Positions 1-64,000 of a stretch of DNA of 64,000 nucleotides are shown here, one piece after another (the stretch's first letter is position 1; the number at the start of each line of letters is the position of its first letter). This DNA is from Podargus strigoides (taxonomy: Eukaryota), in the NCBI GenBank assembly GCA_028020825.1, contig CM051638.1, forward strand, positions 14,272,861 through 14,336,860, written 5' to 3'. The translations under genes and the position numbers were made by a program. A model generated the notes under the pieces. It had not been told where the DNA came from. It did not search any database and saw nothing but the letters and a program-made list of their open reading frames with translations.

Positions 1-1059
1 CAGGCCAGCAGAGATTCTGAGAGGCAAAGGGAGGCACAGGGCCTTAGGAACCTGCTAAAAGGGCCTCTGCCTCCCAAAGGGTATGCACGGCACCAGACAC
101 CACTGCTTTCTTTACGCAACCGTGATAACAAGACAAGAGGAAAAGGCCTCAAGTTGTGCCAGGGGAGGTTTAGCTTGGATATCGGGAAAAGCGTCTTCAC
201 AGAAAGAGTGGCCAGAGTGCATCCTCTTTCTGCCTGTGCCGCCACAAGACAGAGCCTTTCCACTTGGAGCACTGCTGTGGCTGGAGGAAACATGCCCTCC
301 TCTCCCTCACAGCAGTGGCACTGGAACACCTGCAGAAAGAGGGTGGCACCGACTGCGAGTGGCACCGGTATGGGCATGGAGCATAGCGGGACACATCCTC
401 GCACGGTGGTGACCAGAAGCAGCTTGCAAAGGTGCTGGAAAGCAGCATGGCAGAAAAGGCCCTGGGGGTGCTGGTGGGCACCAAGTTGTCCAGGAGCCAG
501 CACGGTGCCCTTGCCCAGGGGCGCTGGTGAGCGGCACCCTGGGCTGCACTGGGCAAAGCGTTGCCAGCAGCTGGAGGGAGGTGACCCTTCCTCTCTGCTC
601 AGCGCTGGCGAGGCCATGCCTGCAGTGCTGTGCCCAGCTCTGGGCTCCCCAGTACGAGAGAGCCATGGGCATACTGGGGAGAGCCCCCAGTGCCTCCCCG
701 CCCCCCCACCGCCTGTGACGTCACAATGGTGGGGTCGCTAGGGATGTATTGACCTCGTGCTGCCCTGACAATGGCCACAGTGCCTGCAGGGATGTTGACG
801 TGCGTGCACGGAGAGAGTCCAGCTCTTGCCCACTGTACGGCACTAGGACCCCCTTAGGCAACTTTGCTTGGGTGGGTTCAGCACTACTGTGAGTTTTACC
901 CGAGTTTTGGAGATAAAGGTTCCGTCTGCATCGTCGGGATGGACCAGGGGAACTGCTCCCACGGCTCCAGGTAGGCTTCCAGCACAGCTTGGGGACACAC
1001 TGCACAGTTGGGCCCTGCAGCTGCCACCTTTCTCATGCCCGATGCCCTCTTCTCTGCAG

Positions 1060-1209
1060 GGAGGACTCTGGCCCCATGCAGCAGGGCATGCCTGTCCTGG
1101 CATCCCCTGAGCCCGTGCTCCGCCACGGCGTGCGGGTGACCCAGGGCCATAAGACAAAGAAGAGGGAACTCCTCCTCTTCTGTGATGCCTTGGTCGTCGC
1201 CAAGCCCAA
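1060..1209 (+). CDS. Coding exon of a divergent PH/GRAM-like domain (..VLRHGVRVTQGHKTKKRELLLFCDALVVAKPK), probably the N-terminal part of the GRAMD1-like gene
   Basis: Acceptor ctctgcAG|G at 1058-1059 and donor CCCAA|gtaagag at 1210; open frame; phase continues into the next exon. Confidence 0.5.
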
Positions 1210-1407
1210 GTAAGAGCCGCAGACCCCAGCCTCCTTTCCTCCCCGGCCCTGGCCCTGACACCAGGGCAGGGACACCCACGGAGCAGCCCCAGGCCCCCAG
1301 CACCTCGCTGCAGGATGCATCCCTGGCCATGCCTGTGGCAGGCGGATGCGAGGGCAGCCAGCGGGCTCGGCCACCTCCAGGTCACTCCGTGCCGCTCCTC
1401 TCTGCAG

Positions 1408-1560
1408 GTTTTGCACCCCGCGCCCACGGCTCTGCCTGGCCCTGGGCGTGCTGCAGGTGCTGACCGTCAGGAAGGGGCCAGCTAGTGACGTCCCCGAGGA
1501 GGAGGAAGGAAACTCCCTAGCCCTCATCTGGCCCGGCGGCTCCTGTATCATCACTTTCGG
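1408..1560 (+). CDS. PH/GRAM-like domain exon (FCTPRPRLCLALGVLQVLTVRKG...SLALIWPGGSCIITFG)
   Basis: Acceptor tctgcAG at 1406-1407 and donor TTCGG|gtgagt at 1561; phase-consistent with the previous exon. Confidence 0.5.
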
Positions 1561-1730
1561 GTGAGTCTGGGTGCCACGTCCCAGGGCTGGCCAGCGCCTC
1601 TGTGCTGCCCCACGGGGCTTGGCCCTGCCTCTCTGGCCGTCCCCACGGGGTAGGGCTGTGCTGGCATCCCCCTCTGCCTGCAGGATGGGGCGCAGTGGGC
1701 ACTCAGGGTGTTTCTCCTCTCTTTCTGCAG

Positions 1731-1772
1731 CTCCTGGGAGGTGAAGGAGCTCTGGCTCAGCGCGCTCCGTGG
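1731..1772 (+). CDS. Short exon encoding SWEVKELWLSALRG; compare the KELW motif after the GRAM domain of GRAMD1B
   Basis: Acceptor ctttctgcAG at 1729-1730 and donor CGTGG|gtaagc at 1773. Confidence 0.45.
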
Positions 1773-1959
1773 GTAAGCCATGCCTGGCAGTGCAGCCTGG
1801 GGGGGCTGTGCTCAGGTCATGAGGGGATGCTCCAGGGGTAGCCATACCATGCAGGAACACTGCTTCTGAGCTGGGGAGAGCTGTCCCCACGGCTGTGGCC
1901 AGCTGAAAAGGTGGCTTGGGCCTCACACAGCTCTTTCTCTGCCCATTCCCCATGCACAG

Positions 1960-2044
1960 GCCAGCAGAAGGAGTTCAGGGAGCCCAAGTGACCCAGCTGC
2001 CCTCCATCGAGCTCCTGCTGCAGGAGCTGAGCAGCCGCAATGCT
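1960..2044 (+). CDS. Exon encoding PAEGVQGAQVTQLPSIELLLQELSSRNA
   Basis: Acceptor catgcacAG at 1958-1959 and donor AATGCT|gtgagt at 2045; ends in phase 0. Confidence 0.45.
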
Positions 2045-2141
2045 GTGAGTGTCCCTCCTGTCCCCGCTCTGCCCCACATGCTGCTCCAGCCCAGCATGAG
2101 ATGCATCGCTTCTCACCTTCTGCTCCTTTCCCCTTGCCCAG

Positions 2142-2835
2142 GTGACGACACTGCACACCAGCAGCCTGGAGAGGCTCTTCGAGGGCCAGGGAAGGGTCGG
2201 CATCCCTGGGAGTGCAATCTCAGCAGTCCCCAACGCCCAGACACCGCCAGGGGCTGATGCAGCTCGCCGGGGACCCTTTCTGCTGCGGGGCTGCTTGCTG
2301 AGCGCAGCGCATTTCTTGCAGGCTGGTGCAGAGCAGCGGCCACCTCCCGTCCCGTCTGGCGGCCAAGGTGGATGTGGTGGTGCGGTGGGTGAGTTTGGAG
2401 CAGATGGGGGGCAGGGTGGCCCTTCTCTCCTCCTCTGGCGGGCGGGCACTCGTGCTGCTCTGGGGCTGCTGCTGCCCTTCCCGCAGGGCACGTGCATCCC
2501 CATGGCTCTGCGGCAGGGGAGAGCTGAGCCCCGGGGCCCCTCGTTCCCAAACGACGCCTCTCCCTTGCTTTCCGCAGTGGGGGGACAGCCTTGAGAGTGT
2601 TGGGGAGCGCTTGCTTGGGGGTTCTCATGCAGGGGGTGTTTGTCTTTGTTTTCCTTTGCAGCCAGTGGGACCTGCAAGAAGAGGACGGGGCCGCCCTGGC
2701 CCTTTGTGCGACGAGGAACCTCGGCCGCTGCAGAGGTTCCCGGGCCATGGGTCTCTGGCTGCAGGGGGGCTCCCTTTGGCCAGCCCCTGGCAGCGCCCTG
2801 CAGCCAGGACGGCACGCTGCCCCAGCCCACCCAGG
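2142..2835 (+). other. GC-rich probable coding linker region containing an unresolved number of exons. Candidates are 2142-?, 2321-2387 and 2662-2835, the last with an excellent donor CAG|gtaagc at 2836.
   Basis: Acceptors at 2140 and 2320 and donors at about 2388 and 2836. All three frames are open because of GC richness, so the frame and boundaries are uncertain. The exon ending at 2835 is phase-0 compatible with the exon starting at 7972. Confidence 0.25.
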
Positions 2836-5800
2836 TAAGCCAGCCTGGCCAGGGTGTCCCCATCCCTCTGGCTCCCTGGGAGAGCTGGTGTCCCCAGCAG
2901 ACGGACTGTGGGTGGGTATGGTCTCATGCTTCTGGCTTTCTTCGTTGTTCCTGGAACTGGAAATAACTCTGTTAGACCCCGCTTTGAAGCTCACTTTTTT
3001 CCAGTGACATCTTCTTTTTAATCCTACTTTCGCTTGACTAATTATACAAACCAGCCTGGACCTAGTTCCTCTGTCCATCTTTCTTTTTGATCCTAACTAA
3101 CTGATTGCTATCTAATGCTGCTTTTTCATTTTGTCCTTACAAGAAAGCCAGAGTTGGCACAGTGTAAGCACTCCAGTTTCTCTTGTCCCTGGGTGAATAC
3201 GGGCTGGGTACCTGGGTGGGGGGGAAGGTGCAAAGGGGCTTTGCAGTGGCTCTGGGGCATACTGACCATTTCCAAGAAGAGGAGATGGAAATGGCTCAGA
3301 ACTGGCAAAGGAGGACAGACATCCAGATGGAAAGGATGCCAGAGAGAGAGAGCAAGAGCTTTGTCTTTTCAGTCACTCTTCTGATGATTTGCACATCTTG
3401 TACCTTCTGGTTGCCCAGCAGAGTTGGTCTTGACAAACTCTGTGGTGACAAACGAGCTGCCACCGTGCAAACCCTTTGCATCTCTCAGGGTGGTGTGGGG
3501 TGAGAGAGGAATTACTTTCTTTTGACCACACAGAAACAGGAACCATCTTTTGCTTCTGCCTTGGTCTTATTTTCGTTCCGCAAGCGCAAGTGGCCGTGTT
3601 TTTGGTACAAAGCTGGTGGTGTGCAAATTTCCACAGCTCTTGTCACCTTTGCACGGTTGAAGCCCCAGCCCTTGAGCGCTCTAAAGCAGATACCAGCAGT
3701 ACCTTGATTTTGCGGGCAAATGCAGCAGCCAGTCCATGTTCAGCAGCAGTTCCTACCTCCCTGCAGCCTAAGACATCAAAAGCAGGGATTTTGGCTGGTA
3801 CGGTGTGGTCAGATTTCAGAGAGTCATGAGAGGCAGAGTTATTTACTTGCTCTGTGTAATCAGCCCCAGGATAGCAGCAAGGTCAGGAAAAGATGTGATC
3901 TCAGACGCAGAGAGAAATATAGAGGCAATGGCATTAAGAATGGAGTACAAACCATGGTAGGCCAAACTGGAGGAGAAGTGGCAGATAAAGGATCGTGGAG
4001 TGAGGCAGCTTGGGCAGATGCACAGCCCCAGCCAGGCTGCTGCAAGACCGTGAAGCTGTGGCCATGGCTAAAGGTGACTTTTGCTATTATGCAAGAGCTG
4101 CTTCTGACAGCAGCTGCTGAGATCCGTCCCCTGCTGCATGATGCTTTGCTGTGCTCTGTTTCTGTGGGTCTCTTGTGTTTTTGTGTCCTCTCTATCTTAC
4201 CTTTCTCTTCTCTTGGTTTTCCTCCACGTGTTGTCAGCATGAGACAGGACAGTACATCCGGAGAGTAAGCGCTGGCTGCATTTTTTGTGGTTTCTTCCCC
4301 AATTCTTTTCCTTAAGAAAACAAAAACCAAAACCATGTTCTAGTTAGGAGAGACATTCTGGCCAGATAAAAGCAGCAATGTGGAAATACAGCTCAGCCAC
4401 AAACTCCAGGAAGGCAGGCAGTCCCACTTGGCAGGATTACTACCATTAAAAATTTGCTAATGCCTCTCCTTGATAGAGTTTCCCTTCTTTGCCCACTCCT
4501 TCCAGGCAGGGTTTTTGTGGCGTTTGGACCATTCTGATTCTTCTCTCCCTTTCCCCACGGAGAGCAGCTGTGGGAATGAATCTGTGGAGGCTCCCCCTTC
4601 ACAAAGTCTTACCATTTCCTTTACTCGCTTTCCCCGACTTTGATTTTACGTAGACTGCACTGCGCTCACGGCAGACACCCTCCGCATTGTTCTGGGTGCC
4701 AGGCACTGTACAAACACAAATCAAAAATATAGTCCTTCCCTCAAAGAGCACACGGTCCTCGAAGATCCCCAGAGCATCGGGGGTCAGCATGCCAGTTTCC
4801 TCAGATGACTTCAGTTTTTGCTGCTTCTAGCTGGTCTTTTTGTCCTTGTAGCACTGCATCCCTCTTTGCCAGTTGGAACCCTTCCTTTTCCCTCTCCTGG
4901 ATTCCTTTTTCTCTGCTTTTCCTTAAGGTGCTACCCACTTCTCTCACCTCGTGTATTCTCCTTCTGATCCTACCAGAGCTTTTTGGGATTGACATCCCTG
5001 CCAGGCTGAGAAGTGGGAGAAAAAGGGGTGAAGCAAGGCCAGGGATTGGTTTGGCAGGAGACCTGCCCTTTCTTGGTCTTGGTGTGCTTTCTCTGCGTTG
5101 CTTTCCAGAGGACAAATGCAAACTGGTCCAGGGGCACTGTGAGATTTAGAAAAGAACAACAGGTTGAGAATAAACATCCTCAGCCTTATAGAACTTGCAG
5201 ACCTCATTAAAATGAGAGACACATTGGATATATTTTGCTGCCAAGGCTAAAAGCTGTCTCCTCTGCTCTTCTCCTTCTCTCTGGGTGTTGGGTTAAGGGC
5301 TCCATTTCTGAGCGTGGAGGAGCTCTCAGGTTTTTTTCTTGAGGTGGGTGTACAGTTGAGGCACTGAGCCTACCAAGTCCACCATGTGTTTTTCTGCCTA
5401 CTTCTCTCTCAGTTGAGCTGTTGATCCTTCGACTGTTGATCCTTCTACTCCCTGACTGTTCCTAAACTAGGCTGTATGTCTCCAATCTTCCGCAGCATTT
5501 CCAACTGCCACTCTATAGCAAGGCTTGCTTCTGCAAGTTGCCTCCTGTGGTGCCTGTGCTGGTAGACACCAGGCATCAGGAGAATCTGCAGATTCCCAGA
5601 AAAGAGAGAAGGTGATCTTGAAAAGTTAGAGCAAACACAGTTGACACCAGGGACGAGGTAAGAGTTGTATCTGTCCACAGGGCTTTCAGTTTACCGTTTA
5701 GAGCCCAAGGGCCGCCCCACTCTGTGCTCCTTTCTGTTGTGTTTATCTACACACATCCTTTCACTTGCCTTCCCTTTTGCAACCATGCTCTTTTTTTTTT

Positions 5801-7971
5801 TCTTCTTACAGCTTCTCCCTGTAACTGGCCTGAAGTACCCCCTCTCCACCTATATGCAGGATAGCCTCAGAGTGATTAGTGTGGGGGGGAAAAAATGATA
5901 GTGCAGAGACACTGATTGTCTGTTTCAGGTGTTCTTAAATACTACTAGAAACATTTGCCATCCTAGTAAGTCTGAAAAGATCAACAGGAGCATGGTTGTA
6001 CCCACTTGTCTTTGGGAGAGCAAAGTCTGCACTGAGGATTGCATGGAGTGGGACAGGAGCCCAGCACCTGCAGTTCTGCAAACAAATGCTGTGCGCACAG
6101 GGCAGCTTTGAGCCTGGCTTGCAAGAGGTGAAAGTCTCAGACATAAATCCTGTCCAGTGCAAGTCGGTAGCCATGTAAAGGACAGAGCTCTCGGTTTTCC
6201 TTTGGGCAAGCTGTGGTAAAAGCCAGTGCACTAAGAATTAGGAGAAGGTGGCCGAGGATCCATGGTGCATTGTGGTGCTGCGAAGGGCCTTTCTTTGTGG
6301 AGACCTTTGAGCAACGCTTGCAGCTTCTTAAGAACAACGTCAAGGGATCACAAGACTGAACACTGTGCGCAGTCAGCCTTTGCTGGCCTCAGTGTGCTGT
6401 CTTTTTTTCTGGCAGTACCCTCTTGGAGACCTTGTAGATACCAGAGTGGAGGGGGAAAGTCAGCTGTTGAAAAGAGTAAAATGTTCCCTATAAAGACCAA
6501 GAGAGAGGTGCTGCATCATCTTAGGGAAAACATCAGGAGCAGCGTTCCAATGGGTGGCAGCCTGAGTCTGAGTCAGCCACAGCAATCACGTAAATGGGGT
6601 TTATTGCAAAAACCCAGGCCTGATGATGAATAAGCAAGGTGTTGAACAGCCTTTTTCTCTCTAAATCAGTGCAGTCGTCTTCTTTTAAGTTCCAGTAACC
6701 ATTTGGTCAAACTGTCTCTGGAACAATGTGAAATCATTGTCTTTCAGGTCTTTTTCACGGGCCGTTCCCTTCAGACTGTCCATGGGTTTGGATGTATGGA
6801 TTGCCAGGCGTGGTCACAGTTACTGTGATGTAGAGGCACTAAATTAGAAGTGAGCTTTTGGTGCAGGCTCATGTGATGATGAATTCAAATCCACTTTCCA
6901 CCCCAGATGGATGGCAATTACTTTGAAGCCTCTTCCTCTGCTGTTCATTCACTTCTAAAAAGGGAAAGAAAAAAAAATAAAAGAGTAAGAACCCCCAAGA
7001 GACCAGACCGGGTTTAGAAGAAAGGCTGTGGGACAGGTGGCCAGTTTCTTTGCTGACATTAATCAGCATAGCAGTCCTGCTGCCAGGGAGTCTAAACTCT
7101 GCTACGCAAGCAGGGAATGTATTCTGTTCTTTTCCAGCAGTTTGACTGTTGTGTCCAGAAGCAGTGTAAATCTTCCCTAAAGAGTTAGGAGCAAGCCCCT
7201 CAGCCATGCAAATTGAACCCAAAGCTCAGAGCTGATTATCATCTCTGCTCCCACCTCCTTTCCCATCCTGTCTACTTGTGCCAGGGAGTCTTGGGCTTGG
7301 GCTCTTGCTGGAGCCCATCTTTGGCTGAGATCTTTTCCAGATGTTCAGGCTAGAAGTTTGGTAAGTAAAATTCATATTTCTGTTGCCTGCTGGTGAGCAG
7401 ACTTGATGCAGAAGTAAGATACTTTCCTTTGGGCCCATCGGGCTGGAATTTTTTAGGGAGGTGATGTCTGTGTTTGCTTCTTTGATTTGATGGCATTTGA
7501 AAATTTTGTAAGGCTAGTGCCAGATGAAGTTCACCTTCCTCCCACCCCTGCGACCCCCTCCCTCCCGACTTCTCAAACAGAAGCTCCCTTCTATAATCAC
7601 TGAGTTTTGGGGCCCCTTCTGTGAGGCTCTGAGGCGTGCTCACCTTTCTGCTTTGGGTCTGCAGAGCAGACCTCCTTCAGGTATAAGCTCAGATTTTCTT
7701 AGCTCTACAGTTCTTCTTCAGGGGCAAAACTAGTATTGTTTGTGTGCTTCTCTGAACAAAGGAAAAGCCTTGCGTGTGCCCCAAGCTTGAACTGTATGTA
7801 GTTCTTTGAGGGGAGGTGGTCTAAGATGCCAGTTGTGTTTTACAAGCACCATATGGCAACCTTCCTCCTCTCTATATTATTTAAGTTGCAGACATGTTGA
7901 GGCCAGATGTTCAAAGATAGGAAAACTGGCCCACAGATGTAAAGTTTTCCAAAATATTCTCTAATTTCCAG

Positions 7972-8200
7972 GTGCCGGTCTCGCCCTCATTATGCTCGCT
8001 CTCTGCATCATTTGATGGAGTGGTACTAGAAGAGGAGGAGGCAGTGGCAGAGAGTCCTGTGGAAAAGGATCTTGGCACTGCAAATATCATGGAAGAGAAG
8101 ATGGAGATCATGGGCCCCGTGAACTCCCCTTCCCTAGATTGTGATGACAAGGATGATATTCCTGCAGAGCTCAATGACCCGTCAGAGAGCTGTGATGAAG
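7972..8200 (+). CDS. GRAMD1/Aster-family exon in the pre-VASt acidic linker (SFDGVVLEEEE...IMEEKMEIMGPVNSPSLDCDDKDDIPAELNDPSESCDEG)
   Basis: Acceptor tttccAG at 7970-7971 and donor GATGAAG|gtatgt at 8201; strong similarity to the remembered GRAMD1B segment PVSFDGLPLEEE...NIMGEKIEMIAPVNSPSLDFNDNEDIPTELSDSSDTHDEG. Confidence 0.7.
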
Positions 8201-8558
8201 GTATGTGGGGAAGGGCTGTTCTATCGTTGTTGTTTCCAGCCTTCCCCCAACCCTTCCAGTGGGGGACTAGAGCAGCAGCAAATGTTGAATTGCTTTTCTG
8301 GAGCCTAAGAGTTCAGAAGATGCAAAGAATTCCCATTCTGGGCCACGAAGGCGAATGTGTGGGGTGTTTGGAAGGAGGTGCCTCAAATAACCTCAGTAGT
8401 TAATGACCCCTTCTGACGTTCCAACTGTTGACCTGGGATCAGTGGAGGAAAGGGTTAGAAGTTCCTTCTTTGGGTTCCTTCTTCACAAAGTGAAGCACTA
8501 AGGTCCTGGTACTGTGAGAGCATTTGATAATGGCACTTACGGGTCTGTTTCCCCACAG

Positions 8559-8702
8559 GAGAAGTCCAAGCCTTTTACGAGGACCTGAAGGGCCATCAGT
8601 TAGTGAATAAAGTGTTCAAGTTCAGCATGGACAAACTGTACAACTTGCTTTTCACGGCCTCCCAGTTCCAGAGGGACTTCATGGAACAGCGGCGGATGTC
8701 TG
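8559..8702 (+). CDS. VASt domain exon (EVQAFYEDLKGHQLVNKVFKFSMDKLYNLLFTASQFQRDFMEQRRMS)
   Basis: Acceptor ccccacAG at 8557-8558 and donor TG|gtgagc at 8703; close match to the remembered GRAMD1B segment EVQAFYEDLSGRQYVNEVFNFSVDKLYDLLFTNSPFQRDFMEQRRFS. Confidence 0.8.
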
Positions 8703-9366
8703 GTGAGCTGCTGCTGGCAAAGCCCGGTCCCTGACGGCGGCTGTGTTCCCTGTGAGGTGCAGAGGGAAGGTCTCAGCACACGCCTTAGAGGTGTAACTTT
8801 GCCTGATGGTGGAGAGATTGGGTAATATTCTGAGCAGCTCTTGGGACAGCTGTGGTCTGTCCTGACAGTAATCAAAAGCACACAGAACCAGCCTTGTTTG
8901 GCTGTCTCGTTTTATTTTCTAAGAGCTAGATCTAAGTTTATTGAAGAAGCAGACTCTCTTATTTTTTGACATCAGCTATGGCCTGATCCTGTGTTCAAAG
9001 CTTAAGAGCGTGAGGCAAAAGTTCTTCTGGCTCCACACCAGCCACCGGCACAGACTGCAGTTGACAATCCAAAGAGAATGTCCCTTGGCGTGCAACGTCC
9101 TCCTTTCCCTCTAACTCTAGGTTTGCTGAAGGAGACAGGTCCCCAGCCTCTCCCCCTTTCCCTGCACTTGAAAGAAGGAAAGAATTCACATTTAGTGCAG
9201 GAGGCCTTTCTTTCACGCTCAGTTGAGCTCTAGTGCTTCTGCTGCAGCCAAGCTCTCCAAGGGGAAGGAAATACTGTCCTGAGCTTTGTTCTATGGTTAT
9301 GCCTTTCCCTGGGGAACTGACCTGAGATCCCTCTCCAATTACTCAAATCTTGTTTTGTCCTCTCAG

Positions 9367-9485
9367 GTATTGTCTTTCATCCCTGGAAGAAGGAAGAAGA
9401 TGGCAATCAGACCAGAGTGATATCGTATATCATAGCCCTCACCCACCCTCTGGCCCCCGAAACTGTCACTGTGACGGAGACGCAG
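9367..9485 (+). CDS. VASt domain exon (GIVFHPWKKEEDGNQTRVISYIIALTHPLAPETVTVTETQ)
   Basis: Acceptor tctcAG at 9365-9366 and donor CAG|gtatga at 9486; compare GRAMD1B IIFHPWKKEENGNQSRVILYTITLTNPLAPKTATVRETQ. Confidence 0.8.
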
Positions 9486-10472
9486 GTATGAGAAAGGGGA
9501 GCAGGGGTGTAATGCCTTGCAGAAACAGACCTGGGATTTATTTTCTTGTCTCGGGCATGCTGCTTGGCATGTTTTCCTTCTGCCTGTCCGTTTTCCTGTA
9601 CACATTTGTCTCGTATTAACTTGCTGCCCAGTGTCACTGCAAATGCAAATAGCTAATCTTGCACTCGCCCTGGGTTGCATTGCAAGGAAAGGACCGTAAA
9701 GTTCCCAGCAAAAGCAGTTGCTGGTGTTTGTTGAGCTGCGGTTAGTCCAGCAGACGTTATTCGTGAGCAGGGCACGAGAAAGGCAGATACTGTCTGGCCA
9801 GTCCTTCTGACAGCTCGACATAGAGAAGTCCGGGCTTTTTACCTGTTTAGAAAGGTAAAAAATGGGAGCATCTGCAAAGCCCTGAAAAGAGGTAAGAAAA
9901 GCCATGCTTTTTGCATATGGATGCGCAGTTCACTGTGTCTGTGCCCTTTGTGAGGCTCGTTCTAGGGCAAAGAAAGAAGCAGGTGAGAAGCGCTTGAGAG
10001 AAGTAATTGGCATGTGTTTGTGGTGTTTAGAATGACAGAACAATCTGTGCTAGAAAGGACCTCTGCTCAAAGCAGGGCCACCTTGGATTTTAGATCAGGT
10101 TTCTCCCTGACCAGCCAGACATCAGTTCAATGAGAAGAGGTAACGCTTGCGAAGGTCCCAAAGAACTGGTCCTCACGTGGCAGGGTACATAACTACGTCT
10201 CTGGAACCAAATGCTGGAGGTTGAGCTGCTGGAACCGAATGCCCCTTTGAAGGATGCCCTTGGGAAACATCTGAGTGAAACACTTGGCTTCCTCAAGTGT
10301 ATGCCTTCCCTTGAGCTGTTCGTGGAAAAAGTGCAGAGCTGGGGCTGGGGCATGGGTGTGGTCTCTTACCTGTGGTAGAGCTGTTTTTGTAAAGTGCCAG
10401 TCAAGGTGCCGATCTGTCAGAGCCCTGCTCTGACCAGACTAATAGTTGCCTTGCATGCTGTCTTCTATGCAG

Positions 10473-10615
10473 ACAATGTACCAAGCCAGCCAAGAAAGCA
10501 AGTGCTGCGTCATAGATGCAGAGCTGGTAGCTCACGACATCCCTTACCACGAATATTTCTCTCTCATTAACCGCTACACGCTGACTCGTGTTGCCAGAAA
10601 CGAAAGCCGGCTCAG
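10473..10615 (+). CDS. VASt domain exon ([48 protein letters not shown])
   Basis: Acceptor ctatgcAG at 10471-10472 and donor CTCAG|gtacac at 10616; compare GRAMD1B [48 protein letters not shown]. Confidence 0.8.
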
Positions 10616-11200
10616 GTACACGTCTTGTGGGATAAAGAGCTTTCCTGACGACCAAAAGTCACCTTTGGGTGGGAGTTTGCCTGTGTGGTGTTGCAGAAGG
10701 GGCTGGGGAGAAGTTAGGCTTATTTCTTTGTCTGTTGCTAGAACAGTCCTCTCATGGAGAGGGTTTACAGACTTTTCTTGCCCCCTTCTTGGAAGCAGTG
10801 GTTTGCAGGGCCAGTTGCCACACACAGGCAACTGCCTGTGCTAAGCCACAGGACATACTTCCGGGGACTGTGTCTCTGAGGTGCACGTGGGTGGCCAAGC
10901 AGAGGCACTGGGTACCAGGCAAAGCTCTAGGCTTTTGTGTTTAGCTTCGATCATTAATCTGAATGTCTGCCTGCCCCATGGCTGAAGGTCTCGGGCGAGG
11001 CTCTCTTGAGGCTTCCCTGCTACTGCCTTTGGAAAGACTTTTCATGCAGTGCTTCTCCTCGAGAAACACAAAGGGCTGAGACCATTCCAGAAAGAACTGT
11101 GTGCCTGACTGTTTCTCAGATATACATTGTCAAGGGGTTGTGAATTGACCTTGCCTCGAGGAAGCAAACTTGGGAGAATGACTTTCCTTTCTTCACACAG

Positions 11201-11304
11201 GGTTTCTACAGAGTTACGTTGCAGGCAACGGCTTTTGGGGCTGATGAAACCCTTCATCGAGAAGAATTTTTTGAGCATCCCAGAAGATCATTTCCGTTGT
11301 TTGG
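11201..11304 (+). CDS. VASt domain C-terminal exon (VSTELRCRQRLLGLMKPFIEKNFLSIPEDHFRCL)
   Basis: Acceptor cacacAG at 11199-11200 and donor TTGG|gtaaga at 11305. Confidence 0.75.
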
Positions 11305-11718
11305 GTAAGAGTGGCAATGACTGGAGCTGTGGCAATGACCCACAAACAGGGGCACCTTCCTTAGTTCATGCATGCCTCCCTGCAAGTGGGCAGCATGACA
11401 GTGTCATACCTGCTGCCTGCTGGGGATGAGACCTGGGAGTGGCTTATGAAAGGGGCCAGCCAAAGGTACTGCCCGAGCGTTAGTAGCACCTGCTGGAATT
11501 AATCAAGTCATCAAATCCTGCTCTCTGGCAGGAGCGCAGGCAGTCTGGGGTCAGAATTTGGCCAAAGGTGTGAGGCATCTGCAGTGTGTCCTCTGGCACG
11601 GGCCCCTCAGTCCCTGCCAACTTCTTTGGTCCAGCAGCTGTGCCATTAGAGGGCTTGAGTCTGCCTCTGCAAAGCCAGTGCCACACCTGATAAATGCTTT
11701 GCCTTGCTGTCTCTACAG

Positions 11719-11922
11719 AGAGGGGACTGACCAGACTTGAGAGCACATACCCTGCTGAGGTGCACGGAGAGTCCCCCAAAGGGAAAGGGAGCGAGCAATC
11801 GCCCGTGTGCCGGAGGAAGCAGGCCCGTGCCCAGCTGCTGATGCCACCCTCGGAGGAGGTGCCGAGTCCCGTGACCACCCCCACGCATGAGGGAGCTGCA
11901 CACAGACCCAATCAGGTGGCAG
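11719..11922 (+). CDS. Linker exon (ERGLTRLESTYPAEVHGESPKGKG...LMPPSEEVPSPVTTPTHEGAAHRPNQVA)
   Basis: Acceptor ctctacAG at 11717-11718 and donor GCAG|gtaagg at 11923; compare GRAMD1B ESELAKTESTYLAEMHRQSPKEK...LEEVMSPVTTPTDEDVGHR. Confidence 0.7.
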
Positions 11923-12144
11923 GTAAGGAACTGCAGAGCCCTCGCACTTGGGGATGCAGAGCTGAGTACCTCTGGAGGAAAACTGGAGCTTTGCTCGTGG
12001 CAGGTTAATGGGGAGAGGGCCCAGGTCTCTCCAGGGCAGGGAGGACGTGTTCCGCTGGAGTGAGATGGAGGGGTGGGGAGATGGAAAGCAGTTGTCCTCC
12101 CCATCAGGCAGCATTTCCTAGCCTAAATGCATCTGTCTCCTCAG

Positions 12145-12235
12145 CTCCCACTCGGCCACAGCATGTCCCTGAGGAGAGCCCCCGTGGCTTCCACCTGCAC
12201 AGCGTGTCCAAGCTGCTCCTCGTCATCGGTTTTGT
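12145..12235 (+). CDS. Exon entering the transmembrane segment (PTRPQHVPEESPRGFHLHSVSKLLLVIGFV)
   Basis: Acceptor ctcctcAG at 12143-12144 and donor TTTGT|gtaagt at 12236; compare GRAMD1B HIPEDTPNGFHLQSVSKLLLVISCV. Confidence 0.7.
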
Positions 12236-14442
12236 GTAAGTGAGATTGATTTATTTTTGTTTGCTTTCCTTCAGTCGGCCTTTAACAGCTTTGGTCCTTT
12301 CATGTTTCTGGTGTTCGGTGCTCCCCTACGCCCGTTTTTTCTCTCCCACACTTCTCTCTGGTCCCAAACTTGGCACAGAACAGAGGAGAGAAAAGCAGTG
12401 ACAGGCAGTAATGAATGAATGAAAATTGTTTGCTGTTTTGTCTGGCTTGGTCGTCCCAGCTTTTGCCAGCACTTAGCTGGTCACTGATTTGGCTCTCTAG
12501 GTTCTGGATCCTTTTTCATCAAATTGTATGTCGTTCCCCGTCAGTTTCGACCTTGTTTTAACCAAACACAGGCTTCCCAGAGCTGCGTGGTTTGGGGAGG
12601 CCTAAATGCAGGTCAGCTGTACTGTCTGGGACACAGGCAACACTGACAGTGGCAAGCAGGGCAAGGGGCAGCTGTGCAAGGAGGCAATACTTAGAAGAAA
12701 TCCAGCAAGTAGAAAGTCTTTTTTATTTCAGAGACTCCGTTGAGAGATTTTTCAATGACATCTGAAAACTGTGAGCTTTTTTCAATTTAAAAGAAGTCGT
12801 TTAATGTAATCTGCTGACAAACCAGCTGTTAGAATGAAAGATGGCCACGCAAAGCTCTCTGGGAGTCACGGTGCTGTCGCAGCAGGGCTCAGTATATGTG
12901 AGGAGTCTGTCTGTGGGTTACTTCTTTCCTCTGGTCGAGCAAAAGCTGTTCAGGTCTGGTCCTGGGCAGGGATTTGGATGAGAAATACCACCTCAGAGGG
13001 AAGCTGGACCATTTAGAGACGAGTTCTGCAAAATAAGGGGAGGAACACGTGAGAGATTGGCATGATTTAGTGCTGCAGTGGTTGCTGGGCAGGTGCTGTG
13101 AATCGGTGCAGTCTAAAGGCGCAGTCCAGATAGGTGGGTTTTGTCATTGTTTCTGGAACTGGACACATCCTGTTGACCCTGGAGGAACAGGAGAACTTGG
13201 GCACATTTTTTTATTAAGCTCCAGCCACCTTTGAGTGAGGTGGGAATAAGCTGTGTAGTCAGGTTTCTATTCCAATGGAGCTCCTTCCTGCATTTCCTTT
13301 TCCCAGTGGGCATAAAGACTGCAGAGGTTGACAGCAGCAACCCAGCAGGTTGCTGCAATGCTGAGCTAGGTAATGCAAAGTAATGTAGGGATGAGAAGAT
13401 AGCCTCGTGCTATCTTCTGCATCTAGACAGGTGAGATGCAATTAAGACGTTCAGCAGGAAGGCAGAAAAGCTTTAGGACAATCTCTCCTGGCAGTCTGCT
13501 AGCTTAGAGTGTTCCTAGAGCCCTCCATAATGTTTTCAGGATACTCTTCTGGCCAGCTGCCTTCTGCCTGGCTGAACTGGGGGACAGTGAGCTATTCTTG
13601 CAGCCAGACAGCACCACTGTTGAGAGCCAGGCACGAGGCTGTGGTTTTGGAATCTTTTCCCCGAGCGTGGCTGCTGGGAGGAGCGGGAATGCCCACGCGC
13701 AGCGGTGTGGGGCCAGGGGCGCAGTGCAGTGTCTGGGCAAAGTGCTGGTTTGCAGGGTGGCCTGGGGTGGTGTTCCCATCACTGGGTGCAGCAGGAGTGG
13801 GCAAGGCTGGATGCGTGCAGGCTGCCACATGCATTTCTGTGCCATGACAGTCTCCTGCATGGGTGTGCTTTGGGCTTGTCCACCCAGCTTTTGCTGAGTG
13901 AATTTCACCATGACTTGCAGGGACACGGTTATTTGTCTGTCCTGCTTGCCTCTCTTCCCACTGTTCCTTTCTGCCCCGCTCCCCTCCCCAAATATCTTCT
14001 ACACTGTCTGTGAGCCTTCTCTGCTCAGCCCAGTTTCTCCTATTCTCTGTCAGTCTCTCTCTAACCTGCAGCTACTCCGTCTTTTCTCTTCCTGCTCCCA
14101 TTAGGATCCGTTCCAGGTGCTGTCTCTCTCTTTTTTTACCTCTTTACTCTCCTGTTTCCCTCCCTTTCTCTGCATTCAGCATCCACTCATGCAACCTGTT
14201 CTGTCTCATCTGTCATCCCTGGCTTTCTGTCTGTCTGTCCTCCTTGCTCCCACATTTCTGCCCCCAGGTGAAGTTTGAGTTCTGATCACCTGGCCCTTAC
14301 TCACATTAAATTCCTCCTCACCTACAGCATGGACCTGGCTCCCAGACACCTTCTTAAAGCCTTGGGTGTTTTCCCAGGTGTGATTGGCAGGCAGTGGGAT
14401 ATGAAATGCCCCTAGAAAACGGACTGTTTTCATTATTTCCAG

Positions 14443-14550
14443 TGTGGTGCTGCTGGTCCCTCTCAATATGATGCAGTTCTACCAACTCCAGATGCTGGAA
14501 TATTCTACGCGGACATGCACGGCCTGGCAGGGCTTGCGGCTACAGGAAAG
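14443..14550 (+). CDS. Transmembrane and juxtamembrane exon (VVLLVPLNMMQFYQLQMLEYSTRTCTAWQGLRLQER)
   Basis: Acceptor tttccAG at 14441-14442 and donor GAAAG|gtactg at 14551; compare GRAMD1B LVLLVILNMMLFYKLWMLEYTTQTLTAWQGLRLQER. Confidence 0.7.
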
Positions 14551-15690
14551 GTACTGTCACACCTGCTTTGTCTCTGCCTCTTCTTGCATGTTTCCTAGAG
14601 TTGTTTGAGGCTTTCCCAGAACACCAAAGCCCTGGGCTCTTGTCTATGGTTAGCCAGCACTCTGGGCTAAAGCGTAGCAGTTAGTATCTCACCCAGGGCT
14701 CCCTGCCCAGCGGGGAAGGGAAATTGGGGAAAAAAGAGGAAAAAGCCCGGGAGCTGACGTTTGAACAAACTTAACAGAATAACAGGACTGAGGCAAGAAC
14801 CAACATAAAGCCTAAATGGTTCTACTCAGCCTAGTTCTCGATAGCAAGAGCAGGAACAGAGCACCACCACCAAGGAGCCTCAGGGAGAGGAGGAGGAACC
14901 CCCCCCTCACTGAGCTCCCTCCTTTTACCATGAGCATGCTGAGGTGGTGTGGGATGCAGCTGTGAGTCAGCTGCCTTGAGTGGAACTCTCAGCTGACTCG
15001 GGGCTGCTCATGGCTGCCTGCATGGCTGGCCCATGGGCTGTGCCTGGGAACCAGGACAGCTCTCTTGTAGATTCCTTACTCTTTGTGTCAAGGAGATGAA
15101 GCAGGTAGGTAGCTGAAGCTGTGGGGCCATCAGCATTTCCAGATCTGAAACTGCTGAGCAGCTGCAGCAGAAGACAGTGAGTTAAGGCAACCCCTGCTTC
15201 TTCCCAGCATCCTGTGAACGGAGGATGCTGTGCGAATTAGTGTTTTGCAGTCCTGGGCCAAGGTGGTCACCTCCCCTCCTTTGATGGCTCAACTTCCCTC
15301 TGTACGAAAAGCAGGGTCTTAGAAAGAACCCTCTGTACTGAGAGGAGAGTTTGGGCCTGTGACACACAATCAGCTTTTGGACAAGTGTGTTGAAGGGTGT
15401 GTGCGTCCAGATGTCAGCAAGTTGTTGGAGTGTGGGAGGCAGAGAGAGATTCCTAGCCCAGCTCCAGCTCCTCTGACCACTGGCACCTGCCCGAGGCCCC
15501 ATCCCATGGCTCCGGGCAGCCAGTCCCAGTGATCCTCCCATCAGCACCCTCAGTGCTTGTATCTGTCCTGATTCTGCTCCACTCAGCAGGCTCCAGCCTT
15601 GTTCTGGAGGGTTAACTGGGCCTGAAGGGAGGGGATCCACTGGGACTGCAGTTTCCCTGGATTCACTCTTGCTGGTGTTGTGTCTGACAG

Positions 15691-15808
15691 GTTCCCCCAG
15701 TCTCAGACAAAATACGCCCAGTTACTGGAATCTCAGCAGAAGTATCATGACTTGGAGCTACAAAACCAGCGTGAGATCATCAGATCTTTAGTGGTGCTTC
15801 TAGAGCAG
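15691..15808 (+). CDS. C-terminal helical exon (FPQSQTKYAQLLESQQKYHDLELQNQREIIRSLVVLLEQ)
   Basis: Acceptor ctgacAG at 15689-15690 and donor GAGCAG|gtgaga at 15809; compare GRAMD1B LPQSQTEWAQLLESQQKYHDTELQKWREIIKSSVMLLDQ. Confidence 0.7.
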
Positions 15809-16528
15809 GTGAGACCGCAGGGCCAGTTCGTGCTGTGACTCGAGGGCCACTGTGTTCTCCCAGCCACCCACTCGCAATCCTTCAGCCTTAACTAGTTCCA
15901 CTGTAGTCCATCAGGTGCGTCACTTCTGCTGCCGTCTCCTTTAGCTCCGTCTCTGACACAGCGGTGGGCAGCAGGTCCCAAGGGCTATTTGCAGGGTACT
16001 GCAGCTTCTCTGTCCCCTCATGGGGGTCCACGCACGTCAAGGAGAGAATCCTACAGGGCCAAACCCCTTCTGTTAGCACATTTTATAGCTAGTCTCTGGC
16101 ATCCCAGTTTGGAAAGCCAACTCTTGTGCCTCGGCCCTGGATTCATACCCAGTTTGTGTGGATGACAGGGACCCTCAATAGCACAAAGCCAGGGGCTTCA
16201 GTATCCGCTGCCTAAAAAGCTGGTTGTACACCAGGCTGCCTAGAACAGAATTTGTAACTGAAAGCTGCTCTCCCTACAGAGAGAGCTGATCACCCCATAC
16301 CTGATACTGCTTGCCCCTTCTCTGTTAGCTTGGAGAACGGTCTCTCCCGGGCTCCCATCTTCTCAGCCCACTTTTGTACATCCCAGCCCTGACGCGCCAC
16401 TCCCCAAACCCAGATGACTGCAGTATCAATGCTTTACACGGAAGAAGGAGGCACTGAGGGGGAAGGCAATCCTGAACCACTCTCACCTCTAGGGTGGCAT
16501 CACAGCGGAGCAATTTCTTGTCTTGCAG

Positions 16529-16660
16529 ATGAAAGATTTACTGATAAATCTTCAGAATGGCGTCGGGTCCCAGGACTTTGGGTCAGAACCAGAGGAGGAA
16601 CGGAAACGTTTGCACCAACAGGCAGCAGTGCAGGAGGCCAGAGGCCCCTCTGCAGTATGA
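16529..16660 (+). CDS. Terminal coding exon (MKDLLINLQNGVGSQDFGSEPEEERKRLHQQAAVQEARGPSAV*) with TGA stop at 16658-16660
   Basis: Acceptor tcttgcAG at 16527-16528; compare GRAMD1B MKDSLINLQNGIRSRDYTSESEEKRNRYH; ATTAAA-like polyadenylation motif about 30 nt downstream. Confidence 0.65.
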   Translation: MKDLLINLQNGVGSQDFGSEPEEERKRLHQQAAVQEARGPSAV

Positions 16661-17019
16661 GTAACTAGGTTATCTAAATTAATATATTAAAAATATACGT
16701 ACAGACCATAAATATGTGTATCATGTACTGATTTTCAGAGAAAGACAAAAAGCCTCCGTATGGGGGGGAAGGACTGCCCTCCAACACTGGCTGAAATGGA
16801 GCGTCTCAGGGGGAGCGTGGTGTGTGCGTGTGTGGCAGGGCTGTGCTCTCCCAGCACTGAGGTGTGCTTAGGGGGTGCACCTGAGTGTGCTCCCCCGGGC
16901 CCGTGCACCACTCTGCTGTCATATTCCTGGCTGTTTGTCTGTCTCTTCTGTTCTTGTTGTTTCAAAGGGAAGCATCAGAGTGAGTTTCCCCCCCCCCGTG
17001 CGTGCAGGACCCCGGCTGA

Positions 17020-17757
17020 CTAAGTCATGTTTGACCACCCTTATTGCCTTCTGTGAGGTAATAACTCGGTGGATAGATAATGGTAGAGCGGTAGATGTGG
17101 TTTATCTTGATTTCAGTAAAGCATTTGACACTGTCTCCCACAGCATCCTTGCTGTGGCCAATGGCATCCTGGGGTGTATTAGAAAGGGGGTGGTTAGTAG
17201 GTCAAGAGAGGTTCTCCTTCCCCTCTATTCTGCCTTGGTGAGGCCACATCTGGAGTAGTGTGTCCAGTTCTGGGCCCCCCAGTTCAAGAAGGACAGGGAA
17301 CTGCTTGAGAGAGTCCAGCATAGAGCCACAAAGATGATGGAGTGGAACATCTCCCTTCTGAGGAAAGGCTGAGGGAGCTGGGTCTCTTTAGCTTGGAGAA
17401 GAGGAGACTGAGGGGTGACCTCATTAATGTTTATAAATATGTCAAGGGTGAGTGTCATGAGGATGGAGCCAGGCTCTTCTCAGTGACATCCAATGATAGG
17501 ACAAGGGGCAATGGGTGCAAGCTGGAACATAGGAGGTTCCACATAAATGTGAGGAAGAATTTCTTCCCAGTGAGGGTAACAGAGCACTGGCACAGGCTGC
17601 CCAGAGAGGTTGTGGAGTCTCCTCCTCTGGAGACATTCAAACCCACCTGGACATGTTCCTGTGTGACCTGACCTAGGTGTTCCTGCTCTGGCAGGGGGAT
17701 TGGACTAGATGATCTTTTGAGGTCCCTTCCAATCCCTGACATTCTGTGATTCTGTGA
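17020..17757 (+). mobile_element. CR1 LINE 3' fragment (ORF2 C-terminus plus 3' UTR ending in (ATTCTGTG)n). It is about 98% identical to 52088-53330 but carries an internal deletion of about 0.5 kb.
   Basis: Segments such as aagtcatgtttgaccaaccttattgccttctgtgaggtaataactcggtggatagat match the large CR1 copy. ORF pieces are FDTVSH..., [63 protein letters not shown]. Confidence 0.85.
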
Positions 17758-18299
17758 CTGTGTTTATCTGCACGTACAGAGGGGACACTGACAACTTTCT
17801 CACCTTGCTGGCTCCAGGGCAGAGAGGTTTTGGCAGTTGCCGTCAGCAAGCCCTTACCAAACAGTTCCGCGCTTGGAGAGGAGGCCTCCAGGAGAACGGC
17901 TGTCGGTCTGTAGAGAGCAGATCTCACTGGCAATCACCCTCTGTACTTGTTGGAGCAGAAATACAATTTGCTGCCACGCTGGCCAGCCTGGTTCAGAGAG
18001 CAAAGCCCAGAATGTAAACGAGCCGCAATGCTTTCTCCAAACACTAGTTTGCCACCTCCTGTTCTTGGTACTGCATTAGTAGTGAAGGAGGTGGTGGGGA
18101 AGGGAGTATGTGCCTCCAAGGTGCGTGGGTGGAGGGGAGCCACACTGCAGAAAGCACACTTCCATCCCTTTGACTTGTCCCCTTTACATTTGCTGTACTT
18201 CTCTGCTCTCCATGTGCTTGGGCCCCTGCCATTAAGCCCTCCCTGCGCTGAAGAGCTACATCGGTGCTGAAAGGGCTGCTGCCTGTGCAGCTTCTCACG

Positions 18300-18420
18300 A
18301 GAGGGGGAGTACTGCGACCTGAAAAGACAACCCAAACTAGTATTTATTTGCAAGGAGGAAAGCCAAAAGGCAAACTCATCGCCTCCTTCTGAAGGACTGT
18401 GGGAACCAGCCATGTGTCAA
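18300..18420 (-). mobile_element. Short ERV-derived fragment homologous to the pol/env junction of the provirus at 24340-29944 (shared gaaagccaaaaggcaaactcatc..cctcctt; peptide GGDEFAFWLS)
   Basis: About 85 bp of similarity to 25185-25260; no LTRs detected. Confidence 0.3.
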
Positions 18421-19633
18421 CCTGAATTCAGGGCTCGGGGTGCAGAGCCCAGCACTTCAGCCAAACCCCACTGTGACTGGTTGGGATGCAGGGTGCTTGT
18501 TTGAACTTTCCCGTCGCACCCAGCCAGGTAGCTTAGGTGACGTGCGAGGCCCTCAAGCTCCACCTTGTTCCACACCAGGATTTTTCCACCTTCTGGGTGG
18601 CAGGAGGGAGTCACCCCTGTATTCCCTGGATCCAAAGGGTGCAGTTCTAGCTCGTCTGTTGTCTCTGGCTCCAACAGGTGCTGAAAGAGCAGGAAAAATA
18701 AAGATGAATAACTGGCCTTTGTATCTCAGTACCACCAACTCTCATCCGCACAGCTGGGTGACAAAGTCTGAGGAAAACCCTCACAAGCTCCTGCTCCTGC
18801 ATTCCACTTAGGCAAAGGCAATGTATGTGGCAGTAACCTGCTGATTTCTCCCAACCTGCCTACAATTTTTGTGACCGAGTGCTAAACACAACAAGTCCCA
18901 CAGAAGACGACTCACATTAGAAGGAGAGTGGATGAAGACAGATTATCCAAAAGACATTTAAGAGTGTGAAAGCAAGGTAGCAGTGGGAAAAACATGCCTC
19001 AGCAACTTGAGAGAACTGTGTATTGATGGCTATTTATTTAATTTAATGCTGCTGCCTACTGTAGTGCTCCCTGACGTGTTTCCAGGGAGGCTGCTGAAAT
19101 GGTTACTGTATAATGAAACGGGGTGCTGTTGCCTGGGAAGGGCATTCTGTGGCTCATTGTCCTGGCTCGGCTAGGGCAGGGTTAATTTCCCCAGCAGCTG
19201 GGAGGGAGCCCCCGCCGGGCTCTTCCATACCCGGTGAGGTCCCGTCCCGGTCCAGGCGCAGAGTTCATACAGATTTATTCAGATTTGCAAGCATGCAACG
19301 TGTTACTAAACTACATTAACACCTTCTCTCCTAAACCAAACGAGTATCTATGTTTGCTTTCACGAACCTAGAATCTTTCTTTTCAGGACTCCTCAAACAA
19401 GCAGTGTCTTTGAATTCTGAAATGACACAACTATTAAGAAAGTCCACATTGTGCAAGAAAGCAGCAGGTATGTTTTTCAACTTGGACTAAAAAAGGAAAG
19501 AGAAAAACAAAAACCGTTCACTGAACAGCAGATTAGCAGTAATGTTCCTCGTGAATCGGCAAGAGTGCCTGATGCTGAATATCTAACAGCAAATGCTGAA
19601 TTGGGGTTTAATCTTTTAAGGGTTTATTGGAGA

Positions 19634-20659
19634 TTAAGCTTCTTGCTGTGCTGGTCTCTTCAAATCCCTGATCCGTTTAACTAAGTAGGTCTTCTCATCA
19701 TTAAATTGTTCATCCTCGGTCCTGTCATTCTGAAACTTGCTGAGGAACTCAGTAAGTTTGGTCTGGTTCTTTAGAAGTATGTCTAATATAGGCTGTGTCT
19801 TGTTAGGATTGGCTACAAATACCTTCAACACATGAAAGGCCTCAAACTGAATGTTACGACTCTGGTCTCGTAGAAGGTTCATCGTTAGTTTGAGATTTTC
19901 AGGTTTACTGATGTACTTTGTCCTAATTGTGAAGTTGTGTCTGTCCAATAACAATTCACCAAGAACCATCAGTGACTGTCTCTTTGTCACGTAATTTTCT
20001 GAATGAAGCAACTTCTCATATTCACTGAAGAACCTATCGTAATGTTGTTCCAAAAATTCTGCACTTAGCAGCTTGTGTCTTGTCAGCAAATCCTTGCATG
20101 TGGCAAATGCATGTGAAGCAATGTCAAATGTTGACATTTCCACGTATCTGAAGAAATCATTGAATTGTTCTGACCACAAGATTTTTTTAGCAAGTGGCTC
20201 ATGCCTGATGCATTCTCTAAGCATTATTCCACAATTTAGAGCAATTTCTGGAGATTTGTACCCTTTTAATAGCATGAACAGTCTATTCTGTTGAGTGCAG
20301 ATGTATTCAACTGTGGGAGTTCTTGTACCAATTTGCCTTCTGAGAATGTTGTTGAAAATTTGCGCAACGTCTTTTTTGCCCTCCAAATCAATTAGCTGCA
20401 AGTCGGCTACTAGGGTACTAAGAAGACCACTGTTGTACAGCTCTTGAGCAAGCTGTGCCACAGCTTCTGTCTGTGGTTCTTTTTCATTTGTGCCATACAA
20501 GATTTCTTTCATGGCAACAAGGTTTTTTGAGACCTCCTCAGTGGCCTTTTCTGCCTTTTTGTCAGAGATATCTTGCTTTTCTAGAACTTCCATACTTTCC
20601 TTCAGGTTCTTCACTATGTCTGCAGGAGACTTGTGGGACTTGCCAAAGGGGAGTGGCAT
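19634..20659 (-). CDS. CAB39: CAB39 (MO25 alpha) processed retrocopy: complete intronless 341-codon ORF, about 8% amino-acid divergence from the canonical sequence, with a C-terminal extension
   Basis: One continuous minus-strand ORF (reported as 19634-20872, 412 aa) contains [47 protein letters not shown]...[28 protein letters not shown]. The parental gene is multi-exonic, and no introns interrupt this copy. Confidence 0.85.
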
Positions 20660-20696
20660 GATTGCGAGCCACAAGGTCTTCCTTCTCGCACACAGT

Positions 20697-20731
20697 TGGG
20701 GTTTCTTTTTTGTTTTTTTTTTTTTTTTTCT
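20697..20731. repeat. T-rich tract on the + strand (read as A-rich on the strand of the CAB39 copy), immediately 5' of the retrocopy start codon
   Basis: ctttttttgttttttttttttttttttcttttaaag; translates as [11 protein letters not shown] in the extended ORF. Confidence 0.8.
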
Positions 20732-21931
20732 TTTAAAGCAGATTTGCAGACAGGTGCTGACCGGGTCTGGTTCATCTGACTTGGTCAACATGTGGACCTG
20801 AATGATTTTGCTGAATGTGTAGGCAGAAAAAAGCATTTGGAATAACATTGTCTTGATCCAGGGGCTGGCCAACAGCTGTGTGTTGGGATTTTCCTACAAA
20901 AAAACCCAAGTGCAATATTCTATTTCCCATGTCCTTGGACGTAACAGGCAGCTTTTAACCACAAATGCCAGTGGAATGCATCAATAAGCAAGGTTCAGCC
21001 AAGTTCCTCTTGTAGATATGATTTCTAATAGGGTGCAAAAAGTGCTTTGCCTTGGCAAGCGTTTTGACTTACGCTTTTCCTCCTTTTTCCCTTTTTTTAC
21101 GTTGCTGATGAGCTGGTAAACTGAAGAGGAAATTTACCAGCAGGTGGTAGCAGTGTTTAAGATTTCTAGAACTGACATGTGAATCATGCAAGTTACTAAC
21201 ACATAGATAGAGAGTACAGACCACACAATAAATGCCTCTGCAAGTTTACCTTCATGGCCAGGTTCTTCCATCTTGATTGATGACAGATGGACATTTATTT
21301 GACACCTGTAAGACATTTCAAAGACTGCTTCATGTGCATGGTAATGGCAAAATAAGACGAAGAGGGGTTTGGGACTTCTTTTCTTGGTTTGTTTGGGGTT
21401 TTTTTTGAAGAGGTGAATTACTAGCCTAATGGTTCATCTTCACTGTAGTCATCATTTCGCCACGGTTCCCTCTGCATCTGCAAAGCAGAAATGCTTTGAA
21501 GCATTTCACATCAGAGGGTTTTGTTTGTTTTTTTTTTCATATCCACTTCAATTCTAGTACATTTCAGCTCTATCCTTTTATTCTATTTGGCTTCCTTTCT
21601 TGTAGTCATTAAAGTGAAGGGACAAAAACACACTCCATGCTATCATCCCTTTGTAATTACTTTTGTTAACCAAATAAATAATTGCAAACAATATGAGAGC
21701 CCTGGATGTTGTAGCACAAATAAAATTTGATTTTAACAGAACAACTTCTGTGTCAATGAGATAGTTCAGGGGTGTGATAAATCACCCCTGCACACCAGTG
21801 GTCAAGGGGGGGGTTACTCTCCCTGGAAGCTGTGACAACACATCCATGGCATTTCTAACACTGCTTCACATTTTACTCTTTCCTTCAAAATACAGCAGAA
21901 CTTTTCAAGCAGCAGCAGTTTGCTCCCCTAC

Positions 21932-22047
21932 CTTTGTTCTCAGAGATGATCTGTACAAGCTTGTAACCCTCCGGTGCCTCGGATTCCAGGTTGTGCTTCA
22001 CCATGGCTCTCTGGATGACAGCAGGAGCTTTGTCTTGGCAAGTTAGC
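21932..22047 (-). CDS. RGL1: RGL1 Ras-association (RA) domain exon 2 ([38 protein letters not shown])
   Basis: Minus-strand acceptor ccctttccAG and donor AAAG|gtagggg; matches remembered human RGL1 [39 protein letters not shown]. Confidence 0.8.
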
Positions 22048-22830
22048 TGGAAAGGGAGAGTTGCAATGAGACACCCATGGTACTGAACCATGGGATTTGT
22101 GACATTTGGTGGTGGTGGGGTTTTTAGCTCAAGATGACAGTACTGGAAGATAAGCTACAGCAGTAAATCACCGCGTCTGCTCTCCTGAGCAAACCCCTGG
22201 AGAGATGAGACATTGTTCTCACTACCCCTAAAAGCTCACAGAAATAAATAGCTACTCCATTTGTTGTTTGCAGACATCAATTAATCTGCAGTCTCTTGTG
22301 CTACATACTTTCTTTGACATCCTGCAAAGATTTCTGGCCTTGTAACTGGGTTTACTGTCTGCTCTCGAAGTGCAGTGCATCCGGAGCAGACACAGGGCTC
22401 CCTCCAGAGCTTTCTGCAGTCAAAAGGAAGATTTGTCTCCCCAGTAGCTGAATTTGTCCAGCCCTAAGGGAATGGCTCTTTGCAATGGGGGGGAGGTCAG
22501 ACCATTAAAATCATAAGGTAGAGCTAAAGGTGCTAATAACCACCCCCCGTGTGTGTTTTCCCCCCAGGCTCTGAGGGACCTGGGCTGAGTCTCCATCAGG
22601 TGTCTGTGGAGTCGTGTTGCCCAAGGTCCCACACTGCCAGACCTCCTCCATGGAACCAGCACTCTCATTCATACCACACTCCAGGTATTTTGAGTCATAA
22701 CATCTGTCATTGTCCCTTTCAAGCTGCCTTTGATTAGGTGGCTCAGTGAATAAGTGTTTTCCAAACAAACAGCACCATTTAAGTCACCCTGGATGAAAAT
22801 ACCACCCCCAGTAAGAGCCACAGCACTCAC

Positions 22831-23090
22831 CAGGATGCTCTTGTACATATTGTCATTGTTCTTCTCCATGCTGATGCGGATGATGCAGGAATCTTCGTTC
22901 TGCTGGTTGTAAACAGGAGGTGGCACTTTTGAGGTAGTGGGTGTCCCAGAGGCAGAGCACTTGGCCGAGCACTTGTTGTTGGAGGGCAGCAAAGGAGGAG
23001 GGGAGACTGAAGCTGGCACCTCCACGGAAGGTACATCTGTGAAATGGGTGGAGGAACCGGAGGGTTCAGAGGATTCAAAGGCTTTGGAGG
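22831..23090 (-). CDS. RGL1: RGL1 linker and RA domain exon 1 (..VPPPVYNQQNEDSCIIRISMEKNNDNMYKSIL)
   Basis: Minus-strand acceptor ctctccgaAG|CC and donor ATCCTG|gtgagtgc; matches human RGL1 VLPPVYNQQNEDTCIIRISVEDNNGNMYKSIM. Confidence 0.8.
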
Positions 23091-24254
23091 CTTCGGAGAG
23101 CAACGCAACAGGAAGAAAGAAAAACACTGTCATAAACTGGAGATTCTGGAGGAAGAACCTGAGGAAGCAGAAGGCACACACAAAGCCTCCGTGCTGAGCA
23201 CTCTGCCCAGCAGGCTGGCAGCAGAATTCCGTGCCCCCAGAAAAACTCAACTTCACTTGATTAGTTTCACCATTTCAATGAAATCTCATTTCCAACGTGG
23301 TGTGCCGGATACCGTGTGCTGCTGCATCCCAGTAAGAGTAGGCCAGGAGGTGGCAGCAGATAAAACGGACACAATCAGGTTGTGGGCAACCAGCCGGGAA
23401 CTGGGACTGACTGGGAAAGAGCAGGGGGCACCACGGGCACCGCTGCTCCAGGTTGGAGCCTTTACACAGGGGAAAATACACACACATATCCCTGTCTGCC
23501 ACTTCTTGAATATTCTTTCCTCGATGGAAACTGCTTCCTTCCTCCCTTCCTTCCCTCCCCTGCTGCTCAGGGCTTTGCCTTTCTCCTTTATCTGCTTTGC
23601 TCAAAAACTGCTGAGAGGATCTTCCCTCTCCAGCATGCTTATCAAAACCACCCTAATGACTGCTAAACAGGTTAAGCCATTTGTGGATGCCAGTGCCTGG
23701 GACCTCGTGCTTCATCTGGTTTCAGAACATTTTGTACCATTTCACTTCAAATACCCATAAGTTAACCCCAATATGACACTGTTCAGCAAAACATCCCTAA
23801 AAAGGGCTTCGACAAGACAGTTAATGCCATTTAGTAGAAAAGGGCAGAGTCTGCAGCTGCTCTGCCTTCCCCAGGATGAGGCTGTCTCTAACACACAGGT
23901 GCTTTCCCACCCAGAAAACCCCTTCCCCAGAGCACAGGCACAGCTTTACTGCTGCTGGGATTCCCTGGGGGAGCACACAGCTGCTGGAGTCCAACTTCGT
24001 CTTCCAGCTACAGCTGACGGAGCATGATGGACACAGCAGCAGGCTGCTAACAGCAGAGTAACTCATCAAACCTCAGATATTCCAGGAGAAAATGACTAGT
24101 TGTTGATCTTACTCCTCTTCAGCTGATCCCATCTCCTGTTTCATTTGGTTTTGTTTGTGGGGCCTTATAAATCCTCTTGTCTTGCTAACATCACACTGCC
24201 ATGTGCCATGAGCAAGCATGATGCTCAGGCTCCTCACCCCACTTCCCACAGGCT

Positions 24255-24339
24255 CAAAGGTAGAAATAATAGAATCATTCTGGTTGGAAAAGACATCCAG
24301 TCCAACCACTAACCCAGCAATGCCCAGTCACCACTACCC
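24255..24339 (-). mobile_element. CR1 3'-end fragment (reverse orientation), left half of a CR1 copy that was split by the ERV insertion
   Basis: ggttggaaaagacatccagtccaaccactaacccagcaatgcccagtcaccactaccc is contiguous in sense with 29945-30140; same family as 40820-41000 and 62960-63300. Confidence 0.7.
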
Positions 24340-24713
24340 TGAGGAGAAAAAACTGGACTCCGCACCATTCAGTGTGAATCAAACTGAAGACGTTTTATTT
24401 ACCTTGTCTGTCGCTTTTATACAATCTTACTTTCCCTAGACCCGGTCACGCATCATTTAATTGGTTAAAAGTCTCTAGCACAAGGTAAACATACAGCTCA
24501 GTTCAGTTCCCGTTGGTTCTTAAGTTCTTCTCCCGCAGTGTCCAATTGGTCACTCTTACCTGCTCACACCTGCATTCCTTAGGGAAGCAGTCATTGCTCT
24601 TTCTTATTTTTTCTTCCTTTGAAGTAGCTTCTAGAATGCAGCTGCGTACCTAGGCCAACATCCCGTATGGCTGGTTCACTATATGGTCATTTTCTTTTAC
24701 ATACATTCCTACA
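24340..24713 (-). repeat. 3' LTR of the class-II ERV
   Basis: About 98% identical to 29571-29944; the PPT is immediately adjacent at 24714-24740. Confidence 0.9.
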
Positions 24714-25538
24714 ATTCCCCCTTTTTCTTCTTGAGCCAGCCATACGTTCTTCATGGTGTATGTAATCATGCTTGTTACCTTTTTGAAAACACAAGGTACA
24801 ATCATTAATACAATAGTGACCAATAATAGGTGGAATTCAATAATAGGTGGAATTAACAAAGAAACAAAGTCTCTCACAGAAGAGATGGGAGATAACCAAG
24901 TCAATAGACTGATCATACAGAAGTAGTCCTCAATTGTTTCCCCATGAAGCCTCCATTTGCAAGTGCCAAACCTGACCGGGGCCCAGTTGCGGGGAGAGTC
25001 AGGAGGTCCTTCCCCAACAGGAAAACTCTGCAAGGTGTGTCCACCTCACAGACAGACACTCCACTCTCCCTGCAAGTGGCCCCAGTCCTCATTCCCAAAA
25101 CAGGACACCTGGCACTCATCCAATTTGGGGCATTTGGGGCTTGTTTACCCAAGGGCTCCCACCACAAGGCCGGCCGCACCCTGAAGGAAAGCCAAAAGGC
25201 AAACTCATCCCCTCCTTTCAGAGGACCATGGGAACTATCCATATGTCAGCCTAGGACATCTGCGAATCTGGTTCTGACAGCCATGGTTTCACCCACTTTG
25301 CCGGTATCCATTTGGATCCATGATCTGTAACAACACATACATATCCCCTTCCCCAGGTTATTAGCTGTGGCGGTCCTTCCCAAGCTCCTGTCACTCCATT
25401 TTTAACCATAACTTGACACTGTCCTTGTTTTATCTTGTCCAACTCCCCTTTCAATCCTGCTTCATGCTTCACGACTGGTGGTACTAGACTATCCTGTGGC
25501 AGACGTAAAAAGTTCAATACATATATAACCTTATTCAA
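24650..25538 (-). pseudogene. Remnants of the integrase C-terminus and an env TM segment of the class-II ERV (large pol/env deletions)
   Basis: ORFs contain WGRGYVCVVTDHGSKWIPAKWVKPW (integrase SH3-like) and the hydrophobic stretch LLIPPIIEFHLLLVTIVLMIVPCVFKK (membrane-spanning anchor). Confidence 0.5.
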
Positions 25539-26064
25539 TCTATCTGCAGGTGGCAGTCCTATTTCTCCCCCTTTTTGTTTTTGAAGCAGGCACTTGAGTG
25601 TTCTGGTTCATCCATTCTACACTAGCTTGACCCGTTGGAGAATGTGGAGTACCTGTAACGTACTAAGTGATGCAATGACCACTGTAAATATTCAGCTACT
25701 AAAGGTATTACTATAAAAGTCAGTTCAAAGCCAGCTATTTCTACAACTGTATGCCTACCTTTCATTACTAACTGTGCAAAGGCTTCTACTCGCGTAGTGA
25801 TTGTGTGTTTTGGCTGCAGTGACAAAAACACCCATTCCAAAATGTGCAGTGGGTCCTTCCCTGTAATCCACTGCATTATCAAAACAAAAAGATGTTGTTC
25901 AGGACTAATAATCCATAGCCCTATCCCGTACTCCAGCTTCCAGCGATGCGTGTAAGCTGTGACAATCTTAGTGCTTATGTAATTTCGAGCTTGCGTTGGT
26001 TCTTCTGTTAATGTCCGAGGTGCCTCAGCACCACCTCCTCCTTTCAACAGTTTCATTAGCGGCG

Positions 26065-26559
26065 CTAGCTCTGCATTGGTAAGTTACATACTGTCCTTAC
26101 CCAGTTAAGATCTCCTAACAATTTCTGGACATCATTTAGGGTGCATACTTCTGTTAGAATTTCTAATTTTTTGGGCCTAATGGTTGCCTTGGTAATTTCC
26201 CAGCCAAGGTACCTCCATACCTCTGTTTTTTGTACCTTTTCAGGAGCTACTTGCAGTCCCCCTAATTTTAGCGCTTGTTCCAGCTCAGCTATTAATTGCT
26301 CCCTGTTCAGCCGCTCCCCTGCTATCAGAATATCATCCATATAATGATACAGGAGTAGTTTCGGATATGCTTTTCATATAGGAGCAAGTGCCCAGGCCAC
26401 ATAAAATTGGCACATTGTGGGTGAATTTTTCATTCCTTGTGGTAATACTACCCAGTGATATCTTTTCATGGGTTCACATTTGTTTACTGACGGTACTGAA
26501 AAGGCAAATTTTTGATAATCATTTGGGTGCAGTGGAACGGTAAAAAAGCAATCTTTCAA
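26065..26559 (-). pseudogene. Reverse transcriptase fragments of the class-II ERV (frameshifted and truncated)
   Basis: [23 protein letters not shown]...[18 protein letters not shown] and MDDILIAGE motifs in separate short ORFs. Confidence 0.75.
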
Positions 26560-26591
26560 ATCAATAATTAATATGTCCCAGTTTTTTGGAA

Positions 26592-27311
26592 TTAAAAACC
26601 CTCATTGCTCGTAACCAATCGCGCCCCTATTTGACTTAGTGCATCACATCCCAATAGGCATATGGGGGCATTCATCACATATGGCCGCACTGTACATACA
26701 CTCCCATTCCGCAAGGTACATTGAAACAAGCGCATGCTAATTCTGGTAGACTGTATACCTCCCACTGCCATGACTGACGACGCAGGTACTTCAAGTGGCC
26801 ACGATGTTGGCCATGCATCTGGACTGACGATAGTGACATCAGTATCAAGCAACATAGTGATTACACAGGTACTGCCCCCTGGTTCTTTTAGTGTTACCTG
26901 CTGTGTTGGTTTTGATTTACCAATATCCATTGCCAAATAAATTTCTGCTTGACCTGTAGAGCCAAATCCTTCTGCTCCTCTTATGCGATTACCAGACACA
27001 GGCACTGCTGTTTTGAATGGCACGAGTTGTCCAATTTTTGCTCCTGTCGGTATGTGTACAGGGGGTGATGGCGTCCATACCATTATAGAGATAGTGCCTG
27101 TAAAATCAGAATCAATTACTGCAGGTAACACAAAAAGACCTTTTTGGGTTGTAGATGAACGCCCTAACAACAGGGCACTTAACTCATGTCCTAGCGGACC
27201 ACTCATATTAGTTGGGATACATTGTACCTGTGAATCAGTCAGTGTTGTTTCTATTGTTGTTTTCATATCCACTCGGGCACTCCCTGCTGTGGCGGTGGCG
27301 ACGCCATCCAA
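26592..27311 (-). CDS. pro ORF of the class-II ERV encoding a dUTPase and an aspartic protease (active site degenerated to DTD)
   Basis: [29 protein letters not shown] (dUTPase motifs) and [16 protein letters not shown] (protease motif); 239-aa ORF. Confidence 0.7.
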
Positions 27312-27553
27312 GCAGCCTGAGACCGATTTTGTGTCATCGCGCCTGGCCTGCGAGCATTCGCTATCCTATTCTTTCTCCTTTTGGAGCGATATTTACTAGC
27401 ATGGTGCCCATAGTTCTGACAGTGATTATAGACACCATCAAAGCCTTCCTCTGTGTTTTTGTTTTTTGGAGCTTTACATTGTACCTTAATGTGCCCATAC
27501 CTTCCACAGTTATGACATTTTGGGCCTCGATTACGGTTACCTTGTTGTACCAA
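27263..27553 (-). CDS. Nucleocapsid region with two CCHC zinc knuckles (CHNCGRYGHIKVQC, CQNYGHHASKY)
   Basis: Overlapping frame downstream of gag, consistent with a gag-pro frameshift arrangement. Confidence 0.7.
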   Translation of the reverse strand: MVQQGNRNRGPKCHNCGRYGHIKVQCKAPKNKNTEEGFDGVYNHCQNYGHHASKYRSKRRKNRIANARRPGAMTQNRSQAAWMASPPPQQGVPEWI

Positions 27554-27556
27554 GGG

Positions 27557-29392
27557 TCAGATAGCCGCAGCAAAAGCTGAGGCCATGAAACCAGCATGCT
27601 CTTCAGGTGTTCCTACCCGCGAACAAGCATCCATCATTTCAGCAATACTGGAGTTTCTAGGCAGACTCTGTAAAATACGCTTGCAGGTGGGGTTAGAATT
27701 TTCAACAGCTAAACATAAGAGTAATGCTTCTCGCACAGGATCAGATAAAGATGCCCTATCAAGCGCATTTTGCAACCGATCTAGAAATTGCATATATGGT
27801 TCATTTGCACCCTGTTTTACTGAGGTATATGGGGGTGTTGGTTTTCCATCCTCAGGGAGAGTCCTAAGTGCCTCTCTTGCCAGATCAGCGGATTGTCGCA
27901 GTATAGCAGGATCCAATCGAGCTTGGCGCTGGGCATCGGCAAAATCTCCCTGACCCATAAGCATGTCAATAGTCGCTGAGCGCAGTGGGTCACCAGCCGC
28001 ATGATCTAAGTTTGTTATTGCGGCAGATGCTACTGCATCCTGCCACTGAGAACGCCACAGAACTTCCTGCATTGGTGTTAGTGTCATTGACATAAGTACC
28101 CTACTGTCAAAAGGAGTCATAAGGTTAGTCAGGAAAATGTTATGAATAAACGATTGAGTGTATGGTGATTGTAGACCGTTCTGTTGTACTGACTTACGGG
28201 CTTCCTTAATTAACTCCCATGGGAAGCCCACCCAGTGATTCGGGTTTCTAGAACCTCCCGATGTCCCCCCCAGCATTACCGGGAATGCAGTTGGAAGGAA
28301 TTCCCCTTCGATTAATGCATTTTGAATAACTCCTCTCCATCTTTGAGCCGGATCAAATTCTTTCCCTGCATTTCCCGCCTCCGCCCCCCACTCCATCTCT
28401 TGTCCCAGCTTGTCCACCCCCCAACCACGGTCCTTTTGAAATCTTGCAATGATTTTCTTCTCCTCCTCCTTCAGTGTCTCTCGCTTGTGGATGTCCGCTT
28501 CTAACTTTTCCATCTTTTTCAACAGTTTTTGCGCCCAAACGGGCGGTTCGCTGCTAAGATCAGGCGGCTTGGCGGGGGAGGTGGGCGTGGGTGGGGTAGA
28601 AGGGGGTAGTGGTGGATAGTCAGTCCATTCACTCAGGTGAGGTGGTTCAGGAAAGTCTGGTTCAGGCGGTGGGGGGGGCGGCGGCGGCTCGGGCCATTGC
28701 TCGTCTGTGTCCGTTGCCTCTCCTTCCATCCCAGATACCTCTGCCAACGGGGGCGCCGCTGGAATAGGGGGGGACGGAACAGGCATTCGGTCGAACACTC
28801 TGATCCCGGCAGGGAACGCTTCCGGTGGCGAGGGCCCTGAAGCCGAGAACGTTCCGGCCGCTGGCGCAGTGTTCGGGGGGGGTGGCGGGGGAATGCCGAT
28901 CGTGCCGCTCCGCTGCGCTGAGTACGGCCCCGCCGCCGGCTGCCGCAGTGCGCGGTGGGGCAGCGAGGGGCGGGGGGGCGGAATGCCGGTCGAGCCGCTC
29001 CGCTGCGGTGGGTACGGCTCCGCTGCTGGCCGCCGCTGCCGGAGTGCGCGGGGGGGCGGCGGGGGGCGGGCGGGGGAATGCCGATCGCGCCGCTCCGCTG
29101 CTGCCCGCTCAACCTCCATATCTTGTAAAGTTGTTAGAATCAATCGCCAAGTGAAAGCTAACCCTGCTGAGTTTTTTTCTCCTCTACTGATTGCGTCCCA
29201 CAGGCACTTCCCGATTTCTTCCCAAATCTTAGTTTTAAAGGCATTTTGAGGCTCAGCAGGGAATCCGTGTTCCCGGCACCAAATTAACAGCCCCCGGAGC
29301 GCACGCTTATCGAGTTTAACTCCTCTCCTAGAGAGTGTCTGTAGGAGAATTTTCACTAAGGTACTTTCTTCTTTCGATAGTTTGTGCCCCAT
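27557..29392 (-). CDS. Intact gag ORF (611 aa) of the class-II ERV with matrix (MGHKLSK), a Pro-rich region containing an internal tandem duplication, and capsid carrying the major homology region (QGANEPYMQFLDRLQNALDR)
   Basis: Single ORF from ATG to stop with no interruptions; the MHR and the betaretrovirus-like N-terminus were recognised directly. Confidence 0.85.
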   Translation of the reverse strand: MGHKLSKEESTLVKILLQTLSRRGVKLDKRALRGLLIWCREHGFPAEPQNAFKTKIWEEIGKCLWDAISRGEKNSAGLAFTWRLILTTLQDMEVERAAAERRDRHSPARPPPPPRALRQRRPAAEPYPPQRSGSTGIPPPRPSLPHRALRQPAAGPYSAQRSGTIGIPPPPPPNTAPAAGTFSASGPSPPEAFPAGIRVFDRMPVPSPPIPAAPPLAEVSGMEGEATDTDEQWPEPPPPPPPPEPDFPEPPHLSEWTDYPPLPPSTPPTPTSPAKPPDLSSEPPVWAQKLLKKMEKLEADIHKRETLKEEEKKIIARFQKDRGWGVDKLGQEMEWGAEAGNAGKEFDPAQRWRGVIQNALIEGEFLPTAFPVMLGGTSGGSRNPNHWVGFPWELIKEARKSVQQNGLQSPYTQSFIHNIFLTNLMTPFDSRVLMSMTLTPMQEVLWRSQWQDAVASAAITNLDHAAGDPLRSATIDMLMGQGDFADAQRQARLDPAILRQSADLAREALRTLPEDGKPTPPYTSVKQGANEPYMQFLDRLQNALDRASLSDPVREALLLCLAVENSNPTCKRILQSLPRNSSIAEMMDACSRVGTPEEHAGFMASAFAAAI

Positions 29393-29570
29393 CTCCGCTC
29401 CCGGCTGCTCACCTCACTGGGTGTCGTGTCGTAACGTATGTTTTCCTCTCCGGATCGCCGTCCGATCCGCCCGGTCTCCGGCCCTGCCGTGCCGTCTATC
29501 TCCTTCTGGGCTTTTCCCCTGTACCTTCTTCTCTTGCTGCGCAAGTCGGTATCACGTCGGGGTCACCATT

Positions 29571-29944
29571 TGAGGAGAAAAAACTGGACTCCGCACCATT
29601 CAGTGTGAATCAAACTGAAGACGTTTTATTTACCTTGTCTGTCCCTTTTATACAATCTTACTTTCCCTAGATCCGGTCACGCATCATTTAATTGGTTAAA
29701 AGTCTCTAGCACAAGGTAAACATACAGCTCAGTTCAGTTCCCGTTGGTTCTTAAGTTCTTCTCCCGCAGTGTCCAATTGGTCACCCTTATCTGCTCACTC
29801 CTGCATTCCTTAGGGAAGCAGTCATTGCTCTTTCTTATTTTTTCTTCCTTTGAAGTAGCTTCTAGAATGCAGCTGCGTACCTAGGCCAACATCCCGTATG
29901 GCTGGTTCACTATATGGTCATTTTCTTTTAAATACATTCCTACA
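29571..29944 (-). repeat. 5' LTR of the class-II ERV, followed by the tRNA-Trp PBS at 29551-29568
   Basis: LTR identity to 24340-24713; PBS revcomp(atcacgtcggggtcacca)=TGGTGACCCCGACGTGAT. Confidence 0.9.
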
Positions 29945-30140
29945 CTACCCCATATCCCTCAGCACCTCATCTACACGGCTCTGAAATCCCTCCAGGGATG
30001 GGGACTCCCCAACTGCCCTGGGCAGCCTGGGCCAGTGCTGGGGAACCCTTTGGGGGAAGGCATTGTTCCTAATATCCAATCTAAACTTCCCCTGGCACAA
30101 CCTGACACCGTTTCCTCTCGTCCTATCACTAGTTACAATT
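29945..30140 (-). mobile_element. CR1 3' fragment (reverse orientation), right half of the copy split by the ERV
   Basis: ctaccccatatccctcagcacctcatctacacggctctgaaatccctccagggatgggg...cctatcactag continues the left half at 24255-24339. Confidence 0.7.
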
Positions 30141-30309
30141 TAAATGCCACTAGCCTGCCCCATCCCTCTCAGGAAGAAGGATGAAAAGACAAATTAATCT
30201 CCTGCTTCTCCAGGGCCTCACCTAAACCAAAACCACTGCTAGGCACCACAAGAAAACCTGTGCCGACAGCCTCAGGCTGTTTGGGCTGGCAACAAGGCCA
30301 GGACCGTAC

Positions 30310-30496
30310 CTTCTCCTCTGACCCCTCAGGAGTGTCTACAGGAGTGACACAGATGTCTTCAGAGTCAGAGTGATTAAACTCAAAAGATGAAACGCTGGCT
30401 GAGTCCGTGCTCTCGCCAGAGCTCCCACCTGGAGGAGGTTTGGGGTCCTCTTTGATAGGTGTGCTATGGCCCATCGCCTCGGAGCCGAAGAGCAGC
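30310..30496 (-). CDS. RGL1: RGL1 Ser/acidic linker exon (RLLFGSEAMGHSTPIKEDPKPPPGGSSGESTDSASVSSFEFNHSDSEDICVTPVDTPEGSEEK)
   Basis: Minus-strand acceptor cttttccccaccAG and donor GAGAAG|gtacgg; matches human RGL1 SLLFLGSDMITSPTPTKEQPKSTASGSSGESMDSVSVSSCESNHSEAEEGSITPMDTPDEPQKK. Confidence 0.7.
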
Positions 30497-33400
30497 CTGG
30501 TGGGGAAAAGAGCATAAAAGCCCCTAAGTGACAGCGGAACAGAGCTGGGCTGAGCAAAGCTGTCACTTGGTTCCAAACTCTTATGTAGTGTTTTGTTTCC
30601 CTATCTGGAGCAGCCTATTGTTTTCATTTCCTCTGTGGTGTTTGTATGGTTTGGCAGGAGAGTTTGGGACACGCTCACAGGATCCCTCCGTGACCCCATG
30701 CACCCACCAGTGGCCAGGCCAAAACCAGAGGTGATGCCCAAGCGCCACAAATGAGGCGCCTCTTCAGGCTCTTAAGTTTGCAGACTCACTTGCTAGGAAA
30801 TGACTGATTGTAAACCTGATGGCATTTACCAACCAAGGGAGCTGCTGTCACACCCTGGTCCCCCAACACAAGGCAGCTCAAGACCTACTCGGTTGCCATG
30901 AGCAAATGAAACAGGGTGTGAAAAGGTAACACACGGCCACACACCGGGCAAAGATCTTCAAAAGGCAAATTCATCCCCACTGCAAATTCTTGCACTCAAG
31001 AAAGGTGCCAGAGATACCGGTTTGAGTCTGAATGGAGATGTACACCATGAGGAGATCACAAGAAAGTGTAAATTACAGGCTCTCCCTCTCCGAGACTCAT
31101 TTCTAAATGCAGGTCAAGTAAATTTAAAGGAGTGTCAAAGGAAAACTTGCATTATCTATAAAGCAAGGTGAATTAGGTGCTACGTTAGCATGCAGTTAAT
31201 GATGTAAAACAATTTAGAGAGGTGTCACTCACTGTTGCTGGGATGAATTATGCCAGTATTAATTTGCAAAATACATTCAGAGTGCAGATGAAACAATTCT
31301 TCAGACAAAAACTGCACAGTGCAAACAAACTCAATAGGGTAAATTACAACAGTGCAGCACTGAAATGCAGTCAGGAATGAGAGAATAAAGCCTGTGCTCT
31401 GCAGGGACAATTCTTACACACAGTTTAGGCATGTGCCAAGGGGGACACAAATGAGGCGCCACCCAGAGTTCAGGCACTGTCATCTCCAAAGCTCACTCTC
31501 TCCTAACAACCACCAACAACTGGGATGGACTAACTGGAACACTTCCCAAACAGCTGCCTGGATTTTTTTCTGTGTGTGTGTGTCAGAACTCAAAACTCTA
31601 GATTGAAAAAAATCTATTCTTCCTTCAGCCCCTAACCTGGAGTAGTGCTGACGTGAAGTGAACGAAGAAAGGTCACTTTCAAAGTGCTCTGAGGCAAGTA
31701 GGTACAAGAACCAAGCTGGAAAGGAGAGTTAAGAGCTGATAGTGCTGCTAAATTCATCATTCCCTCCTCATCTTGCTCATGCTACTGTTATGTGGGAGTC
31801 CCTTCATATCTCCTCTTGCATCAGGGTTCACATTTCTCACCTTTAAGGTATTTTTACTTCCATCCCTGGTCTCTGCTTTCATTCCCCACAGCTTTCCCCC
31901 AAGTCCTGCTCATGTATTGTTTCCTGGGTGTGCTTAGCTGCCTGCCCCTCTTCTCCACCCACCTCCTGTTCGAATCTTTGGGGTATTAGACTAAATTAAA
32001 CCACATCCCCCTGATTTTTTTGTTCCTTCTTTAACTTCAAGGCAGTTAGGCAGATTGTTTCTATTACTAAGTGCCATTTTGCTAACCTTAATTTTCTAAT
32101 TAAAATCCTGCAAGGCGTTTTTTTGCATGTGTATAGCAAATCAGACTAATAATAGGCCAGAGTTTATCCTCATTTACTCTGTTTTGCTGCGACATTCAGG
32201 GAAGTTATTACACAACAGATATTGAATTTATAATCTGGCACCAAAACTGTTCCTTTTTCTGACACCTTAGGAAGGGTTGGTTGTGTCTAATCTCTTTCAT
32301 CATTAATAAGCCTTATGACTACTTATAACAATAGAAAGGGACAGCTTCAGACTGTGTTTCAGTATGTGTTTCTGGTGTCTCTTTAAAGTCATGCAGTGGT
32401 CTGGATCCCCAGCCAGGTTTTTCAGCTGGTGAAATGAATACTGCTTGTCTGATTTATCCAGGTTCATGTTAACACACTGAACACCCCTTGCCCCATCCTA
32501 CTCACAGGCTGAACCTCTTCACCATGCTCTTCCGAGATTTTGGCGACGTGGTGCTGGTATCAGCAGCTGCTTCAATCTCACATGAGAAGCTGTAACTGCA
32601 GAACAGAGGCCACCGGGTTCATTTTTACAGGCAATACTATTAGGTCTATGCCTCAAAGTAGCAATGTTCAAGAAATTCGAGAAACTTCCATTTATTCCCA
32701 CTTCACCAAAGGCTGGAGCCCCGCAAAGAGGAACATAGCTCTGTCCACATTTTAAAATAATGGTGAAGGGGGCATTTCACTACTTTATAGTAGATTTAAA
32801 AATGTGCTTTTTTGGATTACATTCATAATTCATTTTTTTAAAAAGTCAAGAAAATACTTAATATGAATCTTGGCTAAGTTTTTTTTTACTGTGACTCTGT
32901 ACAATGCAGTATGTATCTGTGCTTACACTCTTAGTGCATCAGAGGGATATTTGGGTACCTAGTGGAGATATTAAAATACTGCAAATAAATTGTCTTGGGT
33001 CGGTCTGGCAGCATGTGTGGTAGCACAAAACTCAGCAGGGCTGCAAAACCCACCCCAAACACCCAGCAGACATTTATCTGGCCAGCTCTGTGTTGCCTTG
33101 GCTACCTGCTGCCCACACCCACCAGCTGAACACTCGGTGACTGGATCTTCCAAGTGTGAGCACACAGACAGCCCAGACACAACAGCTGACTGCATTGCAA
33201 AGTCAGAAGCCTGATTTCCAGTCTCAAAACTAAACCCTAAGCCTTCAACAGATTTTCTACAGCTGTTGAGCAGAAGGCAGATGTGTATCTCCAGGAGCAG
33301 TGGTATGTGTGAGCTCCTGAAGAGGAAAGCTACAGGCTGACGTGACCTGCCTGCACATGGGTGTGGGGTAAGAAAAGCTGGCTTCACTGGCTGGGTTGAG

Positions 33401-34960
33401 AACCTACCTCTCCTCCTCAGTTAAATTCTGCTGCCTCTTGAACCACTAGATGAATTTTCGGTCTGGTGTCATGCAATAAATGTTGCATGCAGATTGCAAG
33501 AGCATAATTTGGGCAAGCACTTCAAATTCCTAAGAAAATGATAAAAAATAATTAGGAATTCTAATTAGAAAACACAATAAAGCCAGACTCATTCATATGC
33601 ATAAACATATGCAACAACAGATCCAGGACAAACTTAGTTTGACCTGAAGTTCAGTTTCAGTTGAGTAAATATTTCAAGAACCAGTTTTTCAAACAACGAA
33701 GACTTTTTGTCATTGTTGTTCCCCAGTATCCATAACATGCATTGAAATGTGAACATTTTATCAGACACACACATATCAGAAGCTTAACACAAGAAATTGT
33801 ACTTCACCACATGCTTTTCCCAAGTACCCACTGCAGTGCAGTGCCAGTGCAAACCCACCCAGCAGCAGCACTGGTGATTGTTCCTCTAGGAACGAGGGGA
33901 GCAAAGGCTCACAAACCCTTCAGGTTACCCTGCCTGCACCCCTGCGCTGGCCAGAGCAGCTCTGGGGGAGGAATCATGCTCTGGACTTGAGTGGTTCTCA
34001 GGCAGCAAGCAAGGGTAATAATTATGGGTGCCTGAGATGAAAGCACAATCTGATCCTTCCCAGCTGTGCATGTTGTGCACTCACACTTGCACCAGAGGAA
34101 CATGAAATGCTGCCCTTGAGAACACCACTTGCATACATGCTTTGCTAAAACAATTCTGGAAACCCCCATGTGTCAGAGCCACTTACAGAAGCAGGCTGCA
34201 GGAGCGGAGCCGAGCGCTCGGCATGGCTCAGAGGGCAGCTTTGCCACTGGTTTGTGTGAAGCTGGACTGATGGCCACGGAGACTCTCATGTATCTCACCA
34301 TCAGTATCCTGAGCTGTGCAGGTAGAGCTGGGAGCAGTTAAGGGAAGGAAGTGGCTCCATCACTGCCAAATCCAAGCGTGCTTTCAGACCCCAGAAGGGA
34401 GATTTGGCACGACTTCATTCCGACAGACGTAACCTCAGTACCTTTACTCCTACACAGCATTACTGATCTCTGAGCAACAAAGATCAGGCTGAAAGGAAAG
34501 ACTGATAGCACGTATTTCTCAGACCCGTGTACCTAGTTTGCTCTCTGCAGCCTTTTACCTACAAACTGCAGCACAAGGAATATGGTTACAAACTGTATCT
34601 TCTGGAAAGCAAAGGTCTCATGCCACCAGGCCCCGTTCACTCCCAACACAGGACATACACACAGAATGTATTCCCATGGACACCAAATGGGGGGAATGGG
34701 CACGCCTCAGGGGCAGAGCCCATGGAAATAAGTGGCCTGCAGCTCCTCTTCCCCTATTGCACACATCTGAAAAGCAGGTTCTCTTCCTGCACCACCGCCC
34801 ACTGAGGCTCACAGTGTTTCAGGGATCTTTTCTTTCCTCACTGACCTGCATTAAAGTTAGCAGTGTTGTATGAGCCTGAGCAAAGACAAACAGCCTCGCC
34901 CAGAGAACACTCTAAACCAGGGAGTCAATAAACTAAAAATCACAGAATATTCAACTTACC

Positions 34961-34992
34961 CTTCTCCTTTTCTCAAAATTGATCAGGCCACC
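34961..34992 (-). CDS. RGL1: RGL1 CDC25-domain micro-exon (GGLINFEKRRR)
   Basis: Minus-strand acceptor tccaacAG and donor AGAAG|gtaagt; the hallmark RasGEF LINFEKRR motif; phase fits the upstream exon. Confidence 0.75.
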
Positions 34993-35919
34993 CTGTTGGA
35001 ATGAGAGAGAAGGGATCAGAGCAGAAGAACACACACTCAGATTTAAACACAAACAGCATGAAGTAACAAGGCTAATGCAAAACACAGACCTGCCCTGAGC
35101 AAGGGCCTTCTAAAAATACCTGTTTCCAGATCTGGTAAAAACCACAGCGCTCATATATCCCAGTTTCCAGAGGACATCTGTCCTCATGGCCTAAATGGCA
35201 ATCTGCTCAAGAAGAAAAGCCCTGTACAAGAATGCTCATAAAAGCCGTGTCGAGGTCGGGCCTGAGGAGCGCCAGCAGGATATTGGATGCAAGCAACAAA
35301 ATTGGCTTTTGCCCGTGCTGTGAGTTCAGCAGCATTCCCAGTGAGCTCCAGAAACACCAGCTGAACACAAAGCAGGGACAGGAGGGAAACTGCCAAAAAC
35401 AGAATGGATATATACAGCAATCATATGCAGTCTTGCTTTAGTGCAGTTCTGCAAAAAAACCCAAAACCCACCACACAAGCCAGCAACCACTCCCAGCCCA
35501 GGGAGAAGGGTATTTGCCCATCCTGTCATAAATACAATGAGCACCTACAGTGGGGCTCCCCAAGCATCTGCTTGAATGGGGCCAATTTTCAAAGATGGCT
35601 GAAAACCTTTGAAACCAACACCTTTGGAAGCTGGCCCCATCCTCAGTCTCTGTTGAATGACCAGACTCACTCGCAGTCCTTTTTCCCTTCCTATGCTAGA
35701 TTGATTCCCCCTGCTTGTTCAGCTAAAGAGAAGTGAAAAAAACAAGTCTCTGATCACTTCAGGGCTTGGATGTGTCTGAGTCAATACTGAAGCATTTCAG
35801 GGATCAATCTGAAGAGCTGAATTTGTGATTCTGTGTATTTTACCAATTTTTTTTTACCAATCTTTATAGCACCTTCCAATACCTGAAGGGGCTACAAGAA
35901 AGCTGCAGAAGGACTTTTT

Positions 35920-36207
35920 ACAACAGCATGGAGTGACAGGATGAGGGGCAATGGCTTTAAACTGGAACATAGGAGACTTAGATCAGGTATTGGGAAGAAA
36001 TTCTTAACTGTGAGGGTGGTGAGACACTGGCCCAGGTTGCCCAGGGAAGCTGTGGCTGCCCCCTCCCTGGAAGTTTTTCCAGGCCAGGTTGGATGGGGCT
36101 TGGAGCAACCTGGGCTGGTGGGAGGTGTCCCTGCCCATGGCAGGGGGGTTGGAACTGGATGAGCTTTGAGGTCCCTTCCAACCCAAACCATTCTGTGATT
36201 CTATGAT
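35920..36207 (+). mobile_element. CR1 3'-end fragment
   Basis: DRMRGNGFKLEHRRLRSGIGKKFLTVRVVRHWPRLPREAVAAPSLEVF... followed by ggtcccttccaacccaaaccattctgtgattctatga. Confidence 0.85.
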
Positions 36208-36438
36208 CTTTACACCAAAAACGTTGTTTTCAGAAAAACAGAATAATGGAAAGCCTACTTTCTTTACGTTTTCTAACCTAAGAAAACAAGACAAAATACA
36301 ATGCTGAGCTTGTCCCTTGAGGTAACTCAAATTTTTAAGAACTGCACAAGAACCCAGTAGAAGCTACAGGAACAGACACATTCGGTGCTGGGAAGGCATG
36401 GAGGATATTTATGATTTAAAAAAATTGCCCCAAATTAC

Positions 36439-36525
36439 CTCGATGTAGTCCAGAAGGGCTGTGTCAAGCATGATGAGATCAGTGAGGAAGGTACCAAGAT
36501 AAGGTACCATGCCTTGCATTACTCC
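36439..36525 (-). CDS. RGL1: RGL1 CDC25-domain exon ([29 protein letters not shown])
   Basis: Minus-strand acceptor tgtttgcAG and donor ATCGAG|gtaatt; matches human [29 protein letters not shown]. Confidence 0.85.
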
Positions 36526-37951
36526 CTGCAAACAAGCAGAACAATGCTGGGTTAATTAACTGAGAAACAGTAATAATTAGAATGCTAGAATATGCCTGTA
36601 TATGAAAATGAAATAAAAGCAGCCTGCTTAACCAAACAGTTGTCTTATAAATGATATTTTCTTTCATTACATCATCCTCAGTATCTCATCTAGAATTTAA
36701 ATCAAATTCTCATGAGAGCAGGATGCTCTCACAGATATTGCCAAGTGGTTTTCTATTCCAACATTGCCACCATACCCTGATTTCTAAAAGCGGGCCACCG
36801 AGAAACCTGGCTTGTGGGAGAAGCATGGAGCACTTGGGACAGGGTCCCTTGGGTCCCTGCTCCAAGAGAAGGAGCTGGGGCATGGTCCTGGCTACTCTGT
36901 GAGAGCAGCTGCTCTCTCTGCTTCATTCCAGTGGATTTTCCTTAATGATGTTGTTACACCACTTGACAGTCAAGTCAAATCGAGTCACAGGTTTCCTCCA
37001 CGAAGTGACCATCTCCCCAAGCCATTCACTGCATTTGAATAATAATTATTCACATTTTAAACTTTCTAGACTGCCAGCAGTTGCAAAGCTCAGGCTGTTT
37101 CTACACTTGTGAGGGAAATGCTTGTTTCTATCACCCAAAAGGTTCCGTATTTTTTCCACTCAAACTAAAACAAAAAAATCATATTCAGCACTTTTGCCTC
37201 CCTGTCCCACATCTCTCCCCCTCTGTCCTCTTCAGTCTTTGCCAACTTTGAGACAAAAGCCATTTTCAGCAGCAGAGTGGAAACTGGACACATTTTACAA
37301 AGCCATCTCTGTAGAAGTCTGTGAGATTTTCAAGGTGGGATGTCTGCTTTGGCCAGAGCTAATTTGCTTTATCACAAGAATTCCAGTATTTACATTAAGT
37401 ATTTTACTAGATGAAAGTTGTGTGGCTTTCCCTGTATTTCTCTTCACAGGGTAGCAAGAGTAGTTAATGGAATTCTTTCTGGTAGGACAGAAACAAGGCG
37501 GTGGAAAATGATGAATGCATGTTAACATCCATCAATCAGTTATTACCCTTTTTACATGACGGGTTTAGTAAATTTCTGGCAGGCTTGCAACTAAGGCCAA
37601 GCCCTTGGCTCAGTGGCCATCCCAAAGAGTTGGTTGGGGTGTGAAGCACACGCAAGCAGGGATGGGAACAGCAGGCCTATATCCACCCAGTTACCCCCTG
37701 GCAGGGAAAGGGGGAAGGTTGGGGCCAGGGACCATAACGTGGTCTGTGCATACATCCACTGAACCCTGAAATCTTGGGGACACACTGGCTCTGCTCATGC
37801 TTTGCACATCCATTTCCTCTGGCATTTCAGTATGCAGACAGGCATTACTAGACTAAAACCACCGCTGTTACAGCTTGGCAGCCCAGCACAGGCTGTACAC
37901 AAATCCCACTTTAAAACTGTTTACATATACAGATGTATGCATGTGTGGGAT

Positions 37952-37952
<1 letters not shown>

Positions 37953-37981
<29 letters not shown>
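37953..37981. repeat. (TA)n microsatellite of about 14 units
   Basis: gtatatatatatatatatatatatatatatgc. Confidence 0.95.
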
Positions 37982-37989
<8 letters not shown>

Positions 37990-38261
37990 ATATATACACA
38001 AACATAGCATTACCTGCTTGCATGACCCACAGCATAAGGGAAAATCAGCTTTGGGCATATATTTGCAGCATATTCAGTCTAAACCTTTCGGTTCAGTCGC
38101 TCTGTATCAGCTAATCAGTAGCACCGATGTGTTTTGCTTGACAGAGCATTACCTACTGCGCCCTCGCTTCATTAAATATCTTTCTAGATTTTTGCTTCTT
38201 ATATAATTCACCAATTAGGGTTAATCATGTTACCAGCTCAGGAAAAGGACCCCGAACACAC

Positions 38262-38351
38262 CATATCTTTTTGAAGTTGCAGTCGCCTCTGTGTCCTTTT
38301 CTGGTTTTCTTTCATGCTGCTGTCCAGATTTGCAAATTTGGATGTTCCCTC
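38262..38351 (-). CDS. RGL1: RGL1 CDC25-domain exon (EGTSKFANLDSSMKENQKRTQRRLQLQKDM)
   Basis: Minus-strand acceptor ctcacAG and donor GATATG|gtgtgt; near-identical to human EGTSKFANLDSSVKENQKRTQRRLQLQKDM. Confidence 0.85.
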
Positions 38352-40529
38352 CTGTGAGTTAAAAAGGAATTAAAAGGCAATTAACAGAGGAGCTGAGTGG
38401 TAAGCTGGCAACTACATTTGTATGAAATAATTGCAGGTACATTTAACCAGGCAAAAATATTTGCTGTGCAGGTATATGTACATGTGCTGGGAACTCAGGC
38501 ACTGATTGGGAATTTTGGACAAAATCCCCCAAGATGACCATAAGGGAATTGTTCTGCAAAATAGCTCTATTAATTACACCTAAAGCTAAGTGCTGCTGAA
38601 AATCTCCTGAGAGTTGAAATCAGAGAAGCTTAGATATATTTCAGGTGTCCAGATGCTTCTCTGAATTCTATCCTGACACTGCCGACCTCCAGATTTCTTT
38701 TTAATTTCCTAATCAGGACTGCTACGAATAAACATCTGTCTTATGTAATGCTTTGTTGTTTTGCTTATGCCGAGATCCAGCAACCACCCTCTGTGGCTTA
38801 CTGACTAGTCCAAAACCACGCAGGAAATGGAAGAAAAAGGTTTTCATCTCCACAATTCACACTTTCCTATGAAGGGATGAGCTATTTCACAATAGTTCTA
38901 TAGCCTTTATTTCCCTAGATCCATACAGGATGCTGGGAGTTACTGTTATTTTTTCCATTGGTCAGATAGATGGGGGCATGAATCATTGTTAATGTCTTTG
39001 TGAGGGCACAAAACAATAGCCCACACTCGCAAAGACCCTCTCATTACACTCTTTGCTTCTCTCGGTCACAGCTGATGGACAGATCGCTCAAACTCTATTT
39101 CCCTCCTTGGCTGGAAAACAGAAGCAAATGAGAAAGGAGTGTTGTCTCAATGTCTTCAGGACACTGAGAGGTGATGTGATGCTCTAACAGCAGCCAGCGG
39201 GTGGGCACAGAAGCTCCAGCTTGCAGCAGAGCCACTGTTTGGGGAGCAGAGGACACAGTGCTCCCTCTCTCTGCTCTACACTTAAACTTGCATGACAGAC
39301 AGGCAAGGTCAAACACAGCTTCCCTACAGAGACTATTTATAGTGAAAGAAAACAATGACTTTAAGGGTTCAGTGGATATTAATCCTCCAATCCTTACAAA
39401 CCGGTCCGAGGTCTGAAGTAGGAGAGAGGTCCTAGCTAGTCTGTGGAATTTTTCTCCTCTCGCTGTGTTCAAAATGTTTTGCAAATCTACTTACAGCAGC
39501 TGGAGAGAGTGATTTGTTGGGAGCCAGAAGGTCTGGGCTCGGGCTGAGCTGTTGTGTTGTCTTTTTAATATTTGGTTAAATAAGCTGTTCTGAATACACA
39601 TTTTCCCTCTATACTTATTGTCTCACCTGCTTTAAAATTTACCTACAGATGTTGATACATGGATGATAAACAGAACAGGCTGGCAGGTTTGCATGTGCTC
39701 ACCCATCATTTCAGAGCAAAACACAGTGGTTTGAGATACCAAGGCACAGGGGTAAGGTACAAATGCCAGAGAGACTGAAGAGAACTGCCAAAAAGTAAAC
39801 TGGTCAGCCAGTTTATAGAAACTTTTTATGTAAACAGAAAACACTGCCACAAACATTCCTTCATTTCTACAGAATATAACCTTTTCCCTGCTATTCTTCC
39901 TCCCTCCTTTCAAGTTCCCAAACTTGTTGGGGTTCGCCCAGGAGAGTGCACAAGTCAAACTGTTCCAGACAGAGCCTGCTTTGTTGTCCATCTGGCCACA
40001 CACAGAGCAGGAAGCCTGCTCCTTCGAAATTCCCAGCCCTGTTTTTTACTTCCAAGAAAGGTACGGGATAGTCAGATAAACATCTTGGTTTAATTGCTCA
40101 GCTGAAGCTAAGTGGCATTGTTCCAGTGAAGCCAAAAGCTCAACAGTGGCACAGCCCAGTTGGGAATCTCACTTGGAGCTGCTCTGCACTCACTGGTGCA
40201 AACCTGCACCTTTCCAGGTCTGATCAGAGGGTGCACAAGCTAGCGGTTCAACTCTCCATACAGAGCAGAATAAAGCCAAAGTGCTAATTCCTACCTCATC
40301 TCAGCAAAATCACACTGGGCAGCACCTCTTCTCTCTGGCTGTGGCTCTAACACTGTCACAGGTACAGTACGTGGTGTCCACGCTCCACAGGCTAACGCTA
40401 GTGTAGGTTCTCAGGGACAACAAAATCGCCTCTCATCCCAGCAGAAAAGCACAGGATTTATGGACCTGCCTTCCCTGAAGCACTGCATAGAGTATGACCA
40501 CAAGCCTTGCAACTCCAGCTAATTCTCAC

Positions 40530-40614
40530 CTTCACTAGCAGCTCCCTGCTAGTCAAATAATTGTCGTGTTCTGAGAAGATATCAGACAGCTCTTCAAACA
40601 TCAGCATTATGTCC
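40530..40614 (-). CDS. RGL1: RGL1 CDC25-domain exon (DIMLMFEELSDIFSEHDNYLTSRELLVK)
   Basis: Minus-strand acceptor tgtacAG and donor GTGAAG|gtgaga; compare human DRMLMFEELSDIFSDHNNHLTSRELLMK. Confidence 0.85.
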
Positions 40615-40819
40615 CTGTACAGGAAAATAAATCATTTAGGTTATCAGTAAGCACTCTAAATCAGAGCAGATTACTACTTTCTCTCATGAATTGTTAACAA
40701 GTGGGTATATAAAAGGTAATACCACCACAATGCATCCAATGAGATGCTGCAAATCTACTAGGGAGCTTCCCAGGATCTCCTGGTGCTCCCAGTAAAGTCA
40801 GCCCATGTTCAACAGCATC

Positions 40820-41000
40820 ATAGAATCACAGAACAGCCTTGGTTGGAAGAGACCTCTCAGATCACCCAGTCCAACCATTAACCCAGCACTGCCCAGTCAC
40901 CACTACCCCATGTCCCTCAGCACCTCATAAACACAGCTCTGAAATCCCTCCAGGGATGGGGAATCACAAAGAAACACCACAGGTGTGCAGACCCTGGGCA
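40820..41000 (-). mobile_element. CR1 3'-end fragment of a divergent subfamily (reverse orientation)
   Basis: tcatagaatcacagaacagccttggttggaagagacc...cagtccaaccattaacccagcactgcccagtcaccactacccc...tccagggatgggg. Confidence 0.7.
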
Positions 41001-41806
41001 GGGTTTTCAATCATGCTGCAGGGTATCAGGCTGTTGTAAGAAAGTGGGTAAACAGATGCAAAGGAACAGAAAACAGAAACTTAATTTCATGTGTTCTGGA
41101 AAGCTGGAAGCGTTTAAGTGTACGAGTCCCCTTCTGTGACCCAACACTATAAACACAAGATGGCAGTGTTTTGATCAGGGGCAGGAACACAGGGGAGTGG
41201 AAGGGAAGATCTACCTCTCTCTAGGGGAAATGCAGATGTACACTGCATGGCAGAGTGACATTTTCCTTTGTTTATCAAAGGCAAAGGAAAGAAACCTATT
41301 CTGCCCAAACTGAACGAGCAGAATACCATCTTTCCTTTTCAGAGGTTTCTGGTGTCTGTCTGTCATGCAGTTAATACGCCAGCTGCACAAAAAGGTATTT
41401 CTCTGTGAGAAATATTGTCTTTCACACCTTCCACCAGACCAGGTTGCTCCAAGCCCCCATCCAACCTGGCCTGTAACACTGCTGACCTTCCAAGAGTGGT
41501 GTGCATGAGCTGGGTGAGTAGCTAGTCTCATAGTTTTTCTTCAAACTAGGTTGTGGAAGATATAATATGCTATAAAGGACAGAAGAGACCCATTATCCCA
41601 GAGGGCAGGTTGTCCCCTCAATATGAGAGAGGAGCTCACAGCAATGAGGCCCAAAAAAGGGGTCTGAGCCTCACAGGAAGGAGAGGTTCTTTAAAAGATG
41701 TCCATGAAGGAGCAGAACAGGAGGACTGAGAACAACAAGATATAAAGAAAGAGCACTGAGCTTTCTGCCTTTGTCTGGGGCCACTGGAGCAGAGGGGAAC
41801 ACTTAC

Positions 41807-41910
41807 TTTGGAACATACGCCCAGGTCTTCTTTAGCTGATAGATGGAGTTGGACTGCAGTGCTGAAATGATGGCCCTCAAGGAGGAAAAATTCTTCAGGA
41901 TCCTACATTC
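41807..41910 (-). CDS. RGL1: RGL1 CDC25-domain exon ([35 protein letters not shown])
   Basis: Minus-strand acceptor cctttcacAG and donor CCAAA|gtaagt; compare human [35 protein letters not shown]. Confidence 0.85.
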
Positions 41911-43553
41911 CTGTGAAAGGAGCGGTTCAAAATACAGGAGCATTAAATGTCAGCATTACAAATACGTCAGTGCTCTTCTGTTTGACCGGTGTCATGCTTG
42001 CCCCACATTCTCCCTGCAAAGCAGGCAGCTGTACAAATATTGAGCCTCAGAAATATCACTCCCCTCTCCAGCCACCAAACACTTTACGGGCTTTGGCACT
42101 TATATCTTGTTTTCCTCGCTTTCGTGTATTTATGGTGATGTTGCAGTGATACAGCTTCCAGTTCTCCTAGTGAAAATAAAAGTGGAACCGAGTCCACAAA
42201 GCCTGGTTAAAAAGCACAAACGTTACACTTCTTAAAAACCTCTTTGTAGTTACCGATCCCTTTTACCCTGCAGGGGTAAAAGAGGCTTTGCCTCTTTGTA
42301 TGTGGTATTTAAAAAGTAAACCTTCAATCGTCTAAGTGTCAATTAAAAATAAAGACATGCAAAGCAATAGCCTGTTATTCAAGTATGAGAAACACCTTCC
42401 CAGCTTTTCCAGAGCTGGGATCAAATCCTAACAGAGAGACTGGTTCATGGATATTTCTTATGCAGCTTTTCTGTGGCAAAAGCTCTGATGGAAAAGGACA
42501 CTGAAAAACTTAATTCTCAAAAAAAAATAGCAGATTCCTGGTAAAGCAGATGAAAGCAAGGAGGAGGGCAAGTCTGGCCTGGGACTCTTCAAGCGACTCC
42601 TGTAAATCTGTTGGTGGCTCGTGAATTAGAGCATGGGCACCACAGACCTCAGAAACTCTTGCAAATGCAACCCTCACAAACAGGTGCCTACGTGTAAATT
42701 AAGCAGCCCAAACACACAGCAACTGCACGCAGCTGAGAATTCTCCAAATTTTTACAGGACTGATTATTACGCAGATAATGCTGACTTTGTAAAGGATCCC
42801 TACAGTGAAAATAAACATCATTTACTTCCTTTGCAGGCCTGAACAAACGTAAAGCAATCTTAGCACAAAGAAAAGTCAGACCTTAATACACCAGCAACTC
42901 TGTTCACGAGTTGCATTAGAATCCACTGAACAGCTAAGGGAAGTATATTTATTCACATTGATTTACCTAAAAAGAAAATCCCTATGCAACTCACAAGGCT
43001 CCATTTAAAGTGTTGCTTAAGGAGACTGACTGGGCAGGCAGCACTTGCAGCAGGTTGGCAGTCAGGGTAGATAAAGATCAAGTTCAGGAGCATGTGGTAG
43101 GACACACAAGACCTCAAAGCTATTTTTGCATGGTTTGGGGCCAAAGAAGCCTCATAATAGCTCTTCTTCAGCCTGACACATTGGAGAAAGAGATCCTTCT
43201 TTCTTTATGTTCAACTTGAAATTCAGGCTGGGGAGAACATGGATTTAGAGGCACGAATTCTTAGCATTTCTTTTTTTTTTTTTTTCCAAATACAACAGGA
43301 GTTTGGACTGGAAGATCCAGTTTGGAACCATCTCAACTTAATTGCATGTTGCATAATTTAAAGCACATTAGGAATTCGATATTGGATTTTGTGTTCTCAA
43401 TGATTTAACTGACTGCAGACTAAACTTAAGCAAGTTTTCATTTGTTTAAGGAGAATTCTTAAGACTGCTTTGAATAACTTGGTTTCACACTTTGTCCTTC
43501 ACAAGGGGAAAAACAGAAAGAATCCTGCACAGAAGGCACTTTGATTTTAAAAA

Positions 43554-44262
43554 ATTTAAGCATAACAGGATGTTCATGATTTCATTTTTACTTTTTGTTT
43601 TTAAGAAATTTAAGCATAACAGGATGTTCATAATTTCATTTTTACTTTTTGTTTTTAAAAAATTTAAGCATAACAGGATGTTCATGATTTCATTTTTACT
43701 TTTTGTTTTTAAAAAATTTAAGCAGAACAGGATGTTCATGATTTCATTTTTACTTTTTGTTTTTAAGAAATTTAAGCATAACAGGATGTTCATAATTTCA
43801 TTTTTACTTTTTGTTTTTAAAAAATTTAAGCATAACAGGATGTTCATGATTTCATTTTTACTTTTTGTTTTTAAGAAATTTAAGCATAACAGGATGTTCA
43901 TAATTTCATTTTTACTTTTTGTTTTTAAAAAATTTAAGCATAACAGGATGTTCATGATTTCATTTTTACTTTTTGTTTTTAAAAAATTTAAGCAGAACAG
44001 GATGTTCATGATTTCATTTTTACTTTTTGTTTTTAAGAAATTTAAGCATAACAGGATGTTCATAATTTCATTTTTACTTTTTGTTTTTAAAAAATTTAAG
44101 CATAACAGGATGTTCATGATTTCATTTTTACTTTTTGTTTTTAAAAAATTTAAGCATAACAGGATGTTCATGATTTCATTTTTACTTTTTGTTTTTAAAA
44201 AATTTAAGCATAACAGGATGTTCATGATTTCATTTTTACTTTTTGTTTTTAAAAAAAACTTT
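43554..44262. repeat. 57-bp minisatellite of about 12.5 tandem units (unit approximately tttaagcataacaggatgttcatgatttcatttttactttttgtttttaaaaaa, with alternating variant units)
   Basis: Strict 57-bp periodicity. It creates artefactual 258-aa (+) and 246-aa (-) ORFs made of 19-aa repeats (FKKFKHNRMFMISFLLFVF / MNILLCLNFLKTKSKNEI). Confidence 0.95.
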
Positions 44263-46340
44263 GTGTGAGTGAAACTGGCTGCCCCTGCCCAGGAACCTTA
44301 GATCTAGGTGGAGAAGAGAAGGCTGGCAGTTAGAAAAAGTATTCAGTTTATTTTATAAACCAAGAAACTGGATCCAAAAGTCACGAACAGATAGCAAACA
44401 CGGAACTCCATGCTGCTGAGTTACAGAATTAGCTGTCAGTGGATAACTGCACTTTAATGAGTGGATTATTTTCTAATTCAGGTGTCTAACTATTCAAAAC
44501 ATTCATTTGCATACACAAAGCAAGCAACTTAATTCAGCTAAGTTTGTATGCAACTAGGTGTTGTACATGTGCCATTATTCTGTCGAGCGTGCACATGCAT
44601 TTTTCACGTGCTCAGCTCAGCCTGGAGTGTTCAGCTATGTGTATGAATTAAGTAAAAGGAGATGCACTGACTCAACAGAGGTGGAGAACAAAGCTCTCCA
44701 TCCATCCACAGAATAAGTGTGATGAGCGTGGTGTCTGTCCTGGCTTCCCAGAGCCTCCCTTGATGAGCGGGAAGCTGCTTTGCCCGTGCAGGCCCAGTTT
44801 CAGACTACAAGGGCCCCTTCAGCTGACACCCTCTGCACCTTAAAGATCTGCACACAGAACAGAGGCATCAAACTCCCTAATCCATTCACACGGGCTAGAA
44901 AGCAGCCATCAGATGACAACAAAAACAAGTCAACCTAAGTGCCAGAAGAGAGGTGAAAGACTATTTCCCCATACCAGTTTCCTGAACCATGCAGTTGCCA
45001 GAGCTTAGGTGCCAGGACTAACAAGGCTGCTGTGGAAGGATAGAAGTGCATTGTCAAGGTTGGAAAGCCTCAGACTGGCTTGAGCTTTTTATGACTGCTT
45101 ATTTTGTATAGCTCGGGAAGAACCCATGTGATTCTTAAAACAAAAGTCAACACACTTCCATATGAAAGTGTTCTAAATTTTATCTTCAAAAGAGAGATCT
45201 AGTCTACTGCCAGCTGCCCAGCCCTCTGAGGGGAGTTAAAAAGGTTACAGTAAAATATTAGAGATAAAATCTAAGAAATTAGCCAGCTAGAGTTACGTAA
45301 AGAACACACACAAAACCCTTTTGTGCAAAGACTGAGAAACAGGCAATCTCCTACAAGACAAAGGAATTGAAGCAAAGAGTAAAAACATGTCAGAGAAATG
45401 AGTGAGACAATGCTAAAGCAGAAAGGTAAGATGATGAGGAGACTGGTACTACATCCTAACTCAAATTATTTTTTTCTGGTCACTGCTTGCACCTCTCACC
45501 CCCTCCAAACCCAGCTGGTTTGTATACCTGATGTAAACTATGATTAACTCAGTAGGCAAATGACTTTTCAGCCTCAAGAATTTTTCAAAACAAAAGAGTA
45601 CAAACAATAATTTCATTTTTTCCATGTTAAGGAGGCTACTGCTTCCTAGAAGTGAGTCAGCTTTGTCCGCACTCACTTAAAACCTTCTGTTTGCTTTGCT
45701 TTCCCATACCCACACACATATATAAAAATGTATGGAAACACAGACAGTTTTGCTGTCTTCTACCGTATCTGATTTCAGCTCTCCTGGTGTTTGTGGATGG
45801 AGGAAAGGGCACATGACCCTCACTGACTGAATGTGAATGGTCCAAGGCAGGTAAGTGCAAAGTTTATGCTGACTGTGCCTGCGCCGCTGTCGGTCCTACT
45901 CCAGGCGTGTAAAACGTTCCTCTGAATGCAAGTCTAAGCTTTGGATGATACCAAACATCACTTCTTTCATTAATAGGAGCAGTACTTTCTTCCAAGGGAA
46001 GCAAACTGGTTGGATTTATACCTATCTTACCATAAATGTTACATTATCAAGTATATGGCACTCCCCATCTGCAAGACACAGTATCTGCCTCACCCATTAA
46101 TTAGCACTGCCAGCCCTGGGAAGAAACAAGCAGAGATCCTCTTTCCATGGTGGGGAAGGAACTAAAGAGAGGAAGGGCAATGCTTCGTCTGCTATTACAA
46201 AGCAAGTCAGTCAAAAATAGAAAGGATTAGAGCTAAGATGTTCACTGGCCTGGGACCAATGCAAACAACGCCCTTCTCCCCTCCCAACCCCCAGGCACCC
46301 ACACAAGGAACATCAAAACAGTCCAGAAGAAATGCTTTAC

Positions 46341-46556
46341 ATGTGCAATATGAATCCACTTGTCAATGATCTTGGCTCTTTGCTGTGTTTTGAGTTCTTT
46401 GCTCTCCAGGATAGTGCTGACAACACATTTGGTAACTTTGTTGAACTGAGAGATGGTGGCTCTGACGGTAGGTGCCAGGTGCTTGTATTCTTTCTTATCT
46501 CTTTGAGACCAGATGCTCCCCAGGCAGTGGTAGGGCACAACTTTCTTGAAGAGTTT
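46341..46556 (-). CDS. RGL1: RGL1 CDC25-domain exon (KLFKKVVPYHCLGSIWSQRDKKEYKHLAPTVRATISQFNKVTKCVVSTILESKELKTQQRAKIIDKWIHIAH)
   Basis: Minus-strand acceptor cactctAG and donor GCACAT|gtaaag; 72 codons in phase 0-0; compare human QLFKKVVPHHCLGCIWSRRDKKENKHLAPTIRATISQFNTLTKCVVSTILGGKELKTQQRAKIIEKWINIAH. Confidence 0.85.
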
Positions 46557-47200
46557 CTAGAGTGAAACAGAGGTGTGTAAGTCAGCAGGATTCTCCTAGA
46601 TCTCTATTGTACACACAAAGAAACACGTGTTTACAGTACAAATTGCATCTAAATCTAATATGGTATTAAAAGGGAAATATTGTTTAATCTCAGTTTAAAA
46701 TACACACTTTGGCATACTCTTTATAGGCTTGATGTCCTAAAATAACTGCCAGCTAAACAGACCTGGGAAAATAAGAGACACCTTTCTATCAGTTGCATCA
46801 CCAAGGGGAAAATCTTTTTTTCTAAAATATTTTGAAGGAGATTGATGCAGACTAACCAAATCAGAGCACTACAGTTAAGAATACCTATAGGTACCTCTAG
46901 GCCAGGTAGCAATACAGTCAAAATGTGCTATTTCTCAGGTGCCAAATAACAAACCTTGCAAAAAAAGGCTATGCAGTATACAGTCACACGTCAAAAAACT
47001 CACAACCTTTTCAATGACTCAAGGAAAAAGCCCAATGAATAAAGCAAGTTTGGATAACGAAGCAGAGCTGTGTTCTGTGCCCCAACAACAGACCTGCTCT
47101 AGAACACTATACTTATATTGACATAACTTAAAAAAAATAAAATTTAGAAGCCCAGCACTATTTCCCCTAGCACTTCAAGTAGTACACAAACTCTACATAC

Positions 47201-47325
47201 TGCATCCATGTATGTCAACTGTTCTGCCACAAGGTCTTCTTGGAAAGAAGAGAATTCTTCTAGACTGATGATCTCCAGTTCCTCTTCATCAGCTAAGTTA
47301 CAGGGGGAAGTGTTAAGGAATTCAT
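47201..47325 (-). CDS. RGL1: RGL1 exon (DEFLNTSPCNLADEEELEIISLEEFSSFQEDLVAEQLTYMDA)
   Basis: Minus-strand acceptor tccccaacAG and donor GATGCA|gtatgt; compare human ...EFTCFSEDLVAEQLTYMDAQ. Confidence 0.85.
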
Positions 47326-47574
47326 CTGTTGGGGATAGAAAACACAGATTAGTAAATTTATACAGCAAACAGTGAATCAAAGCAGACGTTTGTTTATTTT
47401 AAAACATCACTGTATATATTCCAGGAGGATGCCCAAAGGCATCCTGTCTGATGTAATGGCCCCACCGTGCTGCGTATTTTAGTGAGAAAGACGATGAGCA
47501 GAAGATTAAATTGGCAAACAAAAGGTGGAAGAAAAAGAAACAGAGCTAGAGAGAATTGAGCTGGTTTAAGATGG

Positions 47575-47745
47575 AAGAGGGGAGGATTTAGACTAGATAC
47601 TAGGAAGAAACTCTTTACTGTGAGGGTCGTGAGACACTGGCCCAGGTTGCCCAGAGAAGCTGTGGCTGCCCCCTCCTGTTCCAGGCCAGGTGGGATGGGG
47701 CTTGGGGCAACCTGGTCTGGTGGGAGGTGTCCCTGCCATGGCAGT
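47575..47745 (+). mobile_element. CR1 fragment (ORF2 C-terminal and 3' UTR part, 3'-truncated)
   Basis: ctttactgtgagggtcgtgagacactggcccaggttgcccagagaagctgtggctgccccctcc...ggtgtccctgccatggcag. Confidence 0.8.
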
Positions 47746-49864
47746 ATTTATGCATTTTACAATCCGAAAAAATCCCACAAAGTGCAAAGGGACAAGACTA
47801 CAGTTATAGCCCTAAAATATTGCATTCAGAATGCTCTTATATCCAGATTTCATCTCCCATGTGTGGAAATAACAGGAGATCCCATATTTTCTTGGCACCA
47901 TTTGTGCCTTCACAGTGCTACATGGACTACATTGAAGAGAGTTTATTCCAGCATCACTCACCTTCCCTCTCAGGGAATTTTTCCCAGATGAGGGAATACA
48001 GTGAGCACTGACAGCACTCAGCTGAATGCTGCTTCTAGATTTGCACTGGGCAGCAGTGAAGAGGTGGGAGAGGAGAACTGTCCTCAGCAGGGGACTCAAT
48101 CCAGTGCAGAAGGGAAGGGATTTCCCAGATGTTCCCATGTCACCTTTTGGCTCTCACAGGTTGGGAACAAAGCCACATTAAAACACAAAGAAATATGCCC
48201 TTGTTTCCCATGGTAAAGGAGGAAGTCAAACAGAAAATCCCTGAAAATAAATCCTCTTCCTAATCCCTTTTACTGCAAGGCGACAGTAACTCCAAACGTA
48301 GGGGGAGAAAAAAACATGGACTTGTTGAAGACTTAACAACAACAGCAGAGTTTAGTACTAGTGAGATTTCATTAACAAAACCAAGCAGTGCCTTTCAGAG
48401 CATGTTATGCAATACTTCATATCCAATTAAAGCAGAACAGACATCAAAGCAAAAAAAAAACAGATAAAGCAATACTTCATCATTGTTTTACCTTCCTTCA
48501 TTAACTAGCAAAACCTAGAAAATGGAGAGCTCTGTTCCAGCATTATTTAATTCTGCGTGTTGTTCCAAAACAGCCACAGGAAAATATGAACTGTACAAGA
48601 GTCACACTTCTCTCTCTTTTTGGCTATGTAACTCCTCGTTTTCCTTTCAGCTCCTGAAAGTCAACTGAAAATCCTCATTGCTGAGATGCAACCCTACCCA
48701 AAACCTCACCACACCCTTAAAATCAAGTCTTGGAGTGCAATTCAAGATTTTCCTTTTCATTTTTCATGCCTTTCTTTCTCCTTTTTCTCTCACCTTCACA
48801 AATGTGTAACCAGTCTTCTCCCTACTCCCCAAGAAGCTGCAGTCCTCTTGAACTCAAGTATCTCATTGTCCTCAAACCTCTCTCATCCATTTAAGCTCTC
48901 TCAAAGCCCAACAGCCCTCTTGACTTCAGTCAGAGCGACCACGTGCTCCTTCTGAATTTGCAGTTTCTGACTCACCTTGCTCTGTATTGCCCAAGCTGTA
49001 AGAATTGAGGCCAGGAACAGCTTTTATTATCTATGCATCTGGTACTACAATCTAATCTACTGGCACAGCTGACGGGAACACTGAGGTCTGATTGCACAAA
49101 TCAAACTGTAGGATTAGGACCAGCATTTGTAAATTCACAGCACAATGTGAATGCCTCAGAACAATAATTACCAGCATAATGCCACAGGAAGCTTTCTGAC
49201 CAGGACAAGGGGATGTGTCAGGCTTGATGCTGCACACAGCATATTTGTGTTACTACAGTTCACTATTGTTTCAGTCGATTGTGACCCCCAATAACGTACG
49301 TTTTTCCTCTGTCCTTGGATACCAGCAGCCAACCACTTAAAGGGGAAAAAACAGCCACAGACGCTTCCTTTGACATGATGGTAACTAGGAAGAAAAGTTT
49401 CATGACAATGCTTGTGACTCAAGCTCTATTTTGTCACAGCTCTGTATTTTTGTTGGCTTTGAGCTTTTCTTGAGGGGGAGTGCATTGAAAGGAGAAGACC
49501 AGCTAAAGAGCAGCTGTGTGCTTTAACTCAATGACCTGGGAAGTGCGCTGACAATTAACTGCTTAGCTGCTGCAGCAATCGAAAGCTTTGACTAAATATT
49601 AGAGAAGTGCTGGATTTCCCAGTCCACCCCAGAATGAACAGGCTCAGGAACCTACACTGCACAACTATTTAAATCTGCACAGAACCTGCAGCCTCATGCA
49701 GATATTTTTGTTTTGAAAAAAATGAAAGAAACAAGAAAAAAGTCATTGGTGGGTCTCGCAATACTGTCAGTTAGCATGAGAGTTGGGGAGATGTACTCTA
49801 CATAAATCCCTGTGGTACCACACAGTCTAGGAGAGCAAAAAGTGAGAAGGGAAAGGTAACTTAC

Positions 49865-50049
49865 CCTCAATTACCACTTCTTGGTCCTGGAACTGCTCCA
49901 AGAGGTTCTGTGCCCTCTTCTCCAGGTCACAGCCAGATATATTCCTCTTCAAGTAATCCAGCAACTTCAGCAAACACTGGTAGTCGAGCAGCTCTCTGAA
50001 ATCCTCAGAGTACAGATCGAGCCAGGCTTGTAAGACTGATGCTGTTGCA
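49865..50049 (-). CDS. RGL1: RGL1 REM-domain exon (ATASVLQAWLDLYSEDFRELLDYQCLLKLLDYLKRNISGCDLEKRAQNLLEQFQDQEVVIE)
   Basis: Minus-strand acceptor ctcttAG and donor GAGG|gtaagt; compare human SILRAWLDQCAEDFREPPHFPCLQKLLDYLTRMMPGSDPERRAQNLLEQFQKQEV. Confidence 0.8.
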
Positions 50050-50274
50050 CTAAGAGCAAATACACAGAGAACGCACTGGTTGTACACAGCATGTATTGAT
50101 GCAAATGTATGGATCTGTATCTTATACGTGACTGGTGCCAAAGGCAGGGCTTTGGGTTCTTTGATCACGGGCTGCTCTATGAGACACCTGGCCTGATGAT
50201 GGCAGGTGGAATGCATTTGTCCCAGAGGGGGAAAAGGCTTTTGGGGCAGGAGTTAGCAGGGCTCATTGAGAGGG

Positions 50275-53200
50275 CTTTAAACTAGATGTGAAGGGGGAAG
50301 GGGAGACAACTGGGTCTGTTAGGGACAAGCCCAAGAGCAATATACTAGGGCCTGAAGGAAGGTGGTCTAGGAAGGATTTTCGATCATTGAAGAGAAGGGA
50401 TAGATGTTTAGGCCCTGACCACAAGGTCTCCTGCCTCCCAGGGGTCCCACCAGTGCGCTCTGCTTGCTCTCTGAAATGCCTGTACACCAATGCACGCAGT
50501 ATGGGGAATAAACAGGAGGAGTTAGAGGTCTGTGTGCGGTCTAAAGGTTATGACCTGGTGGCAATTACAGAGACATGGTGGGACAGCTCACATGACTGGA
50601 ATGTGGTCATGGATGGCTATGTCATTTTTAGGAAAGATCGGTCAGTGAAGCGAGGTGGTGGAGTTGCTCTCTATGTGAGGGAACAACTTGAATGTATTGA
50701 GTTTTCTCCAGGGACTGATGAGGGGCAAGTTGAAAGTCTGTGGGTGAGAATTAAGGGGCAGGCTGGCATGAGTGATACAGTTGTGGGGGTCTATTACAGA
50801 CCTCCTGATCAGGACAAGGGAGTTGATGAGGCTTTCTACAGGCAGCTGAAAGCAGCCTCACAACTACAGGCCTTGGTCATGGGGGATTTTAACTACCCTG
50901 ATATCTGCTGGAAGACTTACACAGCCAGCCATTCACAGTCTAGAAGGTTCCTCCAGTGCATTGATGATAACTACTTAATGCAAATGGTGGACAAGCCGAC
51001 TAGGAGAGGAGCGCTGCTGGATCTTGTACTCACCAACAAGGAGGGTCTTGTTGAAGCACTGATGGTCGATGGCAACCTTGGCTGCAGTGATCATGAGATG
51101 GTGGAGTTCAGGATCCTGTGTGGGAGGAATAGAGTACCAAGCAAGACCAGAACCCTGGACTTCCGCAGGGCCAACTTTAGCCTCCTCAATCAATTGTTAA
51201 GGGAAGTCCCATGGGACAGGGTGCTAGATGGTAGAGGGGCTCAAGATAGTTGGTCAACATTCAAGGACCACTTCTTGCAAGCTCAGGATCAGAGCGTCCC
51301 AATGGGTATGAAATCAAGTAAGGGAGCTAGGAGACCAGCATGGTTAAACAAGGAACTGCTGGGCAAACTCAAGTGGAAAAAAAGAATTTATGGATCATGG
51401 AAAGAGGGGCTAGTCACTTGGGAGGAATATAGGACAGTTGTCAGAGGATGTAGAAAGGCAATTAGGAAAGCTAAGGCCTCCTTAGAACTTAACCTTGCAA
51501 GCCAGGTCAAGGACAATAGAAAGGGCTTTTTCAAATACATAGCTAATAAAACAAACACTAGAGGCAATATAGGCCCACTGATGAATGAGGGGGGTGCCCT
51601 AGAGACAGAGGATATAAAGAAGGCAGAGGTGCTGAATGCCTTCTTTGCCTCTGTCTTTACTCCTGCAGGCTTTCCCCAGGAGCCCCTGATCCCTATAGCC
51701 CCAGAAGAAGTCAGGATAAAGGAGGAGTTTGCCTCGGTAGATGAGGACTGGGTTAGGGATCAGTTGAGCAATCTGGACATCCATAAATCGATGGGTCCGG
51801 ATGGAATGCACCCAAGGGTGCTGAGGGAGCTGGCAGAGGTCATTGCTAGGCCACTCTCCATCATCTTTGGTAAGTCATGGAGAACAGGAGAGGTGCCTGA
51901 GGACTGGAGGATAGCAAATGTCACTCCAATCTATAAGAAGGGCAAGAAGGAGGACCCGGGTAACTATAGACCGGTCAGCCTCACCTCCATCCCTGGAAAG
52001 GCGATGGAACAGCTTGTTCTTGGCACTATCTCTAGGCACATCAAGGATGAGGGGGTCATTAAGAGCAGTCAACATGGTTTTACCAAAGGTAAGTCATGTT
52101 TGACCAACCTTATTGCCTTCTGTGAGGTAATAACTCGGTGGATAGATGATGGTAGAGCGGTAGATGTGGTTTATCTTGATTTCAGTAAAGCATTTGACAC
52201 TGTCTCCCACAGCATCCTCTTAGATAAGCTGATAAAGTATGGGCTTGGTGATCAGGTAGTGAGGTGGATCAAGAACTGGTTGAAGGGAAGAAGTCAGAGA
52301 GTTGTAGTCAATGGGACAGAATCTAGTCAGATGTCTGTGACTAGTGGAGTCCCTCAGGGGTCGGTACTGGGACCGGTGTTGTTCAATATCTTAATCAACG
52401 ATCTGGATGAGGGTACAGAATGTATCCTCAGCAAGTTTGCTGATGACACCAAACTGGGAGGAGTGGCTGACACACCGGAGGGCTGTGCTGCCATTCAACG
52501 AGACCTTGATAGGCTGGAGAGTTGGGCGGGGAGAAACTTAATGAAATTCAACAAGGGCAAGTGCAGAGTTTTGCATCTGGGGAAGAACAACCGCATGTAC
52601 CAGTACAGGTTGGGGGCTGACCTGCTGGAGAGCAGTGTAGGGGAAAGGGACCTGGGGGTCCTGGCAGACAGCAGGATGACCATGAGCCAGCAATGTGCCC
52701 TTGTGGCCAAGAAGGCCAATGGCATCCTGGGGTGTATTAGAAAGGGGGTGGTTAGTAGGTCAAGAGAGGTTCTCCTTCCCCTCTGTTCTGCCTTGGTGAG
52801 GCCACATCTGGAGTATTGTGTCCAGTTCTGGGCCCCCCCAGTTCAAGAAGGACAGGGAACTGCTTGAGAGAGTCCAGTGCAGAGCCACAAAGATGATGAA
52901 GGGAGTGGAACATCTCCCTTCTGAGGAAAGGCTGAGGGAGCTGGGTCTCTTCAGCTTGGAGAAGAGGAGACTGAGGGGTGACCTCATTAATGTTTATAAA
53001 TATGTAAAGGGTGAGTGTCATGAGGATGGAGCCAGGCTCTTCTCAGTGACATCCAATGATAGGACAAGGGGCAATGGGTGCAAGCTGGAACATAGGAGGT
53101 TCCACATAAATGTGAAGAAAATTTCTTCACAGTGAGGGTAACAGAACACTGGCACAGGCTGCCCAGAGAGGTTGTGGAGTCTCCTTCTCTGGAGACATTC

Positions 53201-53330
53201 AAAACCCACCTGGACATGTTCCTGTGTGACCTGACCTAGGTGTTCCTGCTCTGGCAGGGGGATTGGACTAGATGATCTTTTGAGGTCCCTTCCAATCCCT
53301 AACATTCTGTGATTCTGTGATTCTGTGATT
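50275..53330 (+). mobile_element. Young 5'-truncated CR1 LINE (about 3.05 kb) with a near-full ORF2 (AP endonuclease and reverse transcriptase) and a canonical 3' end (ATTCTGTG)x3
   Basis: The 859-aa ORF at 50288-52867 has the endonuclease N-terminus ([12 protein letters not shown]...) and RT motifs ([15 protein letters not shown]). A single frameshift near 52850 separates the last ~100 codons (ORF 52818-53135). Confidence 0.9.
50288..52867 (+). CDS. CR1 ORF2 (endonuclease and reverse transcriptase), 859 aa, open
   Basis: Single uninterrupted ORF; RT motifs as above. Confidence 0.85.
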
Positions 53331-53419
53331 CAAGGATGGAGACTCCATAATGTGTCAGGGCTGCATGTGCCAGTGTTTGACTTCCCTTTCTGGTAAAACA
53401 AGGGTGGTTATTTGTGTTT

Positions 53420-53776
53420 CGATGTGATTGCCTGTGCTTTAATTTGTGCTCATTGCCTCTCGCCCTGTGGGTGGGCACTACTGAGGAGTGCCTGGCTCCT
53501 TCCACTTCCATCCCAGAGAGATGAGATCCCCCTCAGCCTTCTTTTCTCCAGGCTAAACAGTCCCAGCTCTCTCAGCCTTTCTTCATGCTCCAGACCTTCC
53601 ATCATCTCCATTCCCAGCCTCTCTCCAGTCTGTCTGTGCCTCTCATACTGGGGATCCCAGCACTGGACACCGCATTCCAGGTGCAGCCTTGCCAGCACTG
53701 AGCCATTTCCCCAGGAAGTCTGGAGAATGTGCTGAAAGAAGGGCCTATCCAAGGTAAAAAAACCCTCACAAAATTT
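53420..53776 (-). mobile_element. CR1 ORF2 C-terminal fragment (reverse orientation)
   Basis: Minus-strand ORF contains [25 protein letters not shown]. Confidence 0.75.
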
Positions 53777-53863
53777 CAAATCATCAGAATCTGATCAGTT
53801 TGGTAACATTTCCCCCCTTTGAAAGTATTGATAATCATACTCAATACTTTCACTTATTTATAA

Positions 53864-54388
53864 TTAATCATGTTTCAATGTCAGTTTTAAAGTCTCTGGA
53901 TCTCCAATCACTCTCCAGTTTGAGGATGGTGCTTTCTTCACTCTGGTATAATGGATCCAAGCGTCGGATTCAGCAGTCTTGATTGCAGTGAACGTAGTTA
54001 GCAGCACTTGATAAGGTCCCTTCCAGTTCTCTTGTAGAGGCTCTGATGTCCAGGTCTTTATGTAGACATAGTCTCCAGGCTGGAAGTTATGGACAGGATT
54101 CTCCAACGTCAAGGGTCGATTCCACACCACTGTGCTCCGGAGTTTAGCTAGAGTTTTTCCAAGAGAAAGTAAATAATTATACACATCCTGTTTTCCTTTT
54201 ATATGCATACTTGGATTGGGTTCAGGCGTTTCATATGGTTTTCCATACATTAATTCATAGGGGCTGACTGACATCCCACTTCTTGGCTGTATTCGAATAC
54301 GCAATAATGCCAATGGGAGTGCTTGAGGCCATTTCAAATCAGCCTCCTGACAAATTTTGCTAATTTGTCTTTTTAAAGTTTGATTCAT
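53864..54388 (-). CDS. Integrase C-terminal portion, separated from pol by one frameshift
   Basis: GMSVSPYELMYGKPYE...WKGPYQVLLTTFTAIKTAESDAWIHYTRVK. Confidence 0.7.
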   Translation of the reverse strand: MNQTLKRQISKICQEADLKWPQALPLALLRIRIQPRSGMSVSPYELMYGKPYETPEPNPSMHIKGKQDVYNYLLSLGKTLAKLRSTVVWNRPLTLENPVHNFQPGDYVYIKTWTSEPLQENWKGPYQVLLTTFTAIKTAESDAWIHYTRVKKAPSSNWRVIGDPETLKLTLKHD

Positions 54389-54400
54389 TCTTTCTACTTT

Positions 54401-57397
54401 TCAAATAGACTGAGGCCTCCAAGAGGCATGTAAATCCCAGGTTATTCCCAGAGTTTTACTTATATCTTGTATTACAGTTGCTACAAAATGTGGGCCCCTA
54501 TCTGATGATATCCCGAGGGGCACCCCAAACCTTGGAATTATTTCTTGTAAAAGCCACTTAACTGTTTCTTTAGCTTGATTTGTACGACAGGGAAAGGCCT
54601 CCGGCCATCCAGAAAAGGTATCAACCCCGACCAGAATATACCGATACCCTCTGCATCTGGGTAATTCAGTAAAATCAATCTGCCAGTAATCACCAGGTTC
54701 CATCCCAGTTTTTAACTTACCCATTTGAACCTTCCTCTGTATGACTGGATTATTCTTTAGGCATACTTCACACTTAACAGTAACTGATTTAGCCATTTCT
54801 AACATCTTTACTGATATTACGTGCCTTTTCAGGAATGTCACCAAGGCTTCCACGCCCCAGTGGCATTCCTGATGTTTTATCTGTAGAATTTCTTTCATAA
54901 TTATTGGGGGTACTACAACTTGACCTTCAGAAGTTGTCCACCATCCTTCTGGATTTTTCTTTGCATTTACCAGTTGAGCCAATTTCTCATCTTCTTTTGA
55001 ATACTTTGGAAGTTCTTTAGGGAGTGTTACAGTCCTAGTGGGAATTAATGCCATTTCTAGTACTCGTTTTTGGACTGCCTTCTTAGCAGCTTGATCAGCC
55101 AATCTGTTTCCTTCAGCTACTTTTGTACTTCCAGTTTGATGTGCTTTACAGTGCATGATTGCTACTTGGGCTGGTTCTTGAACTGCCAACAATAATTGTA
55201 AGACTTCCTTTTGATGCTTAATATTTGCCCCCTGGGAGGACAAGAGTCCTCTTTCTTTCCACAGAGCTCCATGGACATGGACTACTCCAAAAGCATATTT
55301 TGAGTCTGTCCATATGTTTACTTTCTTTCCTTTACTTAATTCCAGAGCTCTTATTAAAGCAACCAGTTCTGCTTTCTGAGCTGATGTCGTGTTGGGTAAT
55401 GCATTTGCTTCTATCACAGAATTTTCAGTTGTTACCGCATATCCAGCGTATCGAGTTCCATTCTGCACAAAGCTACTGCCATCTGTGAACAGCTCCCACT
55501 CAGGGTCCTCGAACGGGACATCCTTTAGGTCTTCTCGGCTGGAGTATGTGTGCTCAATAGTCGTTAAGCAGTCATGCTCGGGTCTCTCTTCTTCCTGTGA
55601 AGCACTTAAGAAAACTGCAGGATTCACAAGGTTAGTTGTTTTTAATATCACATCATCCTGTTCAGTAAGGATTACTTGGTATTTCATCATTCTGCTAGGG
55701 GAGAGCCAATGCCCTCCTTTTTGTTCCAGCACTGTAATCACCATGTGTGGGACATAAACTGTGATGACTCTCCCCAGAGTGAGCTTGCGAGCTTCTTGTA
55801 TCAGTATTACTGTTGCTGCTACTGCTCGCAAGCAGGCAGGCCATCCCTTACTCACTGTGTCCAGTTGTTTGGAAAAGTATCCCACCGGCCTTTTCCAGCT
55901 TCCCATCCTTTGGGTCAGGACTCCCAGAGCAAGGTGTTGCCTCTCATGGACAAACAACTGAAAGTCTTTGGTTAGGTCAGGCAATCCTAAAGCCGGTGCT
56001 GACATTAAAGCTTGCTTAAGGTCTCGAAAGGCCTGTTGTTGCTGGTAACCCCACACAAGAGGGGTAGATTTCTGGGCCTCGTAGAGTGGTTTGGCTATCA
56101 GCCCATAGTTCATAATCCAAAGACGACACCACCCGGTCATTCCCAGAAACGCTCTTAATTCATGCATAGTCCGAGGCTCAGGGATAGCACAAATTGCTTC
56201 CTTTCGGTCAGTTCCCAGCTTTCTCTGGCCTTTTGAAATCTCAAAGCCCAAGTATATTACTGTTTGGCTTGCTATTTGGGCTTTCCTTTTAGACACCTTA
56301 TACCCATTAAGTCCCAGGAAATTTAAAAGTTCAATGGTTACCTGGATACAAGCAGGCTTCTCTTCGGTAGCTATTAGAATATCATCCACATACTGTAGGA
56401 GAAGGTGATCTGGTCGTGGCGGCGTTGTCTTTTCCTTTGTCCAAATTTCCAGTTCCTTTGCCAGCTGGTTACCGAAGATTGTTGGGCTGTTTTTAAATCC
56501 TTGGGGTAGCTGTGTCCATGTTAATTGTGTTTTACGCCCTGTCAGTGGGTCTTCCCACTCAAAAGCAAATAAATTACGGCTTTCCTGGTCCAGGGGTATG
56601 CAAAAGAAAGCATCTTTCAAATCAAGCACTGTAAACCACTGATATGTATCTCTGAGGGCAGTTAATAATGTATATGGATTTGCCACTACTGGATGGATAT
56701 CTTTTACGATCTGATTTACAGGTCGCAGATCCTGCACCAGTCTAAAATCACCTGAGGGTTTCCGTATTGGTAGGATAGGGGTATTATACTCTGACTCACA
56801 CTCTTCTAAAATGCTATATTTCAAAAATTTATCAATCAGCTTTTTAATTCCTTGCTTTGCTTCTGGTTTAATTGGATATTGTCTAATCCTTACCGGTTTT
56901 GCTCCTTTTTTTAATTCAATTTTCACAGGTTGGGCCAATTTAGATTTTCCTGGGATATCGGTTTCCCATACCATGGGGATTACTGCATTGTTTACTTCTG
57001 GGGGAATTTCTTGTACTCTTGTTTTTTCTGATATCATCAAAATTTCTCCCGTTTTTGATTCAGGTATTTTTAAAAACAACTCCCTGTCTTCAAAGACAAT
57101 TTGGGCATTTAATTTAGATAGCAAATCTCTTCCCATTAAGGGTATCGGACAATCTGGAACATACAAAAATTCATGTGTTATACTTTTGCCTCTAAATTTC
57201 AAATCCAAGGGCTGTAGGAATGGTCGGTTTTCCTCTTTCCCTGTGGCTCCAATAATATTTGCTGGTTTTGTTCCTATTTTCCCTTTTTGTGTATTCAAAA
57301 CTGAAAATGTTGCTCCCGTATCAACCAAAAATGTAACCTCCTTTTCTCCCAGCTTAATGGTAACCAGAGGCTCAGCTGGGTTTGCCTCCGGTCCCCG
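54401..57397 (-). CDS. pro-pol ORF (over 975 codons, open): protease (VTFLVDTGATFSVL), reverse transcriptase, RNase H, integrase N-terminal and core
   Basis: In frame with gag, beginning immediately after the gag stop codon (read-through architecture as in gammaretroviruses). Confidence 0.8.
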   Translation of the reverse strand, partial: RGPEANPAEPLVTIKLGEKEVTFLVDTGATFSVLNTQKGKIGTKPANIIGATGKEENRPFLQPLDLKFRGKSITHEFLYVPDCPIPLMGRDLLSKLNAQIVFEDRELFLKIPESKTGEILMISEKTRVQEIPPEVNNAVIPMVWETDIPGKSKLAQPVKIELKKGAKPVRIRQYPIKPEAKQGIKKLIDKFLKYSILEECESEYNTPILPIRKPSGDFRLVQDLRPVNQIVKDIHPVVANPYTLLTALRDTYQWFTVLDLKDAFFCIPLDQESRNLFAFEWEDPLTGRKTQLTWTQLPQGFKNSPTIFGNQLAKELEIWTKEKTTPPRPDHLLLQYVDDILIATEEKPACIQVTIELLNFLGLNGYKVSKRKAQIASQTVIYLGFEISKGQRKLGTDRKEAICAIPEPRTMHELRAFLGMTGWCRLWIMNYGLIAKPLYEAQKSTPLVWGYQQQQAFRDLKQALMSAPALGLPDLTKDFQLFVHERQHLALGVLTQRMGSWKRPVGYFSKQLDTVSKGWPACLRAVAATVILIQEARKLTLGRVITVYVPHMVITVLEQKGGHWLSPSRMMKYQVILTEQDDVILKTTNLVNPAVFLSASQEEERPEHDCLTTIEHTYSSREDLKDVPFEDPEWELFTDGSSFVQNGTRYAGYAVTTENSVIEANALPNTTSAQKAELVALIRALELSKGKKVNIWTDSKYAFGVVHVHGALWKERGLLSSQGANIKHQKEVLQLLLAVQEPAQVAIMHCKAHQTGSTKVAEGNRLADQAAKKAVQKRVLEMALIPTRTVTLPKELPKYSKEDEKLAQLVNAKKNPEGWWTTSEGQVVVPPIIMKEILQIKHQECHWGVEALVTFLKRHVISVKMLEMAKSVTVKCEVCLKNNPVIQRKVQMGKLKTGMEPGDYWQIDFTELPRCRGYRYILVGVDTFSGWPEAFPCRTNQAKETVKWLLQEIIPRFGVPLGISSDRGPHFVATVIQDISKTLGITWDLHASWRPQSI

Positions 57398-59260
57398 TCA
57401 ATCTGTATATTCTCCCAGAACCATTACTCTTGCTGCTGCTTGCTGACCATTCAGTTTCTTTGGGCATTCATTTCTCCAGTGCCTCTCCTCTTTACAAAAG
57501 GCACATTGATTTATTCCGAGGGGGACTCTATTACCTGTTCTTCCTCTTCCCCCCCGCACTCCCTCCTTTGGGTAACCCCTCCCTCTCCCTTGACTTGGGA
57601 AATTCTGTGCTCCAGTTAGTGCTGCAAGCAATTGTTTTTGTTTTCTGACTTCATTTTCCTTTTCTCTATTATTGTAAACTTTCCACGCTACTTCTAATAA
57701 TCTATCCAAATTTCGGATTTCCCTTCCCTCCAATTTTTGAAGCTTCCTTCTTATATCTTCCTGAGATTGTCCCAAAAAGATTAATGCCAATTGTGCTTTG
57801 GTTTCTTCTGCTTCAGGCTGCATATCTGTGTACTTGCGAACAGCTTCTTTCAATCTTTCTAAAAATGCTGTAGGGGATTCATTTTTCTCTTGTCGAATAT
57901 CATATAACTTGGACCAATTTATAGCTTTAGGCATAGCGTTTTGGACACCAAATAGGATCCATTGTTGGTATCGTTTTAATCTCCGCACATGCTCAGCTTG
58001 GTTTGGATCCCACTGGGGATCACCAGTAGGAAAATTCTGGTCTATAGTGCCGTCTATTGTCTGTGTATGGATGTCTTCTTCTGCCCGCATTCTAGCAGTT
58101 CTCAGAACCATTTGTTTCTCAGTGGAATCCATAAGGGTGTCCAAAATTACCTGCAGATCATCCCAATCTGGATTCTGAGTTTTAATTATCATTCCCATTA
58201 CTCTTCCTACCTTACCCGGGTCTTCTCTATAAGGGCCAGCTGATTCCTTCCAAAGAATTAAATCAGAAGGTGAAAAAGGTACTTTTACATATACTGGCCC
58301 ATTTTGCCCAACCCCTTGTCTCAATGGAGCAATTAAATGTTTCCCGGCCCTTGATCTTAAGGGGGTTATTAAATGAGTACGATGCCGGGTTCTCCTGGAC
58401 ACTGGTGAAGAAGGTTCTGTTTTAGACTCCTCATCCTCAATTCCACTACTGTCTGGATGAGGTTGAACCTCTTCTCTTAAATCAGTGCCCCGGGCAGATT
58501 GCTCTGTTTGTTGTCCAGATCTAGGGTCAGGCTCATATTCGGGGAGAGGTAATGCGATAGGGGGATATATAGGAACTACTGGAGCGGTGGGAGCAATGTC
58601 TAGTTCAGGACCTGTATCTACCTGTCCCTCTTTTTTGAGTGCTAGATGCTTAAGACACATTTTAGTAGCGGTGCATGCAGGGCAATGTTCCTGGACCTTT
58701 TTATCCTTTTTCATAAGAGGCATTATTTGGTCAGTCATCCCACATTCCTTTTGCCACTCAGGTTTTTCCCTTAGATAGAAAAACAAATCCACATACGGGG
58801 TTTCATCCCACTTTCCTTCTCGTTTACAAAATAACATTAACTGTAAAATAGTATTATAGTTTAAAGTTCCATTTAAGGGCCATACCTCCTGATCTTCTAG
58901 CTTATACATTGGCCACACATGATTACAGTATTCGATAAGTTGATTTTTACGCAACTCACGCAACTCTTTCCAGTGAGCCAAAAGGCAACCCAAAGGAGAG
59001 GTCCTTGGTATAGAACCCTCATTTCTCTCCTTAAACAACTTTGGGAGCTTAAATGCCATTGTTATAGCACCACAGTATAATATAATATTATTATATAATA
59101 ATAATACAATTATATGATATAATATAATATAATATAATATTTTTAACACTCGTTTCGTCCTTTCGCTTCGCTTATCTCCGGCTGCACCCCTCGCGGGATA
59201 ACAGAACCGCGGATCAAAGCTCCCTCTCGCTTCGCACGCAATTGTGCGTCTCAGACTCAC
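57398..59260 (-). CDS. Intact gag ORF (620 aa) with one CCHC zinc knuckle (CAFCKEERHWRNEC); no N-terminal Gly myristoylation site
   Basis: Uninterrupted ORF MAFKLPKLFKERNEGS...VLGEYTD*. Confidence 0.8.
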   Translation of the reverse strand: MSLRRTIACEARGSFDPRFCYPARGAAGDKRSERTKRVLKILYYIILYHIIVLLLYNNIILYCGAITMAFKLPKLFKERNEGSIPRTSPLGCLLAHWKELRELRKNQLIEYCNHVWPMYKLEDQEVWPLNGTLNYNTILQLMLFCKREGKWDETPYVDLFFYLREKPEWQKECGMTDQIMPLMKKDKKVQEHCPACTATKMCLKHLALKKEGQVDTGPELDIAPTAPVVPIYPPIALPLPEYEPDPRSGQQTEQSARGTDLREEVQPHPDSSGIEDEESKTEPSSPVSRRTRHRTHLITPLRSRAGKHLIAPLRQGVGQNGPVYVKVPFSPSDLILWKESAGPYREDPGKVGRVMGMIIKTQNPDWDDLQVILDTLMDSTEKQMVLRTARMRAEEDIHTQTIDGTIDQNFPTGDPQWDPNQAEHVRRLKRYQQWILFGVQNAMPKAINWSKLYDIRQEKNESPTAFLERLKEAVRKYTDMQPEAEETKAQLALIFLGQSQEDIRRKLQKLEGREIRNLDRLLEVAWKVYNNREKENEVRKQKQLLAALTGAQNFPSQGRGRGYPKEGVRGGRGRTGNRVPLGINQCAFCKEERHWRNECPKKLNGQQAAARVMVLGEYTD

Positions 59261-59680
59261 TCAGTCACACTCCACAGAGCTCCACAGTTATTACAGAAAT
59301 ACCAGATGTGTGCACAACCCTTTTCCTGAGAGTACTCTAATTACCCACATACCAGATACGGCAGGACTCCAACCTGCAGACACCGATGCCAACCCTGCGA
59401 AACTTTCGTATTCGTCTTACTGGGCGGCGCCTAGGCTTCCACAGACGGGTACCCTCTCAGTCCAACCTTGCGCAGCTTTCGCCGCGTCTGACAGGCAGAC
59501 TAGGGGACTCGAACCCCTTTCCCCAGACCAGATAATTTTAAGAAGTGTCTTACCAATTCCAGGGGACGTCGTGAAGAGCCTTATGGATCAGGGATCGATG
59601 GGTATCCCCGAGAAGTTCCTCGGTGCCGGCTGGAACCGATCAGGTCCCCGACTCCTCCGGTCTCTTTCAGCGAGGTCCCA

Positions 59681-59698
59681 TCTGGGTCGCCAAAACTG
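59681..59698 (-). promoter_or_regulatory. Candidate primer-binding site TGGCGACCCAGATGGGAC, closest to a tRNA-Arg 3' end (I recall TGGCACCCCAGATGGGAC for tRNA-Arg-CCT)
   Basis: Lies just 3' of a TG...CA-bounded LTR with AATAAA about 65 nt upstream on the element strand; 2 mismatches to the remembered Arg PBS. Confidence 0.45.
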
Positions 59699-59701
59699 TC
59701 A

Positions 59702-60397
59702 CCAAACAGGACAAAAAAACTTATCAACACCAATGTGATGTAGATAAGCAGACACTTCTTTATTGCCGCGTGGAGGATACGGGGGATAACTCCACCTAGC
59801 GTATCCTGGGTTACATCACCTTTAGCAAGGTTTTTATACATTTGAGTTCCATTGTATAAGATGTTTAACATAAAACTGCATGTACTACTCGCTTTCAATT
59901 GCTCATTAAGATTAACCTTTACCTTGATTGGCCCCTAGTGATTGGTTGGATTACTTCACTTCATGCATATTCATTTCTAATAACAATCATTGGTCACCTA
60001 CAGTCACGCCACGGTCGCGCTATTGATTGTACCCTCTCATATTCAGATTAGGATGGGGAGGGGGATAAGGGGATCTTTAAGCAGCATAAACTGGTCACTG
60101 TGACTTTAGCCACGATATGATTAATGACTGTATTGTTTCCACGGTGGTTGCTTAAACATAATATTTTACTTTCTTGACTACATGGTTTCTAGTTACAGAC
60201 AATGCTGGGCCTTAGCTGCTTGTACCACCTGTTCACTTCATGTACTTCAGCTGCTGGTACCACCTGTTTGTTCTGTGTGCTTTCTGTGATTACTAAAACA
60301 AAACACAGTTACTACCTCTTATGATTCGATTAGGCCTAACTTGATTTTAGCTAAACTAAAATCATAAAATCATCAGAATCTGATCAGTTTGGTAACA
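59702..60397 (-). repeat. 5' LTR of the class-I ERV
   Basis: Starts TGTTACC on the element strand; AATAAA at about 59760-59765; ends ...CA before the PBS. Confidence 0.6.
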
Positions 60398-60575
60398 CAC
60401 TGGCCCCTGTCACAGACTCACAGACTGGTGGGGTTGGAAGGGGCCTCTGGAGATCACCCAGTCCAACCCCCCTGCCAGAGCAGGGTCACCCAGAGCAGGT
60501 CCAGAGGCTGGCGTCCAGGCGGGTTTGGAATGTCTCCAGAGACAGAGACTCCCTCTGTCACCCACCCCCTGCCTG
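60398..60575 (-). mobile_element. CR1 3'-end fragment (reverse orientation) flanking the ERV
   Basis: cacagactggtggggttggaaggggcctctggagatcacccagtccaaccccc...gggtttggaatgtctccagagacagagactcc. Confidence 0.7.
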
Positions 60576-60889
60576 TAGCGCGGGACTGACACATCCCGTC
60601 CCCAGCCCTGCAGTTCGTGTCGCTCAGCGGAGCGTGTGACTCATTTCACTGCCCTGCGGGAGGATCAGTACTGCCACTCGCCGGACACCTATTTGCCGTA
60701 TTTCAAAAAAAACCCGAAACCCAACACCTCCCCCAAAATCCCAACAGCGCGCATAACCCGCCCGCCCCCCCACCACCACCAAAACCCCCACAAAGGACCT
60801 TATTTCCAGTGGCTCTGCCAGCAGCATTACACACGACCGTCCCAAACTGGTGTTCCCGCCCGGCACGGATCGCCTCTGGCCGCCGTCAG

Positions 60890-61700
60890 TAATTAAGGCC
60901 GCGCTCAGACTGAGCAGCTGTCATTAAGGCAGGAAGGGGGGGATCTCTCTGGGGACGAGCTGCAACACCAACTCCCACCCCAGCGCCGCGCCGCCCGCTG
61001 AGCGCAGACCGCCATGCGGGCAGGGTCCTTCGCCGCCGCGGGGCGTCCCCCCTGACTGCCGGGGCCTGCCCGCCGCGGCGCCGCCTCACTCCGGCAGCGC
61101 GGGTCAGGCGAACGCTGAGGGCAGCTACAGCGGGGTCCTTCCGGCAGCACCTCCTGCCCCGCCCCACCCTACGGGCCCTTTCCCGCGCGGGAGGCAGCGG
61201 AGGTGGGTGCTGGGCCGTGTCTGCCGCCCTGCTCGGCGCGCAGCGGGGCCGGCCCGGGGTCTGGCGCCTGGGGCGGCGGGGGGGCGGGATTCGGCCCCGA
61301 TCGCTCGTCCTAGCCCTGCGGTGGGACCCGGCAGCGAGGCTGAGCCCGGCCGGGCCGGGCCGGGCCTGCGGCGGGGTGCCCCGGGGGAGCGTCCGTGGGT
61401 GGGAGGCCTTGTGGGGGCGGCGGAGGCCTTGGGGGGAGGGTGCCTCTTCGGGAGGGTTCCGTCGGTCCCATTCCCCGGGGAGGGTTCGGCCAGGCCGGGG
61501 AGCAGGCGGGAGATGTGCCCCGCGGTCAGGGGGCACGGGGAGGGGATCGTGCCCCAACGGGCCCGAACTGCTGCTGAGTTCCCGGGTACCCCCGGGCACG
61601 GAGCGCCCCGGGCTGACCCCACACTGCCCTTCTGTCCGTATTTACAGGTGACGCTGCGACAGGACACGCTCAGAAAACCCGATGGCTTTTGGAGGAGGTC
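60890..61700. promoter_or_regulatory. CpG island (GC above 70%, dense CpG), a probable promoter. A candidate + strand first exon ends at the donor GCGGAG|gtgggt at about 61203.
   Basis: Very high CpG density from 60.9 to 61.7 kb. All overlapping 'ORFs' are Arg/Pro/Gly-rich GC artefacts. Confidence 0.6.
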
Positions 61701-61742
61701 GTGGCCCGCACAGCTCTGCCGGGAGGAGGGAGGGCAGCTCTG
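61637..61742 (+). CDS. Candidate exon 2 with ATG at 61682 (MAFGGGRGPHSSAGRREGSS...) of an unidentified + strand gene
   Basis: Acceptor tttacAG|GTGACG and donor CTCT|gtgagtag; weak Kozak context; identity unknown. Confidence 0.25.
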
Positions 61743-62959
61743 TGAGTAGTGACAAAGTTCAGCTGTGGTTTGTGGACAGTAACAGCCCTCCGGCCCGGGA
61801 GGGGCTGAGTTTTTCCTGCGAATTGCACCGGTCTTTTCACCAATTGTTTATTTGGTGCGCACTTTTCCTCTGAGAAAGGACTTGGTCTCAATTATATTTG
61901 TTCACCATACATATCTCCGTGGTAGATTATATTTCTCGCCATCTGTTCTCTCTTTTCACATTCCTTCTCACAAACAATGGTGAAAAACAGTTCCCCAGAG
62001 GCTGCGGTGCTGCTGAGCAGGGCCTGGATTGCTGTGTCCTGTGTCTCCAGTCTCATCTGGAGGAATGGATTAATGGGGATGTGCAGAGGGGAGCTGTTGT
62101 GTTTGTTCCCTGGTCTGTGATGGGTGCTGGCATGTATTATCTGAGCATCAGTCTGATGATGATCAGTTGAGCTCTAGAGCTGATCTGAGACCTGGGAAGC
62201 AAACTCATTGCTCCTTTATGTAGCAGGAGTCTGTGGCTGTCTCTGTGTAGCTCCCTTGGTGGAGACTGCACCAAATGGGGGCACAGCACTGCCCTGTGCT
62301 TGTGGGCATGACAAACACTTGGACTGGCAGCATCAGTTTGAGAGGGGTGGGTTACCAGACATAGTCCCCCACAGCTGGGTTCTGCTTCAGAGGGCAAAAC
62401 ATGTTGATAACTGCTGATGTCTGAGTATCCCTCAGGAACTGGAGGCAGTTTTCCTTACGCTTGTTGCTGTGCTAAAACCACTTAGGTTAAAGTACTGCCT
62501 CAGGGTAGCACAGGTAAACCATGTGAGATGTGTATCTGTGAGATATACACGTGCCTCTGAGAAGTCCCTTCCTAGTGCAGCTCCCTCTTGTGACAGCCCT
62601 GGCATGTGACAGTCCCTTTCATTAACTGTTGGACTTGTTATTTTTGAGGCTTGTGGTGACTGTTGGTTTGGATGCCAAGGCAATGGCTGATGTTCTGCAG
62701 AGAATTGGTACCTTCCTGCTTGGTGTGCTGCCTTTGGCACTGAGCTTGATAGCTGTAGCCTAGGAAAGAGAGGGGAGGGGAGGAGGGGAGCTGCAGGGAT
62801 GTAGGTACAGACAGGCACAGGTGCCTGGACGTGTGCGTGTGTGTGTGCAGGCATGTGTAACGTGGGTTGTATTTATGAGTTGTTCATCCTAAGTTATTGA
62901 TGGGTTGGGAAACATTTGATGTACTGTAGACTTTGTACATGTGAACTAAGGCATTGTCA

Positions 62960-63300
62960 TTGCTCTGCTTTCATAGGATCATGGAGCCGTTTTGGATGGA
63001 AAGGACCTTAAAGATTATCCAGTCTGACCATTAACCCAGCACTGCCCAGTCCCCACTACCCCATGTCTGTCAGCTCCACATCTCCACGGCTCTGAAATCC
63101 CTCCAGGGATGGGGACACCCCCACTGCACTGGGCAGCCTGTGCCAGTGCTAGGAACCCTTTGGGGGAAGGAATTGTTCCCAATATCCAATCTTACCCTCC
63201 CCTGGTGCAACTTGAGGCCATCACCCCTTGTCCTATCACTGTAACCTGGGAGAAGAGACCAACCCCCTCTCAATCCCCCCTCCTCTCAGGGAGCTGTAGA
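62960..63300 (-). mobile_element. CR1 3' fragment (divergent subfamily, reverse orientation)
   Basis: catggagccgttttggatggaaaggacc...cattaacccagcactgcccagtccccactacccc...tccagggatgggg...cctatcactg. Confidence 0.7.
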
Positions 63301-64000
63301 GAGCAATGAGGTCTCCCGGTCTCTTTGATGCTTCTCTGATGCTACACTAAAATAACACCCTGCACAGGGGCGCCGTCTCCAGCGTTGGAGCGCTGGAGGA
63401 CAAGCAGGGTTTGCTGGGGGGGACAGCAGTGGATCTCGTGGGATGGCTGCTCTGACTGAAGACAGAGGAAATCCTGCCCTTCGTTCAGCCCTGTCCGTGT
63501 GAGCGTGGTGCAGCGTGTGCCAGCATGGGGCATGATCCTCATCTGTCGAGCCTCAGGATGTCCAGGTAAGTGTGACAGGAGCTGTCCAAAGAATCCCCTT
63601 TAGTGCATGGTCTTGATGATTGCAGACGTGGGACTGGGTGCTGATGGGTAGCAGTGGGGAAAACTTTCATTACCTCATTAAAGCAAACAAAACTGAAATG
63701 AGAAAAAGGACTTGGTCTCCATCTTACCTGTTCACCATAGTTTATCTGTCTCCATCTGTTCTTTCACATTCCTTCTCACACACACCCTGGTGAAAAGCAT
63801 TTCCCTAGAGGCTCTCGTGCTGCCGAGCAGGGCCTGGATTGCTGTGTCCTGTGTCTCCAGTCCCAGCTGGAGGAATGGATTAATGGGTCACAAATCAAGA
63901 AGGGAGTGTCCTGTTTGGGGCAGAAAGCGTGTTGGGTTTGGTACCCTTGGGTAGGAGAGGAGGAGATTCCCTTCCTGGGTCAGTGATGAGTGTTGGCATG

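Follow-up and report, generated by a model that had tools for sequence, protein, structure and literature searches.

A candidate PH-VASt mosaic gene in Podargus strigoides, formed from the 5' part of a TAGAP-like gene and a copied segment of GRAMD1B

The window, that is, the whole stretch of Podargus strigoides DNA analysed here, is 64,000 nucleotides long. On its plus strand, eight exons of TAGAP-like type are followed by ten exons derived from GRAMD1B, the gene for Aster-B, a vertebrate sterol (cholesterol) transporter anchored in the ER, with two junctions between them. The features are as follows (the junctions carry no strand).

939-970, plus strand: TAGAP-like exon 1, with an ATG at 939; it reads MDQGNCSHGS, where other birds have MGQxNCC
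1060-1209, plus strand: TAGAP-like exon 2; the ARHGAP20-type PH domain begins here
1408-1560, plus strand: TAGAP-like exon 3, PH domain
1731-1772, plus strand: TAGAP-like exon 4; the PH domain ends, SWEVKELWLSALR
1960-2044, plus strand: TAGAP-like exon 5
2142-2195, plus strand: TAGAP-like exon 6
2322-2388, plus strand: TAGAP-like exon 7
2662-2834, plus strand: TAGAP-like exon 8, with the first ~20 RhoGAP residues; it ends in phase 0 at the donor CAG/GTAAGC
2917-2922: rearrangement junction; the match to TAGAP-like intron 8 runs out at about 2906-2917, and that to a GRAMD1B intron sets in at about 2921-2923
2923-19162, plus strand: GRAMD1B-derived DNA block, made up of introns, exons and ~2.5 kb of 3' flank
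3144-3163, plus strand: degenerate GRAMD1B micro-exon (KSQSWYN), its acceptor shifted by 1 nt, 20 nt long versus 21 in the parent
6086-6172 and 6776-6830, plus strand: 5' exons of the GenBank model KAM6317654, in GRAMD1B-intron-derived DNA, with no homolog
7630-7661: internal deletion junction, at which ~7.6 kb of the parental locus is gone
7972-8200, plus strand: first Aster-B-derived exon, starting in phase 0 with the AG at 7970-7971 as acceptor
8559-8702, 9367-9485, 10473-10615 and 11201-11304, plus strand: four exons of the VASt domain
11719-11922 and 12145-12235, plus strand: post-VASt linker and start of the transmembrane (TM) helix
14443-14550, 15691-15808 and 16529-16657, plus strand: remainder of the TM helix and C-terminal tail; the stop, TGA, is at 16658-16660

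The eight TAGAP-like exons span positions 939-2834, and their splice sites are canonical GT-AG. The PH half matches the Pfam family PF22286 (RHG20_PH) with E=4e-12 and 46.6 bits, against a cut-off of 27.7 bits, over profile positions 4-93 of 93; a PDB sequence search with this half gave no match. Positions 425-2906 are colinear with the TAGAP-like loci of Limosa (godwit), Bubo (owl) and Columba (pigeon) at 74-83% identity, and the colinearity takes in exons 1-8, the introns and ~500 bp upstream. In every bird compared, the homology stops at 2859-2906, before that bird's next exon. The godwit, owl and pigeon homologs run on into a RhoGAP domain, with exons 9-12 following within ~1.7 kb. These exons, including those with the GIFR arginine finger, are matched nowhere in the 64-kb window, and a search for RhoGAP exons moved downstream of the inserted GRAMD1B block found none. 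Compared with the bird TAGAP-like proteins (Bubo P0126, Limosa P0127 and P0128, Columba P0129), the Podargus sequence has the PH domain in common, is truncated in intron 8 and starts with MDQGNCS instead of MGQxNCC.

An earlier, sequence-only reading of this DNA had correctly seen a PH-type domain without GRAM upstream on the same strand, and had taken it for a remodelled GRAM domain. The RHG20_PH match and the continuation of the bird homologs into RhoGAP contradict the latter claim. By homology, the PH-like exons upstream make up the 5' half of a TAGAP-like gene of birds, which has no relation to the GRAM domain. The exons listed in that reading are real and bounded by GT-AG, but the first exon, with the ATG at 939, was missed, and the PH peptide was quoted with one S too many; the spliced peptide is CIITFGSWEVKELW. 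The last upstream exon had been drawn at 2302-2835 in frame 1, ending at a TAA at 2836. The true exon, 2662-2834, reads in frame 3, and so this TAA is not a stop.

At the 2917-2922 junction the GC content falls from ~63-66% to 48%. From there, positions 2923-19162 are colinear, introns included, with passerine GRAMD1B, namely that of Malurus (L005, 42343-70610) and Lamprotornis (L004, 128-26439). In the parental gene, the 7.6 kb missing at the internal junction hold all four exons of the GRAM domain as well as two linker exons. The window nowhere encodes a GRAM domain; a tblastn search of the window with residues 1-360 of bird GRAMD1B gave no match, and GRAM (Pfam PF02893) is absent both from the 715-residue model described below and from all six GenBank models of the Podargus copies.

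All ten Aster-derived exons have the lengths of the parental ones, barring a 39-nt 5' extension of the first and a readthrough in the last. The canonical parental acceptor of the first exon is destroyed and an upstream AG takes its place, adding 13 in-frame codons; the nine donors and the nine retained acceptors are intact. The VASt domain matches its Pfam profile with E=3.8e-32 (positions 2-150 of 152), and the solved VASt domains of Aster-C (6GN5, 8AXW) and Aster-A (6GQF) are matched without gaps at E=4e-43 to 3e-39. These sequence matches to solved structures settle the VASt fold, and sterol binding is predicted. In the Podargus copy, other residues have taken the place of conserved tryptophans in the VASt domain and the tail. 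The TM stretch, SVSKLLLVIGFVVVLLVPL, has a mean Kyte-Doolittle value of 2.52 over 19 residues, versus 3.08 in the parent; a single C-terminal TM helix homologous to that of the Asters is retained, with a predicted location in the ER. In the VASt-TM-tail part, the protein is 72% identical to GRAMD1B of birds, 69% to that of crocodile and 61-65% to those of mammals. The assignment of exons 7972-16660 to the GRAMD1 family by the sequence-only reading is therefore borne out by the Pfam and structure matches, and its figure of about 65% identity to GRAMD1B agrees with the mammalian range.

The VASt domain, TM helix and tail are homologous to those of GRAMD1B exon for exon. The N-terminal region and the GRAM domain are absent from the Podargus copy because their exons were either not copied or deleted. 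In the phylogeny, 99.7% of bootstraps group the Podargus copies with the birds in one clade, versus only 0.3% in which the birds form a clade without them, and the protein distance of the copy drops stepwise from shark to birds. An ancient fourth paralog is therefore refuted by the nesting of the copies inside bird GRAMD1B. The sequence-only reading, which had proposed such a lineage-retained paralog, had named as contrary evidence a position inside an existing GRAMD1 clade with conserved synteny; the position was found, whereas synteny with the parental locus is not conserved. In passerines GRAMD1B is followed by a V-set gene, whereas the Podargus copy is flanked by TAGAP-like and RGL1-like sequence. 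The copy is 27% diverged in amino acids from bird GRAMD1B, a gene that is otherwise nearly invariant (omega 0.02). The Podargus sequence exists in multiple copies and has lost the parental stop, ending 14 codons further downstream with a C-terminus 14 residues longer. We also considered a rearranged GRAMD1B ortholog, and rejected it on copy number, foreign flanks and the 27% protein divergence. The locus is a distinct GRAMD1B-derived copy and not the ortholog, as the sequence-only reading had suspected. Canonical GRAMD1B of Podargus was not found in ten bird GRAMD1B clusters; we assume that the species has it.

On the other side, an RGL1-like gene (Pfam RasGEF and RA) occupies 50051-21933 on the minus strand, tail-to-tail with the Aster-like gene as had been noticed before. 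It carries an in-frame TAG at 33446-33448, and its last exon is absent from the window. Between the two genes is an intronless CAB39 retrocopy (19634-20659). Damaged or retroposed genes make a patchwork of the surroundings, in which ERVs are also present. No RGL1 sequence was found in the 10-kb flanks of the TAGAP-like loci of Limosa (two loci), Bubo and Columba.

The exons in 7972-16660 match the GenBank model KAM6317654, "protein Aster-B-like" (P0125), at 100%. Counted among annotated gene models, Podargus strigoides has six "Aster-B-like" copies on two contigs, four of them consecutive on one contig and two on the other. All six contain a 462-aa core of the same length, and any two differ by 5-25 residues. 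No comparable copy was seen among the annotated proteins searched outside this species, no RNA-derived protein in Logan matched the copy at more than 72%, and self-BLAST of the window found no second copy of the mosaic unit. A literature search returned nothing on this locus. At the 5' end the six models differ, with four versions among them, two of these each being shared by a pair of models. This variety, and the lack of a homolog for any of the four, suggest ab initio guesswork; the TAGAP-like exons are used in no model. Fragments of the other models suggest that each unit of the array may carry a TAGAP-like 5' part.

Exon 8 ends at 2834 in phase 0 and the first Aster exon starts at 7972 in phase 0, a compatibility that the sequence-only reading had recognized and that alone has a chance expectation of 1 in 3. 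Joined, the 8 and 10 exons form an open PH-VASt-TM frame of 715 codons, with no stop or frameshift and with GT/AG intact at every splice dinucleotide used. The Pfam content of this model is RHG20_PH and VASt; the RhoGAP domain has no match in it. The locus thus displays the features of a chimeric gene, namely two parental genes on one strand, an intronic breakpoint, compatible phases and an uninterrupted reading frame.

The explanation that we prefer, though we hold its chances to be no better than even, is that this is a mosaic gene of the Podargus lineage, making a predicted PH-VASt-TM protein. It would have arisen by segmental duplication at the DNA level. About 16 kb of the GRAMD1B locus, covering the rear two-thirds of the gene, would have been copied, with one end in the intron that precedes the GRAM exons and the other ~2.5 kb beyond the stop codon. 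This block would have been joined, within intron 8 of a TAGAP-like gene, to the eight promoter-proximal exons, with loss of the RhoGAP catalytic exons. A 7.6-kb deletion would then have taken out the GRAM exons, and the mosaic unit would subsequently have been amplified. This origin, with a TAGAP-like front and a GRAMD1B back, is almost certain. Transcription would start from the TAGAP-like 5' end, with the exon 8 donor at 2835 spliced to the acceptor at 7971 across a hybrid 5.1-kb intron. The product, 715 residues long, would have the ARHGAP20-type PH domain at the front, separated by a linker from the VASt domain; a single TM helix, serving as ER anchor, and the C-terminal tail of the Asters would follow. 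The GRAM sensor recruits Asters to cholesterol- and phosphatidylserine-rich membranes. By analogy with the Aster proteins, the Podargus protein would bind sterols at the ER, lacking this sensor.

Two sets of observations bear on whether the locus is maintained. On the one hand, amino-acid evolution looks near-neutral and almost unconstrained. The branch omega of the Aster part is 0.55-0.77, versus 0.02 in parental GRAMD1B, and substitutions on the paralog branch amount to 12.9%, 12.5% and 14.8% at codon positions 1, 2 and 3. Nucleotide identity is 0.81 in exons and 0.80 in introns. The substitutions show a weak-to-strong base bias, which could inflate rates non-adaptively. In a crude hand comparison between copies, setting the true coding core against the spuriously translated flanks of the GenBank models, ~7 amino-acid differences were observed versus ~10 expected in 272 residues; this fits an omega near 1, on a sample far too small to carry weight. 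On the other hand, the Aster exons have no indel in 1308 nt, versus 10-30 expected from the intron rate (0.148 gap-openings per mismatch), and only 0.3% of neutral simulations that reach the observed 118 amino-acid changes stay stop-free. In the TAGAP part, exon indels on the Podargus branch are in-frame only (3 and 9 nt), versus nine intron indels, mostly out-of-frame; the branch omega is 0.96, versus 0.5-0.6 in the other two lineages, and Gly2 of the MGxxxCC N-terminus is lost. Across the 18 exons there are no frame-disrupting mutations, and for the single lost acceptor there is an in-frame substitute. The absence of stops and of indels in the Aster exons, and the intact splice dinucleotides, argue for a maintained coding gene. 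We thus regard the mosaic locus as probably maintained for its coding capacity; that the PH-VASt fusion is its main product is somewhat doubtful. The degenerate micro-exon at 3144-3163, for instance, would disrupt the frame if spliced in, because it has 20 nt instead of 21.

A competing explanation keeps only the Aster part as a gene. A GRAM-less Aster-B-like gene would stand by itself under a new promoter in the former GRAMD1B intron, with a translation start either in a new exon further upstream or at Met40 (8089), which lies in the first Aster exon, and the TAGAP-like fragment would be an unrelated truncated relic. All six GenBank models are built in this way, the Aster part has kept its frame, exon lengths and splice sites, and the omega of 0.96 and lost Gly2 of the TAGAP part fit a relic. 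The product would reside constitutively in the ER, bind sterol, and could pair or compete with full-length Asters through its TM helix and tail; heteromeric complexes have been reported for GRAMD1 proteins (PMC9586981). However, the differing, homolog-less 5' ends of the models count against it, no promoter is evident in the former intron, and it leaves unexplained why a TAGAP-like relic should still have its ATG, all 16 splice dinucleotides and a frame of 252 codons free of stops, with in-frame indels only. We consider this unlikely.

Alternatively, the mosaic may be dead, both halves being unprocessed pseudogene fragments in a duplication-prone region and the open frame a leftover; annotation bias would help, as only intact copies receive gene models. 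The near-equal rates at the three codon positions, omega values close to 1, the similar identity of exons and introns, the lost tryptophans and first Aster acceptor, the damaged or retroposed neighbours (the stop-containing RGL1-like gene, the retrocopy, the ERVs) and the lack of transcripts on record are all as expected of such a remnant. It is nevertheless quite improbable, given how rarely neutral simulations stay stop-free, the missing exon indels, the intact splice sites of the Aster part (nine donors and nine acceptors, with the one lost acceptor replaced in frame), and six copies that differ in residues and share a core of equal length.

That this is an ancient fourth GRAMD1 paralog beside RGL1, its GRAM domain remodelled into another PH-like fold, accords with the low identity to mammalian GRAMD1B and the foreign neighbourhood, yet has practically no chance against the 16 kb of intron and 3'-flank colinearity with bird GRAMD1B, the bootstrap nesting, the mapped deletion of the GRAM exons, PH exons that in other birds belong to a TAGAP-like gene with RhoGAP exons attached, and the absence of a comparable protein from every other species searched: the locus is a fast-evolving young mosaic.

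Hominoid USP6 (from TBC1D3 and USP32) and Drosophila jingwei are lineage-specific chimeric genes born from segmental duplication. Like them, the Podargus gene combines the 5' part of one gene with the 3' part of another through intronic breakpoints and compatible frames, and is lineage-restricted, fast-evolving and amplified; their fusion transcripts and products have been demonstrated, whereas the Podargus fusion transcript is predicted. If the fusion is expressed, it would be a clean vertebrate case of a multi-domain gene made from two intronic breakpoints, datable and mappable to the base, and the head swap would show the modularity of the head-VASt-anchor design. If it is not, the locus is a warning: judged on protein identity alone, what is labelled "protein Aster-B-like" resembles an ancient paralog, and intron-level comparison reveals a young, rearranged duplicate. 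A bolder and rather unlikely interpretation is that frogmouths gained a new class of sterol-transfer proteins by exon shuffling, with GRAM exchanged for a RhoGAP-family PH domain, followed by tandem amplification and diversifying selection, nonsynonymous change being at least as fast as change in the introns nearby and the frame strictly conserved. If this holds, the gene would amount to a natural experiment on how an ER-anchored lipid-transfer protein can be re-targeted.

In yeast Lam/Ltc and in plant C2-/GRAM-domain proteins, as in the Podargus model, a membrane-targeting head precedes VASt and an anchor. Their heads are GRAM-type and ancient, whereas the Podargus head would be a RhoGAP-family PH domain from recent exon shuffling. 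Plant structures (PDB 9VV9 and 9VV7) were weak matches in the structure-sequence search with the VASt part.

The exons for a VASt domain, a transmembrane segment and a C-terminal tail that the sequence-only reading had assigned to a GRAMD1-type gene are real, with coordinates now corrected by exact exon mapping. In a protein search with the concatenated VASt-to-tail exons, the best match was 'protein Aster-B-like [Podargus strigoides]' (92% identity), followed by GRAMD1B of birds (72%), crocodilians (69%), turtles (66-67%) and mammals (61-65%). One GenBank model of that name, KAM6317654, matches the window at 100% in each of its exons; the Aster-like gene of the window is thus already in GenBank as 'protein Aster-B-like'. 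Its structure is as follows.

Aster-derived exons and stop codon
7972-8200, 8559-8702, 9367-9485, 10473-10615, 11201-11304, plus strand, exons 1-5
11719-11922, 12145-12235, 14443-14550, 15691-15808, 16529-16657, plus strand, exons 6-10
16658-16660, plus strand, stop codon TGA

These exons encode a Pfam VASt domain (E=4e-32) that aligns without gaps to the solved VASt structures of Aster-C and Aster-A (E=4e-43 to 3e-39), and the transmembrane stretch retains strong hydrophobicity. Residues 1-360 of bird GRAMD1B, i.e., the N-terminus, GRAM domain and linker, have no match anywhere in the window. At the other end (16529-16660), the parental stop (…KRKRFH*) is lost and 14 extra codons are read (…RKRLHQQAAVQEARGPSAV*), a change common to all six Podargus copies.

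The upstream PH-like exons had been interpreted as a remodeled GRAM domain. The exons exist, but the first had been missed and an incorrect frame had been used for 2302-2835; the last exon is in fact 2662-2834, in frame 3. Nor is the domain a GRAM: the peptide matches PF22286, the ARHGAP20 PH domain, above the gathering score (E=6e-12), and belongs to a TAGAP-like gene. The protein search returned only five relatives of it, namely three full matches, from Bubo scandiacus and two loci of Limosa lapponica (62-64% identity), and two partial ones, from Columba livia and one ENA contig. Those with names are annotated as T-cell activation RhoGAP (TAGAP), and they consist of an MGQxNCC start, a PH domain and a RhoGAP domain. 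Aligned to the window, the relatives define eight exons with GT-AG borders.

TAGAP-like exons
939-970, 1060-1209, 1408-1560, 1731-1772, plus strand, exons 1-4
1960-2044, 2142-2195, 2322-2388, 2662-2834, plus strand, exons 5-8

From the ATG at 939 these exons give a 252-codon frame without a stop, and exon 8 codes for the opening ~20 residues of the RhoGAP domain. Exon 9 (DLLALLHxHGPSTEGIFR, with the arginine finger) lies ~150-200 bp past exon 8 in godwit, owl and pigeon, whose complete gene fits within ~3.8 kb; exons 9-12 left no trace anywhere in the window. At the N-terminus, the MGQxNCC of other TAGAP-like proteins, likely a myristoylation/palmitoylation motif judging from its sequence, reads MDQGNCS in Podargus (at 939-944), so that Gly2 and one Cys are gone. 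In the snowy owl (Bubo scandiacus OZ243498.1, ~65.3 Mb), the complete TAGAP-like gene is tandemly repeated every 9.86 kb, with at least four units in 42 kb (units at 132, 9557, 19418 and 29278); the aligned unit has a TGA in exon 4. The Limosa copies are on two contigs. The family looks generally multi-copy and fast-evolving in birds (omega 0.5-0.6).

The two parts differ in ancestry and meet at ~2920. Positions 425-2906 are colinear, introns included, with four TAGAP-like loci, at identities of 75-77% and 74-78% for the two Limosa loci (L001 and L008), 77-80% for Bubo (L002) and 75-79% for Columba (L007); in all four the homology ends between 2859 and 2906. Positions 2923-19162 are colinear with two passerine GRAMD1B loci (Malurus L005, 42343-70610; Lamprotornis L004, 128-26439) through exons, introns and ~2.5 kb past the stop codon. 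The alignments place the junction at ~2917-2922, in the sequence GGGTGGGTATGGTCTCATGC, where GC content falls from ~63-66% to 48%.

In passerine GRAMD1B, the copied block begins ~200 bp ahead of a KSQSWYN micro-exon, beyond which come four exons for GRAM and two for the linker. A remnant of the micro-exon persists in the window, one nucleotide short of the parental 21 and with its acceptor off by one base.

3144-3163, plus strand, KSQSWYN micro-exon remnant, 20 nt

Positions 7630 to 7661 correspond to 6150 to ~13800 of the Lamprotornis locus. That is, ~7.6 kb is missing, comprising exactly the six GRAM and linker exons. The parental acceptor of the first Aster-derived exon is destroyed; the model uses instead an AG 39 nt upstream (7970-7971), which is also present in the passerine intron and adds 13 in-frame codons.

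A gene copy truncated at its 5' end would need a promoter and a start codon, and 7 kb upstream, in the same orientation, one would be available. The strong donor of exon 8 (CAG|GTAAGC), left without its natural partner, would find its next good acceptor with coding potential at 7971. The phases at 2834 and 7972 are both 0, and the fused frame runs for 715 codons without a stop. In this frame Pfam identifies the RHG20_PH domain at residues 32-122 (E=4e-12, profile positions 4-93 of 93) and VASt at 343-488, with no match to GRAM or RhoGAP. GRAMD1 proteins, which form heteromeric complexes, combine a PH-like, lipid-binding GRAM head with a sterol-binding VASt domain and an ER anchor (PMC9586981). 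Given this design and the domains of the 715-aa frame, the predicted product would, on the likeliest reading, be an ER-anchored sterol binder with its head exchanged. Alternatively, the Aster-derived exons would constitute a stand-alone, GRAM-less gene encoding a sterol binder without any head, as in the GenBank models, which ignore the TAGAP-like exons. The earlier proposal of a PH-type head before VASt thus survives, with its compatible phases and open frame, as a prediction of the fused reading frame; the head has a different origin, through exon shuffling between a TAGAP-like gene and GRAMD1B.

The locus had also been proposed as a possible ancient fourth GRAMD1 paralog. This is excluded by the preserved intron homology to GRAMD1B, which suffices alone: identity in the aligned intron blocks is ~0.80, similar to the 0.79-0.84 that orthologous introns of the TAGAP-like locus show across bird orders. 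In a neighbor-joining tree (428 columns, 300 bootstraps), the Podargus copies group with 100% support, on a long branch that lies within bird GRAMD1B; monophyly is recovered in 99.7% of bootstraps for birds plus these copies, and in 0.3% for birds without them. The locus is a lineage-specific chimeric duplicate, of a kind already known. Among the annotated proteins of other species none exceeds 72% identity to the Aster-derived part; other species may have unannotated copies.

A 90% cluster comprises six Podargus models, four from a contig of 14.68 Mb (KAM6317651-4) and two from one of 567 kb (KAM6307893-4), whose common 462-aa core is identical in length and differs at 5-25 positions. The six share fixed differences from the parent at 93 of 436 comparable positions; most divergence is therefore older than the amplification. 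Pieces of other Podargus models translate DNA matching 174-383, 3280-3826 and 16930-18017 with few changes. These fragments suggest a repeat unit of at least ~174 to ~18000, and the TAGAP-like 5' part would then belong to it; the window itself holds a single unit.

Several signals look neutral. Between the paralog and passerine GRAMD1B, dN is 0.145 and dS 0.42-0.58. A three-way comparison that adds a third bird transcript gives dN 0.14-0.16, dS 0.20-0.26 and omega 0.55-0.77 for the paralog branch, versus omega 0.02-0.07 on the two parental branches. Paralog-specific changes affect codon positions 1, 2 and 3 at 12.9%, 12.5% and 14.8%, and the Aster-derived exons match the introns in nucleotide identity (0.81). 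In the TAGAP part, omega is 0.96 on the Podargus branch versus 0.51 in owl and 0.62 in godwit, and exons (10.2%) change as fast as introns (8.9%), statistics that include the time before fusion. Substitution on the paralog branch (7972-16657) is biased from A/T to G/C (0.139, versus 0.103 in reverse; equilibrium GC 0.575), a hint of GC-biased gene conversion within the array, which could raise the apparent rate of amino-acid change.

Neutral decay is nonetheless contradicted by the open frame, the splice sites and the absence of indels, signals to be read knowing that annotation reports intact copies only. The ten Aster-derived exons keep the parental lengths, except that the first is extended by 39 nt at its 5' end and the last reads through the old stop. 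No indel occurs in 1308 nt; in the introns, 101 gap-openings accompany 683 mismatches, a rate at which 10-30 exon indels are expected. Only 0.3% of neutral simulations were still stop-free at 118 amino-acid changes. All splice dinucleotides used by the 18-exon model are intact, the one lost parental acceptor being replaced in frame. The TAGAP part has two exon indels specific to Podargus, of 3 and 9 nt; of its nine intron indels, eight have lengths not divisible by three, and its stop-free probability is ~0.09. We read this pattern as a frame probably kept by selection, with most residues free, or pushed, to change.

The adjacency to RGL1 held in part: an RGL1-like gene is there on the minus strand, in a patchwork region that is not a clean RGL1 locus.

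Neighboring features
19634-20659, minus strand, intronless CAB39 (MO25) retrocopy, intact 341-aa ORF (Pfam Mo25, E=3e-137, full profile)
21933-50051, minus strand, RGL1-like gene (Pfam RasGEF and RA)
24340-29951, minus strand, ERV-like element 1, 381-bp LTRs (24340-24720, 29571-29951) 97.9% identical, 618-aa gag ORF
43540-44256, tandem repeat inside an RGL1-like intron, 54-bp period, ~13 copies, 97-99% identity
53867-59260, minus strand, ERV-like element 2, long open frames (gag 620 aa, pol 998 aa)
17156-17757 and 52714-53320, repeat pair of ~600 bp, 96.9% identity, CR1/LINE-like reverse-transcriptase fragment

The best named matches of the RGL1-like gene are all RGL1, at only 71-77% identity to bird RGL1 fragments. 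It carries an in-frame TAG at 33446-33448 (KFI*WFKRQ) where other birds have Gln, and neither its terminal exon nor its N-terminal exons could be detected in the window. The gene is perhaps a damaged duplicate and not the functional RGL1. Because of this damage, the two ERV-like elements and the CAB39 retrocopy, which separates the GRAMD1B-derived block from the RGL1-like gene, the synteny argument of the sequence-only reading rests on a patchwork. In some GenBank Aster-B-like models, a splice into the repeat copy at 17156-17757 produces a false C-terminal extension.

Follow-up and report, generated by a model that had tools for sequence, protein, structure and literature searches.

An intact but apparently neutrally drifting retrocopy of CAB39 in a bird genome

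The 64-kb stretch of DNA analysed here (the window) carries on its minus strand an intact open reading frame of 341 codons for CAB39 (MO25), from an ATG at 20659 to a TAA at 19636-19634, and this raises the question of whether the frame belongs to a working gene or to a copy of a messenger RNA that happens to be still open, and of how such a copy came to lie where it does. We consider, with a probability of about three in four, that it is an ordinary lineage-specific CAB39 processed pseudogene in a non-passerine bird, a reading based on comparison of sequences. The first-pass annotation had described an uninterrupted CAB39 coding sequence of full length, and that description is correct; its coordinates, 19634-20872, are those of a mechanical TTG-to-stop frame, of which the CAB39 part starts at the ATG. 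In full, the CAB39-derived DNA occupies 19266-20686 (Table 1).

The identity of the copy is not in doubt. Its product matches the Pfam Mo25 profile (PF08569) over positions 3-332 of 332, with E=3e-137 and a score of 457.7 bits (cut-off 31.2), and it aligns residue for residue, over its whole length, with human MO25alpha (PDB 1UPK; E=5e-210 (4.9e-210)). The fit of CAB39L to the same protein is weaker (E=7e-164 (6.6e-164)), and by these alignments the copy clearly descends from CAB39 and not from CAB39L. No second CAB39-like sequence was found in the 64-kb window. The copy shares the full-length Mo25 domain of CAB39/MO25alpha (PDB 1UPK, 2WTK) at 95% identity, while differing from it by 17 replacements, 8 of them at vertebrate-invariant residues including the STRAD anchor F92, and from the CAB39 gene by the absence of introns.

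Table 1. Features of the CAB39 retrocopy and its surroundings, in window coordinates
Feature	Position	Strand	Remark
CAB39/MO25 ORF with TAA stop	19634..20659	-	95% identity to bird and turtle CAB39
Parental 5'UTR remnant, 27 nt	20660..20686	-	ahead of the ATG; CAB39 homology begins at 20686
Parental 3'UTR remnant, 368 nt	19266..19633	-	AATAAA at 19279-19274, end 8 nt later
First ~106 nt (~110) of an ERV LTR	19155..19265	+	71% identity to an owl ERV LTR pair
Candidate TSD, left copy (GCGCAGAGTT)	19256..19265	.	ends exactly at the junction
Candidate TSD, right copy (GCACACAGTT)	20688..20697	.	8/10 match to the left copy
A-rich tract (T-rich on the + strand)	20702..20734	-	15 non-parental nt from the retrocopy
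Last recognisable RGL1-like exon (RA domain)	21933..22046	-	owl/pigeon homology stops at 21809
RGL1-like exon with in-frame stop (KFI*WF)	33440..33529	-	owl and pigeon have Q there

For the parental side of the comparison we used the CAB39 genes of five birds, namely Syrrhaptes (L005), Columba guinea (L006) and three similar genomes with a common protein whose source name is a songbird (L001-L003). In each of the five, CAB39 consists of 8 coding exons spread across 18-20 kb, and for this reason the possibility that the window holds the parental gene itself is rejected. In the window all 8 exons are contiguous, at 84-97% nucleotide identity to the five bird genes, and the joins between them coincide exactly with the parental GT-AG splice points. 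The copy is the product of a spliced CAB39 mRNA, as its reported lack of introns had implied, and the term 'retrocopy of CAB39' is fully supported. Both of its ends are defined. The 5' truncation falls inside the first coding exon (exon 2), which in the parental genes has another 14 nt at its 5' end, following a ...CAG acceptor, and the upstream 5' non-coding exon of CAB39 is not present at the copy's 5' end. At the other end the parental 3'UTRs run on (TTTGCACTTACC...) beyond the point where the retrocopy stops, and what follows the AATAAA and its 8 nt is LTR-derived sequence, with at most 'AA' between, so that the 3' poly(A) tail already recorded as missing is indeed absent. The copy probably has no promoter of its own and probably makes no functional MO25.

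The surroundings of the retrocopy are composite. To its left, the sequence is homologous to a divergent GRAMD1B-like Podargus locus (2172-18018) and to the Psophia GRAMD1B locus (7214-19154), the Podargus homology being lost at 18018, at a CR1 private to the Podargus locus. An exon at ~10.4 kb, GRAMD1C-like by its PDB matches, was reassigned as GRAMD1B-like after a protein search. To the right lies a gene of RGL1 type on the same strand as the copy, with RA-domain exons at 22893-22822 and 22046-21933; across 22969-50127 it is colinear in exons and introns with a snowy-owl RGL1-like locus (78-85% identity), which itself ends at the equivalent of ~22900, and colinear also with the band-tailed pigeon's RGL1-like genes (70-83%), which are arranged in tandem and are without CAB39. 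The 2.65 kb in which the retrocopy sits (19155-21808) form part of neither block. On its right side, nothing corresponding to the 1.1-kb segment 20698..21808 occurs in the pigeon, owl, Psophia, Podargus or CAB39 loci or in the rest of the window, and the segment gives no matches to transposable-element proteins; its first part (20698-21100) gains no support as the remainder of the LTR, the alignment to the owl LTR being no better than that of shuffled or random sequence. The A-rich tract that had been singled out as an odd feature 5' of the ATG is present in this segment, and it lies outside the CAB39-derived sequence and so is no part of the copy. A search for signs that it is the tail of a second retro-transcript gave no canonical poly(A) signal upstream, within a segment that matches nothing.

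The gene on the right is no functional RGL1. Its exons reach no more than ~80% identity to RGL1 proteins in the databases, one exon holds an in-frame stop private to the window, and homology to the pigeon gene stops ~50 bp short of the pigeon terminal exon. The first-pass annotation had not found a terminal exon either, and neither an ANVFYAM-type motif nor a tblastn match to it occurs in the 64-kb window; a degenerate version at about 21780-21720, proposed on an 'EL...FY' resemblance, gains no support from nucleotide alignment. What had been called RGL1 is a divergent, truncated RGL1-like pseudogene, and what stands of the placement first described is that the copy lies on the 3' side of this gene in the same orientation; 1.27 kb separate it from the last RA exon.

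Directly adjoining the 3' end of the retrocopy is the start of an ERV LTR (TGTCCTGG... at 19158) in plus-strand sense, antisense to the copy, which matches the LTR pair of an ERV at the snowy-owl locus (L007) with E=1e-9 and a score of 37, against 7.2±2.6 for shuffles. This fragment begins where the Psophia homology ends (19154), and its other limit coincides exactly with the 3' end of the retrocopy, where the LTR breaks off. Exactly at both junctions there is an imperfect 10-bp direct repeat, GCGCAGAGTT / GCACACAGTT, with 8/10 matches and an empirical p=0.03, which is a candidate target-site duplication (TSD); the earlier statement that no flanking TSD was identified has to be qualified accordingly.

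The window also contains a plausible source of reverse transcriptase. CR1 is represented by an intact 859-aa ORF2 and by insertions at 17021-17763 and 50288-53328, the first of which is a 97-98% identical copy with an empty insertion site in Podargus and Psophia. CR1 has been recently active here, and it is the only non-LTR reverse transcriptase of this kind seen in the window. Its insertions resemble the retrocopy in having no poly(A) tail and in joining their targets by short or microhomologous sequence, whereas neither the CR1 3' hairpin nor the (ATTCTGTG)n microsatellite is present in the retrocopy. CR1 reportedly depends on a 3' structure of its own (hairpin, microsatellite), so that mobilisation of mRNAs in trans would be unusual (PMC5470649). 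Given the junction features, a staggered-cut, target-primed insertion into the LTR suits the locus. A spliced CAB39 mRNA was reverse-transcribed, giving a copy from 27 nt before the ATG to 8 nt past the proximal AAUAAA, and this copy integrated antisense to, and directly beside, the start of the ERV LTR, between a GRAMD1B-like gene copy and the truncated RGL1-like pseudogene. Target-primed integration by CR1 reverse transcriptase acting in trans, leaving a ~10-bp TSD and no poly(A), is the most likely form of this last event, and is the weakest-supported step in the sequence.

A different origin for the insertion would be capture of a CAB39 cDNA during the repair of a double-strand break or rearrangement, the cDNA filling the place where the GRAMD1B-like and RGL1-like blocks meet, with neither endonuclease nor target priming involved. 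Truncation at both ends, the missing poly(A) tail, the LTR cut off at ~110 nt, the loss of the RGL1-like terminal exon at the same place and the 2.65 kb without counterpart in either syntenic block would all follow readily from such an event. It is nevertheless the less probable account, one to which we would give perhaps a minority share of belief, since the direct repeat at both junctions favours a staggered-cut insertion, and the junction of the two blocks may long predate the retrocopy.

The ERVs themselves might be held responsible, through a template switch between ERV RNA and a co-packaged CAB39 mRNA that yields a chimera. Retrocopies mediated by LTR elements account for 4/10 young chicken retrocopies and, like the present one, are truncated, have no poly(A) and carry an LTR at the junction (Tan et al. 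2016, PMC5131818); this same window also contains young ERVs whose gag and pol are intact, LTR sequence lies right at one junction, and the copy is 3'-truncated. The antisense orientation of the copy to the LTR argues against this route, template switching being expected, by inference, to give same-sense chimeras. The copy further departs from the LTR-mediated kind in that LTR sequence is recognisable on one flank only and the candidate TSD flanks the cDNA itself. Neither an LTR pair nor, beyond that imperfect repeat, direct repeats bracketing the copy were found in the window, and the flanks hold no ERV protein remnants (best match E=0.11). A stretch of 68 nt matching ERV1 (18356-18423) was considered as a trace of capture and set aside, as it is isolated in a flank that is mostly common to Psophia. 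We regard an ERV-mediated origin as improbable.

Third codon positions give an indication of the source lineage. The copy differs from the Syrrhaptes and Columba genes at 19-20 of them and from the songbird-type genes at 40-52, and the smaller number of differences to the former suggests that the source CAB39 was non-passerine. In the left flank of the window, identity is 86.8% to a Podargus strigoides locus and 78-80% to those of Psophia and owl. With a divergence of 2-3.5% from its parent, the copy seems to be younger than the split from the frogmouth lineage. Divergence at nonsynonymous sites is about 2%, and the age of the copy is perhaps of the order of 10-20 million years, an estimate that rests on commonly quoted avian neutral rates.

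Whether the copy has been under selection since its insertion was judged from its private changes, by which we mean bases that do not occur at the same site in any parental gene of the five. There are 17 nonsynonymous and 8 synonymous private changes, 13/368 in the 3'UTR, where there is also one 2-bp deletion, and 0/27 in the 5'UTR; the figures for synonymous and UTR changes are maxima, as the source lineage's own CAB39 falls outside the sample of five. For the same reason dS is an upper bound and dN/dS a lower bound in the estimates obtained by the NG86 method from 818 nonsynonymous and 205 synonymous sites: dN=0.021, dS=0.040 and dN/dS=0.53. The departure from neutrality is not significant, either under uniform expectations (p=0.14) or when weighted by the observed spectrum (p=0.34), and neither is that of dN relative to synonymous and UTR changes together (ratio 0.57, p≈0.10). 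Over the corresponding 1.4 kb, silent changes specific to the lineage number 9-12 in each of the Syrrhaptes and Columba genes. By our own estimate, which is not a computed value, ~12 neutral changes would be left in the copy after subtraction of a parental-lineage share, matching the dN rate at omega=1, and the remaining ~9 silent changes would match the lineage-specific changes of Syrrhaptes and Columba. Among the five parental genes constraint is extreme: their coding sequences show 17-60 nucleotide differences, their proteins 0-1 amino-acid change.

The replacements themselves point the same way. They number 17 relative to the sauropsid CAB39 protein (18 relative to human), not the ~28 first counted: F3L, A24E, F92L, I126R, E135K, I159K, Y167N, D183H, F188C, K231M, L232V, M246R, M259T, K266Q, F278L, I303T and Q329R. 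T301 is the ancestral state in birds and turtle. Four of these had been named before, F3L and F92L correctly and D183H and F188C under the numbers D182H and F187C, together with a changed C-terminus, which is in fact the same as in CAB39. As many as 8/17 of the replaced positions are 100% invariant among 120 vertebrate CAB39/CAB39L proteins, and with 44% of all positions at least 99% conserved in those 120 homologues, the placement of the replacements looks random (p=0.81) and shows no avoidance of conserved positions. Several bring charged residues into conserved hydrophobic positions, and I126R, I159K, M246R, F188C, D183H and E135K are radical changes. F92 is one of the anchors for binding of STRADalpha, which is abolished when it is mutated, and K231 contacts STRADalpha (PMC2686265).

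It is tempting to see in so long an open frame a functional retrogene, that is, a lineage-specific MO25 paralogue under weaker or altered constraint and possibly with changed partner binding, which was one of the two alternatives originally offered. The frame is free of frameshifts even though the much shorter UTR has had an indel, and the point estimates of dN/dS (0.53-0.57) are below 1. After 25 substitutions the frame would be free of nonsense codons with a probability of 0.28-0.51, and some 2-3 indels would be expected in the coding sequence, scaled from the one deletion per 368 nt of UTR, where 0 are observed; taking both together, we roughly estimate that a strictly neutral copy would keep its frame open with a probability of 0.02-0.13, which is mildly low and leaves room for weak constraint. 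Intact frames such as this are kept, however, by ~27% of bird retrocopies (27% in bioRxiv 10.64898/2026.06.26.734816), and the 341 codons are probably still open by chance. Against a retrogene, neutrality is not rejected, dS is inflated by unsampled changes of the parental lineage, invariant positions are replaced at the random rate and charged residues occupy conserved hydrophobic sites, the STRAD anchor is changed, and neither the parental promoter nor the 5' exon came along. The exact protein, taken with five alternative starts, is also absent from a collection of 15 billion proteins that includes assembled transcripts, which is weak negative evidence; five transposable-element ORFs of the window are likewise missing from that collection. 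A functional retrogene thus seems to us improbable. Alignment to avian CAB39, with the junctions placed at 19266 and 20686, gives a dN/dS of at least 0.53 that is not distinguishable from 1, and with random and radical replacements favours the other alternative, neutral drift, over altered constraint: as far as these substitutions indicate, the copy has probably evolved since its insertion by essentially neutral drift, with no detectable constraint on its protein.

Its position downstream of RA-domain exons had led to the suggestion that the copy lies in the last intron or 3'UTR of RGL1, and it might accordingly be co-transcribed with that gene or spliced onto it. The shared strand and short distance are compatible with this, and the last RA exon keeps its GT donor where the normal acceptor exon is gone. 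The placement is unsupported, given a gene with no terminal exon, homology that ends at 21809 and a premature stop, and co-transcription with so truncated a gene would be quite improbable. Substitutions on the coding strand of the copy, moreover, start from T in 20 cases versus from A in 8 (p=0.007), an asymmetry that would be expected, by inference only, if germline transcription runs the opposite way. Equally improbable is the combination in which CR1 mobilised a cellular mRNA in trans into an ERV LTR, with a 10-bp TSD and priming past the AAUAAA without poly(A), and the product is in addition a possible MO25 variant with altered STRAD/LKB1 binding (F92L, M246R).

As an ordinary processed pseudogene, the copy resembles those described from birds in the chicken genome paper and in the RCPedia/VGP survey (bioRxiv 10.64898/2026.06.26.734816) in being intronless, 5'-truncated, promoterless and under relaxed constraint, and is unlike the usual kind in having no poly(A) and a 3' end only 8 nt after the AAUAAA. 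As a gene it is of little importance, the evidence pointing to a non-functional copy, and its open frame alone is no ground for annotating the locus as CAB39 or as a CAB39-like protein. Bird genomes lack L1 and retrocopies are rare in them (bioRxiv 10.64898/2026.06.26.734816; PMC5470649), the scarcity being due to the absence of L1 and to CR1 only rarely copying cellular mRNAs. Each well-delimited bird retrocopy can therefore inform on which reverse transcriptase makes them, and the present one, with clean boundaries, no poly(A), an LTR at the junction and a possible TSD, could serve for such a test, provided that an empty site is found in a relative.

The intronless CAB39 copy (minus strand, 19266-20686) has an odd substitution spectrum among its 38 private substitutions, that is, bases found in none of five parental bird CAB39 genes. 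Transversions outnumber transitions 23 to 15; on the coding strand T>G and T>C each account for nine changes, substitutions from T number 20 against 8 from A (p=0.007), and AT-to-GC changes number 24 against 5 in the reverse direction. The retrocopied cDNA is AT-rich (38% GC) and the surrounding region GC-richer, and it is possible that GC-biased conversion of such a cDNA in such a setting lies behind the spectrum; germline transcription antisense to the retrocopy is likewise a possible cause. Three of the private substitutions fall within 5 nt at 19966-19970 (codons 230-232), changing CTTAAGCTT to CTGATGGTT and producing K231M and L232V; this cluster straddles the former exon 6/7 junction and looks like one multinucleotide event.

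A 68-nt motif occurs both in the downstream flank of the retrocopy (18356-18423) and in the post-pol region of the first endogenous retrovirus (25185-25252), with 84% identity between the two sites, and either copy opens an ORF starting M..SH.P..GGDEFAFWLS. The flank around the former site is mostly ordinary sequence, common with Psophia. The retrovirus itself lies in an intron of the RGL1-like gene, its LTRs are 97.9% identical to one another, and the colinear owl locus is without a counterpart. A search of 52800-61500 turned up no LTR pair for the second retrovirus.

Annotated features of the window
Feature	Position	Strand	Remarks
GRAMD1B-like exons, divergent	~7970-15000	+	VASt domain; compared with Podargus and Psophia loci L008 and L009
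Second CR1 copy	17021-17763	+	5'-truncated; 96.6-98.5% identity to CR1 at 50288-52867
RGL1-like gene copy	21809-50127	-	compared with band-tailed pigeon (L004) and snowy owl (L007) loci
First ERV	24340-29951	-	381-bp LTRs; intact 611-aa gag, protease, truncated pol
CR1 LINE	50288-52867	+	uninterrupted 859-aa ORF2, endonuclease and RT
Second ERV	53864-59260	-	long open frames: gag 620 aa, pol 975 aa plus 174-aa integrase C-terminus

The RGL1-like copy belongs to a divergent gene family common to owl, pigeon and the bird studied here, whose pigeon members are tandem copies on a 56 Mb chromosome; the copy in the window carries a premature stop private to it and has lost its terminal exon. The GRAMD1B-like exons are ~72% identical to GRAMD1B of Psophia and Copsychus, itself near-invariant, and share intron read-through sequence with Podargus model P0157; they may represent a duplicate or a decaying orthologue. 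A tandem array of ~15 copies of a 51-nt unit (43485-44268) shows up as a repeating 17-residue peptide in ORFs of both strands, and GC-rich stretches at 1-4000 (0.57-0.63) and 60000-62000 (0.61) may be CpG islands or promoters.

The truncated CR1 copy was inserted at a target with CTGTGA microhomology, and its insertion site is empty in the compared Podargus and Psophia loci. Together with the intact ORF2 of its near-identical relative, this empty site points to recent CR1 activity.
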